DNA from: an uncultured Ignavibacteria bacterium
GTDB taxonomy: Bacteria > Bacteroidota > Ignavibacteria > UBA10030 > UBA6906
NCBI GenBank assembly: GCA_963780165.1
Contig: CAWABB010000001.1
Location: 1,816,556 to 1,880,555, forward strand
Length of the DNA stretch: 64,000 bases
Reading direction: 5' to 3'
Position 1 is the first letter of the stretch, and every line of letters begins with the position of its first letter. The notes beneath the pieces are model-generated. The model was not told the origin of the DNA. It made no database searches and saw only the letters and a program-made list of their open reading frames with translations. Below are positions 1-64,000 of the stretch, piece by piece. The position numbers were made by a program, and so were the translations under genes.

Positions 1-933
1 TTCCTTCAGGTATTCTCTGTCGATGTGCGTGTAGATCTGCGTGGTCGAAATGTCCGAGTGCCCCAGCATTTCCTGCACCGCACGGAGGTCCGCACCCCCT
101 TCCAGGAGATGTGTCGCGAACGAATGGCGGAACGTGTGGGGGTGCACGTCTTTGTCGATCTTCGCGCGCGTGCTGTACGTCTGCACGATCTTCCAGATCG
201 CCATGCGCGTCATCGGCCGGCCACGGGCATTCAGAAACAGCACGTCGGTCGACTGCCCGGAGCGGCGAAGGAGCGGGCGACACTCGGATGCGTACCGCCG
301 GATCCAGGTCAGCGCGGACGAACCCACCGGTACAAGGCGCTCTTTTCTCCCTTTTCCATACACCCGAACCGTGCCGTCGTCCGCCTGGATATCCGACCGT
401 CTCAGGCTGAGAAGCTCCGACACGCGGATCCCGGTGGCATACAGCACCTCCAGGACGGTCCGGTCGCGGAGCCAGAGATTGCGCACGTCCTTCGCCGTCG
501 GTGCAGGCTGCTGCAGGATGCTGTCGACTTCCGTGGTGGTCAGGACATCGGGGAGCTGCCGGGAAAGTTTCGGCGGATCGAGTGTCTCGGTCGGGTTCGT
601 TCGCGCGGCGCCATCCCCGACGAGGAACTTGTGAAAGCCGCGGATGGCAGAGAAACTTCGCGTGATGGAGCGGGGCGACAGCCCGCTCTTGCGGAGCGAC
701 CGAAGGAACCGCGCGGTGTGCTCTTCGGACACCTGGTCGGGAGATGTCACCTGCGCGTCTTCCAGAAACCGCACGTACCGGTCGAGATCGAGCCGATACG
801 ATGCAATGGTATTTGGCGACGCGTTCTTCTGCAGTTGCAGGTAGTGGAGATATTGCAGGCAGTACTGATTCACGGGGATTCGCGGGAGATCATTCCTGGC
901 CGCGAGCGGGGATTGGTTCCTCGCCCTGGTCAT
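1..933 (-). CDS. Tyrosine site-specific recombinase, XerC/XerD family. The C-terminus runs off the window start.
   Basis: Reverse complement of nt 1-100 translates to RGGADLRAVQEMLGHSDISTTQIYTHIDREYLKE, the XerC/D catalytic R...HxxR...Y region. The N-terminus (YLHYLQLQKNASPNTIASYRLDLD) lies near 800-933, with an ATG at 931-933. The gene is absent from the ORF track because its stop lies outside the window. Confidence 0.85.
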   Translation of the reverse strand, partial: MTRARNQSPLAARNDLPRIPVNQYCLQYLHYLQLQKNASPNTIASYRLDLDRYVRFLEDAQVTSPDQVSEEHTARFLRSLRKSGLSPRSITRSFSAIRGFHKFLVGDGAARTNPTETLDPPKLSRQLPDVLTTTEVDSILQQPAPTAKDVRNLWLRDRTVLEVLYATGIRVSELLSLRRSDIQADDGTVRVYGKGRKERLVPVGSSALTWIRRYASECRPLLRRSGQSTDVLFLNARGRPMTRMAIWKIVQTYSTRAKIDKDVHPHTFRHSFATHLLEGGADLRAVQEMLGHSDISTTQIYTHIDREYLKE

Positions 934-3187
934 CGCGCCGCTGCGCCGAAGAGGACGCGCGCCGCACGCGCTTTCGCGGCTCGACGTCGGGATACTTCAC
1001 GCGCGTGTGATAGATGCCAACCAGGACGTTCACGAACGCTTCCTTGACCTTCGTGATGTCCTGCAGCGTTAACGGGCACTCATCCAGCTCACCCTGTTCC
1101 ACGCGCCGCTTCACAACGTCGTCCACAAGATCGGTGATGCGTTGCGGCGTCGGCTCTTCGATCGTCCTGACTGCCGCCTCGATCGCGTCCGCAAGCATCA
1201 TAATCCCGGTTTCTCGGGTCTGCGGCTTCGGTCCGGGATAGCGGTAATCCTGCTCCTTGATCTCGTCGATCTTTGTTTCGTCGTCGGACTGGCGCGCCAC
1301 CTCCAGCGCCTTCGAGTAGAAGAAGTCCATCCGCGTGGTGCCGTGGTGCATCGGGATGAATTCGATCACCTCTTCCGGGAGCTTGTAGTCGCGGGCCAGT
1401 GCCATCCCCTCCTTCACATGGGCCGCGATGATGAGCGAGCTCATGCGCGGCGCAAGCTTGTCGTGCCTGCTGCGGGAGGTCTTCTGATTCTCGACGAAGT
1501 ACGTCGGCTTGATAATCTTCCCGATATCGTGGAAGTATGCGCCGACGCGCGCAAGCGTTGCATTGGCTCCGATCGTTGCGGCCCCCGCCTCAGCCAGGCT
1601 GGCCATGGTCATACTGTGGTGGTAGGTGCCGGGCGCCTTCTCGGCAAGCTGGCGGAGCAGCGGGTGGTTGAACTGCACCAGCTCCAGCAGCGTCAGGTCG
1701 GTCGTGAGCCGGAACGTCTTCTCGATGAAGATCAACAGACCGTATGTCAGCACCGGAGAAATGATGGCGTTGGACGCGGCGAACGCGAGCTGCTGGAGGA
1801 GCAGCCCGAGCGGCTCGCTCCGCGCAAAACCCAGCGCGACGATCGCCAGCCCGTATCCCAGGAAGATGAAGCCCAGAGAGTGGAAGATCTGGGTGCGGTT
1901 CTTCATGTCCCGTACCGTGTAGACCGACAGCGCGCCAGCGACGAGCGAGGCCAGGGCGATGCCGTAATCGTTCCCCCAGATGCCAGCGACGATGAACGAA
2001 AGGATCACCGTCCCGTAAAACCCGACGCGCGAATCGAAGAAGATCGTCAAGAGCATTGAGGCCGCGGGCACGACGATGAGATACTCCACCGGCGCCTTGA
2101 CATGCAGCATCCTGAGCGCCCAGGCGGCGGTCCCGGCAAGGAGCATGATCAGCGCAATCAAGGCGAGCTTTCGTGTTCTGCCCACGATGCGCTTTCTGAA
2201 CAGGAATAGATAGATCCCGTAGAGCGTGACGAGGAGTGCGACGTGCAGCGCGGAGCCGATGATCTGGAGCGGTGTGTCGGTGGCGGGGCCCCGGTCCACA
2301 CGGGCCCGGTTGAACGAATCGAGCTTCAGCTTGATCTCGGGCGTGATGCGGTCGTGCTCGGAGACAATGCGCTCGTTCTCCTGCACGAACCCGGTCGTGC
2401 GCGGAACGGCATCGACGGCGGCAGCGGCGGCAAGCGCTGTGGCGGTGTCGTTGAACACCAGGCTCGGCAGAATGTCCGTGATGATGATCTTGTACGCCTG
2501 GCTGCGCAGGCCCGCTGGCAACCGGCCTTCAGCGTCCAATCGTCTGTCGAGGCGCTCGGCGAGATCCCCGCGGTCCAGGAACCGGCTGAGCGGAACAATC
2601 TCTTCGGTCTTGCCGCGCCGGAGCGCAATGTCGGTCCTCTCGAGCTGCGTCTTCGAGCGGTCGAGGACTCCAGTCTGGAGAAATTCTGTCCCGATCGCGG
2701 CAACCGTGCTTTCTAGGACCGCCATGCGCCCGCGGACGTAGATTCCGCGCAGATCCCGCCACTCCTGATCCGTGAACCGCACATCGAGGCCGGAGCTCGA
2801 GGCGCTGAAGGCGAGCGTATCGCCCGCAGGGATGCGGAGCGTAGAATCCAGACGGGAGAACACTCGTGCAATTGCGGCGCGATAGTGCGCCGGCGCGGTC
2901 GAATCACGTTCAAAGACGGGATAGACGGAACGGCGTGCTTCAGCCACGTCCTGTGCGTACTCCTGCTCGTCGCGGTTGATCGGAAAGGAGAAGGGGGCGA
3001 TAAGATCGCGCTGGGCCCAGATAGCCCCGACGCGCGCATCGACTTCGATCTGTTCTCCCCGGGGGAACATCAGCCCGAGAAGGACGATCAGCCCGAGAGC
3101 GATGCTGAGTTTGGCCGCATCAGACCTGACGAGGTGCAGGCCGCGAAAGCGGCGGCCCAGAGCGAGGAGGGGATATTCATCGGCCAT
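890..3187 (-). CDS. 7TM receptor with intracellular HD/HDIG phosphohydrolase domain (7TMR-HD family).
   Basis: 765 aa. It has an N-terminal extracytoplasmic region, a block of about 7 TM helices, and a C-terminal HD domain (HHSMTMASLAEAG...YFHDIGK...HHG). The start ATG is at 3185-3187. Confidence 0.8.
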   Translation of the reverse strand: MADEYPLLALGRRFRGLHLVRSDAAKLSIALGLIVLLGLMFPRGEQIEVDARVGAIWAQRDLIAPFSFPINRDEQEYAQDVAEARRSVYPVFERDSTAPAHYRAAIARVFSRLDSTLRIPAGDTLAFSASSSGLDVRFTDQEWRDLRGIYVRGRMAVLESTVAAIGTEFLQTGVLDRSKTQLERTDIALRRGKTEEIVPLSRFLDRGDLAERLDRRLDAEGRLPAGLRSQAYKIIITDILPSLVFNDTATALAAAAAVDAVPRTTGFVQENERIVSEHDRITPEIKLKLDSFNRARVDRGPATDTPLQIIGSALHVALLVTLYGIYLFLFRKRIVGRTRKLALIALIMLLAGTAAWALRMLHVKAPVEYLIVVPAASMLLTIFFDSRVGFYGTVILSFIVAGIWGNDYGIALASLVAGALSVYTVRDMKNRTQIFHSLGFIFLGYGLAIVALGFARSEPLGLLLQQLAFAASNAIISPVLTYGLLIFIEKTFRLTTDLTLLELVQFNHPLLRQLAEKAPGTYHHSMTMASLAEAGAATIGANATLARVGAYFHDIGKIIKPTYFVENQKTSRSRHDKLAPRMSSLIIAAHVKEGMALARDYKLPEEVIEFIPMHHGTTRMDFFYSKALEVARQSDDETKIDEIKEQDYRYPGPKPQTRETGIMMLADAIEAAVRTIEEPTPQRITDLVDDVVKRRVEQGELDECPLTLQDITKVKEAFVNVLVGIYHTRVKYPDVEPRKRVRRASSSAQRRDDQGEEPIPARGQE

Positions 3188-3242
3188 GCGGACGGGCAGA
3201 CATTATGTAAACAAATAAACTAAGAACGCGCGCCAGAGTCAA

Positions 3243-3284
3243 TCAGAAATGCGAAGCCCCGTCCTGCTGACGCCGGCCGGGGCT
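3243..3284 (-). terminator. Candidate rho-independent terminator downstream of the cytochrome/Cyc2 operon.
   Basis: AGCCCCG...CGGGGCT forms a 7-bp GC stem (3255-3261 / 3278-3284). On the minus-strand transcript it is followed by a U-rich run (UCGCAUUUCUGAUU). It sits 30 nt after the stop of the 3316..3753 gene. The loop is long, so the call is weak. Confidence 0.35.
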
Positions 3285-3315
3285 CCTGGTGCCAATGTTT
3301 CAGACCCTGACACGG

Positions 3316-3753
3316 TCAGTTGTTCTTCGCCCCCTGATTCACCCACTCGGTGATGATGCCGATGTCCCCGTCCGACAATGGCTTGATCGGCTCCTTCTTC
3401 CGCTTCTTGCGGGGATCAAAGGGCATCCGGTCGCCGAACGGCGGATTCTCCAGAAGCTTCTGCACGAAGACGCTCTCCGATGCCTTCCCCGGCTTAACCA
3501 AATCTCCGTGTTTCCCGCCTTTCATCAGCAGATCATACGAGTCGAGCGACAGCTCGCTCGGATTAAACTGCTCCTCCGCATGGCACGGCATGCAGTTCCT
3601 GCTGATGATCGGGACGATGTCTTGCGAGAATGATACGGGCGGGCGGACCTTCGGAGTATCCACTCTTTCCACGCCCTTCTCCTGCGCCCGCGCAGCAACC
3701 GCCCAGCCCACCACGAGCAGCGCCAACACACACCAACGATGACGTTCTCTCAA
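3316..3753 (-). CDS. Periplasmic monohaem c-type cytochrome, PSCyt1-like domain.
   Basis: It has a signal peptide (MRERHRWCVLALLVVGWAVAARA) and a single CXXCH motif (CMPCH). The C-terminus shows the pattern ...GG.HGDLVKPG...S.....L....FGDRMPF...LSDGDIGIITEWVNQGA, which resembles the Planctomycete-type cytochrome c (PSCyt1) domain. It is a paralogue of the C-terminus of the 4979..5683 gene. Confidence 0.7.
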   Translation of the reverse strand: MRERHRWCVLALLVVGWAVAARAQEKGVERVDTPKVRPPVSFSQDIVPIISRNCMPCHAEEQFNPSELSLDSYDLLMKGGKHGDLVKPGKASESVFVQKLLENPPFGDRMPFDPRKKRKKEPIKPLSDGDIGIITEWVNQGAKNN

Positions 3754-3764
3754 CGCGCCCTCCC

Positions 3765-4886
3765 TTACAGGTAAAAGTGAAGCATGATGTGAAACTCGTT
3801 GTTGGAGTAGTTCTCCGGCTCCTCCACGACCACGCGATACATCGGACGGACCTCTACGCCGCTCACGGGGAAAAATTCCACCCCGAAACTGTAGCGCGAC
3901 ATCGCGCCATCCTTCACGTCCTTGTCCGGATCGTAGAAATCGTATGCGACCTTCAGGTCCACGCCCGGCGTGACGACGTAGTTGGCCTCGGCGTATGCCA
4001 CGTAGCCGGTAACGGTCCCCGACGGATGTTTCGTCTGGATCATGTCCCCCTCGCCGAACAGCGTGAAGTCTCCGATGCTGAACGACCCAACGCCGCCGAA
4101 GAGATTCTGCGTCACGTCGCCCGAGGTCGTCGTCCCGAACATGTTCGCCCCCAGGCCGAGATGCATGTCTTTCCCAAGCTCGAAGAGACCGTCGGCCCTG
4201 ACCAGGTATGCCTTGCTGTTCCCCGTCGCGGCGCCGAAGCCGTCCTGCGCGTTGTACACCCCTGCAAACGCGGAGAACCAGCCGGGCGACACTCCCGCCT
4301 CGAGGCCCGTCAGCTCAGGCCGCGGGCTGGATTCCGGACTGAACCCCGTGTAGTGGCGGATGTAGGCCGTATGGTCGTCGAGGCGCGTACCAAAGTTCGG
4401 GACAAACTTTCCGACCTTCACGTGCCCGGCGGCCGGCAGCTGGGAGACCATGCCGAACAACTCAAAGCCACTGTAGAGGCCCTTTTCGAAATAGACGTTC
4501 ACCCTCTTGGCGAGCTTGAAGTTGAGGTACAGATCCCCCTGCATCTCCCAGAACGCGTTGCTGTTCTTCCCGGATGAGCCACCGGTGTCCGGCAGCTGCA
4601 CATAATAATAGAGCGTCCGCACGTCCACGCCGACTCCGACGAAGTTCGTGAGCAGCGTCGTAAAGTCTTCGATCTCCATGTCTGTGCCCCACTCCGGAAC
4701 CGGGAGCGTTTCCCGGCCGTACTGCGCACCAAACAGCTGCCGCATGCCGGCACCGGACGGGTTCACGTGACACGACTGGCACTTCGCGCCCGTCCTGCTC
4801 GAAAACCGCGGCAGGGCGGCAGCCTGGTTGAGCATGAACATCGCGCCAACCACAACGAGAGAAAGACAACGAAGCAGCACGCGCAT
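3765..4886 (-). CDS. cyc2: Cyc2-like fused monohaem cytochrome c / outer-membrane beta-barrel porin.
   Basis: It has a signal peptide (MRVLLRCLSLVVVGAMFMLNQAAA) followed by a single CXXCH (AKCQSCH) within 20 residues of the mature N-terminus. About 340 aa then follow with alternating hydrophobic beta-strand patterns rich in G/Y/F, ending ...IMLHFYL. Size (about 373 aa) and architecture match Cyc2-type iron-oxidase porin-cytochromes. The ATG is at 4884-4886 with an AAGGGA ribosome-binding site upstream. Confidence 0.6.
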   Translation of the reverse strand: MRVLLRCLSLVVVGAMFMLNQAAALPRFSSRTGAKCQSCHVNPSGAGMRQLFGAQYGRETLPVPEWGTDMEIEDFTTLLTNFVGVGVDVRTLYYYVQLPDTGGSSGKNSNAFWEMQGDLYLNFKLAKRVNVYFEKGLYSGFELFGMVSQLPAAGHVKVGKFVPNFGTRLDDHTAYIRHYTGFSPESSPRPELTGLEAGVSPGWFSAFAGVYNAQDGFGAATGNSKAYLVRADGLFELGKDMHLGLGANMFGTTTSGDVTQNLFGGVGSFSIGDFTLFGEGDMIQTKHPSGTVTGYVAYAEANYVVTPGVDLKVAYDFYDPDKDVKDGAMSRYSFGVEFFPVSGVEVRPMYRVVVEEPENYSNNEFHIMLHFYL

Positions 4887-4978
4887 GGTCGTCCCTTTCG
4901 GTCCTGGAGGTGGAATGCACGACACGGGAGGCGGGGAAATATACCTACCCCCCGTGTGTGATTCAACACAACCGACCA

Positions 4979-5683
4979 CTAGTTATTCAGCGCGCCCTGA
5001 TCGACCCAGGTACGGATGGTCGTGATACTCGCGTCCGGCAGGAACGGACCGCCCTGCGGCATGCGGGCACCGAAAGGCGGGTTCGGTGAGATCTTCTTCA
5101 CGAGGTTCGAGCCGGCTCCATCGCCAGGCACGATGGCCGGTCCATGGTTGCCGCCTCTGAGCAGGTCGGCAACCGTTTCCACCGTCAGCCCGTTGGTGCC
5201 GCCGTGGCACCCTGTGCAGCCGTGCTGCACCAGCAACGGGTGAACATCCTGCGAGAAGGAGACCTGTGTCGTCCCCGCCTGAACCGTTACTCCGACGGCA
5301 TTCGAGTTCGCGGAGATCCCGCCCGCCGTCACGGCGCGCACACGATAAAAGTAGCGCGCGCCGGTGGTGAGCCCGGTGATCGTGAGGGAGGTCGCAATTC
5401 CGGCGTCGCGGTTGTTGTAGCCGGCAAGGAACGAGCCGAACAGCGAATCCTGAGAGACGTCGAGGCGATAACCCGTAGCCCCGCTGACGGCGCTCCACCT
5501 TGCGGTGAAGCTTGAATCGGTGACGCCCGTCGGCGAGCCGGCGGTGGGGACGCCGGTGTCGGGCGGAGTAGCGGGGTTGGTGCCCGAATCGCTGCACCCC
5601 GCTGCCAGCAGCATCAGTCCGGCCATTGCTGCCAGAAGCGGGGACGCAGTCGTCGACCCGGCGGAGGATCGAACGATGAACAT
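4979..5683 (-). CDS. Lipoprotein with an FN3-like domain fused to a C-terminal monohaem cytochrome c (PSCyt1-like).
   Basis: Lipobox LLAAGC. The central part has a fibronectin-III-like segment (...GYRLDVSQD...TGLTTGARYFYRVRAVTAGG). The C-terminus has CTGCH plus ...GG.HGPAIVPGDGAGSNLVKKI...FGARMP...ITTIRTWVDQGA, homologous to the 3316..3753 gene. The ATG at 5681-5683 lies 17 nt after the CHRD gene stop. Confidence 0.7.
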   Translation of the reverse strand: MFIVRSSAGSTTASPLLAAMAGLMLLAAGCSDSGTNPATPPDTGVPTAGSPTGVTDSSFTARWSAVSGATGYRLDVSQDSLFGSFLAGYNNRDAGIATSLTITGLTTGARYFYRVRAVTAGGISANSNAVGVTVQAGTTQVSFSQDVHPLLVQHGCTGCHGGTNGLTVETVADLLRGGNHGPAIVPGDGAGSNLVKKISPNPPFGARMPQGGPFLPDASITTIRTWVDQGALNN

Positions 5684-5699
5684 GTGGTGGTGCCTCCTG

Positions 5700-7616
5700 T
5701 TATTTGAGTATGAGCATGCGTTTCGTGAGCGATGGGCCGCTGCCCGCATCCAGCCTGTAGAAATAGACGCCGCTGGAAAGTCCGCGCGCGTCAAAGGTGG
5801 CCAGGTAGGTCCCGGCCGGGCGCACGTCATCAACAAGTGTCGCGACCTCCTGCCCGAGCAGACTGTACACCTTCAGCGACACCCGACCGGGCTCCGGAAC
5901 CTGGAAGCGGATCGAGGTTGACGGATTGAAGGGGTTGGGATAGTTCTGATCCAGCGAAAAGGCTGACGGTAGAGCCTCCTCAACCGGCGCAACGGATGTC
6001 ACCGCGTCTGAACCGAAACGCACCTGTCCGCGGATCTCACCTCCCGGATGGGCGGCCGTATGGAAGTTAGCATAGATGCGACCAGCCAGCAAGGAATCCA
6101 CGAGCGCCCGGGTCAACGGCTGCGACGGGCTGTTCGTGGACCAGTTGTCCGCAATCGTTGCCGACGCAGGATCGCTTGCCCCGGCAATGTTCCGCACCAC
6201 GGGCCCGTTCACACCGACCGGCGCCGCATGGAAGTGCCCGCCGATCGAAAGCGGTCCGGAGAGGCCATAGTACGTAATTGCATAGCCAATGTCTTGACGT
6301 TCCGCATTCAGCACCACGGATCCCGCCCCGCGCCCCGCGGTTGCGACGGCAGGAACTTCCTGATCCCCGTCAAGCATGATGGTGAACCCCACGCCGGTGG
6401 TGAGATGCACCTGGTCTCTGATTTCGCCGGCCGGGTTCGCCGTCGTGTGGAAGTTTACGTAGATCCTCCCTGCCAGCAGCGCCTCCACCAGCGCGACTGT
6501 CAGCGGCTGGGAGTCGGTGGTCGTCCACGTCCCTGCATACGTGGCAGAAGCAGGGCCGCCGCCATTCGCTACACCGCGCACGACCGGCCCGGATTGCCCC
6601 TGATCGCCCGTATGGAAGTGTCCGCCGGCGGTCAGCGGCCCGGTCAGGCCGAAGTAGGTAATCTCGTAGCGCAATTCATTCCGCGCATCGTTCAGCGTGA
6701 ACGACCCGGCCCCTTTCCCGTCTGCGGTCACCGTCCCGGGTTCGTTAGAAGCTTCGAGCCACGAGAAGAAGCTCGTGCCGCCCTGGAGTTCGAGCTGGCC
6801 CCGGATCTCCCCTCCGGGATTCGCGGCGGTATGGAAGTTCACGTAGAGGCGCCCGGCAATGAGCGAATCCGCGAGCGCCGGTGTGAGCGGCGTGCTGTCC
6901 GTGAACTTCCAGCTTCCCTTGATGGCGTCCGCTGCGGGACCCCCGCCCGACGCGATTCCGAGCGCCACGGGCCCCGATACCCCACGAGCCCCCGTATGAA
7001 TGTGGCCGCCCGCACTGAGTGAGCCGCTCAGGTCGCGATAGGCCAGGTAGTAATCGAGCTGCGATCTGTTTGGAGATAGGATGAATACGCCCGTCCCCAT
7101 GGCGTCGGTCGTCACAGGATTCGGTTCCTGCGCCCCGGAGAGGTGCGCGGTGAAGTGCAGGGCTGTCGCAAGCGTGACCTGGCCCCGGATTTCGCCCGCC
7201 GGATTTGAGTTTGTATGGAAATTCACGTAGACCCGGCCGGTGAGCAACGACTCAACAAGTGCCGGTGTGAGCGGCTCTGTGTCGGTGCTCCGCCAGACTC
7301 CCGTGATGATCCCCGACGGCGCCGCCCCCGCCTCTGCAATGCCTCGCATGGCGGCGCCGTTTGTTCCCGGGGACCCCACGTGAAAATGCCCGCCCACCGA
7401 GAGCGCGCCTGTCAGCCCCTGATAGGAGATCACATACGCAAGCTCGGTGAACGTCTCATTCAGCGAGAACGAACCTGAGCCCGTCCCTGTGACGGCGGAG
7501 GGGGGAACGCTCTGCGCGCCGTTCAGCGTTGCCGAAAAGTGGATCTGCGCGTTCGCCGGGCCCGCCCCAGCAAGCACGAGAGCGATCAGCACCATGGTGT
7601 ATCGGAATCGAGTCAT
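5700..7616 (-). CDS. T9SS-secreted protein with four tandem CHRD domains.
   Basis: It has a signal peptide. Four modules of about 150 aa each carry the CHRD signature (GGH[FI]H.G..G..GPV...I.......G.W...D..PLT.ALV..LL.GR.YVNFHT..[NH]P.GEIRGQ). The C-terminus (NYPNPFNPSTSIRFQVPEPGRVSLKVYSLLGQEVATLVD...GVYFYRL) is a Por/T9SS C-terminal sorting domain. Confidence 0.8.
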   Translation of the reverse strand: MTRFRYTMVLIALVLAGAGPANAQIHFSATLNGAQSVPPSAVTGTGSGSFSLNETFTELAYVISYQGLTGALSVGGHFHVGSPGTNGAAMRGIAEAGAAPSGIITGVWRSTDTEPLTPALVESLLTGRVYVNFHTNSNPAGEIRGQVTLATALHFTAHLSGAQEPNPVTTDAMGTGVFILSPNRSQLDYYLAYRDLSGSLSAGGHIHTGARGVSGPVALGIASGGGPAADAIKGSWKFTDSTPLTPALADSLIAGRLYVNFHTAANPGGEIRGQLELQGGTSFFSWLEASNEPGTVTADGKGAGSFTLNDARNELRYEITYFGLTGPLTAGGHFHTGDQGQSGPVVRGVANGGGPASATYAGTWTTTDSQPLTVALVEALLAGRIYVNFHTTANPAGEIRDQVHLTTGVGFTIMLDGDQEVPAVATAGRGAGSVVLNAERQDIGYAITYYGLSGPLSIGGHFHAAPVGVNGPVVRNIAGASDPASATIADNWSTNSPSQPLTRALVDSLLAGRIYANFHTAAHPGGEIRGQVRFGSDAVTSVAPVEEALPSAFSLDQNYPNPFNPSTSIRFQVPEPGRVSLKVYSLLGQEVATLVDDVRPAGTYLATFDARGLSSGVYFYRLDAGSGPSLTKRMLILK

Positions 7617-7645
7617 GTGTGTCTCCAGTCTGGTTGCAGCTGTGG

Positions 7646-7852
7646 TTAGGCCGACCGTTTCGCGGTCGTGACCTTGAGCAATGCGTACAGCGGGCAGAAT
7701 CCGGCGGCACCCGTCACGAGCAGCACGACAGCCACGATCCCGAGGATCACGGCAGTCGGGCCGGTGAGCTGTCCACCCATGATCAACACTCCGATCGCAA
7801 GTGCGACGAGCGTCCGGATGACACGGTCCGCCGAGCCGACATTCTTTGTCAT
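7646..7852 (-). CDS. DUF2892 (YgaP-like) small inner-membrane protein.
   Basis: 68 aa with two TM helices. Conserved ADRVIR...G.......LTG..GFCPLYALL motif. It is the first gene of the operon and has a GGGGGGA ribosome-binding site. Confidence 0.65.
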   Translation of the reverse strand: MTKNVGSADRVIRTLVALAIGVLIMGGQLTGPTAVILGIVAVVLLVTGAAGFCPLYALLKVTTAKRSA

Positions 7853-7975
7853 TTCAGTCCCCCCAGAAAAAGGTTTGCGTACTGCGTTGATTCAGTTGCT
7901 GTCGCCGTCCTGATCTTCGTCGGGGAAGGCCTTCTCAAACGACCTTTTGATGTTGTCTTCGACCATCCTCGCAGG

Positions 7976-7991
7976 GTCAAGCACCGTGCCA
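7976..7991 (-). promoter_or_regulatory. Putative sigma54 (-24/-12) promoter reading toward the DUF2892/CHRD/Cyc2 operon.
   Basis: The minus strand reads TGGCACGGTGCTTGAC. This matches TGGCACG-N4-TTGMW, with GG at -24 and TTG at -12. The single mismatch is GA in place of the conserved GC. It lies about 125 bp upstream of the DUF2892 start, and a sigma54 activator is encoded adjacent. Confidence 0.45.
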
Positions 7992-8100
7992 CACCGGGAG
8001 GCGCGCAGGCCGGCATGAACATGGCGGAAATGGCTGATACGGTGCGGGTCCGGGGGGGAACGGGGATTTCAGGCCGCACCCCGGGTACGGAGATGGGCGA

Positions 8101-8128
8101 CCCGGTGTGGCGGCCGTGCCACACCGGG
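8101..8128. promoter_or_regulatory. Perfect inverted repeat CCCGGTGTGGC-N6-GCCACACCGGG, a candidate enhancer (UAS) for the adjacent NtrC-family activator.
   Basis: The arms are 11 bp with a 6-bp spacer. It lies about 115 bp upstream of the putative sigma54 promoter, relative to minus-strand transcription. The half-site GCCACACCGGG recurs at 7988-7998, overlapping the -24 element. Confidence 0.45.
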
Positions 8129-8223
8129 GAGAGGCTCAACGAAAGCCACGATGGAGCTCGCAAGAGACCGGGAGATGGTCTTTGGGAGACTGGGCTGAAG
8201 CGCGCAAAAGGCTGCGGCAGCGC

Positions 8224-9639
8224 TTACGCGCGATATGTGGCCGGGTCGATCGAGTGCTCGGCGAGTTTGCGGTACACGGTCTTCCTGTCCACCTCCATCA
8301 GCCGCGCTATCTGGTTGATGTTGCCCCGATGCTCCCGCATGAGCCGGAGCAGGTATCGCTCCTCGGCGACGCGCACAATCACCCCGAGATAATCGCGGTA
8401 CGGAATATCGAGGCCGGGGACGGCGGGTTGCTCATCTCCCGCGAGCGCGTGATCGGCGGCACCGGGGAGTTCGAGGTGCGTGATCGTGTCGCCGGGCGTC
8501 TTGAGCAGCGCACGCTTGATCAGGTTCTCGAGCTCGCGGACATTCCCGCGCCAGGGATGCGCAACCATCTCGCCGATGACGTCAGGACTGATGGAGGTGA
8601 CGCGCCCACCAGCAAGGTGGGCGTGAAGCCGCAAGAAATGCTCCGCAAGCAACGGGATGTCCTCCACGCGCTCGCGCAGTGGCGGAAGCGTGATCGGAAA
8701 CACGTTTAGACGGTAGAAGAGATCCTCGCGGAAATCTCCCGCAGCAACCATGACATCAAGATTGCGGTTCGTTGCGGCCACGACACGGGTGTCGACCGTA
8801 ACGGTCTTCCCTCCGCCGACGCGCTGGAATGTCTTTTCCTGCAGTACCCTCAGGAGCTTCCCCTGCAGCGCTGGCGGCATCTCCCCGATCTCATCCAGGA
8901 AGAGGGTCCCCGTGTCTGCCTCCTCGAACTTCCCGGTCCGCTGCCTGTCGGCTCCCGTGAACGAGCCCCGCTCGTGGCCGAACAGCTCGCTTTCCAGCAG
9001 TTGTTCCGGCAGCGCCGTACAGTTCACGGCAACGAACGGGCTCGACTTCCGTCTGCCGTTGAAGTGCAGCGCACGCGCGACAAGCTCCTTCCCGGTTCCG
9101 CTTTCACCAAGGATCAACACGGTCACGTCGGTGTCGGCAACCTGCGTGATCTGGGTGATCACGTCCCGTATCCCGGGGCTGCGGGAAACCATCCCGCCCA
9201 GACTGTACTTCGTCTGGACGGCGTCCCGCAGCGACCTGAGCTCGAGCTCCCGGAACTGCTGATCCAGAGCCCGGCGGATCTTGATCGACAGCTCCTCATT
9301 GTTGGACGGTTTGGTCAGGTAGTCGATGGCGCCGAGTCGCATGGCTTCCACCGCCGTCTGGATGGAACCGAATCCCGTCACCATGATCACAGGCAGGTCA
9401 GGCCACTGCTGCTTGACGATGCGAAGAAGGTCGATGCCACTTCCGCTCCCCATCACAAGATCGGAAAGGAGCAGGTCACATCGCTGGGCAGCGAGGATAT
9501 CGAGCGCTTTCGTGACGCCGTCGGCCAGCGTCACCTTGTAGCCCTCGTCCTCGAGCACGGTGCGGGTCGCCAGCCGGAAGGCTCCGTCGTCATCCGTCAC
9601 AAGGATGTGTTCTCTCGGGCGTGCGTCAGTGTGTGTCAT
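8224..9639 (-). CDS. Sigma54-dependent response regulator (NtrC family; REC-AAA+-HTH).
   Basis: Receiver domain (ILVTDDD...DLLLSDLVMG...). AAA+ sigma54-interaction domain (GESGTGKELVARALH, GAFTGA-like SFTGA). C-terminal Fis-type HTH. Its start overlaps the stop of the upstream kinase. Confidence 0.9.
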   Translation of the reverse strand: MTHTDARPREHILVTDDDGAFRLATRTVLEDEGYKVTLADGVTKALDILAAQRCDLLLSDLVMGSGSGIDLLRIVKQQWPDLPVIMVTGFGSIQTAVEAMRLGAIDYLTKPSNNEELSIKIRRALDQQFRELELRSLRDAVQTKYSLGGMVSRSPGIRDVITQITQVADTDVTVLILGESGTGKELVARALHFNGRRKSSPFVAVNCTALPEQLLESELFGHERGSFTGADRQRTGKFEEADTGTLFLDEIGEMPPALQGKLLRVLQEKTFQRVGGGKTVTVDTRVVAATNRNLDVMVAAGDFREDLFYRLNVFPITLPPLRERVEDIPLLAEHFLRLHAHLAGGRVTSISPDVIGEMVAHPWRGNVRELENLIKRALLKTPGDTITHLELPGAADHALAGDEQPAVPGLDIPYRDYLGVIVRVAEERYLLRLMREHRGNINQIARLMEVDRKTVYRKLAEHSIDPATYRA

Positions 9640-11209
9640 CGTGCGCGTCTCCGGACGGCAGCGTGATCGTGAGCCGTGTTCCCTTGCCGGCTGTGCTCTG
9701 GACGGTGATCGTGCCGCCGTGCTGGTGAACGATTCCGTGGGTGACCGAGAGGCCGAGGCCGACCCCGCTTACCTCTTTCTTTGTAGTGAAAAAGGCGTCG
9801 AAAATGCGATGAAGGTGTTCGGGAGGGATGCCCGTGCCGGTGTCGTCCACACGGACCACGAGGTTGCCTCCCTCCGCCCGCGCCCCGATCGAGATCGTCC
9901 CACCATGCGGCATCGCATCCCGCGAGTTCAGAAGAAGATTCAGGAACACCTGCTTCAGCTTGTCCCGGGATCCGCGGACTGCAGGGAGTCCGGGGCCCGC
10001 CGATACGTCGATCGAGATACCCTGCCCTGCGAACGATTCCCGGTACATGCGAACAACGTCTTCCACGAGGTCCATCACGTTCACCGGTGAGCGCTCCACC
10101 CGGACCGGAGCGCCGCGGTACATGTCCAGCATCGCCCTCGTCAATCCCGCAAGGCGGTTCACCTCGTCCAGCGCCACCGACACCAGCTCGTGCGCCGGAT
10201 CATCGGCGCGGATTTTCCGGAGCGATGAAGACAGGAGGCTCTGGATGTTATGGACGGGGTTGTTGATCTCGTGCGAAAGCTGGGCGGTCAGCGTGCCAGT
10301 CAGCGCGAGGCGCTCGCTGCGCACGAGGTCTTCCTGTGTCCTGCGCAGGCGCTCGAGTGCCTCTTCGATGTCACGATTCTTCCGCGACAGCTCACGGTTG
10401 GCGTGATCGAGCTCGCCGATCTTCTGCCTGAGCGAGAGACGCATGTCGTCGAACCTTGCCGCAAGGAACCCGAGCTCGTCTCCCGCGTCCGTTTCCTCCG
10501 CCGCCCGAGGGGTGGCAGACTCGAGGTCGCCCTTGCTGATCGCGCGGGTCGCCGCAACCAGCCGGTCCACCGGCCTGGTGACAAACCGCGTGAACATGAA
10601 CGACGAGACAAAGATGACGAGCCCCGTGAATCCCAGGAAGATGAGGAGCGACCGTGTCCAGTTCGCCCTGGTCGCGGCGGTCATATCGGCGAACGAAACG
10701 CTGAGGTCGGCCGCGCCAAGCGTGTAGCCCACGGGCACAGCATGGCACTCCTGGCAGGTCTTTGTTGCAGTGAACGGGATGACCCCTCGGAACCGATCGC
10801 CCGCCCGAACGAACTCGGGGGTTCCGCTCTCCAGTGCCTTCCGCGTCATCGGGTCGCGCGCACCGATGTCGACGAACCGGCGGCTGGTGGCGACCTTCGG
10901 CACCGCAGGCTGCGCTTCCTTGCGCAGCCGGAGGTCATTCACCACGAGCCGCACCGTCTCGAACCGCTCGATGGTATTCACCCGCTCGATAAACGCAGTA
11001 TCGACTTCCAGATTCGTCACCATCATGCTGACCAGGGATTCCCGGAGGATGTCGGCATGTGTGTGGGCGGACAACTGTGCCTGCTCCACCATTTCGCGCT
11101 CCTGGAACCGGTTCTGGAGGAGCACGCTAACCGAGATAAACAGGAGGAACAGGGGGAGAATCCCCAGGAGAATCTTCCGGGAGAGCGGCAGACGCTGCAG
11201 AACGTGCAT
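9626..11209 (-). CDS. Sensor histidine kinase with a periplasmic CXXCH (haem-c) containing sensor domain.
   Basis: N-terminal TM, a periplasmic domain of about 170 aa containing TKTCQECHAVPVGYTLGAADLSVSF, a second TM, HAMP, HisKA (LSHEINNPV) and HATPase_c. The periplasmic module may be Tll0287-like/DUF3365 (haem-c PAS-like), but this is unconfirmed. The likely start is the ATG at 11207-11209. Confidence 0.85.
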   Translation of the reverse strand: MHVLQRLPLSRKILLGILPLFLLFISVSVLLQNRFQEREMVEQAQLSAHTHADILRESLVSMMVTNLEVDTAFIERVNTIERFETVRLVVNDLRLRKEAQPAVPKVATSRRFVDIGARDPMTRKALESGTPEFVRAGDRFRGVIPFTATKTCQECHAVPVGYTLGAADLSVSFADMTAATRANWTRSLLIFLGFTGLVIFVSSFMFTRFVTRPVDRLVAATRAISKGDLESATPRAAEETDAGDELGFLAARFDDMRLSLRQKIGELDHANRELSRKNRDIEEALERLRRTQEDLVRSERLALTGTLTAQLSHEINNPVHNIQSLLSSSLRKIRADDPAHELVSVALDEVNRLAGLTRAMLDMYRGAPVRVERSPVNVMDLVEDVVRMYRESFAGQGISIDVSAGPGLPAVRGSRDKLKQVFLNLLLNSRDAMPHGGTISIGARAEGGNLVVRVDDTGTGIPPEHLHRIFDAFFTTKKEVSGVGLGLSVTHGIVHQHGGTITVQSTAGKGTRLTITLPSGDAHDDTH

Positions 11210-11331
11210 GGAACGGCCGGTAATTGGTGGACGGCGACGGCTGATTCGGCTCAAGGTACCTGTTTGACGAAAGAGAATCAAAAAACAGCCTTCTTGAACC
11301 TCCACATTCGGATGCCTATATTATAGATTCG

Positions 11332-11781
11332 ATGTGCATTTCACATCGCACGCTGATGACGCCAAGCTCCTCGACACTCTCTCTTCTGGCCGCACTGGAC
11401 ACCGCCTCCCGCGGACAGCTGAAGCGACGCGACGACCTCGGAATATTGCTTGACCTGGGGGCCTCCCCGGAGCAGTCTGCCGTACTCGCCGATCTGGCAT
11501 TTCGCTCGAAATTCCTGACGCGCGCATTCGGCATCATGCAGAGGATCGGCCGTGAAGGGAATGGTTACGACAGGCTGGAAACGGAATTCGCCGTCAACAT
11601 GGACGCGGCCCGCGGCCGTCTGCGCTCACTTCTTTCCGGTGCCCCGGACGACATCCGAGACCGCTTCTCTTCCTCATACCTCGCACTGACCCCCGGCGGG
11701 CTCAGCACTCTGATGGCGCTCCTGGGCGATCTCACGTGGTACAAGAACTGGCTCCTCGACAGCAAGCAGGCGCACGTATGA
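11332..11781 (+). CDS. Hypothetical protein, first gene of an ATGA-coupled operon.
   Basis: 149-aa ORF with no recognizable motif. Its stop overlaps the next start (ATGA at 11778-11781). Confidence 0.45.
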   Translation: MCISHRTLMTPSSSTLSLLAALDTASRGQLKRRDDLGILLDLGASPEQSAVLADLAFRSKFLTRAFGIMQRIGREGNGYDRLETEFAVNMDAARGRLRSLLSGAPDDIRDRFSSSYLALTPGGLSTLMALLGDLTWYKNWLLDSKQAHV

Positions 11782-12326
11782 CGGACAATCGCCCGGACGC
11801 CAGGCTGCAGGACCGCGTCTTCCGGCTGGCGCTCGTCGTCCTCCTGATGGCAACCATTGTGTGGTTCGGCGCGAGCATCATGCGCATCATGCTCTGGAGC
11901 GAGCTGTTGAAGCCGGGCACGCTGCAGTTCGAGGACTATATCGCCCCCGAAGCGGAACGTGAGATCTACCGGCTGCTCTCGATGGCCTCGGCCTACGCCA
12001 TTGGCGGATACGTGATCGTCATCATGAGCAGCGTCGTGGTGCTCGCCACCTCTCCTCTGCGGCCAAAAGACCACGGTTGGCTTATGCTGAGCGCCATCCT
12101 CCTCTTTCTCTTCGTCCCCGTCGAGGTGTACACTGCGTATCTCGATCTGAAGATGATCTACATGGAATTTTACACGGCGGAGGCCCGCGCCTCGTTTCGC
12201 GAGCTCTTTCTCGCCCGCGTCGGCGCCCTCGCTGGCACCCCCTTCATCGCACAGCTCTGCTACATCACCATCATCGTGGTGGTGGTATTCCAGCCGTTCC
12301 GAAAACGTTTTCCATCCGCGCCATGA
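11778..12326 (+). CDS. Hypothetical integral membrane protein (4 TM).
   Basis: Four hydrophobic helices. ATGA overlaps at both ends. Confidence 0.5.
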   Translation: MTDNRPDARLQDRVFRLALVVLLMATIVWFGASIMRIMLWSELLKPGTLQFEDYIAPEAEREIYRLLSMASAYAIGGYVIVIMSSVVVLATSPLRPKDHGWLMLSAILLFLFVPVEVYTAYLDLKMIYMEFYTAEARASFRELFLARVGALAGTPFIAQLCYITIIVVVVFQPFRKRFPSAP

Positions 12327-12595
12327 AAGCCGAGGACATCATCGAAGAGCTGCAGGACGTCGCCAGACAGATCGGCGTCACCGTCCGGTTTGAAAAGGGT
12401 GATTTCGAGGGCGGATACTGCGTGCTGCGGGATCAGCACCTCGTGCTGATCAACAAGCGGCTCATGCCCTCGCGCAAGGCCTCCACGCTGGCGCTCGCGC
12501 TGCAGAACATCGGCCTGGAGACGATCTTCCTGAAGCCTGCCATCCGTCAGTTCATCGAAGACGAGGCCGTGAAAGCCTCGCGGGAGGCGCGATGA
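12323..12595 (+). CDS. Hypothetical small protein (90 aa).
   Basis: MKAEDIIEELQDVARQIGVTVRFEKGDFEGGYCVLRDQHLVLINKRL... ATGA overlaps at both ends, and coding-like codon usage. Confidence 0.5.
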   Translation: MKAEDIIEELQDVARQIGVTVRFEKGDFEGGYCVLRDQHLVLINKRLMPSRKASTLALALQNIGLETIFLKPAIRQFIEDEAVKASREAR

Positions 12596-13290
12596 TCAAG
12601 GCCGTGATTTTTGACCTCGACAACACGCTCGTGGATTTTATGAGCATGAAGCGGCAGGCCGTCGATGCCGCGATCCAGTCGATGATCGATGCGGGGCTGA
12701 GGCTGAGCCCCGGCGCCGTCCGCGAACGCATCGACGCGATCTACAAGGAGCGGGGCATCGAGTTCCAGAACGTCTTCGACCAGCTGCTCTACGATGTCTT
12801 CCAGAAGGTCGACTACAAGATCCTGTCCGCAGGCATCGTCGCCTACCGCCGGGCCCGGGAGGCGGCACTGGTTCCGTATCCGCATGTGAATATGACGTTG
12901 CTCGCGCTGCTGAAGCGCGGGATCAAGCTCGCGGTAGTCAGCGACGCGCCCAGCCGCGAGGCGTGGCTCCGCCTCTGCTACCTGAACCTCCAGCACGCAT
13001 TCGATGTGGTCGTCACGTTCGAGGACACCGGTCAGCACAAGCCGAGCCCCGCACCCTTCCTCAAGGCACTCACCGGCCTGGGAGTCGAGGCGCACGAGAC
13101 TCTCATGGTCGGCGACTGGCCGGAGCGGGACATGGTGGGGGCGGCAACCGTCGGCATCACCACAGTGTTCGCCCGCTATGGCGATACGTTCGGGACAATC
13201 CATTCCGGGGCGAAATACGACGTCAACGACGTGTCCGAGCTTCTGACTGTCATCGACAGGGAAAACGGGATCCCGGGGGATATCCGATGA
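12592..13290 (+). CDS. HAD-superfamily hydrolase.
   Basis: Motif I is FDLDNTLVD. K-PSP and GD.P.D motifs are present, and the length is typical (232 aa). Confidence 0.85.
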   Translation: MIKAVIFDLDNTLVDFMSMKRQAVDAAIQSMIDAGLRLSPGAVRERIDAIYKERGIEFQNVFDQLLYDVFQKVDYKILSAGIVAYRRAREAALVPYPHVNMTLLALLKRGIKLAVVSDAPSREAWLRLCYLNLQHAFDVVVTFEDTGQHKPSPAPFLKALTGLGVEAHETLMVGDWPERDMVGAATVGITTVFARYGDTFGTIHSGAKYDVNDVSELLTVIDRENGIPGDIR

Positions 13291-13664
13291 TCAAGGGAAT
13301 CGGCGTCGACATCATCGAGATCGATCGTATCCGTCGCCTGGCGACTGACAGCGGAGAGAGGTTCCTTCAGCGGGTGTTCACCGAGGGCGAGCTCCGGTAC
13401 GCCGCCGGAAAGCACCATCAGTACCAGCACCTCGCGGCACGCTTCGCCGCCAAGGAGGCAACGAGCAAGGCCCTGGCCACCGGATGGTCCGGGGCTTTCC
13501 GCTGGACGGACGTCGAGGTGGTCAACGACCCCACGGGCCAGCCGCGCATCGTGCTCCATGGCGAGCTCGAGAAGTTGCTGGCCGGCGCCACCGTCCATGT
13601 CACCATCTCCCACTCGGATTTTCACGTCGTCGCGATGGTTGTCATCGAGGAGTCCCGGCCGTGA
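13287..13664 (+). CDS. acpS: Holo-[acyl-carrier-protein] synthase (4'-phosphopantetheinyl transferase).
   Basis: MIKGIGVDIIEIDRI...FTEGELRYA...RFAAKEATSKALGTG... is a canonical AcpS sequence of 125 aa. Confidence 0.9.
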   Translation: MIKGIGVDIIEIDRIRRLATDSGERFLQRVFTEGELRYAAGKHHQYQHLAARFAAKEATSKALATGWSGAFRWTDVEVVNDPTGQPRIVLHGELEKLLAGATVHVTISHSDFHVVAMVVIEESRP

Positions 13665-13666
13665 GG

Positions 13667-15124
13667 ATGAGCATTTACGGGAAGATGGTGATCGGGTTTG
13701 GTGTCATCATCCTGGTGCTGGTCCTCGTCAACGGGTCCATCCTGTTTCAGCTGCGGGAGTTCTCGGACACGGTTCGCCTCATGCTGGCAACGAACGCCCG
13801 CACCATCGAAGCTGCCCGCCAGGCGCGCACGCTACTGGCTGAAGAGGAGGGGAGCGCCCGGAAACTCCTTGTCACCGGCGACACCCTGTACAGGGCTCTC
13901 TTTGCCGACGTCGCCTCGCTCTCCCGGCCACTCATCGATTCCGTCCTCCCATCGATCTCGCCGCCCCGCGAACGTCCGGCGCTCGCGGCCATCGCCGCGT
14001 CCCATCGCACGCTTTGCGAGTCGATCATGAACCCCGCGATGCTGCCGGGCAAGGGAACGGCCTCGGGGCTGCGGGAAGCGGCGATCGCCGACACAATCGC
14101 TCGGCTTCAACTGTCGCTGGACGGAGTGATCATGCGCACGCGCGAGGACATGAGCCGCTCGATGACCGAGCTCGAGACGAACACCGGGCGAGCGCTGGAA
14201 CGCGCGGCGTACCTGACCATCGGGGCGTTGCTCGGCACGCTGCTCGTCGCGCTCATCATCACGCGCACCATTACCCGCCCGCTGAAGGCCCTGCAGGCCG
14301 GAACGCGCCACGTTCTCGAGGGAGTCCATGTCCCTATCCGGGTCTCCTCCAGAGACGAGATCGCCAGCCTTGCCGACGACTTCAACGACATGAGCGAGCG
14401 GCTGAAACGGAGCAACGAACTCCGGACGGAAATGCTGCAGCAGATCTCACATGAGATTCGGAGTCCGCTGCAGTCCATGTACGCCGCATACTACCTCCTC
14501 TCCCAGCAGATCGCGGGCCCGATCACGGACGAGCAGCGCAAGGTGATCGGCAACATCAAGAACAACATCGACCGCATTTCGGATTTCAGCACACACTTCC
14601 TCGACCTTGCAAAGATCGAAGCGGGCGTGATGCCGTTCGCCCCCGAAACGGTCAACCTCGCCGACGTGATCGCCCCGGCCGTCGAGAACGCCCTGCTCGT
14701 CGCGCGTGAACGGAACATCACCCTCACGCTGGAGGCCACAGAGACCCCCCGGGTGACAGTCGATCCCGGCAAGATCGAGCAGGTTGCGACGAATTTTCTG
14801 ACCAACGCCCTGAAATATACGCCCGAGGGCGGAAGGATCACCGTTCACGTCGGCCCCTCCGAATTCGGGACGCAGCTCACCGTCACCGACACCGGCGTGG
14901 GAATCCCGCCGGAGGACGTGCCGAAACTCTTCACGAAGTTCTTCCAGGCAGCGAATTCCGGACAGACGGGGAGGAAGGGGACCGGTCTCGGGCTCGCCCT
15001 CGTACGGGCGATCATCAAGCAGCACGGCGGCCATGTCCGCGCGGAAAGCGTGCTCGGCTCGGGCTCGACGTTCATCGCCGAGTTCCCGCCGGCAACTGTC
15101 AGCCAGGAGGAATCAGCATCATGA
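13667..15124 (+). CDS. Sensor histidine kinase (TM-sensor-HAMP-HisKA-HATPase).
   Basis: N-terminal TM, HAMP, HisKA (ISHEIRSPLQSM) and HATPase_c (DTGVGIP..., GTGLGLAL). Confidence 0.9.
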   Translation: MSIYGKMVIGFGVIILVLVLVNGSILFQLREFSDTVRLMLATNARTIEAARQARTLLAEEEGSARKLLVTGDTLYRALFADVASLSRPLIDSVLPSISPPRERPALAAIAASHRTLCESIMNPAMLPGKGTASGLREAAIADTIARLQLSLDGVIMRTREDMSRSMTELETNTGRALERAAYLTIGALLGTLLVALIITRTITRPLKALQAGTRHVLEGVHVPIRVSSRDEIASLADDFNDMSERLKRSNELRTEMLQQISHEIRSPLQSMYAAYYLLSQQIAGPITDEQRKVIGNIKNNIDRISDFSTHFLDLAKIEAGVMPFAPETVNLADVIAPAVENALLVARERNITLTLEATETPRVTVDPGKIEQVATNFLTNALKYTPEGGRITVHVGPSEFGTQLTVTDTGVGIPPEDVPKLFTKFFQAANSGQTGRKGTGLGLALVRAIIKQHGGHVRAESVLGSGSTFIAEFPPATVSQEESAS

Positions 15125-15669
15125 CGGATTCACTGCGATATTCGCCGGCAGTCATCCTGTGCTGCGTATTGTTGGCAGGCTGCGCGCCATCGAAGGACAC
15201 TGGCTCGGCAGAGGGCGACGCCGAGGCGGTCCTGGCATTCGCCGAATCGCTCGAAGCCGATTCCTTGCTCGACCAGGCTACAGCTCAATACGCGATAGTC
15301 GCAGAGCAGTTCCCGACGGCCGACGTCTATCCGCTGGCCGTTCGACGGGTAGCGTTTCTGTACGCTCATCCCGACAATCCCGCCCATAACGACACGCTGG
15401 CGTTACGGTGGATGAGGATCTACAATCCCCTGGCGCGCACCCGGGAGGAACGGCAGGAGGTCGCCGTGGCCACAACCCTGATCCAGCAGAACATGGCGCT
15501 CCGTGAGCAGCTGGGCCACGAATCCGCTTCCGGCGACAGCCTTGCGACGCTTCTCCGCAGGCAGGGTCGCCGCGTCAGGGACCTCGAAACGGAATTGCAG
15601 CAGGTCAACGACGAGCTCCGCAAACTCAAGGAAGTTGACGTGCGCACGTCCCGGACACGAAAGAAGTGA
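15121..15669 (+). CDS. Lipoprotein with a C-terminal coiled coil, uncharacterized.
   Basis: Lipobox LLAGC. Coiled-coil heptads sit near the C-terminus. Its ATG overlaps the kinase stop (ATGA). Confidence 0.6.
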   Translation: MTDSLRYSPAVILCCVLLAGCAPSKDTGSAEGDAEAVLAFAESLEADSLLDQATAQYAIVAEQFPTADVYPLAVRRVAFLYAHPDNPAHNDTLALRWMRIYNPLARTREERQEVAVATTLIQQNMALREQLGHESASGDSLATLLRRQGRRVRDLETELQQVNDELRKLKEVDVRTSRTRKK

Positions 15670-15797
15670 TCCCCGTCGCATGATCTTCGGGTGGCGGCAG
15701 GGCTTGCGCCGCCGATCCCCCCCGGGGGGGGGCGGTTTGCAACTCAGAGGCAGATTCTGTAAGTTCTTCTCGATTACGTCACGGCGCGTGAGGGACC

Positions 15798-16181
15798 ATG
15801 AAGTCGCTCGGCATCAAAAAACTGTACTACTCCATCAGCGAGGTCAGCAAGATCACCGACCTCGAGCAGTATGTCCTGCGCTACTGGGAGTCGGAGTTCG
15901 ACGAGCTGAAGCCGGCGAAGAACCGGGCGGGAAACAGGATCTACACAAACCGTGACATCAAGCTGATCCTGTACATCAAGAAGCTGCTGCGCGACGAGCG
16001 CTACACCATCGAGGGGGCAAAGCAGGTCCTGAAGAGCTACGCTCCCGATACCGGCCTGGGCGAGCAGCTCGAGCTGATTAACCAGCCGAAGGCCCGGACA
16101 AAGATCAAGGACGAACAACTCCGGTCCGACGTGACGGAAGTGAAGACCTTCCTCGAAGACCTGCTGAAGAAGTTGAACTGA
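15798..16181 (+). CDS. MerR-family transcriptional regulator.
   Basis: N-terminal HTH (YYSISEVSKITDLEQYVLRYWESEF) followed by a coiled-coil tail. Confidence 0.7.
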   Translation: MKSLGIKKLYYSISEVSKITDLEQYVLRYWESEFDELKPAKNRAGNRIYTNRDIKLILYIKKLLRDERYTIEGAKQVLKSYAPDTGLGEQLELINQPKARTKIKDEQLRSDVTEVKTFLEDLLKKLN

Positions 16182-16206
16182 CGACAGCACCAGATTGCGC
16201 AAACGC

Positions 16207-16245
16207 CTGCGGGGCCGTCCATCGGGACGGCCCCGCACTGTTTTG
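16207..16245. terminator. Rho-independent terminator between convergent genes.
   Basis: GCGGGGCCGTCC-atcg-GGACGGCCCCGC forms a perfect 12-bp stem, followed by ACTGTTTTGTT. Confidence 0.7.
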
Positions 16246-16280
16246 TTGCCCACGACTGGCGGGAATCGAAACGTCAGGAC

Positions 16281-16988
16281 CTAGTCGCAGCACCCTCCGT
16301 GAGGAGCGGCCGGCAAGGGAGCCGCAGGGCTGACATACGGAATTCCCAGACCGAGCCCCCGCACAATCAACAACACGCCCAGCAGTGCGCCGAACCACGG
16401 GAGCATTGCGACGAGCTTCATCCTGAAGGAGCCCGGCAGTTTGTATCCCGCCATCGACAACCCCAGCATGATGGGCACAGTACCCGTGCCGAAGCCGGCC
16501 ATGAACATCACTCCGCCGGCCTCGGAGCCGGTCGTAGCCGCGCCGGCGAGCGCCGCCACAACGAACCCACACGGGAGAAAGCCGTTCAGCACGCCTACCA
16601 GAAACAACGCGAACAGCGACCGGCGTCGGAACAGCGAGCCCAGCGCGTCAGTCATGCGCCTCTGCACGGCATCGGCACCGGGGACACGGGGAAGGAAGCG
16701 GCGTGCAACCGCCGGGGCGAGGGATGTAAGAATCAGGAATGCGCCGAGAACAATGGAAAGGGCCTGCTGGTAGCCGAGAAGCGCGATGCCTCTGCCGATG
16801 GCGCCGACCACGAGGCCCAGCAGAGCGTATGTCACAATACGGCCGCTGTTGTAGGTAAGTCGACCTGCGAGGAGCGGCCATGCGGTCTTCCCGCCAGTTG
16901 GCAGCGCAAGCGCGATGGGCCCGCACATCCCGGCACAATGCACGCTTCCCATGACGCCGACAAGAAATCCCGATACAATCTCCATCAC
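16281..16988 (-). CDS. DsbD_2/TauE-like membrane protein associated with cbb3 oxidase maturation.
   Basis: Multi-TM protein with an HCAGMCGP motif near the N-terminus. It is the last gene of the cco cluster. Confidence 0.6.
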   Translation of the reverse strand: MMEIVSGFLVGVMGSVHCAGMCGPIALALPTGGKTAWPLLAGRLTYNSGRIVTYALLGLVVGAIGRGIALLGYQQALSIVLGAFLILTSLAPAVARRFLPRVPGADAVQRRMTDALGSLFRRRSLFALFLVGVLNGFLPCGFVVAALAGAATTGSEAGGVMFMAGFGTGTVPIMLGLSMAGYKLPGSFRMKLVAMLPWFGALLGVLLIVRGLGLGIPYVSPAAPLPAAPHGGCCD

Positions 16989-16995
16989 GGAGCCC

Positions 16996-17451
16996 TCAGT
17001 TCAGAACGACTTTCGCCTCTTCATAGTACTGCGCTCCGCCGGCGAGCCATTCGACCTTCACCGTCCAGAGCCCGGGGTGCAGCCACGGTGATTCAATACG
17101 CATCGTTCCGGACGAGTCCAGGCTGAGCGGCGCGGCAAAATCCATCGCGCGGTCCGACGGACGGTAGAGCGTCACGGTTCCGTTCACCTCGCCGGACCGA
17201 GCGACCCCGGGGATCATGATCGTCACGCCGCCGGTCGTTCCGCTCACCGTCATCAGGGCGCCCGAGGATCGCGCACGCTGGATGCTCTGAATCCGCCCCT
17301 CGTACTCGAGCCCCCGCTGGTAGTAGTCGTCCGCGACCAGGTCGGTCGGGCTCGAGAGCGCGATCCAGACCATCACTGCCAAGCCCACACCGAAGATCGC
17401 GAACGCGATCACGATCCCGGTCCCCCAGTTCAATGTGCGCGCCGCGTTCAT
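16996..17451 (-). CDS. ccoH: FixH/CcoH-family protein.
   Basis: Single N-terminal TM plus a FixH-like periplasmic domain. ATGA overlap with ccoG. Confidence 0.65.
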   Translation of the reverse strand: MNAARTLNWGTGIVIAFAIFGVGLAVMVWIALSSPTDLVADDYYQRGLEYEGRIQSIQRARSSGALMTVSGTTGGVTIMIPGVARSGEVNGTVTLYRPSDRAMDFAAPLSLDSSGTMRIESPWLHPGLWTVKVEWLAGGAQYYEEAKVVLN

Positions 17452-18893
17452 CGCTGCACCCCCGGACCGAGAAACGAGGTGTGAATCGTATGGAGCTTCT
17501 TCCCGTCCGCGTACACGCCAACGGTCAACGGTGTGCTCAGGCCCGTAAGCTGCTCGCGCTGCAGCAGAATCAGCAGCTTCGATTCCGCGATCCCCTGTGG
17601 CTCCGCCGCCAGGTCACCGCCCATGACCTCAATCTGCCCTTCCGTCTCCTCGAGGATGAACGTAACGGGCACTTTCACGAATGTCTTGTTCAGGACCTTC
17701 ACGTCGTATACGTTGCTGACCCTGCCGTCCGGGCGGTCCTGATAGAACATCCCCGGAGTACGGAGAACCGTCACATCGACCTCGCTCCGATTGGCCAGCA
17801 AAACAGTAAGGACGCTCACGAGGAGAAGCAGCACCACCGAGTATCCGATGACGCGGGACGTCCAGAGGCGCGACGTGCCGGTGGCGATCGCCGTGGCGGA
17901 GTCGTACCGTACGAGCCCACGGGGTTTCCCGATCTTGTCCATCACGGTGTCGCAGGCGTCGATGCATGCGGTACAGTTCACGCATTCCAGCTGCGTGCCG
18001 TTGCGGATGTCGATTCCTGTCGGACAAACCTCCACACACTGGTCGCAGTCGATGCAGTCGCCCTTCGTGCGGTCAGTGCCCCGGCGGAGCCTGCCCCGGG
18101 GTTCGCCGCGACGATAATCATACCCGATCACGATAGAGTTCTTGTCGAGGAGCACGCCCTGCAGCCTGCCGTACGGACAGACCAGGATACACGCCTGCTC
18201 GCGGAACCACGAGAAGATCCAATAGAACACCGTGCTGAAGATGAGCATCGCCGTGAGCCCGCCGATATGCCTGAAGGGCGGGTCGGTCACGATCGTCCAG
18301 AGCTGATCGGTCCCGATGATCCAGGCGAGCAGGGTGTTGCCGATAGCGAAGGCCAGCACGGCGTAGATGAGAAACTTCGTCCCCTTGCGGAGAAGCTTCT
18401 GGCTGTTCCAGGGGGACTCGTTCAGCCGGCGCTGCTGTCGGTGGTCCCCCTCCACCCAGTAGTCGATCTTGCGGAACACCATCTCCATGAATACGGTCTG
18501 CGGACAGACCCAGCCACAGAAAAGGCGCCCGAAGACGACCGTGAAAAGAATGATGAAGACGATCGTTGTGATGAGCGCTATGGCGAGCAAATAGAAGTCG
18601 TGGGGGCCGAACACGGTGCCGAACAGGATGAATCTCCGTTCGAGGATGTTGAAGAGGAAGAACGGCGTGTCGTGCATGCGGACGAACGGCATGCCGACGA
18701 GGAAGGCCAGGAGGAGAAAGCTCAGGATCGTGCGCCACCGGTAGAAGCGGCCAGACGGCTGCTTGGGATAGATCCAGCTCCGCTTCCCCTGTTTGTTGAC
18801 GATGGTCATCGAGTCACGGAAGCTCTCCGTGGCCTGACCCGGCTCCTCCGCCGCCCCCTCGGCCCGTACCGTTCCCCCGTCTGTGTCTCCCAT
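17448..18893 (-). CDS. ccoG: cbb3 oxidase accessory protein CcoG/FixG (4Fe-4S ferredoxin).
   Basis: TM helices plus two ferredoxin cysteine clusters (CILVCPYGRLQG; CIDCDQCVEVCPTGIDIR). Confidence 0.85.
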   Translation of the reverse strand: MGDTDGGTVRAEGAAEEPGQATESFRDSMTIVNKQGKRSWIYPKQPSGRFYRWRTILSFLLLAFLVGMPFVRMHDTPFFLFNILERRFILFGTVFGPHDFYLLAIALITTIVFIILFTVVFGRLFCGWVCPQTVFMEMVFRKIDYWVEGDHRQQRRLNESPWNSQKLLRKGTKFLIYAVLAFAIGNTLLAWIIGTDQLWTIVTDPPFRHIGGLTAMLIFSTVFYWIFSWFREQACILVCPYGRLQGVLLDKNSIVIGYDYRRGEPRGRLRRGTDRTKGDCIDCDQCVEVCPTGIDIRNGTQLECVNCTACIDACDTVMDKIGKPRGLVRYDSATAIATGTSRLWTSRVIGYSVVLLLLVSVLTVLLANRSEVDVTVLRTPGMFYQDRPDGRVSNVYDVKVLNKTFVKVPVTFILEETEGQIEVMGGDLAAEPQGIAESKLLILLQREQLTGLSTPLTVGVYADGKKLHTIHTSFLGPGVQR

Positions 18894-19727
18894 TTATCCG
18901 GTTGCCTTTGTGCTATCGGCCGGAGCGGCATTCACGGCGGGCTCGACGTACAGCGTTCCCTCCTGCTTCTTGGCATTCGGGGGGGCTGTTCCCTGCAGCG
19001 ACAAGACGTAACTGGCGATTTCCTGTATCTGCTTTGGCGTAAACACCAGCTGCCAGCTGATCATGCCTTTTGCCGCCACACCGTTCTTGATGGTTGCATA
19101 CACGTTTGAGATGGCACCCCCGTGAATCCAGTACTGGTCGGTGAGGTTGGGCCCCACCACGCCCTGCCCCTGGGGACCATGACAGGAAACGCAGTACTTG
19201 CCGAACGCTTCTTTGCCGCGCCCGAGGGCTCCCGGGTCCACGAGCGCCGCGAGCGCGTTCTCGTCGATCGCACCTTCTTTCGCGATCATCATCCGCCGCT
19301 GGAGATCCGCCGCCGCGACCTCCTGCCGGTACTCCTCGACCATGAGCGGCGAACTCCCGAGCACATGATAGCTGATCATATAGGTCGCCCCGAAGACGAT
19401 TGTCCCCAGGAAGAGCGTTGTGAACCAAGGAGGTATGCGGTTGTCCAGCTCCCGGATGTTGTCATACACGTGGTCGGGCATTTCGGCGTCGGCGGACTTC
19501 CCGGCAAGCGCATAGCGCCGCAGGAAGGCGAACGTCGCACCGAGCCGTTTCCGATCGGCCTCCGGGAGCACGAGGAGAAAGAAGAGGATCGCGATGATGA
19601 TGATCGTGGTTGTCGCGGTAAGGTTCAGCGCGAAGGTGGTGCCCGGATCCCCGGACCCCGCCGCGAACGCGGCGCCGGTGGGCATGATGGGAAGGGTCAT
19701 CATCAACATACGTCGCAGTGTTGTCAT
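18894..19727 (-). CDS. ccoP: cbb3-type cytochrome c oxidase subunit III (CcoP), monohaem variant.
   Basis: N-terminal TM/FixP_N-like region and a single CVSCHGPQGQG haem site. The ATG at 19725-19727 overlaps the ccoQ stop. Confidence 0.8.
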   Translation of the reverse strand: MTTLRRMLMMTLPIMPTGAAFAAGSGDPGTTFALNLTATTTIIIIAILFFLLVLPEADRKRLGATFAFLRRYALAGKSADAEMPDHVYDNIRELDNRIPPWFTTLFLGTIVFGATYMISYHVLGSSPLMVEEYRQEVAAADLQRRMMIAKEGAIDENALAALVDPGALGRGKEAFGKYCVSCHGPQGQGVVGPNLTDQYWIHGGAISNVYATIKNGVAAKGMISWQLVFTPKQIQEIASYVLSLQGTAPPNAKKQEGTLYVEPAVNAAPADSTKATG

Positions 19728-19912
19728 AGTCTCACTTCCTTTCCGCGCACGCTGTCATCGTCGAACGGGAGCCGCTCACAGTGGTCGATCCGCTCACGCG
19801 TGATATGGAACACCCGGACGACAATCAGGAGGAAGGCCAGGACCGAGAGTATGAGAGATACCTGGCCGATGTACTCCGAGCCGGTCAGGGATGAAAGATA
19901 GTGTGAGATCAC
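19724..19912 (-). CDS. ccoQ: Small cbb3 oxidase subunit (CcoQ-like).
   Basis: 62-aa single-TM peptide (VISHYLSSLTGSEYIGQVSLILSVLAFLLIVV...) with a GTG start. It lies between ccoNO and ccoP. Confidence 0.5.
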   Translation of the reverse strand: MISHYLSSLTGSEYIGQVSLILSVLAFLLIVVRVFHITRERIDHCERLPFDDDSVRGKEVRL

Positions 19913-19928
19913 GGTGGCTTTCCTCCTG

Positions 19929-22043
19929 TTACCGCTTCGCGCCTTTGATGTCGGTGCCCAGGCGCTGCAGGTACGCAATGAGGGCGATGATCTCCTTCTG
20001 CGGATCCGCCGGCGCCCCGGCCTTGGTGATGTCCGTCGCGAGCGCCTCGGCTTGAAGCTTGAGGTCCTCAACAGCGCGCTCATCGTAGCCGGCCGGGTAC
20101 GGAACGCCGAGCGACTGCATGGCCCGGATCTTTGCAGCGGTCGAACCGACATCCAGATCCTGCGACAACAGCCAGGGGTATGCCGGCATGATGGATCCTG
20201 GTGACATGGAGGTCGGCTCGTTCATATGGAGGTAGTGCCAGAGATTCGGAAACTTGCCGCCGACGCGATGGAGATCAGGCCCTGTCCGTTTGGACCCCCA
20301 GAGGAACGGATGGTCGTAGACAAATTCCCCGGCCTTCGAGTACTCGCCGTAGCGCTCCGTCTCCGACCGGAACGGGCGCACCATCTGGGAGTGACAGTTG
20401 TTGCACCCCTCGCGGATGTAAATGTCCCGTCCCTGGAGCTCCAGCGGCGTGTACGGCTTCACGCTGGAGATGGTGGGGATGTTGCTCTTTACGACGTAGG
20501 TGGGGATGATCTCGACCAGGCCGCCGATCAGGATCAGCACGAGCGCAAGGACAGTGAACTGCGCCGGTTTCCGCTCGATCCAGCGGTGGCGGGATTCCTT
20601 CGGACCGTGATGATCGGCCGCAAGCGGCGCTGCAGCAGCTTCGACGGAGGCCTCAAACTTTCCCTGACGGGCCGTTTTGACCAGGTTGTACGTCATCACC
20701 ACGACGCCGCCCAGATACAGGGTTCCCCCGAAAGCCCTGATCGTCCAGAACGGGACGATCTGCAGGACGGTTTCTAGGAAGTTCGGGTACTGCAGGGTTC
20801 CAAAGTCCGTGAACTGCTTCCACATCAGGGACTGTGTCAGGCCGGAGGTGTACATGGCCACCGCGTAGAACACGATGCCGAGCGTCCCGATCCAGAAGTG
20901 GAGGTTTGCCAGCGTGCGGGAATAAAGCGTCGTCCCGTACAGTTTCGGCACCAGCCAGTAGAGCATCCCGAACGTGAGGAACCCGTTCCAGCCAAGGGCC
21001 CCGACGTGCACGTGCGAGATGATCCAGTCTGTGTAGTGCATGATGGCGTTCACGTTCTTGAGCGAGAGCGCCGGGCCCTCGAACGTCGCCATCCCGTAGG
21101 CGGTAACCGCAACCACCATGAACTTCAGCACGGGGTCCTCACGCACCTTGTCCCATGCTCCCCGGAGCGTCAGCAGACCGTTGATCATGCCGCCCCACGA
21201 CGGGGCGAGCAGCATGACCGAGAAGACCGTACCGAGCGACTGCGCCCAGTCCGGCAGGGCCGTGTAGAGCAGATGGTGCGGGCCCGCCCAGATATAGATA
21301 AAGATCAGCGACCAGAAGTGGATGATGGAGAGCCGGTAAGAGTAGACCGGCCGGTCAGCCGCTTTCGGGAGGAAGTAATACATCAGCCCAAGGAACGGGG
21401 TCGTGAGGAAGAACGCCACCGCGTTGTGCGCGTACCACCACTGGACCAGCGCATCCTGCACGCCCGCATACAGGGGGTAGCTCTTCATGATCGACGCGGG
21501 CAGCTCAAACGAGTTCACGATGTGCAGAACGGCGACGGTGACAATCGTCGCGATGTAGAACCAGATTGCCACGTACATGTGGCGTTCCCGCCGTTTGACC
21601 AGGGTGCCGAACAGGTTGATGGCGAAGACCACCCAGACCAGCGTGATCGCGATGTCGATGGGCCATTCCAGCTCCGCATACTCCTTGCTGGTCGTGAGTC
21701 CCAGCGGGAGCGTCAAGGCGGCGGAGACGATGATCCCCTGCCAGCCCCAGAAGTGGATCCACCCCAGCAGCCTGCTGAACATCGGCGTCTTGCACAGGCG
21801 GGGAAGTGAATAGTAGATGCCCGTGAAGACCGCGTTCCCCACGAAGGCAAAGATCACGGCGTTCGTGTGCAGCGGCCGGATGCGGCCGAAGGTGATGTAC
21901 TGGAGGCCGGCGTTGAGCGAGGGGATGAACAGCTGGAAGGCGATGATGACGCCGACCAGCATCCCCACAAGGCCCCAGACGACCGTCGCAATGGTGAACG
22001 CGCGGACGATCGTGTTGTCGTATCGGAAGCGTTCGAGTTCCAT
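19929..22043 (-). CDS. ccoNO: Fused cbb3-type cytochrome c oxidase subunits I+II (CcoNO).
   Basis: Haem-copper oxidase subunit I with 12 TM and His ligands, fused to a monohaem CcoO (CNNCHSQMVRPF...WHYLHMNEP). The likely start is the ATG at 22041-22043 (MELERFRYDN...). Confidence 0.9.
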   Translation of the reverse strand: MELERFRYDNTIVRAFTIATVVWGLVGMLVGVIIAFQLFIPSLNAGLQYITFGRIRPLHTNAVIFAFVGNAVFTGIYYSLPRLCKTPMFSRLLGWIHFWGWQGIIVSAALTLPLGLTTSKEYAELEWPIDIAITLVWVVFAINLFGTLVKRRERHMYVAIWFYIATIVTVAVLHIVNSFELPASIMKSYPLYAGVQDALVQWWYAHNAVAFFLTTPFLGLMYYFLPKAADRPVYSYRLSIIHFWSLIFIYIWAGPHHLLYTALPDWAQSLGTVFSVMLLAPSWGGMINGLLTLRGAWDKVREDPVLKFMVVAVTAYGMATFEGPALSLKNVNAIMHYTDWIISHVHVGALGWNGFLTFGMLYWLVPKLYGTTLYSRTLANLHFWIGTLGIVFYAVAMYTSGLTQSLMWKQFTDFGTLQYPNFLETVLQIVPFWTIRAFGGTLYLGGVVVMTYNLVKTARQGKFEASVEAAAAPLAADHHGPKESRHRWIERKPAQFTVLALVLILIGGLVEIIPTYVVKSNIPTISSVKPYTPLELQGRDIYIREGCNNCHSQMVRPFRSETERYGEYSKAGEFVYDHPFLWGSKRTGPDLHRVGGKFPNLWHYLHMNEPTSMSPGSIMPAYPWLLSQDLDVGSTAAKIRAMQSLGVPYPAGYDERAVEDLKLQAEALATDITKAGAPADPQKEIIALIAYLQRLGTDIKGAKR

Positions 22044-22050
22044 GCGTTCC

Positions 22051-22227
22051 TTACGATAGATGATGATTCGAGTCCCGCGGCGCGGGATTCGGCTCGTCAA
22101 ACAACATGCGTATAGATGGCGTCACGCGGTCATCGTACTGCCCCGACCGGACCGCCCAGAGGAACGCCAGGAGAAATCCTCCCGCGAGCATCAGGCTGGC
22201 TCCGATCATGACCGCGATGACGGACAT
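22051..22227 (-). CDS. ccoS: cbb3 oxidase maturation protein CcoS/FixS.
   Basis: 58 aa (MSVIAVMIGASLMLAGGFLLAFLWAVRSGQYDDRVTPSIRMLFDE). It is absent from the ORF track because it is under 60 aa. It lies between ccoI and ccoNO. Confidence 0.75.
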   Translation of the reverse strand: MSVIAVMIGASLMLAGGFLLAFLWAVRSGQYDDRVTPSIRMLFDEPNPAPRDSNHHLS

Positions 22228-24626
22228 CAGGCAATCCCTTTGCGTCGCGCCGCAATCCGCACCGACATGGTGGAGAGCAGCACGACGGTGATGGAGCTGA
22301 GCGGCATAAGGATAGCCGCCACCACGGGGGAAAGATCCCCGCGAACCGCCACCCAGAGCACCGCCGCATTATACAGAAATGAAACCGCAAAACTCACGAG
22401 CACGATGCGCACCGCGGCCCGGGACAGATCCAGAAACGCCGGGAGCAGATGGAACGAGCCTCCGTGCAGAATCCCGTCGCTGGCCGGGGTGAACCGGGCT
22501 GCATCCTCCGACACCGCGATTCCCACGTCCCCTTCCTTGAGCGCCACGGCATCGTTCAATCCGTCGCCAACCATCATCACGACTGCTCCTTCTTTCCGGA
22601 GTCCGCGAATGTGTTCGCGCTTCTCAGCCGGCGACTTCCCGAACTGCATCTCGACATTTCCGCCCAGGACGGCCTGCAGCGGGCGCCTGTCCCCCGCCGT
22701 GTCGCCCGAAAGCAGCCCGAGGCGATACCGCCCTCGCAGGGACGCGAACACTCTCTCGAGTCCATCGCGAAACCTCGTCCGGGCGACGAAGATCCCCCGC
22801 GTGGTGCCGTCTACGCCAACGGCCACGTGTGTCCGCCCGGGCATTGGCCCATCCGCACCCGCTACGAACCGCGACGATCCGAGCCGAACGGCATGCCCGT
22901 CAACCGTTCCCTCGATGCCTTCGCCGGGAATTTCGCAGAACTCCTCGACGGTTCCCGTGGCATCACCCTGGAGCGCGGCTGATAGCGCGCGGCTGAGAGG
23001 ATGCGACGAGTGCTGCGCCAGCGATGCCACCAGAACCGCATCCTTCCGCGACAACCCCACTCCCTCGAACTGCAGCCCGACTCCGCCGGCACACGTCAGC
23101 GTGCCGGTCTTGTCGAAGAGAATCGTCGTGACGCGGGCGAGCTGCTCCACCACTCCAGCGTTCTTCAGGTAGAATCCTTTCCTGCCGAACAGCCGCATCA
23201 TCGTCCCGAACGCAAACGGCGTCGCCAGCGCGAGCGCGCATGGACATGCAACAATCAGGACCCCGGTGATGGCGTCAAGCGCAATGCCCGCATCGCGCGG
23301 GAACCAGTACAGGCCTGTGAGCCCCGCACCAAGCAGGACGCCCGCGGTGAAGTACCTCGCCACCGTGTTCGACACCGTGACCAGGCTCCGGGATTCGTCT
23401 CGCTGATCGCCGTGCTCGTTCCACAGGCTCGTCAGATAGCTCTGCGAGACCTCCCGCACGACCTCAAGCTCGATCGCGCCACCGCGCTGCCGACCGCCCG
23501 CATGCACCAGGTCGCCGACAACGCGCTCGACCGGCGTCGATTCCCCCGTCACAAAACTGTAGTCGATGAGCCCGCGCCCGTACATCATGACGGCGTCGGC
23601 GGGGACGATGTCGCCGTTCCGGACCACGACGCGCTCGCCGACCATAAGCTTGGATACCGGCACCGGACGCTCGCCGTCCTGATTACGTACCGTCACGGCC
23701 AGCGGGAAGTACGCCTTGTATGTGCGCTCGAAGTTGAGCGTGTCGTACGTCTTGGCCTGAAACAGCTTCCCGAGGAGCAGGAAGAACACCAGGCCGCTCA
23801 TCGAATCCAGGAATCCCGGTCCTGCACCCGAGACGATGTCGAACAGGCTCCTTGCGAACAGGATAAGGATCCCCAGCGCGATCGGCACATCGAGGTTGAC
23901 GATCCCACGCTTCAACCCTCCGGCCGCGGAGAGAAAGAACGCTTGTGAACTATACAGGAGCACGGGCAGGGACAGGGCAACATTCAGCGCCGAGAACAGC
24001 TTGCCCAATTCCGATTCCCCGCCGGCGAAATACTCGGGGAAACTCAGGAGCATGATGTTGGCGAAGCAGAATCCCGCTACGCCCACGCGCGCGTAGAGAG
24101 CGGCCATCGGCTGTGCCGGTGCGCGCCGCTCGGGAGAGGCAAACGAGAGCTCGGGCTCGTATCCGAGCGAGGCAAGAAGCTCGACGACGTTCCTGAGTGT
24201 CGTATCGCCGTTGAACCTGATAAAGAGCTGTCTCTTGAGAAAGTCCACGCGTGAATGGACAATTCCTGGGTCCAGGGCGTGCAGGTTCTCGAGCAGCCAT
24301 ACGCACGAGGCGCAATGCATCCCGGGAACAGTCAGCGTGGTGGTGTGAGTTGTGCCGTCGGTGAAATCGAGCAACCCTGCAACCACTTCGGGATCGTCAA
24401 GATACGCGTAGCGCGCGTCGCCGCCGAACCGGGGAGTCAGGCCCGGGGATTCCTCGCGCCGGTAATAGTCTCCCAGCCTGTGGCGCTCCAGCAAATCGTA
24501 GACCGTTTTGCACCCTTGACAACAGAACGCTTTCCCGTCGCCCTGAGGCACATCGCTCGGGACAGGATCGCCACAATGAAAGCAGCTCGTCTGGGGTGAG
24601 ACTGCCTCGGCGTGAGGAAGGGGCAT
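22227..24626 (-). CDS. ccoI: Copper-translocating P1B-type ATPase CcoI/FixI.
   Basis: Cys-rich N-terminal metal-binding region (CFHCGDPV, CCQGC), CPC motif, DKTGTLT and GDGxND motifs. Confidence 0.9.
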   Translation of the reverse strand: MPLPHAEAVSPQTSCFHCGDPVPSDVPQGDGKAFCCQGCKTVYDLLERHRLGDYYRREESPGLTPRFGGDARYAYLDDPEVVAGLLDFTDGTTHTTTLTVPGMHCASCVWLLENLHALDPGIVHSRVDFLKRQLFIRFNGDTTLRNVVELLASLGYEPELSFASPERRAPAQPMAALYARVGVAGFCFANIMLLSFPEYFAGGESELGKLFSALNVALSLPVLLYSSQAFFLSAAGGLKRGIVNLDVPIALGILILFARSLFDIVSGAGPGFLDSMSGLVFFLLLGKLFQAKTYDTLNFERTYKAYFPLAVTVRNQDGERPVPVSKLMVGERVVVRNGDIVPADAVMMYGRGLIDYSFVTGESTPVERVVGDLVHAGGRQRGGAIELEVVREVSQSYLTSLWNEHGDQRDESRSLVTVSNTVARYFTAGVLLGAGLTGLYWFPRDAGIALDAITGVLIVACPCALALATPFAFGTMMRLFGRKGFYLKNAGVVEQLARVTTILFDKTGTLTCAGGVGLQFEGVGLSRKDAVLVASLAQHSSHPLSRALSAALQGDATGTVEEFCEIPGEGIEGTVDGHAVRLGSSRFVAGADGPMPGRTHVAVGVDGTTRGIFVARTRFRDGLERVFASLRGRYRLGLLSGDTAGDRRPLQAVLGGNVEMQFGKSPAEKREHIRGLRKEGAVVMMVGDGLNDAVALKEGDVGIAVSEDAARFTPASDGILHGGSFHLLPAFLDLSRAAVRIVLVSFAVSFLYNAAVLWVAVRGDLSPVVAAILMPLSSITVVLLSTMSVRIAARRKGIA

Positions 24627-24756
24627 ACGCGGCAGAATGGAAGCACAGGACTGTTAGCAAGAAACATACAAAAAACACCCTGGAAATCAAACCTTGGAGC
24701 CGGGCGGGCCCTCCGACGAAAATCGCTCGAAGCCGTTTCAGGAAGCGAGAACGGGC

Positions 24757-25665
24757 CTAGAAGTAGAGCCCATACCACACCGCATTCGGCGAGATACGCA
24801 CCGCAGGCGCCGGCAAGTGGATGAAATTCAGCGCCTCCGCGAGGAGCCGCAGGAATTCGGTGTCCTGCGGGATGATCTTCGTCAGGTCGTAATCCAGGCT
24901 CAGCATGACGATGCTGTAGGGGTTCGGCGTCGCCACATCCCTGACCCCGTATCCAACCGCCAGCGCAAGCCAATCAGGCCAGACCGGCTCGACCGATCGC
25001 GGGAGCAGGTTGTTCACGTGGATGCTCAGCCAGAGCGTCTGCCCCTCGTAGTCGTCGAACATGATGTGCTTCTGCCCCTGAAAGCCCACGCCGCCCGGTT
25101 CGTTGATCAGATCCGAAGGATGGTAGGAAAACTTCATGTTGAAGTCCTTCAGCGGCGGCCAGTAGAACTGAGCCACGGGGTACAGCGCCCCGGCGAGGTT
25201 CGCGGCGAAGTCAACGCGATCGAAACCCCACGCCGAAAATCCGTCCTGCACCTCCACATAGGTCTGGAAGAGGATTGCGCCTGACGTGCCGAACCAGAGC
25301 GACTGTTCGGCGGACATGTTGGTCCACTCGAACGATTTTCTGAGAATAAACGCTACGACGGTCGCGCCATAGAAGTGCCCGAGCTTGTCCACCCAGAGCC
25401 CGTACTCGAGGTCCTCCTGGAAGTGGAACGATGTGCGATTGTTCTTCCACCAGCCGTTCTGCTGGTATACATGGATTCCGACCATGGCTGCGGCGGTGAG
25501 GCCGCCGACGAGAACGAGGCGAGCCGTGTTCACGCCTTCCCGCGCGGTTGTCGAGTCAGCAGTGATTGGTGGTCGTGGGAGAGAATCGGCCGGGGCGGTT
25601 GTCTGAGCCATGGCCGACGCCCGGACAAGGAGCAGACACGGCAGTATACAAGAGACGAGTTTCAC
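24757..25665 (-). CDS. Hypothetical secreted or outer-membrane protein.
   Basis: Signal peptide and a C-terminus ending ...VWYGLYF (aromatic terminal residue). No catalytic motif. The start is uncertain (GTG at 25663-25665 or an internal ATG). Confidence 0.5.
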   Translation of the reverse strand: MKLVSCILPCLLLVRASAMAQTTAPADSLPRPPITADSTTAREGVNTARLVLVGGLTAAAMVGIHVYQQNGWWKNNRTSFHFQEDLEYGLWVDKLGHFYGATVVAFILRKSFEWTNMSAEQSLWFGTSGAILFQTYVEVQDGFSAWGFDRVDFAANLAGALYPVAQFYWPPLKDFNMKFSYHPSDLINEPGGVGFQGQKHIMFDDYEGQTLWLSIHVNNLLPRSVEPVWPDWLALAVGYGVRDVATPNPYSIVMLSLDYDLTKIIPQDTEFLRLLAEALNFIHLPAPAVRISPNAVWYGLYF

Positions 25666-25675
25666 CTCGAGGCGC

Positions 25676-26101
25676 TCACGACGGGAGCGTGAGGTGGCCG
25701 AGCTGGAGGAGCGCACTCAGATTGTCCCACTCGACCCAGACCTCGGCAATGCGTCCGTCCTTCAGCCGGAACATGGCGAGGAAGTTCGCCTCGATGCGAC
25801 GACCGGAGGCAGGGAACGGCCCCATGGGTCCCTTCTGTGTTCCGGTGAACTGGAGTGCGGCGGCGACCCGGTCCTCGTCGGCAACGAGATAGAGAATCTT
25901 CTGGTGCGCGTCGGGGAAGGTCATCGACTCGTTTTTGAGGAACTCTACGAGTTGCCTGCGTCCGCGCAGTTCAGGTTGTCCGTACGTGCGGCTGCGGCGC
26001 ACGACGTCGTCCGCGACGAGGGCGTCGAGCGTCGCCCATTCCTGCCCGCTGATGGCCTGGACGAACGCGGTGACCGTGGCCTTGTTGTTTTCTATGCTCA
26101 T
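25676..26101 (-). CDS. SnoaL-like / NTF2-fold protein (ester or polyketide cyclase-like).
   Basis: 141 aa with a pattern typical of SnoaL_2 domains (KATVTAFVQAI...DDVV......EFL...). Assigned by sequence pattern only. Confidence 0.6.
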   Translation of the reverse strand: MSIENNKATVTAFVQAISGQEWATLDALVADDVVRRSRTYGQPELRGRRQLVEFLKNESMTFPDAHQKILYLVADEDRVAAALQFTGTQKGPMGPFPASGRRIEANFLAMFRLKDGRIAEVWVEWDNLSALLQLGHLTLPS

Positions 26102-26255
26102 GGGGCGCTTTTCTGAAAACTACTGACCGCGGGGGGGATTGTCAATCACGCATTGGAGCCCGCCTGCGTGGACACCGTAAGCCCGTTCGGATGTCACTGC
26201 ACTTCAGGCGGGATCTCGGTATTCTCAAAAGTCAGGGGCAAGCAAACCAACACGA

Positions 26256-26330
26256 CGGAACGTAGCGCAGGCCCGGTGGCGCACCTGCATGGGGTTCAGG
26301 GGGTCATGGGTTCAAATTCCACCGTTCCGA
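26256..26330 (+). tRNA. Divergent, possibly pseudo, tRNA-Pro(GGG)-like gene.
   Basis: Cloverleaf with anticodon loop AUGGGGU. Relative to the 41248..41321 copy it has a C-U mismatch at 31-39, an A-C mismatch at 49-65, a G-U at 53-61 and a longer D-loop. Confidence 0.5.
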
Positions 26331-26727
26331 CTGGATTTCACCTACCTGTTGACAGCATTGTGGACACCTTTCGCCTGAAAGGCAACGACCATAGCACACC
26401 ACCCAGTCTGACCTCACCAAACGCCCCACTCAGCTTTTGTTGAATTGCCATGGGAAAGGCTGTGACTTGACATTCCCTCCTGTCCTCGGTAGCTTGGTGA
26501 AACCATTCCACTGATCGTGGATGGGTGTTGCTGCACAACTGCGGCTCACTGTTCTTGTGGTACAGGATGTTCCTCCTCGGTTCGCATCCAGCTCTCCCGG
26601 TCACACGTGAGTGTGCTCGCCCGGATTTTGTGCGGACCTGCAACTTCCAACCCCTGCGGCCCCTCCACCCGACATCCAACCGTCTCCGTTTCAATTTCTC
26701 AACCCTCCTAATCTTGAGGAGCACGTA

Positions 26728-29328
26728 ATGGAATCACGCCATACGTTCGCCCTTCTGTTCTTGCTCGTCCTCCCATTGGCCGCAGCCACCGCTCAGGAGG
26801 TGGATGATTATCGGATACTCAATATCACCCAGACTACCTCCTCCCCGACACAGCTGGCTATTGACCGGGGTCGACTCATCTGGCGCGACACCGACCCGAA
26901 CTCGGGCAAGTACTTTCTCAAGTACTCTTCGGGTGCTGATGTTATGGTGCTCGATTCCAACCTCCACGCAGTGTCTGCGGCCATAAGCGGCGACCACGTA
27001 GTGTGGACCACTCACCTGGAGAACGTGAAGGCATTTGACATTCGCTCGTGGACAACCGTTCCGATCGGTGTGTCGTACAACCCCGATTTCAGGCAGCCTG
27101 TCTGCGCGTCAGGAGACTTCGCCGCGTACGCAACGCGGAAACCGGGGACCGGTACGAATATCCTCCTGCACTGCTTCTCTTCAGGAGTCGACACGTCACT
27201 GAGCGCAGGGGTGTGGAATACTGCCCCGAGCGTCCACCACGGACAAGTTGCCTGGGTTGCCTCTGACGCAGAATTCGAGCTGGCTTCGTCGAGCATCGTC
27301 TTCTTCGATGGCCAGCGAACACGGACTATCTCCGGAACGACGGGTCTCCAACCTCGGGCCCCGATAATGAGAGACGCACAGGTCGTATGGGTGGAATCGG
27401 GCCCTCCCTCATGGCGTGTGCGGCTCTTTACGGAGGATTCCGTCATTACCCTCCTTGAACAAGGAGTCGGATCCGACGTGTGCACGGGGTACGACGCCAG
27501 CAATGGTATCGGCGTGGCGGCACTGCGAGACACGATCACGAGCCGCGGAAGGATCGAAATCTTCTCCGCCGAGACGGGAACCAGACAGACGATTCCCGAT
27601 TCCAACGGAGTCTGGAGCGTACACATCGATAACGGATTAATCGTCTGGCAATCGGGGAGCGGGCCGCGCAAGCGGTTGAGGACCCATGCATACCCCGGCG
27701 GACTCTTCGAGGAGATCGGTCTCGCCGAGAATCCGGTCGTGGATGATGGTCGGATTGCCTGGACCCTGGGCGATGCCGTCAGCCTGTATGTGCCGGTCAC
27801 CTACACGCGCATGACCTCGGACGGTGTGAACGGGTGGGAGCAGACGAAGTTCAAGACGATCGATAGCAGCGCGATCGTTTGGGGGAACGCGGCCGGCAAC
27901 ACGACTTCCTATCGGCTGTTCTACGACAACGCGGGCACTACCACACAACTGACCGACTCCTTGCTGCCGCGCGATCTGCTCATGCTGAATGACGGCTATC
28001 TCGTCTGGCGATCGAACTTCGACTCTCTCCATTATTACGATGGTGTTCACGCGCCCGTGAAGTTCCTGGACACCATTCAGGCTGAAAATCTGTACGTGGC
28101 CGGGGGTTCGATCGGATTCTTCGGCCCCAGAACAACGAACGGAGAGAGTATCAAGCGAGGCTGGCTCTATCGGATTGCCTCAGGGAGCCTGATCCAGTTG
28201 ACTTCCGGTGACGCTGAATCCGGCAATGTGCTCTGCTATGGGGCGACGGCGTGCTGGCGTGATCTGAACACAGAACGTATGATGTTCCACGACGGAGCCA
28301 CTACCGCCACGATCAGCGATTCATCAGTCACTGAACACTACAGCTACAGGAACGGCGTGATCGTGTGGTCGGAGCGCCGAAATGGAATTCAGCAGATCAT
28401 GATGTACGATATCGCAGCCGCGGCAAAGACCCAGGTCACCAACTCTAGTGCGTCGATGCTCTATCCGATCACCGATGGGTCTCATATCGTCTGGTACGAG
28501 AATGCAGAGTACCCGTTCCCCGCCGTGAATCCAGTGATGTGGTACTATGACGTTGCCACGAGTGAATCGCGACGAGTTGCGCGCACATCATACAACCAAC
28601 TGATGTGGAACTGGATGACAGACGGTACCATCGCATGGACCCAGGACAAGAATGTTCTCGTGTGCGACGGGAGGGTCGTCACGCAGCTGACAAGCGATGA
28701 TTTTTACGAGAACGCTCCGGTCTATCTGGACCGTGGATTGTATGTGTGGCGGCGCGCAGGCGATATCTTTCGCGGGAAGCTTCGCGCCCACGCCGCATTC
28801 GATGCAGCAAATATTGCCGGCGACGTCCCGCTCACTGTAGCGTTCACCAATCGATCCTGGGAGGGATGCCGGAGCTATCTCTGGAAGTTTGGGGATGGCA
28901 CCTCGAGTACAGCAATAGATCCGGTTCACACCTATGTCGCTCCCGGGAGCTTCACGGTGACGTTGACGGTCACAGGCCCAACGGGAACGGCGAGTGAGAA
29001 GAAGGTACAGTTGGTGAGAGCATTATCCTCCACGGCCATTGCGGCAGACGATTTGCAGCATCCAGAACGCACGGAGCTCTTGCCGAATTACCCGAACCCA
29101 TTTAATCCGACCACGGAGATTTCCTATCAGATTGCGGATGCGGCAATCGTGACGCTCAAGATCTACGACGTCCTCGGGAGAGAGGTGGCGACGCTTGTGA
29201 ACGAGGCACAATCCCCGGGAACTCACCGTGCGCCATGGGACGGATCGCAGCACGCGAGCGGAATCTACTACTACACCATGAAGGCAAATGCATTTCTCGC
29301 CACGCGCGCGATGATTCTCATGAAGTGA
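26728..29328 (+). CDS. T9SS-secreted protein with W-rich repeats, a PKD domain and a Por C-terminal sorting domain.
   Basis: Signal peptide. Repeated ...G.[IV]VW... units. PKD domain (WKFGDGTSS...HTY..PGSFTVTLTVTG). C-terminal LPNYPNPFNPTTEISYQI...VYDVLGREVATLV CTD. GAGGA ribosome-binding site before the ATG at 26728. Confidence 0.8.
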   Translation: MESRHTFALLFLLVLPLAAATAQEVDDYRILNITQTTSSPTQLAIDRGRLIWRDTDPNSGKYFLKYSSGADVMVLDSNLHAVSAAISGDHVVWTTHLENVKAFDIRSWTTVPIGVSYNPDFRQPVCASGDFAAYATRKPGTGTNILLHCFSSGVDTSLSAGVWNTAPSVHHGQVAWVASDAEFELASSSIVFFDGQRTRTISGTTGLQPRAPIMRDAQVVWVESGPPSWRVRLFTEDSVITLLEQGVGSDVCTGYDASNGIGVAALRDTITSRGRIEIFSAETGTRQTIPDSNGVWSVHIDNGLIVWQSGSGPRKRLRTHAYPGGLFEEIGLAENPVVDDGRIAWTLGDAVSLYVPVTYTRMTSDGVNGWEQTKFKTIDSSAIVWGNAAGNTTSYRLFYDNAGTTTQLTDSLLPRDLLMLNDGYLVWRSNFDSLHYYDGVHAPVKFLDTIQAENLYVAGGSIGFFGPRTTNGESIKRGWLYRIASGSLIQLTSGDAESGNVLCYGATACWRDLNTERMMFHDGATTATISDSSVTEHYSYRNGVIVWSERRNGIQQIMMYDIAAAAKTQVTNSSASMLYPITDGSHIVWYENAEYPFPAVNPVMWYYDVATSESRRVARTSYNQLMWNWMTDGTIAWTQDKNVLVCDGRVVTQLTSDDFYENAPVYLDRGLYVWRRAGDIFRGKLRAHAAFDAANIAGDVPLTVAFTNRSWEGCRSYLWKFGDGTSSTAIDPVHTYVAPGSFTVTLTVTGPTGTASEKKVQLVRALSSTAIAADDLQHPERTELLPNYPNPFNPTTEISYQIADAAIVTLKIYDVLGREVATLVNEAQSPGTHRAPWDGSQHASGIYYYTMKANAFLATRAMILMK

Positions 29329-29340
29329 CCGGAGGTGGGT

Positions 29341-32175
29341 ATGAGGAACGTGAAACGCGTGGTGTTGACTGCCAGTCTGCTCATTTCGGGTCTCGCCATG
29401 TCCACGGCCCAGACTGCGTACGAGGCGTGGGTCCGGCAGTATCCCGATGTCGACACCAGCGATCACTCGGTGGAGGATATGGTTGTGGACAGCGTCGGCA
29501 ATGTGTATGTGACGGGTTACGGTCGCCTGCCCGGGGAATCAGACTACGGGCTTCTCACCAAGAAGATCAATCCCTACGGCCTCACGGTCTGGGAGGCGCG
29601 CTATGCGACCCACTTCAGGGGATACCCCGGCACTACTGATACGGGGCCCGTCATCCGCACCGATGGCATGGGGAATGTCTATGTAGGGGGTACTGGCTTT
29701 GGAGCGACGACATTTGAAGATTTTGTGACGATCAAATACAATTCGCGAGGCGAACAACAATGGGTCGCCAGGTACAACGGACCGGGTGACACGAGCGACG
29801 TTCTCATGGGGCTGGTTCTTGGTCCCTCAGGGGAGGTGGTAGTGTTCGGATGGACACAAGACGAGCAGAGGGAGTTGATGGGCGCAGTGGTCAAATACGC
29901 TTCCAACGGTGTTCAGGAATGGAGCGCTGTCGATACAATCTTCGCTCCAGGCGCGGGGGCGATCGACCGGCTCGGGAATATCTACATCAGCGCGCCATTC
30001 GGCCGGGTCAAGAATCTCAAGTACTCTTCGGATGGTACACTTCAATGGAAACGGTCCTTCAACGTCTCCGGGACCGCCTTCCCACCGTCATCTCTGGCCG
30101 TTGACGAAACGGGGAGCGTCTATGTCGCGGGGTGGTCCGAGAATATTCAGACTGGTGACGACTATACATGGTCGATCAAGTACAATAGTGCCGGTGTGCA
30201 ACAATGGAGTAAGGATGATCCATTTGACGGCGGGAGTGTCCACATTGTTCTTGATTCTACCCTTGTGTATCTGAGCGCGGGGTGGTCCCTCAAGTGCCTC
30301 ACCAGAAATGGCGGCACGGTGTGGTCTGTGGCGTGCTATCCTGACAGCATCTGGAACATCCTTGCCCTCACGATGACCAAGTCCCGGGATATCGTGGTTG
30401 CAGATGTTGCCACCCCCGGGGGTCTTATTCCGACGGCATCGTACTCCCGGTTCGGTGCAAAGCAATGGGCACGCAGGACGGTCATCCCGGATCCGGCGTA
30501 CAGGTATGGTCAGACCGTATGCGCCTTCGATGAATCCGGGTACGCGTACCTGTCGTTTAACAATCGATACACAGACTTGCCTCCGTTCATCGCAAAGATC
30601 GATAGTCTCGGGCGCCATGTATGGTCGGAACCGACCTCCATTCCGGGGCTTTCGTTTCCGATGGCGTCCGCTTCCGATGCCAACGGAAATCTGTTTGTGG
30701 CCGGGTACACCTACAACCCGGAGACGCTGACCGACTGGGTCACCCTCAAATACGACTCAGCCGGCATGCCGGTCTGGGCGGCACGTTACAATGGACCGTC
30801 GGACTTGAGGGACAATCCCCGGGCTATGGCTGTTGATGCATCGGGAAATGTCTACGTCACAGGTCCGATGGAGGTGGACAGTGCGGACTTCGACTATGTG
30901 ACCATCAAATACAGTCCGTCAGGAGAACGGCAATGGGTGGCCCGATATGGTGAACCCTTCCCGTGGCGCGACATCCCCCGTGCGATGGCCGTCGATTCGT
31001 TCGGATATGTCTACGTCACAGGTGAAAGCTATGAAGTGACGGAACGAGACTTCGTTACCGTCAAGTACACACCGCTTGGGTTGCAGCAGTGGGCAGCTCG
31101 ATTCAGTGCTTCTAGCGGAGGGTCTGACATCCCGGTGACGATCGCAGTGGACGCCGCCCGAAACGTCTATGTGACTGGTACCAGCGATAGCACCGGGACC
31201 GGCCAGGATCTTGCCACGGTCAAGTACGATCAGTTCGGCCAGTTCCAATGGGCACGACGCTACAACGGTCCAGCGAACCGCAACGACAAACCTTCGTCGC
31301 TTCACATGGACCCATCGGGAAACATTCTGGTGAGTGGGGTGAGCGAGGGCGTCGCAACCCAACAAGATATTGTCACCATCAAGTACACTCCCCAGGGCCT
31401 TCAACAGTGGGCTGTCCGATATGACGATAGCGTTCACTCGTTCGATATCGGGACCGCCATGGGCATCGATCCCGAGGGGAATGTATATGTAACGGGTTCC
31501 TCAACGGGAGGGGGAAACGCAGAAGACTATCTCACCATAAAATATGACACGAATGGCAATACGATGTGGGAGGTGACGTACGACGGGGATGCACATGGGA
31601 GAGATGTTCCAACTCTCCTCGCGGTGGATGATGAAGGGAGCGCGTATGTCACAGGCCAGAGTTACAACCCCGTGGGGGGGAACGAGATCGTCACGGTGAA
31701 ATACAGCAGTGATGGGAGTGAGATCTGGCGAATGCGGAGATCGGCTAATCCCACATCCTACCAGAACACGGTTGGATTGGGGCTTGACCAGGGCTCGGGT
31801 GTCTATGTGACGTTGGTACGATCCAACACCGACGCGGGGTCTTCCTGGACCGCGATTAAGTATGGCCAGACTCCCATCGTGGGCGTCAGCCAGGAGGGGC
31901 CTTCACGATCACGGTCATTTGAGCTCGATCAGAACTATCCAAATCCATTCAATCCAAGCACGACGATAGAGTACACCCTGCCACACTCCGGCTTTGTCAC
32001 GCTCAAAGTGTACAACACTCTGGGCCAAGAGCTTGCCACGCTTGTATCAGGGGAAAAGGTGGCAGGCAAGGCTAGCGCCACGTGGAGTGCGAGTGGGTTT
32101 CCGAGCGGCGTGTACTTCTATCGCGTGACCGCAGGCGAGTATGTGGAAACGAAGAAGATGCTTCTGATGAAGTAG
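29341..32175 (+). CDS. T9SS-secreted SBBP beta-propeller-repeat protein.
   Basis: Signal peptide. About 12 repeats of D.[SA]GN[VI]YVTG...D[YF]VT[IV]KY...G...W...Y (SBBP repeat). C-terminal NYPNPFNPSTTIEYTLP...KVYNTLGQELATLV CTD. Confidence 0.85.
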   Translation: MRNVKRVVLTASLLISGLAMSTAQTAYEAWVRQYPDVDTSDHSVEDMVVDSVGNVYVTGYGRLPGESDYGLLTKKINPYGLTVWEARYATHFRGYPGTTDTGPVIRTDGMGNVYVGGTGFGATTFEDFVTIKYNSRGEQQWVARYNGPGDTSDVLMGLVLGPSGEVVVFGWTQDEQRELMGAVVKYASNGVQEWSAVDTIFAPGAGAIDRLGNIYISAPFGRVKNLKYSSDGTLQWKRSFNVSGTAFPPSSLAVDETGSVYVAGWSENIQTGDDYTWSIKYNSAGVQQWSKDDPFDGGSVHIVLDSTLVYLSAGWSLKCLTRNGGTVWSVACYPDSIWNILALTMTKSRDIVVADVATPGGLIPTASYSRFGAKQWARRTVIPDPAYRYGQTVCAFDESGYAYLSFNNRYTDLPPFIAKIDSLGRHVWSEPTSIPGLSFPMASASDANGNLFVAGYTYNPETLTDWVTLKYDSAGMPVWAARYNGPSDLRDNPRAMAVDASGNVYVTGPMEVDSADFDYVTIKYSPSGERQWVARYGEPFPWRDIPRAMAVDSFGYVYVTGESYEVTERDFVTVKYTPLGLQQWAARFSASSGGSDIPVTIAVDAARNVYVTGTSDSTGTGQDLATVKYDQFGQFQWARRYNGPANRNDKPSSLHMDPSGNILVSGVSEGVATQQDIVTIKYTPQGLQQWAVRYDDSVHSFDIGTAMGIDPEGNVYVTGSSTGGGNAEDYLTIKYDTNGNTMWEVTYDGDAHGRDVPTLLAVDDEGSAYVTGQSYNPVGGNEIVTVKYSSDGSEIWRMRRSANPTSYQNTVGLGLDQGSGVYVTLVRSNTDAGSSWTAIKYGQTPIVGVSQEGPSRSRSFELDQNYPNPFNPSTTIEYTLPHSGFVTLKVYNTLGQELATLVSGEKVAGKASATWSASGFPSGVYFYRVTAGEYVETKKMLLMK

Positions 32176-32547
32176 TCAGCACCCATCCGGACAAAACACT
32201 GGACACCGATCGCTCCCGTACCCAAAGGTGCAATTGTGTTTTGGTGCAGGAGGGTGTGCTATGTCCCGCTACCACGCATACCCGATATCAAACCTGAGCG
32301 CGGGCGCCCATCCGTCGAACTTCCCGATGCCATCCGTCGGTTTCATTCTTGTTCTCTCCCTGCATCTAGCTCCCGTACGTTGAGAGGGCCCGCGTGTTGG
32401 AGGGACGCCGGCCTTCAGACTCCTTAATACACATACGAAATGCCAGACCTGGCTTCCCGCGGAGGGATTCTGAGATCCTCCCTGACGTTGACTATCAGGC
32501 ATGCCGGATGTAGATTGGCCCACAGCTCACAAGCCACCATTCCACAC

Positions 32548-35458
32548 ATGCCCATCCGCCTCCTCAAAATCGTCATCCTGGTCGCTCTGGCGTCTTCTGA
32601 GGCGTTCCCCCAGTCTTTTCCCTTCACGACCTACACGACCACGGACGGTCTCGCCCAATCTGCCGTCTCCTGCTTCTTTCAGGATTCCCGGGGTCACATG
32701 TGGTTCGGGACGTGGGGCGGAATTAGCCGGTACGATGGACGAACGTTCTGGAGCTACAGGAACAGCGCATTCCACGTCACGAGCATCTGCGAGGACGACA
32801 GGGATACGCTCTGGATCGGGACGACGACGGGATTGGCCCTGCTCGCATTCGGCGACTCCACAGTCCACTGGATGAAAACCTGGGACGGCTCATTGCCTTC
32901 TGATTACATCCTGACACTTCTCAAGGATGATGACGGGAATATGTGGGTCGGCACCGACAGGGGCCTCGTCGTCTTCACGCCCTCAGGCAGAAGAGTTTCG
33001 TTCGGCACAAAGCAGGGACTTCAGGACGAGTATATTCCCGTCCTGCGAAAAGACAGCACGGGCGCCATTCTCATCGGGTCCGCCGGAGGCATCCTGCAAT
33101 GTTCATTGAAGAACGACGAACTCGTTGACGTGCGAGAGATCCTCACAGGGAACCCCCGCTGCCCAGATGATCGAACTGCGCAACGGAGACATTCTTGCGG
33201 GATCGGCTCGAGATCGAACCGTCATCCGATACCATGACGGTGTATGGACGTCGGTATTCACCTGTGAACCCCTCGGCCCATCGGTGCAGGTGAGAAGCCT
33301 CGGCGAAGATGAACAGGGAAATCTCTGGATTGGAACAACGGATGGTCTGGTGGTGGTCGAAGCAGGGCATGCGGTCCGCCTTCCCAGGGATCAACGACTG
33401 CCCAACCAGTACATCGGCGCGATCTTCAGAGACCGGGAAGATCTCTTGTGGTTCGGGACCGAGGGCGGAGCGTTCAAGCTCGTGAGCACGCCGTTTCGCA
33501 GCTACAACTATTCCACAGGCTTGCGCAGTGACCACGTCATAGGGATCTTCCTGGACGGAGAGAGAAACTGCTGGCTGGGCACCTATAACGGGGCGGCGGT
33601 GTTCGAGCCCGGAGGGCGGACCACATCCTTCGGACTCAACGACGGATTGCCGCATCTCGCCGTGCACTCATTCGCTCAGGGTCTGCACGGGAGCGTCTGG
33701 ATCGGGACGTGGAACGGGCTTGTTGTCCATGAGAGGGGGAAGCTGAAGCCCGGTTCGATCGGTGCACTCCGCGACGTGCCGGTGATCCGACTTCTTCCCG
33801 ATCGGCAGGGGACTCTGTGGGGTGCCAGTCGCCGGAAGATCGTGAACCTCACCCCGGCAGGAAAGGTCTTGTTGACGCTCGATGCAGACGAGGGAATCCC
33901 GGATGCGGATGTCTCTGCGGTTTTCATCGATGCGGATAACACTCTCTGGTTCGGGACAGATTCACGGGGCGGCGGATTCTACCGAGACGGCAAGATCGTC
34001 CTCCTCGGAGAGCCGGAAGGGCTTCCTCACCAGTGGGTCATGTCGATAAGCCAGGACAGGCATGGCACGATCTGGTTTGCCACGCAGCGTGGGGCCGTCT
34101 TCTGGAGCGGGCATCGGTTCGAGCCGATGAAGACAATGGAGGAGGATCTTCGCAACGGCATCGTCACGTTCGTGGTGCGGGACAGCCTCCGGAATATGTG
34201 GTTCGGCACACAGCGTGGGATCTATGAATGGGATGATTCCGTGCTCGCACACCTCGGGACCGACGACGGCCTCGTGGCGGACCCAACGAGATGCGGGTAT
34301 GTTGACACCGAAGGGAACCTCTGGATCGGGACCGTCGGCGGCGTATCACGCCTTGAAATGAGGACCTTTCGGAAGAAGCAGGATCCTCCCCCCGTCTACA
34401 TCGAGGGCCTGGCTCCGGACGGGCAACCGCACCCGAGCCTTCGAACATCCTTCTCCTACAGCGAAAATACTCTGACGGCGCACTTCAACTCGCTGAGCTT
34501 CCGGGACGAACGGCGTACCGTGTTCCAGTGGATGCTGGGGGGCTTTGATGAAACCTGGCAGGCGCCGCACACGGATCGGTATGTCCGCTACACCCACTTA
34601 CCGTGGGGAACGTATGAGCTCCTCGTTCGCGCGCGCAACGGGCGCACGCCCTGGTCAGACCCCGCGCGCCTGACGTTTGTCATTCACCCGCCGTTCTGGG
34701 GTACCTGGTGGTTCGTGGCACTTTCTGTCGTGGCCGTCGCCGGAGTGCTACTGTCGATCCATTCGCGCCGCGTCAAGAGTCTTGAGAAAGAGGCGCTCGC
34801 AGAGCAGACATTTTCGCGCAGGCTCCTGGACCTGCAGGAACACGAGCGCAAACGGCTCGCCGGCGAGCTTCACGACAGTCTCGTGCAAAACCTCATTGTC
34901 GCCAAGAACTGGTCGTTGCTGAGCATCAAGAACGCCGGCGACCCCGGACGAGTTGTCAAGGAACTCACCAACATTTCCGATGCGCTCACCGGAGCAATCC
35001 ATGAAGTCAGAGAGATCGCGCACAACCTCAGGCCGTATCAGCTGGACAGGCTGGGCCTGACACAGGCTCTTCGTTCGCTGGCGGCGGACACGAGCGCATC
35101 CTCCACGACCGCGTTCACCGCTGACATCGATCACATCGACTCGCTGCTAACGCCGGACTCGAGCACGCTCGTCTACCGCATCGTGCAGGAATCCGTCAAT
35201 AATATCCTTACGCACTCGGCCGCGTCGGAGGCGTTTATGACCGTGAAGCGAACCTCTTGGGGGATTGACATCACCGTCCGTGACGATGGTCGTGGATTCC
35301 CCACGGGTCAGTCAACGCCACCGCAGACCTACGGCTTCGGCCTCAGCGGAATCGATCAGCGCGTCCGCATGTTGAGCGGGACATGGACGATCGACTCGAC
35401 GATCGGCACCGGCACGACCATCCATGTCAGCATCCCTGTCCGGACGGCAAAGCCATGA
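32548..35458 (+). pseudogene. Hybrid-type sensor kinase (Reg_prop beta-propeller repeats + Y_Y_Y + TM + HisKA_3 + HATPase), interrupted by a frameshift at a C5 run (33152-33156).
   Basis: Two overlapping track ORFs (32440..33237 and 33125..35458) belong to one architecture. Removing one C from AACCCCCGCT restores a continuous reading frame (...EILTGNPAAQMIELRNGDILAGS...). The NarL-type kinase core is LHDSLVQNL...HATPase. This may be a sequencing artefact. Confidence 0.7.
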
Positions 35459-36108
35459 CCTCTCCCATCACGGTGGTTATCGCGGATGATCACCCCGTCT
35501 TTCGCAGGGGGCTCCGCCAGTCCATCGAGGAAAATGCCTCGTTTTCGATCGTGGGTGAAGCCAGCACCGGAGCGGAAGCCCTCAGGCTGGTCGAAGAACA
35601 TATGCCGGATATCGCCGTACTGGATATCGATATGCCTGAGCTGCGAGGACTACAGGTAGCCAGGGCAATTCAGGACAAGGAGCTGTTCGTCGGGGTCATT
35701 ATCCTCACCATTTACAGGGAAGAGGATATGTTCAATGAAGCGATGGATTCGGGTGTGCGCGGGTACGTGATGAAGGAGACTGCTGTGATCGATCTGCTGG
35801 AGGCGATGAAGGCTGTGGCGATGGGAGAGTACTTCTTCAGCCCCTCGCTGGCCGGCCACCTGGTAGGCAGGAGCCAGCGGGTCCGGCACCTCCTTGCGCA
35901 GAAGCCGAGTCTCGCCGACCTGACCCCGGCGGAGCGACGCATCCTGAAACTTATCGCGCTCAACAAGACGAGCAAAAACATTGCCGACGATCTCGGCATC
36001 AGCTACCGCACCGTTGAAACCCACCGCACGAATATTGCCACGAAACTCAACATTCACGGCAGCCACAGTCTGCTGAAATTCGCTCTCGAGAACAAGTCCT
36101 CCCTGTAG
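35455..36108 (+). CDS. NarL/LuxR-family response regulator.
   Basis: REC domain (VVIADDHPVFRRGL...LDIDMP) plus a LuxR HTH (LTPAERRILKLIALNKTSKNIADDLGISYRTVETHR). ATGA overlap with the kinase stop. Confidence 0.9.
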   Translation: MTSPITVVIADDHPVFRRGLRQSIEENASFSIVGEASTGAEALRLVEEHMPDIAVLDIDMPELRGLQVARAIQDKELFVGVIILTIYREEDMFNEAMDSGVRGYVMKETAVIDLLEAMKAVAMGEYFFSPSLAGHLVGRSQRVRHLLAQKPSLADLTPAERRILKLIALNKTSKNIADDLGISYRTVETHRTNIATKLNIHGSHSLLKFALENKSSL

Positions 36109-36356
36109 TCCCTGCAGTCTCTCGCGGGTTTCCACGCCATACGAGCATAGCGCAATCATGAGCGCAGTCTATACTACGTGTATCCCCGTAGCCCAAGTTA
36201 CGTGTCCGGCTCTATTCCCCCCACCCGCCAGTCTTCATATACTTGGGCCACGCCGTCATGTCGCACGAACCGCCAGGCACCCTCGATCTCGCTGAATTCC
36301 ACAGATGCAATCATTCGGTGCCGGGACAACGGGTCCATCGGGTTCGGATCGTTCTG

Positions 36357-38390
36357 ATGGCGCTCTTGCTCGTCGAGCCGGTGACCATGGCAGCCCAAGA
36401 AGTCTCGGCGGTCATGCATGGGGGCGGGGATTGGATATCGAGATTTGCACCGGTGCAGTTCACCCTGGAGGGAACCGTTCCCGCAGGCGGTCATCTCGGG
36501 CTCGTCATAGGACATACGGATGTGACCAACCTGTGCGCCATCCGAGAGGATACGTTGAGCTACACGCCCGGGGAGATTCCCCTGCCGGCTGGCGTGGTTG
36601 AAGTCTCACTCTATCTTGTCAGCGGCGATGGACCGTGGACTCTCGTTGGCACCTATTCGCTGAACGTCCTTGCCTCCACGGGGTTGGAAAAGGTCCTCGT
36701 CTCGCCATCGATCACTCTCTCCAGCCGGGGCCAGCTTGCGGCGGGCCAGTTCCCCGAAAGCACGGCGCCCGATCAGGGCAGGTTCCAGGAACTCAACGGG
36801 CAACTGGCGGTGAAGGCGGAAGCCGAACGGAGCGGCGTCGGTGTGGGCCTCGGCGTCAATATCGTTGGCGTATCCTTCAGGCAGGAAGCCCTCCGCTTCG
36901 CCGAACTGGGAGATGCCGCCCCCAAGATTGACCTTGCCACGTATCTGGTCGAAACTCGCACAGGCCGGACGGCAGTATCCGTAGGTCATATCAGTCACGG
37001 CAGGTCCCGACATCTTCTCAACGGTTTTTCGAGCCGGGGCATTTCAGCAAGCACTGCCATTGGGTCCTTCGTCGACCTTTCGGGAAGCATTCTGAACGGG
37101 ACGAGCATCGTAGGTTGGGACAATCCGTTCGGACTGAATAACTCATCGCACCGGGTGGTGAGCGGCACGCTGGGAGTGGAAATTCTCCCGGAAGACCCGG
37201 GCACGATTCGCGTCGAGGGATCCTATGTGTACGGGTCGCAGTTGCCATTGACCAACTTCAACCAGGGTCGGGTCAATGACGCCGAGGAGAGCAACGGTGG
37301 AACCGCGCGGCTCCTCCTTTCCGATGCGGGGAAACGCCTCTCCCTGGATGCGGGCTTCACAGTGGCGCGGTTCACCAACCCGCCCGACCCCCTCCTCTCG
37401 CAGGGGGTTGACATCGTTCCTGTCGAACCGACGACGCGTCAGGCACAGTATGTCGATGCCACATGGGAGGTCGTCCGGGATGCGACGCTGTTGGAGAACC
37501 TGCCTGCCCGGTTGAACGTCGCATTTCGTCACGAGCGCGTCGATCCGCTCTACCGGGCTGTCGGCTCAAGCACACAAGCAGATATTCTCCAGAACGCCTA
37601 TGAACTCCACGGCGGCGTCGGCCCCCTCCAGATGGATTTCATGCACCGGAGGGCGGAAGACAATCTCGCGGACATCGCATCCGTGTTGAAGAGCAAGACC
37701 CGGCAGACGACAGTCCACATCGCATTATCCCCCCTCGCGTCGGCGGAGTTGCTGCCACCCTGGCTGCCGGCATTTTCTTACGGTCTGCTGAGCACGCATC
37801 AGTTCGGTGTCAGCACGCCGACCAACAGCGAGTTCACCCCCGCACGCGTGCCCGACCAGTTGACCACCACACACTCGGCCGGCATCGAGTGGCAGGGAGG
37901 CGGTCTGCGGGTGGGATACCGCGGCACATTCACGATGCAGGACAACCGACAGCCCGGAAGGGAAAACACCGATATCGTTGGCCATACGAACGGGCTCAGC
38001 CTCTCCTTTTCTCCGGTCGCAGAGGTTTCAACAAGTCTCGACGGATCGCTCGAGTCCATCGAGAACACCGGGACCGGCATGATCCTTCGCACCGATCGGG
38101 CCGGATTCAATGTCCTGGCGGGCTTGTTCACGGGCGCGACCGCCTCGCTCAACGCGTCGCTCTCGGTGACAGAACCCGATGACGGCACAAGCGAACAGCG
38201 CCAGGCGTCGTTCACCCTTGAGACGTCGTACGCCTTCGATCTCTCTTCATTGTTCGTCTTCAGCTGGCGAGGTCAGATGTTCGTGCGGTACTCGTGGAGT
38301 GAGACCACGTCGCGGGACAATGTGTTCAATCTGGACTCGCAGACGCGGGCCTGGGTCGTGAACACAGGTTTGTCGATCAATCTGTTCTGA
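36357..38390 (+). CDS. Large outer-membrane beta-barrel protein, uncharacterized.
   Basis: Signal peptide, about 680 aa rich in alternating beta-strand patterns, and a C-terminal ...GLSINLF (terminal Phe, an OMP signature). The start is uncertain (36333-36357). Confidence 0.55.
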   Translation: MALLLVEPVTMAAQEVSAVMHGGGDWISRFAPVQFTLEGTVPAGGHLGLVIGHTDVTNLCAIREDTLSYTPGEIPLPAGVVEVSLYLVSGDGPWTLVGTYSLNVLASTGLEKVLVSPSITLSSRGQLAAGQFPESTAPDQGRFQELNGQLAVKAEAERSGVGVGLGVNIVGVSFRQEALRFAELGDAAPKIDLATYLVETRTGRTAVSVGHISHGRSRHLLNGFSSRGISASTAIGSFVDLSGSILNGTSIVGWDNPFGLNNSSHRVVSGTLGVEILPEDPGTIRVEGSYVYGSQLPLTNFNQGRVNDAEESNGGTARLLLSDAGKRLSLDAGFTVARFTNPPDPLLSQGVDIVPVEPTTRQAQYVDATWEVVRDATLLENLPARLNVAFRHERVDPLYRAVGSSTQADILQNAYELHGGVGPLQMDFMHRRAEDNLADIASVLKSKTRQTTVHIALSPLASAELLPPWLPAFSYGLLSTHQFGVSTPTNSEFTPARVPDQLTTTHSAGIEWQGGGLRVGYRGTFTMQDNRQPGRENTDIVGHTNGLSLSFSPVAEVSTSLDGSLESIENTGTGMILRTDRAGFNVLAGLFTGATASLNASLSVTEPDDGTSEQRQASFTLETSYAFDLSSLFVFSWRGQMFVRYSWSETTSRDNVFNLDSQTRAWVVNTGLSINLF

Positions 38391-39655
38391 TGCCATCCAT
38401 GAAGCCCCGGGCTATCAACCTGCTTCTGATGCTCGCCCTGATCGGGAGCAGCGCTAGCGCTCAGATCAAGGTCGATCCGCACTGGGTGAATGTGAACACG
38501 ACTGGCGCAACGACCGTGTTCCTTACCTTCGGAGGGGTGGTCGGGTACGTCCCCGGCGAATCAGTCTGGTGCGGGGAGATCACGAATGCCGCTCCGGATA
38601 TCGGGTCGAAGCCCGTGGCCGGGACGATCTTCGGCGTGTTGCCCGCGAGATTCAACCTCTCGACATCGAGCGGCACCACCGGGTTCACCGACATCATGTC
38701 CATTCCTCCTTCGGTCTCCAGACGGGCCTACCAGGCGGCGGCCGCCGGTGAGACCTCGACCTTCTTTTATGTTCGACGGTTCATCAGCACAACGGGCGGG
38801 CCGGACGAGTACGTTGCCGTGACGTGCGAGCTCGGCAGCGGCGGTGCGCGCACGCCGTTCGCGCTGACGAACGTGGAGCTGGCGTTCGAGAATCGTGACG
38901 TCGTCGCGTCGATCAACGAAGGCGATCCGTCCCCTCCACTTTTCGCGTCGATTTCATACAACGGCACCGGCCAGCTGCAGGGGCGATGGGAGATCGTCAG
39001 GCCGGGTGACGAGCTGCCGACAGAACTGGACCTCCTGACGCAAGCGACCCTCCCGATTGAGCAGCGGTCACAGCAGCGGCGGTATACAGAGTTGGAGCGT
39101 TTCAGCGTCTTCCTTCCCCCCACCGGAAGCTTCACCCTGCGAGGCCCCGACCCATCGAAACTCCCATCTAACGTCCGGGGGCTCTATATGATCCTTCTCC
39201 GGATCGAGTCTACTCCGGACATCGAGTCAACGTCGAATCTTGACGCTGTGGGTGCAGGCCCGGCGCCCGTGGATGCAGGGGGCACTGCAGGTTTCCCCAT
39301 CCCACCGCTCCGGTACTTTGTGGGAAAGACGCCCTCCCTGGGCGAGAATGCCGTCTCCCTTCTTGCGCCAAGAGACATGGCGGTCGCCACGCCGGAATCG
39401 CCTTTATCTTTCGCCTGGACGGACATCCCGAAGGGGTCGCTCTACCGAGTGGTCGTGATTGACCCCACGAACACTGTTGTGTTGACGGCATTGCTCCGAC
39501 CCGGGGTTGGAACATACAGTCTGCCGCCGTGGATCTGGACGAAGCAGGACGCAAAGAGCGTCTTCTGGAGTGTCGAAGCTCTCGACGAGAATGGTGATCT
39601 CCTGGTCAAAAGCGAGTGGCGAACGCTCGTGCGCGGGAGCGACGGACAGCCGTGA
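38390..39655 (+). CDS. Secreted hypothetical protein (421 aa).
   Basis: Signal peptide (LLLMLALIGSSASAQ), no recognizable domain. Its start overlaps the OMP stop. Confidence 0.5.
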   Translation: MPSMKPRAINLLLMLALIGSSASAQIKVDPHWVNVNTTGATTVFLTFGGVVGYVPGESVWCGEITNAAPDIGSKPVAGTIFGVLPARFNLSTSSGTTGFTDIMSIPPSVSRRAYQAAAAGETSTFFYVRRFISTTGGPDEYVAVTCELGSGGARTPFALTNVELAFENRDVVASINEGDPSPPLFASISYNGTGQLQGRWEIVRPGDELPTELDLLTQATLPIEQRSQQRRYTELERFSVFLPPTGSFTLRGPDPSKLPSNVRGLYMILLRIESTPDIESTSNLDAVGAGPAPVDAGGTAGFPIPPLRYFVGKTPSLGENAVSLLAPRDMAVATPESPLSFAWTDIPKGSLYRVVVIDPTNTVVLTALLRPGVGTYSLPPWIWTKQDAKSVFWSVEALDENGDLLVKSEWRTLVRGSDGQP

Positions 39656-39777
39656 TTCGCTCCCGACACATCTTTGGTGCGTGGACGGTGGCCAGGGGAC
39701 CTTGAAGATCGCCATCCCTGAAGGAATCGTTGGTTCAACAGCAGCATTTCATTCATCAACATCACGGAGCTACAACA

Positions 39778-40938
39778 ATGAGAACCGCAATGCGTTGGTT
39801 TGTGCTGGGCGTCCTGTTCGCCTCCATGGCGCAGGCCGCACTTGCCGGCACGGTCATCGGGAAGGTCGGCAGAACGTGCTTTCCCACGACCTACAGCCCT
39901 CCGGGGTTCAACCTCGACGTGTACGGAAACTGGATCGAGAATATCGACAGGGTCACGGCCCCGGCGGGGGTCACGGTGAGCATCGTTGCCAAGAGGAATG
40001 GGGCCCAGAATAACACGGGACCCTATGCGGGGAAGGGAGACGTCACCCTTCGCATCGGCACAAGCAATGCGACCCCTGGCGAGAAGACCATCAATTTGAT
40101 TAACGACCCCGACCTTGGCCTCGGTGGTGAAACGTTTTCATTCACCATCACCGTTCTGGCCGCACCAACGGTGACAAGCGTTGATGTGCCTTCGCCCGCG
40201 GAACCCTTCAATGAGATCGTGGTAACGCTTACGGGCACGGGACTGCAGGGAGCAGTCGACCCGGCAGTCGGAGCCATCGTGGTGGACAACCTCGTGCCGT
40301 TGATTACCCTGGGCGGGAATGCGACCGTGACCAGTGTCAGAGTGTTGAGCTCGTCGGCCACGTCGCTCCAGGCACGAATATTCTTCAGCGCGAAGATCCA
40401 GGACGTGACCGTCGCTCTGACATTCAAGAGCAACACAACGTGCAGCCCCCTAGGCAAGGATATTTCGCCCTCGGGATTCACAAAGCAGGTGCGCACGAAA
40501 TGCACGAACGTCAAGAACTACGTCAGGTCGATCACCTTTCCGACCGGGAGCACGATTGACAAGAACAGCACCGCGACCATCAATGTGAATCTGCTCTTTC
40601 GCGCGCCATCGACCACGTTGACCACCGGGATCACGGTGGGTAAGACGGGGTCCACCTCGACAACCAGCAATAGGCGGGTATTCTTCAAGTTCCAGCCTGA
40701 TAATGCGATCAGTCGCCCTGACGGGACGGCCTTTCCTAAAGACAGTCAAGGCTTAAGCTTCGTGGACGCCAATCCAGGAGACGACCTGGTCCCAATTGGG
40801 ATCAAAGTCGTGAATTGCGGGGGCGGGCAACCCGGCACGTCGAATGCGGTGTCAATTCAGACCTGGATGCAGAACCCGCTCACGAACCTTCCACCGGAGT
40901 TCATCGAGCAGCGGTTCTTTGCTCGTTGCACCCAGTAA
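39778..40938 (+). CDS. Secreted hypothetical protein with Ig-like repeats (about 385 aa).
   Basis: Signal peptide (MRWFVLGVLFASMAQAALAG). T/S/V-rich beta-sandwich-like segments. Confidence 0.5.
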   Translation: MRTAMRWFVLGVLFASMAQAALAGTVIGKVGRTCFPTTYSPPGFNLDVYGNWIENIDRVTAPAGVTVSIVAKRNGAQNNTGPYAGKGDVTLRIGTSNATPGEKTINLINDPDLGLGGETFSFTITVLAAPTVTSVDVPSPAEPFNEIVVTLTGTGLQGAVDPAVGAIVVDNLVPLITLGGNATVTSVRVLSSSATSLQARIFFSAKIQDVTVALTFKSNTTCSPLGKDISPSGFTKQVRTKCTNVKNYVRSITFPTGSTIDKNSTATINVNLLFRAPSTTLTTGITVGKTGSTSTTSNRRVFFKFQPDNAISRPDGTAFPKDSQGLSFVDANPGDDLVPIGIKVVNCGGGQPGTSNAVSIQTWMQNPLTNLPPEFIEQRFFARCTQ

Positions 40939-41247
40939 CGCAGGACATCTTCAGGCATGGCCGGGCGCTCGCGAGCGCCCGGCCATGTTCCTATCGAGCA
41001 CGTCTCCACCCAGCAGCACAGTCCCCCCACCTCAGATTTCCTCTCCCTGTCCTTCCGTTGAGGGTTGACGAGAAGGACCTTATTCAAGGAGGCGATTGGG
41101 TTTCTTATCCAGGTTGTGTTTGGCACGAACCGCCCTTGACCGCGGGGGCATTGTCAATCGGGGCGCCGGGTTGCGCCAGCGTCCGCGCTGGATGCCGGTG
41201 CCGTTCTCGTTGCATTTCAGGGAAGATCTGGGTATTTTGGATCGATA

Positions 41248-41321
41248 CGGAACGTAGCGCAGCCCGGTAGCGCACCTGAATGGGGTTCAGGGGGTCGTGG
41301 GTTCAAATCCCACCGTTCCGA
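41248..41321 (+). tRNA. tRNA-Pro (anticodon GGG).
   Basis: Perfect cloverleaf: acceptor CGGAACG/CGTTCCG, D-arm GCGC-AGCCCGGTA-GCGC, anticodon arm CCTGA-AUGGGGU-TCAGG, T-arm GTGGG-TTCAAAT-CCCAC, discriminator A. Confidence 0.85.
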
Positions 41322-41360
41322 CTGATTCCACAGATGGTTCTTTGCACGTTGCCTTCCCGG

Positions 41361-41396
41361 CCCCGTGAGTCAACTACTCACGGGGCCTTTTCATTG
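41361..41396 (+). terminator. Rho-independent terminator after tRNA-Pro.
   Basis: CCCCGTGAG-tcaacta-CTCACGGGG forms a 9-bp stem, followed by CCTTTTCATT. Confidence 0.75.
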
Positions 41397-41825
41397 GTCT
41401 CGATATCGCGTATGCTTCTCCATCGTGAGATGTCCCGGGAAGTGAGGTAGACAGAGGACTTTGGCCGGCGCGTCCCTGCGACAGCGCACTACGGCATTCA
41501 TACCGTTCGTGCGACGGAGAATTTCCCCATCACCGGCATCCCCATCGCCCACTACCCATCCCTCCTGGTTGGGCTCGCATGTCTGAAGAGCGCCGCCGCT
41601 GTCGCACATGCCGAACCGGGATTCCTTAACTCAAAGCCTCGGACGCAATCCGGTGCGCCTGCAGGGAGATCATTGCAAGAAAACTCCATGATCAGTTCGT
41701 CGTTGACGTCATTCATGGGGGGCGGGCACATCCACGAACATGAACGCCAGCAGGGTGGCAAAATCAGAAGAATCTTGGTATCATAGCCTTCAATCTTCTG
41801 TCAGCCATCGCCTGGAAGGGGTTCA

Positions 41826-42956
41826 ATGAACAAGCGCGAATTTCTCCGCACACTCGGGCTCGCGGGCCTCGGACTCGCCGCACGGCCCCTGCTTCACTCA
41901 CGTGTGCCGTTCCGCGCTATCACGCCGGAGTTCGGTCCCAAACACTGGGCCTGGCTCGCAACAGACCTCTCATCGTCCCCCGATGACATGAAACGGCAGT
42001 GTGCCCTCATGCGCACGTCGGGAATCGATGCAATCCTTCCGGAAATCTACGACGCTCAGCACGCATACTACAACAGCAAGCATCTTCCTGTTGAAGAAGC
42101 GTGGCTGGAAAAGCTCCTGCCCATCGCCAGGGCCGAAGGACTCGAAGTACACGGCTGGATGTGGTCGATGCCGTGCAACATCGAAGACGTGCGAAAGCAA
42201 CACCCGGAATGGTTTGCCGTGAACCGGAAGGGTGAATCGGCCGCAGAGAAGCCGGCATACGTGGATTACTACAAATTCCTCTGCCCCTCCCATGCGGGGG
42301 TCCATGAATTTCTGGCCGCAACCGTCACCGAGTTGTGCCAGTACGAAAACCTTCGCGGGGTCCATCTCGACTACATCCGCTATCCTGACGTGATCCTCCC
42401 CAAGGCTCTTCAGCCCAAGTACGGCCTTACACAGGATCGTGAATATCCCGAGTTCGACTACTGCTACTGCGATGCCTGCCGTCACGATTTCAAGCAGCAA
42501 ACGGGCATCGACCCGATGACGCTCGAGGATCCCACCTCGAACACTGTGTGGAGGCAGTTCCGCTACGACCGGATCACGCATCTGGTCAACGATACGCTGA
42601 TTCCCATCGCCCGGGCCCACGGAAAGAGCATCACCGCGGCGGTCTTCCCCGGCTGGGACATGGTGCGCCAACAGTGGCCGGCGTGGAAACTCGACGCTGT
42701 CATGCCGATGCTCTACCACACGCTCTACAAGAAGGGCCCCGAATGGATTAAGGAGGAGACGGAGAAAGGCGTGAAATCTCTGCAGGGCCGTGCGCCGCTG
42801 TACAGCGGCATCCTGATCTTCCACCTCGATGAAAAGGAATTCGCCCGGGCAGTCGAGGCCTGCATCGAGGGGGGCGCAAACGGTGTTGTACTGTTTGAGG
42901 GCGGTGCGATGTCGAAAGCCCAGTGGGACATTTTTCGCTCCGTGGTCGGGCGTTGA
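41826..42956 (+). CDS. Tat-secreted glycoside hydrolase-like family 10 (GHL10/DUF187) protein.
   Basis: Twin-arginine signal (KREFLRTLGLAGLGLAA). TIM-barrel-like GHL10 pattern including a Cys cluster (YCYCDACRHDF). Confidence 0.55.
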   Translation: MNKREFLRTLGLAGLGLAARPLLHSRVPFRAITPEFGPKHWAWLATDLSSSPDDMKRQCALMRTSGIDAILPEIYDAQHAYYNSKHLPVEEAWLEKLLPIARAEGLEVHGWMWSMPCNIEDVRKQHPEWFAVNRKGESAAEKPAYVDYYKFLCPSHAGVHEFLAATVTELCQYENLRGVHLDYIRYPDVILPKALQPKYGLTQDREYPEFDYCYCDACRHDFKQQTGIDPMTLEDPTSNTVWRQFRYDRITHLVNDTLIPIARAHGKSITAAVFPGWDMVRQQWPAWKLDAVMPMLYHTLYKKGPEWIKEETEKGVKSLQGRAPLYSGILIFHLDEKEFARAVEACIEGGANGVVLFEGGAMSKAQWDIFRSVVGR

Positions 42957-43010
42957 TGCTCGCGTTCGCACCGAGCCGGAGCACCGCCTTCTCCGCGGCA
43001 CCCCACACCA

Positions 43011-43922
43011 TCAGCGCACCAGCTCGCCCCCGGAGTCGACATTCTTCTGCGTGTAGACGCGCGAAGGGAGCACGACCTCCTTCGGGACAGTCTTCCCGTT
43101 CAGGATTTCAAAGGCGATCCTGATCGCCTCCGCACCTCCCGTCGGATATTCGAACGACGCGGCGAGAATCCCCTGGCGCACATACATCTGTCCCTCGTGC
43201 GGAAGTGCATCGACGCCGACAAACAGGATCGATGTCTCCCGCCCGGCGGCCTTCGCGGCGACCCACGCCCCGTGGGCCCCGGGATCGTTGTGCGCATAGA
43301 CGAGGTCAATCTTCCCGAACCGGGTCAGAGCGGACTCCATTTCTTTCCGTGCATTCGGCTCGAGCCACTTCATGTCCGCTTCGAAGACCATCTTCAGCTC
43401 CGACCCCTCAATGCCTTCGCGGAATCCGCGATGGCGGTCCTGCCCTGGCGTGGAGGTCATCAGCCCTTTCAGTTCTACAAGATTCCCCTTTCCTCCCAGC
43501 GTCGCAGCGATCCACCGACCCGCCGCGCGGCCGATCTTGCGGTTGTCGGCGCCGATGAAGCACGTGTACTGATCCCCGAGAACCCGTCGATCAAGGACGA
43601 TCACGGGGATTCCCTTCTTGTATGCTTCCTGGACGGGTCTCGTGAGCGGGGCCGCCTCTTTCGGCGACACAATGATCAGGTTCACGCCTGCACGCACAAA
43701 CTCATCGATGTGCGCACTCTGCCGCAGCGCGTCGTTCTGCGCATCTTTGAACACCAACCGGAATTCTGGATGCGTCTCCGCCGCCTGTTTGACGTCCGCG
43801 TTCATCTGCACGCGCCACGGCTCGCCGAGATTGCACTGGCTCATACCGATGGTCCAGCGGGTCACCTGCGAGGAGGATTGCCCCGTGAGAAAGGCAACGA
43901 AGAAGAGAGCGAAGGGGGCCAT
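43011..43922 (-). CDS. Sugar ABC transporter periplasmic substrate-binding protein (RbsB/LacI-type fold).
   Basis: Signal peptide and a Peripla_BP_1-like sequence (...GVNLIIVSP...IPVIVLDR...YAHNDPGAHGA...). Confidence 0.75.
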   Translation of the reverse strand: MAPFALFFVAFLTGQSSSQVTRWTIGMSQCNLGEPWRVQMNADVKQAAETHPEFRLVFKDAQNDALRQSAHIDEFVRAGVNLIIVSPKEAAPLTRPVQEAYKKGIPVIVLDRRVLGDQYTCFIGADNRKIGRAAGRWIAATLGGKGNLVELKGLMTSTPGQDRHRGFREGIEGSELKMVFEADMKWLEPNARKEMESALTRFGKIDLVYAHNDPGAHGAWVAAKAAGRETSILFVGVDALPHEGQMYVRQGILAASFEYPTGGAEAIRIAFEILNGKTVPKEVVLPSRVYTQKNVDSGGELVR

Positions 43923-44025
43923 ACGACAGATGTCGGAGAGAGACGTCAAGGGAGGTACCGTTCGCATGGCGTGCGATCCTTCTGCTGTCATCGGCTGTTG
44001 TGAGTGCGGGGCGAGTGTGGCCCTG

Positions 44026-45060
44026 CTACGTTCCGGCTCGTGCGCGCTGTGCAAGCACGGCGATCACAATCACGAGCCCCGTGAGCATCAACCGCGTCTC
44101 TTCCCCCACCGCGTTAATGCTGAGAATTTTCTCGAGATACCCGATCGTGAGGATGCCAAATGCCGTTCGCCCGATGGATCCTTCCCCGCCGCGCAGGCTC
44201 GTCCCTCCGATCACCACCATCGCGATCGCGGTGAGTTCGTACGTCGCGCCCGTCTCCGGGTCGCCCTGCTGCTCCTGCGCCGCCTGGCACATGCCGCCGA
44301 CGGCACAGAGCAGCCCGCTGAGGGAGTACGCGAGCACTTTCACGGGTCTGACGCGAATGCCGGAGAGCCTGGCCGCCTCTTCATTTCCACCGATCGCGTA
44401 CAGGGCGCGACCGGTCGAGGTGTGCGCAAGCAGGACCCAGCAGACCGCAAGACAGCAGATCATGACGATGGTGACGACCGCGAGGTTGTCGCCGAGGGTC
44501 TTTGCGTTCAGCGCCTCGAACACCTGAGGGACATCGACGTACCTGAAGGTGCCGTCGGGTTCCTGCACTGCCGTGGAGATTTTCTCACCGCCCGATATGA
44601 GCTTCGCCACGCCCCGGGCGAAAACCATCATCGCCAATGTCGCAACGAACGGCTGCATGGTGAACCGCGCGATCAGTCCGCCCGACATGGCGCCGCAGAT
44701 CATGCCGGCAAACGCCGTGACCACGATGGCCGGTGCCGATCCCCATCCCATCCCGATCGTGAGGATGGAAAACACCACCGCGCAAAGCGCCAGGATGCTG
44801 CCCACTGCAAGGTCGATCCCGCCGCTCACAATCACGATCGTCGCACCGCAGGCCAGTATGCCGAATACCGACATCTGACGCAGCATGTCCCGGTGGGTCT
44901 CCCATTGGAAGAATGCGCCTTCTCCGTTGAAGATGGCACCCAGGACCACCACGACAACCAGCGATACTGCCGCCGTAATGAAGAGATGCGGCCGGTGACG
45001 GATGCCGGTTACCACGTCAGGCTCCGTGGCTACAGAAGTCAACCTTACGCCTTCGGGCAT
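44026..45060 (-). CDS. Sugar ABC transporter permease (RbsC-like, BPD_transp_2).
   Basis: 8-10 TM helices with a typical ribose/xylose-type permease pattern. No ATPase gene is adjacent. Confidence 0.75.
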   Translation of the reverse strand: MPEGVRLTSVATEPDVVTGIRHRPHLFITAAVSLVVVVVLGAIFNGEGAFFQWETHRDMLRQMSVFGILACGATIVIVSGGIDLAVGSILALCAVVFSILTIGMGWGSAPAIVVTAFAGMICGAMSGGLIARFTMQPFVATLAMMVFARGVAKLISGGEKISTAVQEPDGTFRYVDVPQVFEALNAKTLGDNLAVVTIVMICCLAVCWVLLAHTSTGRALYAIGGNEEAARLSGIRVRPVKVLAYSLSGLLCAVGGMCQAAQEQQGDPETGATYELTAIAMVVIGGTSLRGGEGSIGRTAFGILTIGYLEKILSINAVGEETRLMLTGLVIVIAVLAQRARAGT

Positions 45061-45262
45061 GCATTACGGCGGCCTTCATCAGTTCCTCGTCAGGGAAGAG
45101 GGGGGTCAGGTGCGCGAAAAATACCTCATTCCGAGCGCAAGTTCAACGCACCGGGCGGAGCCCTCCATCGCTTGACACCCGGGCTTTACGGTGCTACATT
45201 GAGCAGTTCCGTTCACGTCAACGGCCGAACGACGTTCGAGCCTGACTGACTCACGTTCCCCC

Positions 45263-45781
45263 ATGCCCCGCAACATCGAGATCAAAGCAAAGATTGATGG
45301 AGTTGAAGCCCTGGTCCCTGCGGCGGCCGCATTGGCCGATCAGGGGCCCATCGAGATCGATCAGGACGACACCTTCTTTGCCTGTCCGAACGGAAGGTTG
45401 AAGCTGAGGCAGCTGTCCCCGCAGGAGGGCGAGCTTATTTTCTATCTGCGGCCGGATGACGCGGGGCCGACGGAATCGTTTTACATTATTGCACGGACAT
45501 CGACACCCTCCGCAATGCGTGAAACGCTATCGCACGCCTATGGTGTTGTCGGGCGGGTCAGGAAACGCCGCACGCTTTTTCTTGCAGGCAGGACGCGGAT
45601 ACATCTTGACCGTGTCGAGGAGCTTGGAGACTTCCTCGAGCTGGAAGTGGTTCTCACAGAGAACGAATCTCCACAATCGGGCCTCGATGAAGCGGACCGG
45701 CTGCTCGCATCGCTCGGGATTCTTCCTTCGCAGATGCAGGCGCGGGCCTATGTTGACCTCCTGGCGCGCGCGTGGCGCTGA
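45263..45781 (+). CDS. CYTH-domain protein (CyaB-like class IV adenylate cyclase / triphosphate tunnel metalloenzyme).
   Basis: N-terminal EIEIKAKI (the ExExK motif) and the expected size of about 170 aa. Confidence 0.7.
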   Translation: MPRNIEIKAKIDGVEALVPAAAALADQGPIEIDQDDTFFACPNGRLKLRQLSPQEGELIFYLRPDDAGPTESFYIIARTSTPSAMRETLSHAYGVVGRVRKRRTLFLAGRTRIHLDRVEELGDFLELEVVLTENESPQSGLDEADRLLASLGILPSQMQARAYVDLLARAWR

Positions 45782-45829
45782 CCGCGCTATCGCCGCCCAC
45801 TCTCGAACCGTAGTAGGGGACCAGGAACG

Positions 45830-46351
45830 ATGGATACTGCCACAAAAGAGATCATCTGGAGACAGTTCGGCGCGGCGATCGACATGCTCGAGAACGCCAT
45901 GCGGGCGTGCCCCGAGGACCTGTGGTACGATCGCTCGCGAACCCCGGAATTCTGGTACGTCGCGTTTCACACGCTCTTCTTCATTGATCTCTACCTCTCT
46001 GACACTGACGCAGGGTTTACGCCACCTTCCCCGTTTACGCTGGACGAAATGGATCCGGCGGGAATCATGCCCGAGCGCCCGCACACACAAGAGGAACTGT
46101 TTGCCTACCTTGACCACGCCCGGGGCAAGTGCAGGCGAACCATGGCGGCTCTCACCCCGGAAAAGGCCGGCCAGAGGTGCGGCTTCCACTGGCTCGACCT
46201 CAGCGTCGGGGAGTTGCTGCTCTATAATATGCGTCATGTCCAGCACCACGCGGGCCAGCTGAACATGTTGCTCCGGCAGGCAACAGACTCGGCGCCAAGG
46301 TGGGTGCGCAGGGCTGCGGAGGGAATGCGCCATGGCAAAGGAACTCCATGA
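45830..46351 (+). CDS. DinB/YfiT-like metal-dependent hydrolase family protein.
   Basis: Four-helix-bundle DinB_2-like His pattern (H...H...HH). Assigned by pattern only. Confidence 0.5.
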   Translation: MDTATKEIIWRQFGAAIDMLENAMRACPEDLWYDRSRTPEFWYVAFHTLFFIDLYLSDTDAGFTPPSPFTLDEMDPAGIMPERPHTQEELFAYLDHARGKCRRTMAALTPEKAGQRCGFHWLDLSVGELLLYNMRHVQHHAGQLNMLLRQATDSAPRWVRRAAEGMRHGKGTP

Positions 46352-46672
46352 TGCGCGTCTTCCTCATCGGCGCCGGCGGATTTCTCGGCTCTGTCGCGCG
46401 GTATCTCCTCAGTGGGTTCGTGCAGGGCGCCGCGCCCGAGTCGCTGTATCCCTTCGGCACGCTTACCGTGAATGTTCTCGGCTCTGCGGGCATCGGTCTT
46501 CTCTGGGAACTGGCGGAACAGTACGGTGTTCTCAGCGACCTCTCTCATCGTTGAGATCGTGGATTCCGCCGAGAAGCTCGAGCGATTCCTTCAGGCGGTC
46601 GACGGGGCCATCGGCGAAGGCCTCGCGACCATCGAGAAGGCCACCGTGAGGTTCTACCGCTCGGGAACATGA
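46348..46672 (+). pseudogene. crcB: crcB/fluC fluoride channel remnant, truncated and frameshifted.
   Basis: Frame 1 reads MMRVFLIGAGGFLGSVARYLLS...FPFGTLTVNVLGSAGIGLL (CrcB TM1-TM2) and then stops at 46554. Frame 3 (46472..46672) reads ...STVFSATSLIVEIVDSAEKLERF, which resembles the CrcB TTFSTFSLE C-terminal motif. No intact CrcB of about 125 aa is present. Confidence 0.45.
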
Positions 46673-46732
46673 CGATCGGGGACCCGCGCCACTCGTGTGC
46701 GGGGCAGGCAACGTTGACGTCGGCAGGCTTTG

Positions 46733-47293
46733 TCAGCGTGCTCTCGAGTGGTACCTCGTGAGGAGAGAATCCGCGAGTCCGTCCGGACCCGTGAACACGC
46801 GGTCCCAGTAATACCTGTACAGATCCAGATCCTCGCCCATGAGAGTGACTGGGTTCTTCGCCCTGAGAATCCTCACCAGGCGAATGTTGTACTGCACGAT
46901 GGCGCCGCGGCACATCGGACACGGCTCGAGCAGGCTCACGATCGCCAGCGAATCCCTCCGCAGTTTCCAGAAGTGGTCGAACCCAACGTTCCGCAAAGCA
47001 TCTGAGATCGCATTGATTTCGGCGTGCCCGCCTGCGGCCGTGTCACGGCGGACCGTGTTGTAGCCCTTCCCGATGATGGTGTGGCCATACACGACCACCG
47101 CGGCCGAGGGAAGATCGGCGGATACCATCGCCGAATCGCCACCCGCACGCAGCACTGCCTGCACCCCGGGCTGCTCAACCCGCCCGGACAGCGGCATCCA
47201 GGGTTCAAAATAGGCGCTCAGGAGCGCAAGCACCACGAGCCCTGCCCCGCCCATCAGAGCAATCATGACAAATGATTTACCGGTGGATGACAT
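46733..47293 (-). CDS. Membrane-anchored cytidine/deoxycytidylate (CDA-fold) deaminase family protein.
   Basis: N-terminal TM. Zinc motifs HAEINAI and PCPMCRGAI. Confidence 0.8.
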   Translation of the reverse strand: MSSTGKSFVMIALMGGAGLVVLALLSAYFEPWMPLSGRVEQPGVQAVLRAGGDSAMVSADLPSAAVVVYGHTIIGKGYNTVRRDTAAGGHAEINAISDALRNVGFDHFWKLRRDSLAIVSLLEPCPMCRGAIVQYNIRLVRILRAKNPVTLMGEDLDLYRYYWDRVFTGPDGLADSLLTRYHSRAR

Positions 47294-47855
47294 GTGTGGA
47301 TTTCCCGTTCTCCTCTCGCGTCGAATCTACTCAGTCACGGGACCAAACTCAAATCCGATCTTTCGGACCCCGTTCGCACGGAGGATGCCACACCAAGTGA
47401 CGCTTGCGTGTGCCGTGGATCACCGGGTGCTGAGCCGCATGCATTCTGGGTTGTGTGATTGATTGCGTGGTACACCCATGTCATGTCGATCCGCAAAAAT
47501 TATCGAGCGTCTCCAGATGTATGATGCAGCGCACACTCGCAGCCTCGGGCGATGATTCTCCTTGCGTTGGCTGAAGTGCTTTAGTACATTTGTGCAGTTA
47601 CAGAACCGTGCTTCCTGTTGATCCCCCTCCCGTTTTTTCGACGATGCTGTCGACCGTTCTTGGCGATGTGACGCAGCTTTCCATCACCAGCGCAGCATGG
47701 TCAGGCGACTCCCCCTCGCAGACCAGCTGCAGACTCGATGATCTGGTGAGCTTTCCGATGCTTTCGAACACGACTGTTGATATCGCGGCGCGCATGCCTG
47801 GTGTGGTCGCACGTTCCCGCACGTGGCCCGAGATCGCTGTAACAAAGGAACATAC

Positions 47856-50066
47856 ATGGAGACGCTGAAGAGTATACCCAGTGAGGACCCCGGACTGCGA
47901 CGGCAGGCCCCGATCGTCCTCCTGATCGAGGACGAAGCTATCGTCGCGGCGGATATTCGCGCCCGGCTCACGGCGCTCGGCTATTCCGTCCCGGCCATTG
48001 CCGCCTCGGCAGAAGAGGCCGTTCAGCGCGCTCATGAATTGCGCCCCGACATCATGGTCGCCGATATCGTCCTCGAAGGGACGTACGACGGCATTGATGC
48101 CGTCCAGCAGATCCGCAAGTCCATGGATATCCCCGTCGTCTATCTCACCGCCTATGGGGACGAAAAGACTGTCGAACGTGCGAAGCTGACCGAGCCGGTC
48201 GGCTATGTCCTCAAGCCGTTTGACGAACGTGAGCTCAGGTTCACCATCGAGATCGGCCTGTATAAACACCAGGTCGAGAAGCGTCTGCGCGACCGCGAGG
48301 AGCAGTACCGTCAGCTCGCCGATCATCCCGGTGAAGTCCTCTGGATGATGGATGCAAAATCGGGCGAAACGCTCTACCTCAGCCCGGCGTATGAGCAAAT
48401 CTGGGGCCGACCCTATCGCGACCTCCCGGCTACGCTCGACCACTGGGTGCAACCCGTCCATCCCGACGACCGCCCGAAGGTGCTTGAGGTGTACAACGCC
48501 GCGCTCGCGGGGAAGCAAGAAGACCGCGGCCTGGAATACCGCATCGTCAGGCCGGACGGCAGTACGCGCTGGGTCTGGAGCAGGATCTACCCGGTCCTCA
48601 ATGCCGCCGGAGAGGTGTACCGGATCGCCGGCTCCTCTCATGATATCACAAAGCAGAAGTGGGCGTGGGAAGCGATGCGGGAGAGCGAGGAGCGCTATCG
48701 CCTCATGGCGGACAACGCCACCGACCTGATTTCCCGCCATAGCCCGCAGGGTGTCTTCCTCTATGCGTCTCCCGCATCCCGCACGCTCCTGGGCTACCGC
48801 CCTGAAGAACTGCTCGGCACGTCGGCGTACGGATACCTGCACCCGGACGACACCGATGCCATCAGGCGCGCCGATGCCGACGGCGGGGCGTTTCTGTCGG
48901 CCGGCACCTCGATCTACCGGATCCGCAAGAAGGACGGCGCCTACGTCTGGTTCGAGTCGTCAGCCCACCCCGTGCGCCATCCGCTCACCGGCGAGCTGCA
49001 GGAAGTCATCGTCGTCTCCCGCGACATCACCGGCCGGCGTTCGACGGAGGAGACGCTGCGGCGCTACGAGTTTATCGCAAACTCGTCCAACGAGTTCATG
49101 ACCCTCATCAACCGGCACTATGTCTACGAGGCCGCGAATACCGCGTACTGCAAGGCGCACGGAAAGGAGCGCGATCAGATCGTCGGACGGACTGTCGCCG
49201 ACATCTGGGGCCAGGAGACATTTTCCACGGTCATCAAGGGGTACCTTGATCACTGCTTCGCCGGAAGCGACGTCCATTATGAGCGCTGGTTCGACTTCGG
49301 CGCCAAGGGTCGTCGCTACATCGCCGTGAACTACAATCCGTACCGCGGCGAAAGCGGCGAGGTCACCCACGCAGTCGTCGTGTCGCACGACCTCACCGAG
49401 CGGAAGCAGGACGAAGACGCCATTCACGCATCGCTGAAAGAAAAGGAGATGCTCCTCAAGGAGATCCACCACCGGGTGAAGAACAACCTGCAGGTGATCT
49501 CAAGCCTCCTGAACCTTCAGTCCAACAGCATCGAGAGCAAAGAAACGCGCGAGCTTCTCCGCGAGAGCCAGAACCGCGTCCGGTCGATGGCGCTCATCCA
49601 CGAGAAGCTCTATCAGTCAGAAAGCCTCGCGCAGGTGCAGTTCGCGGAGTATCTCCGCAATCTCACGCGCGATCTATTCCGTTCGTACAGCGCCGGCGGC
49701 GTGGGCCTGAAGCTCCAGGCAGAAGATATCCCGCTCGACGTCGACACCGCGATCCCGTGCGGATTGATCATCAACGAGCTCGTGTCGAACGCGTTGAAGT
49801 ACGCATTCCCTGGCGGGCGCACAGGCGATCTGCACATCAGTTTCCTGAAGATCTCACGCGAGCGCTGCGCTCTCACGGTGACCGACAACGGCGTGGGCCT
49901 CCCTCCGGAGGTCGATGTCAAGAACCCGAAGACGCTCGGGCTCCAGCTCGTGAACATGCTGGTGAACCAGCTCCACGGCACGCTGGACGTCGTCACCGAC
50001 GGCGGCTCAACCTTCATGGTCACATTTGCCTCAGACCGCGACACGCTGAAGTCGCGGCGAACCTGA
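47856..50066 (+). CDS. Response-receiver / triple-PAS / HisKA_2 (HWE-type) sensor histidine kinase.
   Basis: REC (LLIEDEAIVAADI...DIVLEG), three PAS segments and a HisKA_2 core (HHRVKNNLQVISSLLNLQ) with HATPase_c_2. Confidence 0.9.
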   Translation: METLKSIPSEDPGLRRQAPIVLLIEDEAIVAADIRARLTALGYSVPAIAASAEEAVQRAHELRPDIMVADIVLEGTYDGIDAVQQIRKSMDIPVVYLTAYGDEKTVERAKLTEPVGYVLKPFDERELRFTIEIGLYKHQVEKRLRDREEQYRQLADHPGEVLWMMDAKSGETLYLSPAYEQIWGRPYRDLPATLDHWVQPVHPDDRPKVLEVYNAALAGKQEDRGLEYRIVRPDGSTRWVWSRIYPVLNAAGEVYRIAGSSHDITKQKWAWEAMRESEERYRLMADNATDLISRHSPQGVFLYASPASRTLLGYRPEELLGTSAYGYLHPDDTDAIRRADADGGAFLSAGTSIYRIRKKDGAYVWFESSAHPVRHPLTGELQEVIVVSRDITGRRSTEETLRRYEFIANSSNEFMTLINRHYVYEAANTAYCKAHGKERDQIVGRTVADIWGQETFSTVIKGYLDHCFAGSDVHYERWFDFGAKGRRYIAVNYNPYRGESGEVTHAVVVSHDLTERKQDEDAIHASLKEKEMLLKEIHHRVKNNLQVISSLLNLQSNSIESKETRELLRESQNRVRSMALIHEKLYQSESLAQVQFAEYLRNLTRDLFRSYSAGGVGLKLQAEDIPLDVDTAIPCGLIINELVSNALKYAFPGGRTGDLHISFLKISRERCALTVTDNGVGLPPEVDVKNPKTLGLQLVNMLVNQLHGTLDVVTDGGSTFMVTFASDRDTLKSRRT

Positions 50067-50158
50067 ATCGCCTACCCCCTCCTGGTGCAGCCTCTGGCTG
50101 ACGGGCACGACCGCTTCCCGCCGTTGTGCCCGTTCCGTTTTTCCTCTATATTGCCTGC

Positions 50159-51142
50159 ATGTCCCACCAGCCTGTGGAACGACCCCGTCGCCTCTTCGCC
50201 ACGATCAGCGCGGCCGCCGTCCTCGTTCTGTTCTTCGCTTCGCTCTTCCTGATCTTCCTGACAAACAGATTCAGCCCCACCGCCGCGGCCGAACGTCCGC
50301 CATCGAGTCCGGCTTCCGGAGGGTCAATCGCATACCTCGGCGATTTCGCAATCTGCTATCGGGCAACCGGAACCGACCGTGGCAACCCGCCGGCCGTCCT
50401 GCTCCTGGGGGGGGCCGGTGAGTCGGGCATCGGGTATCACGACTGCTTCCGGTTCCTCGACTCGTCCCGGCAGGTCATCTCGTATGACCCCCGCGGGTCC
50501 GGCCTCTCACAGGTGAAGGCAAGTCTTTCGCATTACACGGTGAGCGCTCTGGTGGCCGAGCTTGAGGCGGTGCGCGAGCATGTTGCGAAGGCTGAAAGCG
50601 TCGTGGTCATCGCCCGGGGGTTCGGTGCGGCGGTGGCGGTTCGCTACGCGCGCGAATACCCCGGGCGGGTGGACCGGTTCATCCTCCTATCCCCGATGCC
50701 ACCCGATGGCACCCGCTACGATTCCATCCTCGATCTCCTGGGCGAGACCGGTGGCGCGCTGACTGCTGCCGGCATCCCGCCGGCCGACCCGGTTGCGGCG
50801 GACCAATGGCAGGACCGATACACGCTGGCAACTGATCAGGCGCTGGGCACCGATCAGCCGCTGGCGGCACCCATCGCGTCGCCCCACGCATCGTACGGCG
50901 CGGCGCGTTCGTTGCTCACGTCGCTGGCCTCTTCGCGCCGATGGACTGCCCGGGACATGATGCCGCTCCCGGTTGCCACGCTGGCCCTGCTCGGCCCGGA
51001 CGAGACCCTCCCCGAGATCCTGCCGGTGCTATTGACGCACATGAAAATCGTGCGGATGACTGCCACACCTCAGGCACTCGTGCTCCGTCGCGACCCGGCG
51101 ATGGCGGACACTATTCTCCAATTCCTCAACGAGGGTGTGTGA
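50159..51142 (+). CDS. Membrane-anchored alpha/beta-hydrolase fold protein.
   Basis: N-terminal TM, then an alpha/beta-hydrolase-like core (LLLGGAGES...VVIARGFGAAVAV nucleophile-elbow-like). Confidence 0.6.
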   Translation: MSHQPVERPRRLFATISAAAVLVLFFASLFLIFLTNRFSPTAAAERPPSSPASGGSIAYLGDFAICYRATGTDRGNPPAVLLLGGAGESGIGYHDCFRFLDSSRQVISYDPRGSGLSQVKASLSHYTVSALVAELEAVREHVAKAESVVVIARGFGAAVAVRYAREYPGRVDRFILLSPMPPDGTRYDSILDLLGETGGALTAAGIPPADPVAADQWQDRYTLATDQALGTDQPLAAPIASPHASYGAARSLLTSLASSRRWTARDMMPLPVATLALLGPDETLPEILPVLLTHMKIVRMTATPQALVLRRDPAMADTILQFLNEGV

Positions 51143-51143
51143 C

Positions 51144-52073
51144 ATGAGTACCGTCTCCCTGACGCCAACGCAGCGACAGTCACGCGACCGCAACGCCATT
51201 CGCCTGTCGTTTCTTGCGGGCGTCTGCATGCTTGCTGGAAAATGGATCGCCTACGGACTCACCGGCTCGTCTGCGATCCTCTCGGACGCCGCCGAGTCCG
51301 TCGTCCACATCCTCGGCGTCGGAATGGCGGCCTACAGCGTCTGGCTGAGCCACCGCCCCGCCGACGAGGGCCACCCGTACGGACACGACAAAGTCACGTA
51401 TTTTTCAGCGGGAGCCGAGGGATTCCTGATCCTTGTGGCAGCGGCGTACATCATGTACGAAGCCATCACGATGCTCCTCGGAGAGCCGGCGCTGCGAAAT
51501 CTCGATTCCGGGGTGGGCATCATTGCGCTTGCCTCGGTCGTCAACCTGGTGCTGGGACTGTATCTCGTTCGCACCGGCCGCAAAACAGGATCGCTGATCC
51601 TTGTAGCAAACGGACAGCATGTCCTCACCGATTCCTGGACCAGTTTCGGTGTGGTCGCCGGCCTCCTGCTGGCGCTGCTGACCGGCTGGTACATCCTCGA
51701 CCCGATCATCGCCTTGATCGTGGCGATGAACATCGTCTGGACGGGCTTCAAGCTCGTGCGGCAGTCTGTGGCGGGCCTCATGGATGCAAGCGATCCGGTG
51801 CTGGATGCCGCCGTCCGCAAGGTTCTCGACGCCGAAACCGCAGCACGGTCGCTCCGCTACCACGAAAGGCGCGCACGGAAGAGCGGGAGCACTACATGGG
51901 TGGAATTTCACCTTCTCTTCCCTCCGGCAACCACACTCGAAGCAGCACACCGCCATGCGACCGAGATCGAGCAGGCCCTGAGCAAGGCATTGCCGGCCCC
52001 GGTGAAGGTCCTGAGTCACCTCGAGACGCTCGAGGAGCACGACCTGGCACACGGAGAAGGTCTCAAGCACTAA
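51144..52073 (+). CDS. Cation diffusion facilitator (CDF) family divalent metal efflux transporter.
   Basis: 6 TM with the CDF signature (...SAILSDAAESVVH...HxxxD-like). C-terminal cytoplasmic domain. Confidence 0.85.
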   Translation: MSTVSLTPTQRQSRDRNAIRLSFLAGVCMLAGKWIAYGLTGSSAILSDAAESVVHILGVGMAAYSVWLSHRPADEGHPYGHDKVTYFSAGAEGFLILVAAAYIMYEAITMLLGEPALRNLDSGVGIIALASVVNLVLGLYLVRTGRKTGSLILVANGQHVLTDSWTSFGVVAGLLLALLTGWYILDPIIALIVAMNIVWTGFKLVRQSVAGLMDASDPVLDAAVRKVLDAETAARSLRYHERRARKSGSTTWVEFHLLFPPATTLEAAHRHATEIEQALSKALPAPVKVLSHLETLEEHDLAHGEGLKH

Positions 52074-52164
52074 CCAGCAGAACCGCGAACGAGGCTCCCC
52101 CGGGAGCCCGCATGAACCCCGGGAAAGACCACTCCTCATGCCACCATCTACAAGGGACAGTCAC

Positions 52165-52767
52165 ATGACCGACCAGGCGACAGGGACGGCGGCCCCGGGG
52201 CCGGGCGGACGGGAAGTCGTGATGTCGTTCTCACGGATTAATCTGCTGGCGATCCCCGTCGCAATCGCGGTCATCCTCGTCGCTCTGATCCCGTATGCGC
52301 TCGTGTGGGGACTTGACAGTCTCTGGGAAGGCATTGCCCGGTTCTTCGCGCTCGGCTCGCTCCTCCCCGCCGCTCTCATCGGGATCGTCCTCCATGAGAT
52401 GCTGCACGGCGTGACATGGGCGCTTGCAGGCCGTCGGCCGTTCTCGTCCATCCGCTTCGGTTTTAACGTCGCCACGTTGACGCCGTACGCGCACTTCAAG
52501 GAACCGCTCCCGGCCAACCAGTACCGCCTCGGAGCGGCCATGCCCGGCCTGGCACTTGGCGTGCTCCCGTTGTTGATTGCGCTCGCGACCGGAAACGGAT
52601 GGCTCGCGGGATTCGGAACCCTCTTTCTTGTCGCCGCCGGCGGGGACATTCTCATTCTCTGGATGCTCCGGCATGTGCCCACCTCGAGCAACATTCAGGA
52701 TCACCCCTCACAGCCAGGTTGCATCGTCTATGACACAGACCCATCCGCGGCGGGCATCAGGGACTGA
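52165..52767 (+). CDS. DUF3267-like putative membrane zincin peptidase.
   Basis: HEMLH (HExxH) within a TM-rich protein of about 200 aa. The start is uncertain (52138-52222). Confidence 0.55.
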   Translation: MTDQATGTAAPGPGGREVVMSFSRINLLAIPVAIAVILVALIPYALVWGLDSLWEGIARFFALGSLLPAALIGIVLHEMLHGVTWALAGRRPFSSIRFGFNVATLTPYAHFKEPLPANQYRLGAAMPGLALGVLPLLIALATGNGWLAGFGTLFLVAAGGDILILWMLRHVPTSSNIQDHPSQPGCIVYDTDPSAAGIRD

Positions 52768-52881
52768 CGTTCCCTTGAGTTTGTCCCTGCCCTTTCCGAA
52801 CTTCGTGGAGACACATCCTCGGCTCCTTGCTGCCGCATCCATGAAGACCCGCATGAACTCTCCCAGCCGGCGGTGCGCCGC

Positions 52882-54294
52882 ATGATGCTCCAGTTCCAGG
52901 GTGCGGCCCGCACCGTCACCGGATCGATGCATGTGGTTCGGGTCAAGGACCAGACCCTCCTTCTTGATTGCGGCACCTTCCACGGCCGGAGAGAGGAGGC
53001 CACGAAGCGCAACAGCACCTTCCCCTTCGATGCCGCATCAGTTCATGCTGTCATTCTCTCCCACGCCCACATCGATCACAGCGGGAACCTGCCCACCCTC
53101 GTGCGCCAGGGATTCCGCGGCACCATCTATTGCACACACGCGACGAAGAGCCTGTGCGAGGTGATGCTAAAGGACAGCGCGTACATTCAGGAGAAAGACG
53201 CCGAGTTCATCAACAAGCGGCATCGCAAACGCGGACTCCCGCCCGTGGAACCGCTCTACACGGAAGAGGACGCCAGCGCCACCATCCCTCTCATGCGGTC
53301 AATCGACTACTCGACGGTCGTCGAGGTCGCCGATGGGGTGACATGCCATTTTGAAGATGCCGGACATATTCTCGGTTCGGCGTCGGTTGCGCTCCGCCTG
53401 AGGGACGGATCGCGTGAGGCCGGGCTAGCATTCACGGGCGATCTGGGCCGGACGGGCCTGCCGATTCTCCGTGACCCGGTATTCATCGGTAACGGGCAGA
53501 ACACCGACACGCTCGTCTGCGAGTGCACGTACGGGGGCCGGTTTCACGCGCGCATCGAAGATATGGGGAAGCAACTCCTCGACCCGTTGCGGAGGGCGTT
53601 CGACCGGAAGGCCAAGGTGGTGATTCCCGCCTTCAGTGTGGGGAGGACGCAGGAGCTCGTCTATGTCCTGCACGGCCTTGTCACCAGCGGCCAACTCCCA
53701 TCGGTCCCGGTGTTCGTAGACAGCCCACTGTCCGTCAACGTGACCAGGGTGTTCAGGGAGCACCCCGAATGCTTTGACGCTGAAACGAGGAAGATCCTGC
53801 AGGCTCCCGAGGACAACGATCCGTTCGGGTTTCAGCGGCTGACATACGTCAAGACGCGTCAGGAATCCATGGCCCTCAACGACCGCCCGGGCCCATTTCT
53901 GGTCATCGCCGCCTCGGGCATGTGCGAGGCGGGCCGGGTCGTCCATCACCTCGCGAACAGCGTAACCGACCCGAAGAACATGGTCATCATCGTCGGTTAC
54001 CAGGCCGAGAACACTCTCGGCAAGAAGATCGTGATGAAGGAGTCCGAGGTCAACATCTTCGGCGAACCGCATGCGCTCAGGGCCGAAGTTGTGGTGCTGA
54101 ATTCCTTCAGCAGCCATGCCGATCGGAATGACCTGCTGGCGTACGTGCGCCGGTTCGACACGTCACGCCTGAGGGACATCTATCTCGTCCACGGCGACCT
54201 CGACCAGGCAGAGAAGCTGCAGGCCGGCCTGTCGGAGTCGGGGTTCCGGCGCGTGCACATCCCAGAACGAGGGGACACGGCGCCGCTCATCTAG
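52882..54294 (+). CDS. MBL-fold beta-CASP RNA-metabolising metallo-hydrolase (RNase J/CPSF-like).
   Basis: HAHIDHSG motif, beta-CASP and RMMBL-like C-terminal region (...SFSSHAD...). Confidence 0.85.
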   Translation: MMLQFQGAARTVTGSMHVVRVKDQTLLLDCGTFHGRREEATKRNSTFPFDAASVHAVILSHAHIDHSGNLPTLVRQGFRGTIYCTHATKSLCEVMLKDSAYIQEKDAEFINKRHRKRGLPPVEPLYTEEDASATIPLMRSIDYSTVVEVADGVTCHFEDAGHILGSASVALRLRDGSREAGLAFTGDLGRTGLPILRDPVFIGNGQNTDTLVCECTYGGRFHARIEDMGKQLLDPLRRAFDRKAKVVIPAFSVGRTQELVYVLHGLVTSGQLPSVPVFVDSPLSVNVTRVFREHPECFDAETRKILQAPEDNDPFGFQRLTYVKTRQESMALNDRPGPFLVIAASGMCEAGRVVHHLANSVTDPKNMVIIVGYQAENTLGKKIVMKESEVNIFGEPHALRAEVVVLNSFSSHADRNDLLAYVRRFDTSRLRDIYLVHGDLDQAEKLQAGLSESGFRRVHIPERGDTAPLI

Positions 54295-54318
54295 GCGGTG
54301 CCGCCGGCATTTACCAGC

Positions 54319-56256
54319 ATGCGAATCGCGCGAGCAGGCTGTCCGATCTGGCTCCTTCTCCTCCTATCGGTCTCGACCGTGCGGGGCCAGGAAGGACAGC
54401 GGGTGCCGGAGGGCACACCACTATCGCTCCAGGAGTCGGAAGGCCGGAACGCTGTCTCGGTGCTGTTCGACAGGAACCTCAACACCTACAACTGGCTCGG
54501 ACGTATCGGGCTCGACACCACCGTCCTGGGCACCTCGCTGCTCTACCGACAGCAGTATCTCTCCAATATTATCCTCGTCGACCCGTCCGCCCCAGGTACG
54601 CTTCGGCGCACGCTCGAAAGCAACCAGCACACCATCGGTCTCACGCTCACACGACCGATCCTGGAGGGAGTCGCCGTCCGGACAGAATGGAATACGCTGG
54701 TCTTCTCAGACAACAAGGGTGTCGGGCTGAGCGACGCGAACTTCACCTCACTGCTTGGAGGGTTCGAGTTCGCGCCGGTGTCCTTCTTCAGCATCGCCCC
54801 GCTCGGCGGGTACCGGTGGGACACGCAGGGCGGCGTCGCGGACCGCGGGCCATCCGCGCAGCTGTTCCTCCGGTTTCCGGGAAGCATCCTCAGCGGCTAC
54901 CGGATCGAAGGAATCGGGCAGTACCACACCGACTGGCTCGACCCCAGGCGGCTGGAGAGCCATTTCCTGCGCACCAAGATTTCGAAGTCGTTCACGGACG
55001 AGGCGGACGACAGCCTGGAAGCAGGCGTGTTTCGTACCAGGCGGGAGTACTATACCTCCGGCGATACGGTTCTCGAGAGCCGGCTCGACGATCAGTTCAC
55101 CATCTCGAATGTCATCAGCTACCAGTTCACGCCGCGATTCAACGCCGGCCTGCTGGTGGCGGTAGCCTCTCGCAATCTCGAGAAGTCGCTCCGCACCAGC
55201 TCACCCCTGGGGTTCAGCACGCCGCAGTTCGATACCGAGGTCAACGAGTTTATCCTGCAGGTGCAAGGACAGCTGGGGTATGTCGCGCGTGACGGACGCT
55301 CCTCCGCCCTGCTCCGCTTCTCGCACTTCGAGCGCGACGAAAACCACCGCGCCATTCTCCCCTCCGACGCCACGTCCAACCAGGTTATTCTCTGGAACGA
55401 ACGTAACCGCCATGAGCAGTCGAAGGACAATATTTCAAAGCGTTCCGTCCTGACCGGCTCTATCGGACTTCCACTGTGGTCGGCGGACCGCCTCTCCATC
55501 AGCGGTACGGGGTCGATTCTCCGGTACGACACGCCAAGCCAGCTCAATGTCGAGGACCGCGACGAGCTCCTGGTCGCTCTCTCCGTCCTGACGACGCACC
55601 GGCTGAGCCGGTTCCTGGACCTCGACCTCCTGCTGGACGGAACCTACAGCCATCTGGTCTATTTGCTGGAGGAGCGGAGTGCGAACAACAATGTCAACCG
55701 GGTTTTGCGGCTTGCGCCCCGCGTGACGTATCGCCCGGCCGACGGGATCTCCAGCGCCAACACGTTCGAGGTGCTCGCCAACTACACAGTGTATGATTTC
55801 GAGGAGGAGGCGAGCCTTGCCCGGAGCTTCTCGTATCGGCAGTTTGCCTGGCTGGATTCCACGTCCATCGACCTGACACACCGTGTAGGCCTTGATTTTT
55901 TCGCCTATTTCAAGCTATATGAACGTGGCAGGCTCAACTGGGACGACTTCCAGGAACGGACCGAGAATTCGTTTGTCGACCGAACGCTCGCTGCCCAGCT
56001 CCGATTCAGCCCATCGCCCGGCACCCTGCTCGCGGCCGGTATCCGGTCGTTCAGCCAGTCGCGATACGACTATGTGAACGGCGGGAAGCGCCGCGCAGCA
56101 ACGCTGCACAGCATCGGTCCGACGTGCATCATCCAGTGGGCCATTGGTCCTGCCAGCCGACTCCTCCTCCGCGGCTGGTATGAGCGCCGCGCCCAGCCCG
56201 ACGGTTCCGCCCGATCGTTCCCGACAATTGTCATGAACGTTTCCGTGAATCTCTGA
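54319..56256 (+). CDS. Secreted or outer-membrane hypothetical protein (about 645 aa).
   Basis: Signal peptide (CPIWLLLLLSVSTVRGQ) and beta-rich repetitive strand patterns. No recognizable domain. Confidence 0.5.
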   Translation: MRIARAGCPIWLLLLLSVSTVRGQEGQRVPEGTPLSLQESEGRNAVSVLFDRNLNTYNWLGRIGLDTTVLGTSLLYRQQYLSNIILVDPSAPGTLRRTLESNQHTIGLTLTRPILEGVAVRTEWNTLVFSDNKGVGLSDANFTSLLGGFEFAPVSFFSIAPLGGYRWDTQGGVADRGPSAQLFLRFPGSILSGYRIEGIGQYHTDWLDPRRLESHFLRTKISKSFTDEADDSLEAGVFRTRREYYTSGDTVLESRLDDQFTISNVISYQFTPRFNAGLLVAVASRNLEKSLRTSSPLGFSTPQFDTEVNEFILQVQGQLGYVARDGRSSALLRFSHFERDENHRAILPSDATSNQVILWNERNRHEQSKDNISKRSVLTGSIGLPLWSADRLSISGTGSILRYDTPSQLNVEDRDELLVALSVLTTHRLSRFLDLDLLLDGTYSHLVYLLEERSANNNVNRVLRLAPRVTYRPADGISSANTFEVLANYTVYDFEEEASLARSFSYRQFAWLDSTSIDLTHRVGLDFFAYFKLYERGRLNWDDFQERTENSFVDRTLAAQLRFSPSPGTLLAAGIRSFSQSRYDYVNGGKRRAATLHSIGPTCIIQWAIGPASRLLLRGWYERRAQPDGSARSFPTIVMNVSVNL

Positions 56257-56267
56257 GGGAGTTCCTC

Positions 56268-56690
56268 GTGGCCTCACAACAGAAGGCGTTCCGTCTCACC
56301 CTCAGCAGCAAGCCCAAAAACATCGTCAAGGTCGAAGGGTTTCTGAAGAAGATCGACCGCGTTGTGCACCTCGACGAGATCCAGGAACACAAGCTCATGA
56401 TCGCGCTCACGGAGGCCGTGAACAACGCGATCCTGCATGGCAACAGGTCGAACGAAGAGAAGTTGGTCCACGTGGTGTGCGAGGCGCAGGAAGACGGCTT
56501 GCTGTTCACGGTGACCGATCAGGGGAGGGGATTCAAGCCGGACAAGGTGGCCAACCCGCTGAAGGAGGAGAATCTCCTGAAGGAGACAGGGCGCGGAATC
56601 TTCCTGATGCGGACCCTGCTGGACCGGGTAGAGTTCCGCCGTACGCGCGGTGGGATGGAAGTGAAGCTCTGGCTCGTGCTCAACCGCTGA
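56268..56690 (+). CDS. Anti-sigma regulatory factor / Ser-protein kinase (RsbW-like, HATPase_c_2).
   Basis: 140 aa with the GHKL pattern (EAVNNAILHGN...DQGRGF). Confidence 0.7.
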   Translation: MASQQKAFRLTLSSKPKNIVKVEGFLKKIDRVVHLDEIQEHKLMIALTEAVNNAILHGNRSNEEKLVHVVCEAQEDGLLFTVTDQGRGFKPDKVANPLKEENLLKETGRGIFLMRTLLDRVEFRRTRGGMEVKLWLVLNR

Positions 56691-56838
56691 CTCGGGGATC
56701 GATCGTCGCCCGGCGGGCAGGAAGGCCAGGAGGCCGCTCAGCACGGCGAGCGCACCCCGGAAAACAGCGAGAGCAGCGCGCCACACGCCCCCGGTGGGGG
56801 CGGCGACGGCTGCTCTCGTCAGATTGCAGAGAACGCGG

Positions 56839-57897
<1,059 letters not shown>

Positions 57898-58155
57898 CTA
57901 CGCTTTCGGAAGGATGCTGACGACCTTCCGGGCTTTCGCGTACTTCTTGAACTGGACGACGCCGGCGGTCTTGGCGAAGAGTGTATCATCGCCGCCGATG
58001 CCCACGTTCACACCCGGCTGAAACCGCGTGCCGCGCTGGCGAACAAGAATGCTGCCGGCGGAAACCAACTCGCCGCCGAACCGCTTCACGCCGAGCCGCT
58101 GGGCATTGCTATCGCGACCGTTGCGGGAACTTCCGACACCTTTCTTATGCGCCAT
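57898..58155 (-). CDS. rpmA: 50S ribosomal protein L27.
   Basis: [28 protein letters not shown]... Confidence 0.95.
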
Positions 58156-58166
58156 GGCTCAACTCC

Positions 58167-58478
58167 TCAGACTGCGATACCGTTGATCTCAACCCGTGTG
58201 TATCCCTGGCGGTGGCCTCGCGTGACGCGATAGCCCTTCCGCTTCTTCTTCTTGAAAACGATGATCTTGTCTTCACGCCCGTGCTCGAGAATCGTCGCCT
58301 GCACGCGCGCGCCTTTCACGGTGGGGCTGCCGACCGTGACCTTCTTGTCGTCGCCGACAAGCAGAACGCGTTCGAACGTGAGCTTCGTTCCGGGCTGCTC
58401 CCCGTTCAGGGGGATGTTTACCCGGTCATTGGCGGCGACCTTATACTGGCGCCCGGCGATCTCGACTACAGCGTACAT
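58167..58478 (-). CDS. rplU: 50S ribosomal protein L21.
   Basis: [14 protein letters not shown]...GDKKVTVG...[20 protein letters not shown]. Confidence 0.95.
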
Positions 58479-58553
58479 CGTCACGGTCCTTCAGGGGGGT
58501 GTAACTCAATGCAAAGCAATAGGTTATTAATATAATCAATCCAGAGCCGAATG

Positions 58554-60680
58554 TCAATGCGCGTGCGGAGCTTCCCGCCGGAAATGCCCCAGAATCCTCA
58601 ATCCGTTCAGGATAACGGCCAGGGCTGCCCCGTCATCAGCCAAAATCGCCATCCAGAGCGTGGCATGGCCGGTCAGGGCCAGCACCAGGAAGACCGCCTT
58701 CAGGCCGAGCGCAATCGCGATGTTCTGCCTCACCACCCGCATCGCCCTCCGGCTGAGGGAGACCAGTGCGGGGAGCCGGGCGATGTCGTCAGACATCAGC
58801 ACCACATCGGCGGTCTCGAGGGTGGCATCGGAGCCCGCCACTCCCATCGCGATGCCGACCGAGGCGGCCGACAGCGCCGGGGCGTCGTTCAATCCGTCCC
58901 CCACCATGGCCACGACGCCATGCGTGACTTTCAGCGCTTCCACGGCACTTACCTTCTGTTCGGGCATGAGCCCACCGTGGGTGGCATCCATCCCCAGATC
59001 CTCCGCTAGCCTCCGGGCGGTGAGAATGTCGTCCCCTGAGAGCAGCACCGTCTGCGCGATCCCCTCCCGCCGCAGCCCCTCGATCGCCTGTCGCGCGTGC
59101 GAGCGCATCGTGTCGCGTGCGCCAACAACGCACACCGGCCGGCCGTCGGCCGCAAGCACCATGACGGTCGACCCGTCAGCGTGCACGGTCGCTGCTAGCG
59201 CTTCGACCTCCGCGGTCCACGCGCCAACGCTCCGCATCAGCTCCCGGTTGCCGAGCAGATATGCCGTCCCGTTGATCTCGGCGCGCACGCCTTTGCCCGG
59301 GAGCACTTCAAAGCGTTCCACGACGACATGATCAAAGCTCACGCCGGTGCGCGCAGCTTCGGCAAGCACGGCCTGACCCAGGTGATGTTCCGACCTGTGC
59401 TCGATGGCCGCGAGAAGCGGAAGCACGTCCCTGGGGTGCATGCCGTCAAGAGGCCTCACCGACGTGATGCGTGGCTCGCCGAGAGTCAGCGTTCCGGTTT
59501 TGTCGAACGCCATGACCTGGATTGCGCTGAGAGTCTCAAGGTGCGACCCTCCCTTGATGAGAATCCCGCGCCGCGCCGCCGCCGCAAGCGCACTCACGAT
59601 TGTCACGGGGAGCGAGATAACCAGCGCGCACGGGCATGCGATGACCAGCATCACCAGCGCGCGGTAGAACCACTCGGACAACGAGGCACCGAAGGCGATC
59701 GATGGAATTGTCGCGACGAGTACCGCGCCTGCAAACACCACCGGCGTGTAGATGGCGGCAAACCGATCCACGAAGCGCTGCGTGGGGGCGCGCTTCAGGT
59801 GCGCTTCTTCGATCAGGTGCACCATCCGCGCGAGCGTCGAATCTTCGTATTCGCGCGTGACACTGATCCGGAACACAGTCCGCCCGTTCACCGATCCGCT
59901 GAAGACCGTGTCGCCGGGATTCTTGACCACGTCCTCCGGCTCGCCTGTGATCGGCGCCTGGTTGACGGTCCCGCTGCCCTCCCGGATGACGCCGTCCAGC
60001 GGGATCCGCTCGCCTGGATGGACGAGGATGATTTCGCCTGGCCGTATCTCATCCGCGACGATGGACACTTCCGCTCCGTCACGAAGGACGCGGGCGTGCT
60101 GGGGAGCGAGGTCGACGAGCTCCTCCACGGCCCGTCGTGCGCGCGCGGTGCTGTACGTCTCCAGCATCAGCGATACGGCAAAAAGGACGATCACGAAGGC
60201 CGCTTCCGTCCATTCTCCGAGGGTGATGGCGCCGATCACGGCCGCAACCATGAGGACGTTCATGTCGAGCGTCCCGAGCCCCAGCGCTTTGACCGCCTTC
60301 AGGGCAACCCGCCAGCCGCCAAGGACGATGGCCGCGAGCAGCGTGCCGCGCGCGAGAAGATCCGGCGCACCCCCGTACTCCATGACCGCGCCGGCGACCG
60401 TGAGGAGCAGGGCAACGCCCGTGAAGATGCCGGCCTCGTGACGCTGGAGGAAGGTGGTCCGCTCCGGAGGCGTGCGCCTCGCCCGCGCCTGGAAGCCCGC
60501 GCGGCGGACGAGCCGGATCACCGTGGCTTCCTCCACCGCCGCATCGACGCTGAGTTCGCCGGTCAGCAGGCTGAAGTCGTACGCCGCCGACCCGAGGGCC
60601 CCGCCCAGCGAACGCCGCAGGACTCCCTCCTCGGTGGAACAGCACACGCCCCCAACAACGTATTTCCTCCGGTCAGACAT
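58554..60680 (-). CDS. Heavy-metal (Zn/Cd/Pb-type) translocating P1B-ATPase.
   Basis: N-terminal metal-binding region with CC, then CPC (IACPCALVIS), DKTGTLT and GDGLNDAPAL motifs. Confidence 0.85.
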   Translation of the reverse strand: MSDRRKYVVGGVCCSTEEGVLRRSLGGALGSAAYDFSLLTGELSVDAAVEEATVIRLVRRAGFQARARRTPPERTTFLQRHEAGIFTGVALLLTVAGAVMEYGGAPDLLARGTLLAAIVLGGWRVALKAVKALGLGTLDMNVLMVAAVIGAITLGEWTEAAFVIVLFAVSLMLETYSTARARRAVEELVDLAPQHARVLRDGAEVSIVADEIRPGEIILVHPGERIPLDGVIREGSGTVNQAPITGEPEDVVKNPGDTVFSGSVNGRTVFRISVTREYEDSTLARMVHLIEEAHLKRAPTQRFVDRFAAIYTPVVFAGAVLVATIPSIAFGASLSEWFYRALVMLVIACPCALVISLPVTIVSALAAAARRGILIKGGSHLETLSAIQVMAFDKTGTLTLGEPRITSVRPLDGMHPRDVLPLLAAIEHRSEHHLGQAVLAEAARTGVSFDHVVVERFEVLPGKGVRAEINGTAYLLGNRELMRSVGAWTAEVEALAATVHADGSTVMVLAADGRPVCVVGARDTMRSHARQAIEGLRREGIAQTVLLSGDDILTARRLAEDLGMDATHGGLMPEQKVSAVEALKVTHGVVAMVGDGLNDAPALSAASVGIAMGVAGSDATLETADVVLMSDDIARLPALVSLSRRAMRVVRQNIAIALGLKAVFLVLALTGHATLWMAILADDGAALAVILNGLRILGHFRREAPHAH

Positions 60681-60689
60681 CGTCGCAGG

Positions 60690-61043
60690 TTATGGCTCGT
60701 TGACGTGCCGGACGCCAAGCCGGATCAGCTCTTCGATGTGCTCGTCGTCCAGCATATAGTAGGTCTGCTTCCCGTCCCGCCGGTAGGTTACCAGGCGCAT
60801 GGTCTTCAGCAGGCGCAGCTGGTGGGACACGGCGGATTCTGTCAGGGAGAGGAGGGCCGCGATATCGCCCACGCACAGCTCCCGGCGCGCAAGCCCAAGG
60901 CAGATCTTCAGCCTCGTCTGGTCGCCGAGGACCTTGAAGGTCTCGCTGAGACCCCGGAGCGTACGGTCGTCATGGATGGCGCGGCGGGCGGCGTTCACGC
61001 CGGCACGGTCGGTGATGTCGGGCAGCGACGTGGGGGAATCCAT
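60690..61043 (-). CDS. ArsR/SmtB-family metal-responsive transcriptional repressor.
   Basis: HTH (LGDQTRLKICLGLARRELCVGDIAALLSLTESAVSHQLRLLK). Adjacent to the P1B ATPase. Confidence 0.9.
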   Translation of the reverse strand: MDSPTSLPDITDRAGVNAARRAIHDDRTLRGLSETFKVLGDQTRLKICLGLARRELCVGDIAALLSLTESAVSHQLRLLKTMRLVTYRRDGKQTYYMLDDEHIEELIRLGVRHVNEP

Positions 61044-61104
61044 CGATATCCTTCAATTGAGCGATTGTTCAACTGTTGAAGGATACGATTCTCCCGGCAG
61101 GGAG

Positions 61105-62070
61105 TCAAGCGTCGGGGAGCTGGTAGAGCGAGCGCTCGAGTGTCTGCAGGCGCGTGACAATCCACCGGTTCAGACGGGGTGCACTCCACACGCAGAAGAG
61201 CATGAACAGGGCACCGGCAAGGAGATCCACCACATAATGGTACCGCTGGTACACGGTGGCAAGAATCAGCAGCACGCCCGTGACGGTGACAAACCAGCGC
61301 ACGCGCTCCCGGTAATGCCACGCGTAGTAGATGAGCACCAGCGTCATCATTGTGTGGCCGCTCGGGAAGACGTCACGCTGCGTGAGCGAAATCGCGACAT
61401 CGTTCGGCACCCCTGTCGGAATCGACTCTCCCGCATTGACGAACCAACGAAGGGGGGGGGTCAACCAGAGGCCAGGCAGCTCGCGATCAAGCGCAGCAAA
61501 ATCGTGGAGCGTGAACCGCGGACCGACCGCGGGCAGCGTGAAGTAGCCGAGATACGACAGAAGAAACCCGTAGACGCACGTGAACATGAACAGGTGGAAC
61601 GCTGCCCGCTCGCCGCGCCGGTAGAATTCGTACCCGATGAGCAGAAAGAGCAGATAGAACAGCGTATAGGCGATCATCAACACTTCGGTGAGCACGGGAT
61701 GGGCAAACCGGTACAGCCAGACCGTCGGATCCACCCCGAAAAGCCAGCGGTCCGCCAGAATCAGCCAGTCGTCGTAGTCCGCCCCCAGATGGATCGGCTT
61801 GATCAGATAGTACAGCTGCTTGAATGTGAGGAAGACGGCGGGCGCGATGTACCAGTCGTGGACGACGCGAATGACTCTTGACGTGGTCCGTCCCCTCAGG
61901 GTCGCGACCGCAACGATGAAGATGACGCTGGCCGTGTTCAGCACGAGGAAGACCCGCCAGTACGGAATGCGCCCGGAGAACACGACGTTGACCGCGGACA
62001 GAAACACCGCCCAGGCGATCAGGAGCACGTCGGTTGTGTGCATGGACGACGTGAACCGCCGGAGGTTCAT
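61105..62070 (-). CDS. PAP2-superfamily membrane phosphatase.
   Basis: 6 TM. PAP2 motifs PSGHT and YHYVVDLLAG. Confidence 0.75.
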   Translation of the reverse strand: MNLRRFTSSMHTTDVLLIAWAVFLSAVNVVFSGRIPYWRVFLVLNTASVIFIVAVATLRGRTTSRVIRVVHDWYIAPAVFLTFKQLYYLIKPIHLGADYDDWLILADRWLFGVDPTVWLYRFAHPVLTEVLMIAYTLFYLLFLLIGYEFYRRGERAAFHLFMFTCVYGFLLSYLGYFTLPAVGPRFTLHDFAALDRELPGLWLTPPLRWFVNAGESIPTGVPNDVAISLTQRDVFPSGHTMMTLVLIYYAWHYRERVRWFVTVTGVLLILATVYQRYHYVVDLLAGALFMLFCVWSAPRLNRWIVTRLQTLERSLYQLPDA

Positions 62071-62891
62071 CGGGCCTCCCGGCGGTCGTTGCGGAGCGCA
62101 TTGCTCAGGCGGATGAACTCGTCAAGGGACAGCTCTTCCGGACGGCGCGAAAGATCGATGCCCGCCGGCTTGTCAGGGGGGTCGGCATCCAGAAACATCT
62201 TCAGCGTGTTTCGCAGTGTTTTCCGGCGCTTGCCAAACGTCCCGCGCACCAGCCGCCGGAAATACGCTTCATCGGTTACGGGGAAGCGCGGTCCGGGCAG
62301 CATCCTCACGCGCACCATGGAGGAAACGACGCCAGGAGGCGGAACAAACGCTCCGGGTTGAACCGCAAACAGGACATCCAGATCGGCGTGCAGGCTGCAT
62401 TCGACCGTGAGAATTCCGTAGTCTTTTGTCCCCGGCCGGGCGACGAGGCGCGCGGCGACCTCGCGCTGCATCATGATGACCGCATCCTGAATCCGATCAC
62501 GGTGGTCGAGGAGATGGAAGAGAATGGGGGTGGTAATGTAGTACGGAAGATTGCCGACCACGCGCCAGCGCCCGACATTCAACCGGTCCGCAAGCGCGGT
62601 GAGATCGGTCTTCAGAATGTCGCCGTGGACGATCTCGACGCGGTCGCCGAAAGCGGCACGGAGTCCCTCGAGCACGCGTCCATCCAGCTCGACGACCGTC
62701 ACGCGTCCAGCCGCATCGACGAGGTGCCGCGTCAGCGCCCCGCCTCCCGGCCCAATTTCGAGGACGGGGTCCCCGGGGTGGAGATCCGCGGCGGCAACGA
62801 TTTTCCTTGCGACGCGGTCATCGTGCAGGAAGTGCTGTCCGAGCGACTTCTTCAGCCGTGGAGCGGGCGTGCGAGCGGAGATCGTCGTCAC
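62067..62891 (-). CDS. rsmA: 16S rRNA (adenine1518/1519-N6)-dimethyltransferase.
   Basis: LGQHFL...LEIGPGGGALT...NLPYYITTPIL is a canonical KsgA/RsmA sequence. Confidence 0.95.
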   Translation of the reverse strand: MTTISARTPAPRLKKSLGQHFLHDDRVARKIVAAADLHPGDPVLEIGPGGGALTRHLVDAAGRVTVVELDGRVLEGLRAAFGDRVEIVHGDILKTDLTALADRLNVGRWRVVGNLPYYITTPILFHLLDHRDRIQDAVIMMQREVAARLVARPGTKDYGILTVECSLHADLDVLFAVQPGAFVPPPGVVSSMVRVRMLPGPRFPVTDEAYFRRLVRGTFGKRRKTLRNTLKMFLDADPPDKPAGIDLSRRPEELSLDEFIRLSNALRNDRREAR

Positions 62892-63999
62892 TTCTTCTTC
62901 TTGAAGAGATCTTTGAGCAGGTCGCCCGCCTTCTTCTCAATGTCGCCCTGGAGCTTCTTGGCTTCTCCCGCCACCTTCTCCTTCGCCTTGTCCTGCAAGC
63001 GGCGCTCGAGCTCTGCTGTGTCGAGCGAAACCTTCGGCGACGTGGTGGTCCCTGCCACCTTCAGGTTCAACGGGAGGCGCCCATCGGGGTTTTTCAGCAC
63101 CTGGACCGCTTCGCCCGCAAGACCCGGAAGCGAAACCTTGGACGACATGGGACCTGAAAGCAGCACCGTCATGCCGTAGTCGAGGCTCCCGTCCAGCCCC
63201 TGCGAACCGTTGATCGTGTAGTCGGCGTCACCAGACGCGATCGTCAGATCCTTCAAGTGCAGCCGGCCAGCCACGACCGTGAAGCTGTTCGACCAGTCCT
63301 TGAACGTGATCTCTTCGAGATCCGGCAGGTGCAGCAGGTCCGAGATCGCTGTGTTGATCTTGACGCCCGCAAGCTTCCCCGACTGGATCGAGACTGTCCC
63401 CGAGCCGTTGAGCGTCGATGGGACGAGACCCATCGTGTCGTTGAGCGCACCGCTCATCGATGTCTTCATGCTGAGGGCGCCGAAGAGGCGGTCCGAGAAG
63501 CTCGTGAAGGTGCTGAGCAGGCTGTTGGCGTCCATGCGGGACATATCCATCGAGAGATCGAATTCCGGCTTCGCCGGGTCGGTCATGCGTATCGTGCCTC
63601 GTGTCGTGATATCCCCGTCAAAAGCCTTCGCGACGAAGTTTCGGAGCGTCAGCGTCCCGCCTCTCAATTCCACTGAGGCGTTCACGTCTTTCAGCTCCAT
63701 CTGCTCCATGGTCAGGACCCCGACGCGTGCCGAGAGATCGGCATCCAGATCAGGGAGGCTGCCGGGCTTCGACGCTGCGCGCGGCACGGGGCTCCCACCC
63801 TGCTGCTCCGGCGCCGGTTTTTCCGTAATATCGGCAGCATAGAGATGTCTGGACACAAGCGACCCGGAGAGCCGGGGACGCCCGGCTGAGGCTTCCGGCA
63901 TCGCCATCGCGAGATAATTGTCCATCCTGAAATCGAGCGCCAGGTCGGACTTCCCGAGCATCATCGAGAACTTCCGCCCCTCGAGGCGCTCGTTGGTGA
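62888..63999 (-). CDS. AsmA-family protein, C-terminal part. The N-terminus lies beyond the window end.
   Basis: AsmA_2-like C-terminal pattern with a K/E-rich tail. The reading frame stays open to the window edge. Confidence 0.45.
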   Translation of the reverse strand, partial: TNERLEGRKFSMMLGKSDLALDFRMDNYLAMAMPEASAGRPRLSGSLVSRHLYAADITEKPAPEQQGGSPVPRAASKPGSLPDLDADLSARVGVLTMEQMELKDVNASVELRGGTLTLRNFVAKAFDGDITTRGTIRMTDPAKPEFDLSMDMSRMDANSLLSTFTSFSDRLFGALSMKTSMSGALNDTMGLVPSTLNGSGTVSIQSGKLAGVKINTAISDLLHLPDLEEITFKDWSNSFTVVAGRLHLKDLTIASGDADYTINGSQGLDGSLDYGMTVLLSGPMSSKVSLPGLAGEAVQVLKNPDGRLPLNLKVAGTTTSPKVSLDTAELERRLQDKAKEKVAGEAKKLQGDIEKKAGDLLKDLFKKKK

Positions 64000-64000
64000 A

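Follow-up and report, generated by a model that had tools for sequence, protein, structure and literature searches.

Gene content of the block and its flanks

In a 64,000-nt stretch of DNA from an uncultured Ignavibacteria bacterium (hereafter, the window), ARAGORN detected exactly two tRNA genes, both of them tRNA-Pro(GGG) (26256-26331 and 41248-41322) and separated by 14,991 bp. Rfam scored both copies as well, in line with an earlier note on this DNA, which had described two such genes flanking a block of envelope and secretion functions. The features of the block and of its flanks are listed in Table 1. On the left, the SnoaL-like gene adjoins tRNA-Pro(GGG) in L001, L014-16, L021, L022 and L024-26 as well.

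Table 1. Coordinates of the genes, regulatory elements and junctions at the tRNA-Pro(GGG) locus.
Feature	Position	Strand	Remarks
SnoaL-like gene	25676..26101	-	left core flank; Pfam SnoaL 2.5e-28
Resident box	26124..26147	-	minus strand TTGACA-17 nt-TAGTTT, 15 nt before SnoaL start codon; putative SnoaL promoter
Decayed promoter-like element, left tRNA	26197..26226	+	CTGCAC...TATTCT; all relatives TTGCAT...TATTTT; 3 private T>C
tRNA-Pro(GGG) copy 1	26256..26330	+	resident upstream region; 5 private changes; apparent pseudogene in the making
dn1-type 3' flank	26331..26431	+	putative left end of acquired DNA; homologous to L009/L022 tRNA 3' flank, not to that of the closest relatives
T9SS cargo gene 1	26611..29328	+	PKD domain and type-A C-terminal sorting domain
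T9SS cargo gene 2	29335..32175	+	SBBP beta-propeller repeats and sorting domain
Sensor histidine kinase	32440..35458	+	Reg_prop propeller, Y_Y_Y, HisKA_3, HATPase_c
LuxR-type response regulator	35455..36108	+	217 aa
OMP-like protein	36243..38390	+	715-aa ORF; C-terminal ...INLF; no family match
Secreted protein, 421 aa (p421)	38390..39655	+	signal peptide; no family match
Secreted protein, 386 aa	39778..40938	+	signal peptide, then tandem Ig-like beta-sandwich domains (structure model)
Novel joint	41082..41136		L006 post-386-aa spacer homology ends by about 41081-41125; L022 SnoaL-tRNA spacer homology from 41137
Box copy	41137..41159		-35 side only, from the donor's putative SnoaL promoter; putative edge of imported tRNA locus
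Intact promoter-like element, right tRNA	41210..41240	+	TTGCATTTCAGGGAAGATCTGGGTATTTT; donor up2 (L022/L015) type spacer, short leader
tRNA-Pro(GGG) copy 2	41248..41321	+	canonical; sequence matches the tRNA of 11 relatives; presumed working gene
Resident 3' flank dn2	41322..41426	+	intrinsic terminator 41359-41387; follows the single tRNA in L025 and L024
fumC remnant	41427..41749	+	without start-codon segment and without 1113 bp from about codon 109 to stop
GHL10-family gene	41826..42956	+	right core flank

The two large genes next to the left tRNA are T9SS cargo genes, as had been proposed. PKD or SBBP repeats are combined in them with the C-terminal Por_Secre_tail/TIGR04183 sorting domain that marks type-A cargo (Pfam 4e-07 and 1.1e-08, TIGR04183 3.5e-09 and 2.4e-14, within 26611-32175). 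Gene callers begin cargo gene 1 at 26728, which gives a protein of 866 aa. T9SS cargo genes found at the tRNA-Pro position differ in every lineage. Homology to L006 picks up again at 31930, within the sorting domain of cargo gene 2. The next two genes had been described as a propeller hybrid kinase with a LuxR regulator. The kinase and the regulator are indeed there, but the term hybrid does not hold, as a search of the kinase for a receiver domain gave no hit. Moreover, a +1 nt change at 33146 splits the kinase into two ORFs; the orthologue in L006 is intact (966 aa).

The OMP, given as 680 aa in the earlier note, was recovered as a slightly longer OMP-like ORF with the ...INLF end, and this gene is kept downstream of the regulator in L006 and L007. 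Signal peptides on both of the last two proteins support their description as secreted. The model of the 386-aa protein is of good quality (pLDDT 87.8), and its Foldseek matches are to generic Ig domains only; a specific function was considered for this protein and dropped, since structure prediction yielded just generic tandem Ig-like folds.

The left tRNA copy and the upstream box

A functional elongator tRNA is expected to have four fully paired stems, together with the conserved A21 and G53-C61. The left copy departs from this architecture. Its Rfam score is 36.7 bits, against 64.0 bits for the right copy; it lies above the gathering score of 29, and ARAGORN accepts the copy too. The two copies differ at five sites, and the left one carries an additional G in the D loop and the changes A21G, A31C, G49A and C61U. 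Rfam flags two non-standard pairs in it (C31.U39 and A49.C65), and a G53.U61 pair is also present. Its stems are not all fully paired, and A21 and G53-C61 are lost. The minimum-energy fold of the right copy is a cloverleaf (z -2.08), whereas that of the left copy is not (z -0.42). Altogether, these data confirm the degeneracy of the upstream copy that had been noticed from the sequence. The terminator reported after the downstream copy was also found, as a 12-bp stem followed by a T run.

The five changes of the left copy are private to the window, and none of them is compensated. They occur in none of 12 relatives, whose tRNA has the right-copy sequence with 0-1 change and is exactly identical to it in 11. 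An exact match to the degenerate sequence was sought in JGI metagenomes, and none was found. Private changes of the window amount to 5/75 positions in the left tRNA, 3/28 in its promoter-like element and 8/86 in neutral spacer; the corresponding counts in L001 and L025 are 0 for the tRNA and 0-1 for the promoter-like element. Hence, the left copy appears to be decaying at the rate of neutral spacer and has probably lost its function, and the right copy is presumably the working gene.

The earlier note had also pointed to a near-identical motif upstream of each tRNA. The box TGACCGCGGGGG(1-3 nt)TTGTCAATC does occur exactly twice in the window (26124-26147 and 41137-41159), where 0 occurrences are expected. 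Of the common palindrome TTGAC-N12-GTCAA, the right copy has an exact version; the left one reads cTGAC-N13-GTCAA and gives no match even with 1 mismatch permitted. The left half of the box is CTGAC in relatives too. The centre of the resident box (26130-26137) has 4 clustered private changes, which increase its resemblance to the right-copy box. In 9 relatives the box tracks the start of the SnoaL gene, and it is absent upstream of the tRNA wherever another gene intervenes between SnoaL and the tRNA. We therefore discarded the palindrome as an operator or as a generic tRNA promoter element, because it is unconserved and the box is tied to SnoaL. The box may instead represent the -35 region of the putative promoter of the adjacent SnoaL gene, which would have been brought in at the edge of the insert. 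A scan with the sigma-70 consensus called neither a SnoaL promoter in the box nor the promoter-like elements of the two tRNAs.

Distribution, exchanged flanks and divergence

We compared the locus with its relatives, all of them metagenome assemblies and many of them short. The block is variably present, being absent in L001, L025 and L024 despite collinear flanks. Below, up1 and up2 denote the spacers upstream of the left and right tRNA, and dn1 and dn2 the flanks downstream of them. In L025 (about 94%; 94.5% nt identity), the block-free site reads SnoaL-up1-tRNA-dn2-fumC start, and its dn2 is 95% identical to window positions 41246-41473. The same block-free order is found in L024 (89% nt identity), where SnoaL and the tRNA are followed by the terminator of the right copy. 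In L001 (92-96% nt identity), the single tRNA is canonical, follows up1 and runs directly into the region upstream of GHL10; the breakpoint of L001 with the window lies exactly after tRNA position 73. A 27-kb JGI contig that carries DUF2279, SnoaL and GHL10 encodes the GHL10 protein closest to that of the window (6 aa differences). It has no cluster mate of cargo 1, the regulator or the 386-aa protein, and this protein cluster membership suggests that it is also block-free. On the other hand, the window shares the block with Logan ERR12037368, a separate assembly in which SnoaL lies beside cargo 1 across an identical 626-nt gap. In the L006/L009 genome, the kinase-to-386-aa cluster sits between SnoaL and fumC-GHL10, and in L006 no tRNA separates the 386-aa gene from fumC.

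The regions around the two tRNAs of the window are reciprocally exchanged with respect to these relatives. The spacer up1 is closest to L001 (89%) and L025 (85%), and up2 to L022 (85%) and L015 (80%). The two upstream spacers are only 52% alike and group with different lineages. Downstream, dn1 resembles L009 (75%) and L022 (68%), and dn2 resembles L025 (95%) and L024 (92%). Both parental configurations were recovered: up1/dn2 in L025 and L024, and up2/dn1 in L022, whose chromosome shows the donor-type order SnoaL-up2-tRNA-dn1. The window reads up1/dn1...up2/dn2. L022 parts from the window about 45 nt past the tRNA. The repeat at the ends of the block consists of the complete 74-nt tRNA gene plus CTG and about 110 nt of homeologous upstream spacer. 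No exact match between L025-type and L022/L015-type DNA is longer than the tRNA (79-82 bp, with the next at 39-40 bp). Where the reciprocal pattern is seen, fumC is intact next to dn2 (L025, L024, L022 and L017 compared).

Several simpler accounts were given up on these grounds. A duplication-mediated origin, one of the possibilities raised at the outset, is right in that the tRNA was duplicated as a product of the insertion; a local tandem duplication of the tRNA locus is ruled out, because the upstream regions are 52% alike and come from different lineages. A simple insertion of 26331-41807 after the tRNA, read from L001 alone, was superseded by the reciprocal flanks and the intact fumC. Likewise, a pure deletion in L001, suggested by the collinearity of both window junctions with L006/L009, was superseded once L025, L024, L022 and L017 were considered.

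Divergence from the L006/L009 genome is discordant along the locus. Synonymous divergence (dS) is 0.23-0.43 in six segments of the block (the kinase in two pieces, the regulator, the OMP-like gene, p421 and p402), against 0.65-1.01 in four genes of the left flank and 1.07-1.88 in six genes of the right flank. With the same distant genome as reference, the block thus lies 2-5 times below both flanks. The composition outliers are cargo genes 1 and 2 (GC3 0.66-0.69; tetranucleotide distance 19-22, compared with 9-15 elsewhere), and the kinase-to-386-aa part is background-like. For the block versus L006, dS is about 0.33, higher than the value of about 0.17 for the window versus the L001 flanks. 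Therefore, the insertion could be older than the split, and it could have been followed by precise tRNA-tRNA excisions in L025, L024 and L001.

Origin of the block and relation to known systems

Altogether, our results suggest that 26331-41321 (14,991 bp) was probably acquired horizontally, as a circular, permuted version of a relative's locus that integrated by one crossover within tRNA-Pro(GGG). The proposal of a tRNA-targeted acquired segment was thus essentially right, given the absence of the block in three relatives and its low dS, although this is not a classical integrase island. Before the event, the recipient would have had the order SnoaL, up1 spacer, tRNA-Pro, terminator (dn2), fumC and GHL10. 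The incoming molecule would have been a circle with a permuted copy of the same neighbourhood from a diverged relative. Its order would be the box fragment of the SnoaL promoter, up2, tRNA-Pro, dn1, the two T9SS cargo genes, the sensor kinase, the LuxR regulator, the OMP-like gene, the two secreted proteins and the spacer after the last gene. The joint at 41082-41136 connects this last spacer to the SnoaL-promoter box, and in the L006/L009 genome the two lie at either end of the locus. A single reciprocal crossover in the identical tRNA would then yield up1-tRNA1-dn1-[block]-up2-tRNA2-dn2. As one tRNA copy would be redundant after integration, the left copy and its promoter-like element could evolve without constraint and decay. 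The right tRNA would serve as the working gene, with a donor promoter-like element, a canonical sequence and the resident terminator.

As for the machinery, we favour RecA acting on the tRNA, because the tRNA is the longest perfect identity between L025-type and L022/L015-type DNA. Nevertheless, a homology of 77 bp is short for recombination by RecA. Islands with integrases occupy the same tRNA in L014, L015 and L021, and the crossover could thus be the work of a site-specific enzyme supplied in trans. Neither a circular form nor a donor genome with cargo 1 and cargo 2 was found.

A classical island, in which a tyrosine integrase joined a tRNA-Pro-overlapping attP to the chromosomal tRNA (attB) and its gene was lost later, seems unlikely. 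It would account for the start of the variable DNA exactly after ...CCGA CTG in every lineage and for the Phage_integrase gene directly 3' of the same tRNA in L014, L015 and L021, and mobility genes may decay quickly once integrated (PMC6917214). However, no integrase or transposase similarity was detected in 26331-41321 with Pfam, NCBIfam or tblastn, the last run with the L014 integrase and the L009 rve_3 and HTH_Tnp_1 fragments; the sole recombinase in the window is a XerD-like gene at its start. A search of the window for partial repeats of the tRNA 3' end (up to 3 mismatches) returned only the two full genes. Positions 41785-41807 had been considered as such a remnant and were dropped, because they are homologous to the native sequence upstream of GHL10 in L006. 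Furthermore, the repeat is no 16-20-bp att but a full 74-nt gene together with about 110 nt of spacer, in which part of a neighbour's promoter lies, and the cargo is the relatives' chromosomal neighbourhood in permuted order. The tRNA had no match in viral contigs, which also led us to reject a prophage origin. Rather improbable, too, is that the block and both tRNA copies are ancestral and were lost separately by tRNA-tRNA recombination in L025, L024, L001 and the JGI strain. Recombination between direct repeats is easy, the position is old, as the kinase-to-386-aa cluster lies between SnoaL and fumC-GHL10 in L006/L009, and on either side of the breakpoints seen with L001 the window runs collinear with L009 and L006. 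Yet several independent losses are needed in place of one gain, and three observations are left unexplained: the dS of the block, 2-5 times below that of the flanks with the same reference genome; the L022/L015-type spacer at tRNA2 against an own-clade spacer at tRNA1; and the missing tRNA between the 386-aa gene and fumC in L006.

It had also been suggested that the two tRNA-Pro loci are differentially regulated. That both are functional and retained for dosage or differential regulation, with the palindrome as a common operator, is in our view very improbable, even though ARAGORN accepts both copies, both exceed the Rfam gathering score and each has a similar upstream box and promoter-like element. 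All five differences fall in one copy, at A21, 31-39, 49-65 and G53-C61, and are uncompensated; the promoter-like element that precedes this copy has 3 private changes where about 12 relatives show no variation, and both change at the rate of unconstrained spacer. Besides, the box goes with SnoaL and not with the tRNA, and the palindrome is unconserved. Finally, a chimeric joining of two strains at the repeated tRNA is hardly credible. The source is a metagenome-derived 2.47-Mb contig, and frameshifts abound in related assemblies such as L005 and L010. However, a strain switch at the tRNA cannot yield the joint at 41082-41136, nor the private variants of tRNA1 and promoter, which were found nowhere else. 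The left junction recurs with identical spacing in the separate Logan assembly, and the fumC remnant beside tRNA2 is peculiar to the window genome.

Returning to integration by a crossover within the tRNA, the locus offers a clean natural example of a tRNA gene as an anchor for gene gain, with an unoccupied site, a donor-type order and the recombinant itself all recovered. It indicates that homology-driven capture of a locus, free of integrase, can mimic the signature of a classical island, in which a tRNA and direct repeats go with variable presence. Software for island detection that needs an integrase and a tRNA fragment would overlook or mislabel such a locus. At the level of the cell, a tRNA gene may have been replaced by an imported copy under a foreign promoter, with the native copy decaying at a neutral rate. 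The event would have widened the secreted and surface repertoire, with two T9SS cargo proteins and an OMP-like protein added alongside two secreted proteins, of which one is modelled with tandem Ig-like domains. The acquired sensor kinase appears to be broken already. More tentatively, whole variable loci might move between species-level lineages of uncultured Ignavibacteria-like bacteria with no dedicated mobile-element machinery. A tRNA-bearing segment would circularise, for example by the collapse of a tandem duplication, reach a relative and integrate by RecA at the tRNA, and the imported tRNA would replace the resident one. We regard this scheme as possible but doubtful. If the RecA and circle route were general, it would provide an integrase-independent reason for tRNA genes to be island hotspots, as well as a path for the turnover of T9SS cargo and surface modules. 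Current ideas are thereby refined, not overturned, for a poorly known lineage.

Among known systems, the locus is a variant of a tRNA-associated genomic island, an ordinary kind of change that is unusually well documented here. Like the tRNA-associated or 'additive' islands of the Islander/tRNAcc type (PMC6917214), the block lies on the 3' side of a tRNA, is bounded by direct repeats of tRNA sequence, varies among strains between collinear core genes and brings accessory genes for surface and secretion functions; in further lineages the same tRNA is the site of other islands, some of which encode integrases. It shares the tRNA 3' location and variable presence of canonical tyrosine-integrase islands, and it lacks their edge integrase and their short repeat of a displaced tRNA 3' fragment, which measures from 16-20 bp to some tens of bp. 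Unlike tRNA-associated islands, it has no integrase, transposase or att-sized repeat; its repeat comprises the entire tRNA gene and about 110 nt of the spacer before it; its cargo is a permuted homologous locus of a relative rather than a dedicated mobile element; and only its two cargo genes are compositionally atypical.

A mechanistic parallel is Campbell-type integration, the entry of circular DNA by a single crossover, known from plasmids that cannot replicate and contain a cloned piece of the chromosome. In both cases direct copies of the homology segment stand on either side and the outer flanks are swapped reciprocally, and the block has a closure joint at 41082-41136. Recombination between the repeats can reverse the arrangement, and L025 and L024 have the configuration that such an excision is predicted to leave. 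In contrast to plasmid integration, the event here is natural and between diverged lineages, the homology is only the tRNA gene (about 77 bp), and a circle is presumed. Like the 'replacement' flexible genomic islands (PMC6917214), the block is a homologous, divergent version of a variable locus of its relatives. Unlike them, it duplicated the tRNA and kept the resident spacer and terminator, and a double crossover in the flanking core would not duplicate the tRNA. Redundant tRNA gene copies can decay to tRNA pseudogenes. The left copy resembles them in its uncompensated stem mismatches, the loss of A21 and G53-C61, a lower covariance score and a mutated promoter-like element. It differs in that the decaying copy has the native upstream region, and an imported promoter would now drive the surviving gene.

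The block and its absence from close relatives

The only tRNA genes of the window are the two copies of tRNA-Pro(GGG) seen in the earlier note, here called tRNA1 (left) and tRNA2 (right). The DNA between them (the block), whose possible acquisition that note had raised, is present in the window and missing in three relatives known from metagenome-assembled sequences (L numbers). The closest species representative (L001, a MAG carrying the label 'uncultured Ignavibacteria bacterium') aligns to the window at 92-96% identity on both sides and has a single canonical tRNA-Pro(GGG) between SnoaL and GHL10, with window 26331-41807 absent. L025 (94.5% identity) reads DUF2279-SnoaL-spacer-tRNA, then a terminator and the start of fumC, and its post-tRNA sequence is 95% identical to window 41246-41473; L024 (89%) is arranged likewise. 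In L017, the tRNA 3' end is followed by a terminator as at tRNA2, an intact fumC and GHL10. A 27-kb JGI contig, whose GHL10 is 6 residues from that of the window, carries SnoaL and DUF2279, and it has no member in the 90% clusters of cargo 1, the regulator and the 386-aa protein. The Logan assembly ERR12037368 has SnoaL beside cargo 1, with the 626-nt gap seen in the window. From these empty sites and this junction, therefore, the block is variably present among very close relatives.

Beyond tRNA2 lies a remnant of fumC (class II fumarase). Against L025 it is short of about 65 nt, the start codon among them, and against L017 of 1113 bp, reaching from about codon 109 up to the stop. The gene is wholly gone from L001 through a different deletion. 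It is intact in L017, L006 and L008, and therefore independent loss is under way in sister lineages.

The genes named in the earlier note were found again: two for T9SS cargo, one each for a propeller-type histidine kinase, a LuxR regulator and an OMP-like protein, and two for secreted proteins. The kinase, formerly called hybrid, has no receiver domain. One extra base outside a homopolymer splits its gene into ORFs of 265 and 777 aa, and there is a second indel; the L006 orthologue is an intact 966 aa, and the split may be genuine and inactivating or may come from misassembly. Apart from their sorting domains, both cargo genes are unique to the window, and they are its composition outliers. 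The T9SS cargo gene beside this tRNA or SnoaL differs from lineage to lineage (a 2137-aa giant, an RHS/YD-repeat protein, a PKD protein, an SBBP propeller). Only a C-terminal sorting domain of about 85 aa is common to them, and homology between the window and L006 restarts within it, which suggests that cargo bodies have been exchanged on a constant sorting domain. The family of the 386-aa protein (n=55 relatives) has no match in Pfam and NCBIfam; its predicted structure, a confident one (pLDDT 87.8), has a signal peptide and then tandem Ig-like beta-sandwich domains. The preceding order (kinase, regulator, ~700-aa protein, ~420-aa protein) is constant in L006 and L007.

Positions of the features discussed (window coordinates unless a relative is named)
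Feature	Position	Remark
XerD-like tyrosine recombinase gene	1 to ~900 (-)	runs off window start; 27% identity to L014 integrase; unrelated to block
Fused CcoN-CcoO (cbb3 oxidase subunits I and II)	19929-22100 (-)	723 aa; fusion also in L009
Left box	26124-26147	
Clustered private changes	26130-26137	four, at box centre
Promoter-like element, left	26197-26221	
tRNA1	26256-26330	
T9SS cargo genes 1 and 2	26611-32175	
Collinearity with L009/L006	31930-41081	homology restarts at 31930
Kinase gene	32440-35458	extra base 33146; second indel 35304
386-aa protein	39778-40938	
Joint	41082-41136	L022-like from 41137
Right box	41137-41159	
Promoter-like element, right	41210-41234	
tRNA2	41248-41321	
Terminator	41359-41387	strong
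fumC remnant	41427-41749	
TTGAC-N12-GTCAA, <=1 mismatch	7959, 9413, 18796, 30101, 31784, 41136, 53717	
Cargo genes of relatives	L009 2531-8944; L011 2182-7919; L014 192-893	
Tyrosine integrase of L014	3212-4297	
Promoter-like element, L006	13079-13103	upstream of GHL10

Probable origin and integration of the block

We assigned 115 nt upstream and 100 nt downstream of each tRNA to flank classes. The upstream flank of tRNA1 (L001 89%, L025 85%) and the downstream flank of tRNA2 (L025 95%, L024 92%) are those of the window's own clade, and the downstream flank of tRNA1 (L009 75%, L022 68%) and the upstream flank of tRNA2 (L022 85%, L015 80%) are those of diverged lineages. A recent local duplication of the tRNA is ruled out because the two upstream regions are only 52% alike. 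Naming the resident spacer and flank up1 and dn2, and their donor-type, L022-like counterparts up2 and dn1, the L022 chromosome reads SnoaL-up2-tRNA-dn1. The three configurations are the ones that one reciprocal crossover inside the tRNA would give: recipient up1/dn2, donor up2/dn1 and recombinant up1/dn1...up2/dn2.

The homologous locus of a more distant relative, on a single 266-kb contig (L009 plus L006), reads cbb3 oxidase genes, CcoI, DUF2279, SnoaL, DUF6958, tRNA-Pro(GGG) with dn1, transposase fragments, the 2137-aa T9SS cargo gene, a TonB receptor, a 360-aa cargo gene, kinase, regulator, genes for 710, 418 and 386 aa, fumC and GHL10; a second tRNA was looked for in this genome and is absent. 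The block is collinear with it at about 88% over window 31930-41081. At the joint, the spacer following the 386-aa gene meets the SnoaL-promoter box, linking both ends of the locus. Such a joint implies a probable circular (or tandemly duplicated) intermediate, and the donor segment appears to be this locus copied in permuted order from a relative. Between the window and L006/L009, dS is 0.65-1.01 in the left flank (ccoNO, ccoI, DUF2279, SnoaL), 0.23-0.43 in the block (kinase in two segments, regulator, OMP-like protein, p421 and p402) and 1.07-1.88 in the right flank (GHL10 to the deaminase); between the window and L001, flank dS is 0.13-0.32. Given its lower values, the block shares with the L006 block a common ancestor much younger than that of the surrounding chromosome.

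Searches of the block for an integrase, a transposase or a tRNA fragment found none, and viral contigs gave no match to the tRNA. Between recipient-type L025 and donor-type L022/L015 sequences, no exact match is longer than the tRNA (79-82 bp; the next longest are 39-40 bp). On these grounds we favour a RecA-mediated, Campbell-type integration in which the tRNA would have served as anchor. A site-specific enzyme acting in trans may instead have made the crossover, since the same tRNA is occupied by integrase-bearing islands in L014, L015 and L021 and the 3' flanks diverge right after ...CCGA CTG in nearly all lineages. In L014, a sister lineage, this hotspot holds a classical island: a tyrosine integrase gene directly 3' of tRNA-Pro(GGG), and after it genes for a 475-aa protein and a T9SS cargo protein; L015 and L021 also have the integrase in this position. 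As for its age, the insertion may have happened recently, or further back, with L025, L024 and L001 losing it afterwards by precise excision.

Apparent decay of the left tRNA, and the elements upstream of both copies

The left copy had been called degenerate, and five differences from tRNA2 confirm it: an additional G in the D loop, A21G, A31C (giving C31.U39), G49A (A49.C65) and C61U (G53.U61), with none of the stem changes compensated. Rfam gives tRNA1 36.7 bits, with two non-standard pairs marked, and tRNA2 64.0 (gathering score 29). Folded in isolation, tRNA2 forms a cloverleaf (z -2.08) and tRNA1 does not (z -0.42). The terminator reported after tRNA2 was recovered, and the tRNA2 sequence is exact in 11 of 12 relatives, with one change in L009. 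We then counted private changes per genome, with L001 and L025 as comparators.

Private changes in the window and its two comparators
Region	Window	L001	L025
tRNA	5/75	0	0
Promoter-like element	3/28	0	1
Neutral spacer	8/86	4/82	5/83
Adjacent coding DNA	2.4%	2.3%	1.8%

By these counts, tRNA1 and its promoter-like element evolve as unconstrained DNA does, in the window only. Conserved as TTGCATNTC-N7-ATCTNGNTA, the element precedes tRNA-Pro(GGG) in 11/12 relatives, counting L010, where the tRNA is cut at the contig end. It also stands upstream of GHL10 in L005 and L006, is a poor fit to the sigma-70 consensus scan, and may represent this lineage's promoter type.

The box that the earlier note saw at both loci, TGACCGCGGGGG..TTGTCAATC, occurs nowhere else in the window; the pattern TTGAC-N12-GTCAA claimed for both copies is exact in the downstream one and inexact in the upstream one. 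With at most one mismatch, it has 7 window sites where shuffled sequence gives 1.4, an excess that may be a coding-sequence effect; the upstream tRNA box is not one of the 7. Nine loci in which SnoaL abuts the spacer have one box each, beside the SnoaL start; in L009, L011 and L023, with other DNA intervening, no box lies upstream of the tRNA and the promoter-like element is retained. The SnoaL strand has TTGACA-17-TAGTTT at the box, 15 nt upstream of the ATG, and the box is best read as a putative SnoaL promoter. A simple sigma-70 scan made no call for this promoter or for the tRNA promoter-like elements, and we infer both assignments. The right-hand box, at the border of the imported piece, holds only the -35 side of the putative promoter. 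At the centre of the resident box, four clustered window-private changes turned GTTC(A/G)GGGCA (L001, L025) into GCGGGGGGGA, a sequence similar to that of the imported copy (GCGGGGGCA) and of L022. The boxes had seemed near-identical because of these changes, which gene conversion between the copies, over a short patch, may have produced.

Relation to known systems

The locus is a variation on already known systems. Both the short att repeat and the integrase gene that define a canonical integrase-type island are missing; the locus behaves like the tRNA-associated additive genomic islands summarised in PMC6917214, and it has content in common with 'replacement' flexible islands. Its logic matches that of Campbell-type integration. 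It is no surprise, and is a neat, well-resolved case from an uncultured lineage.
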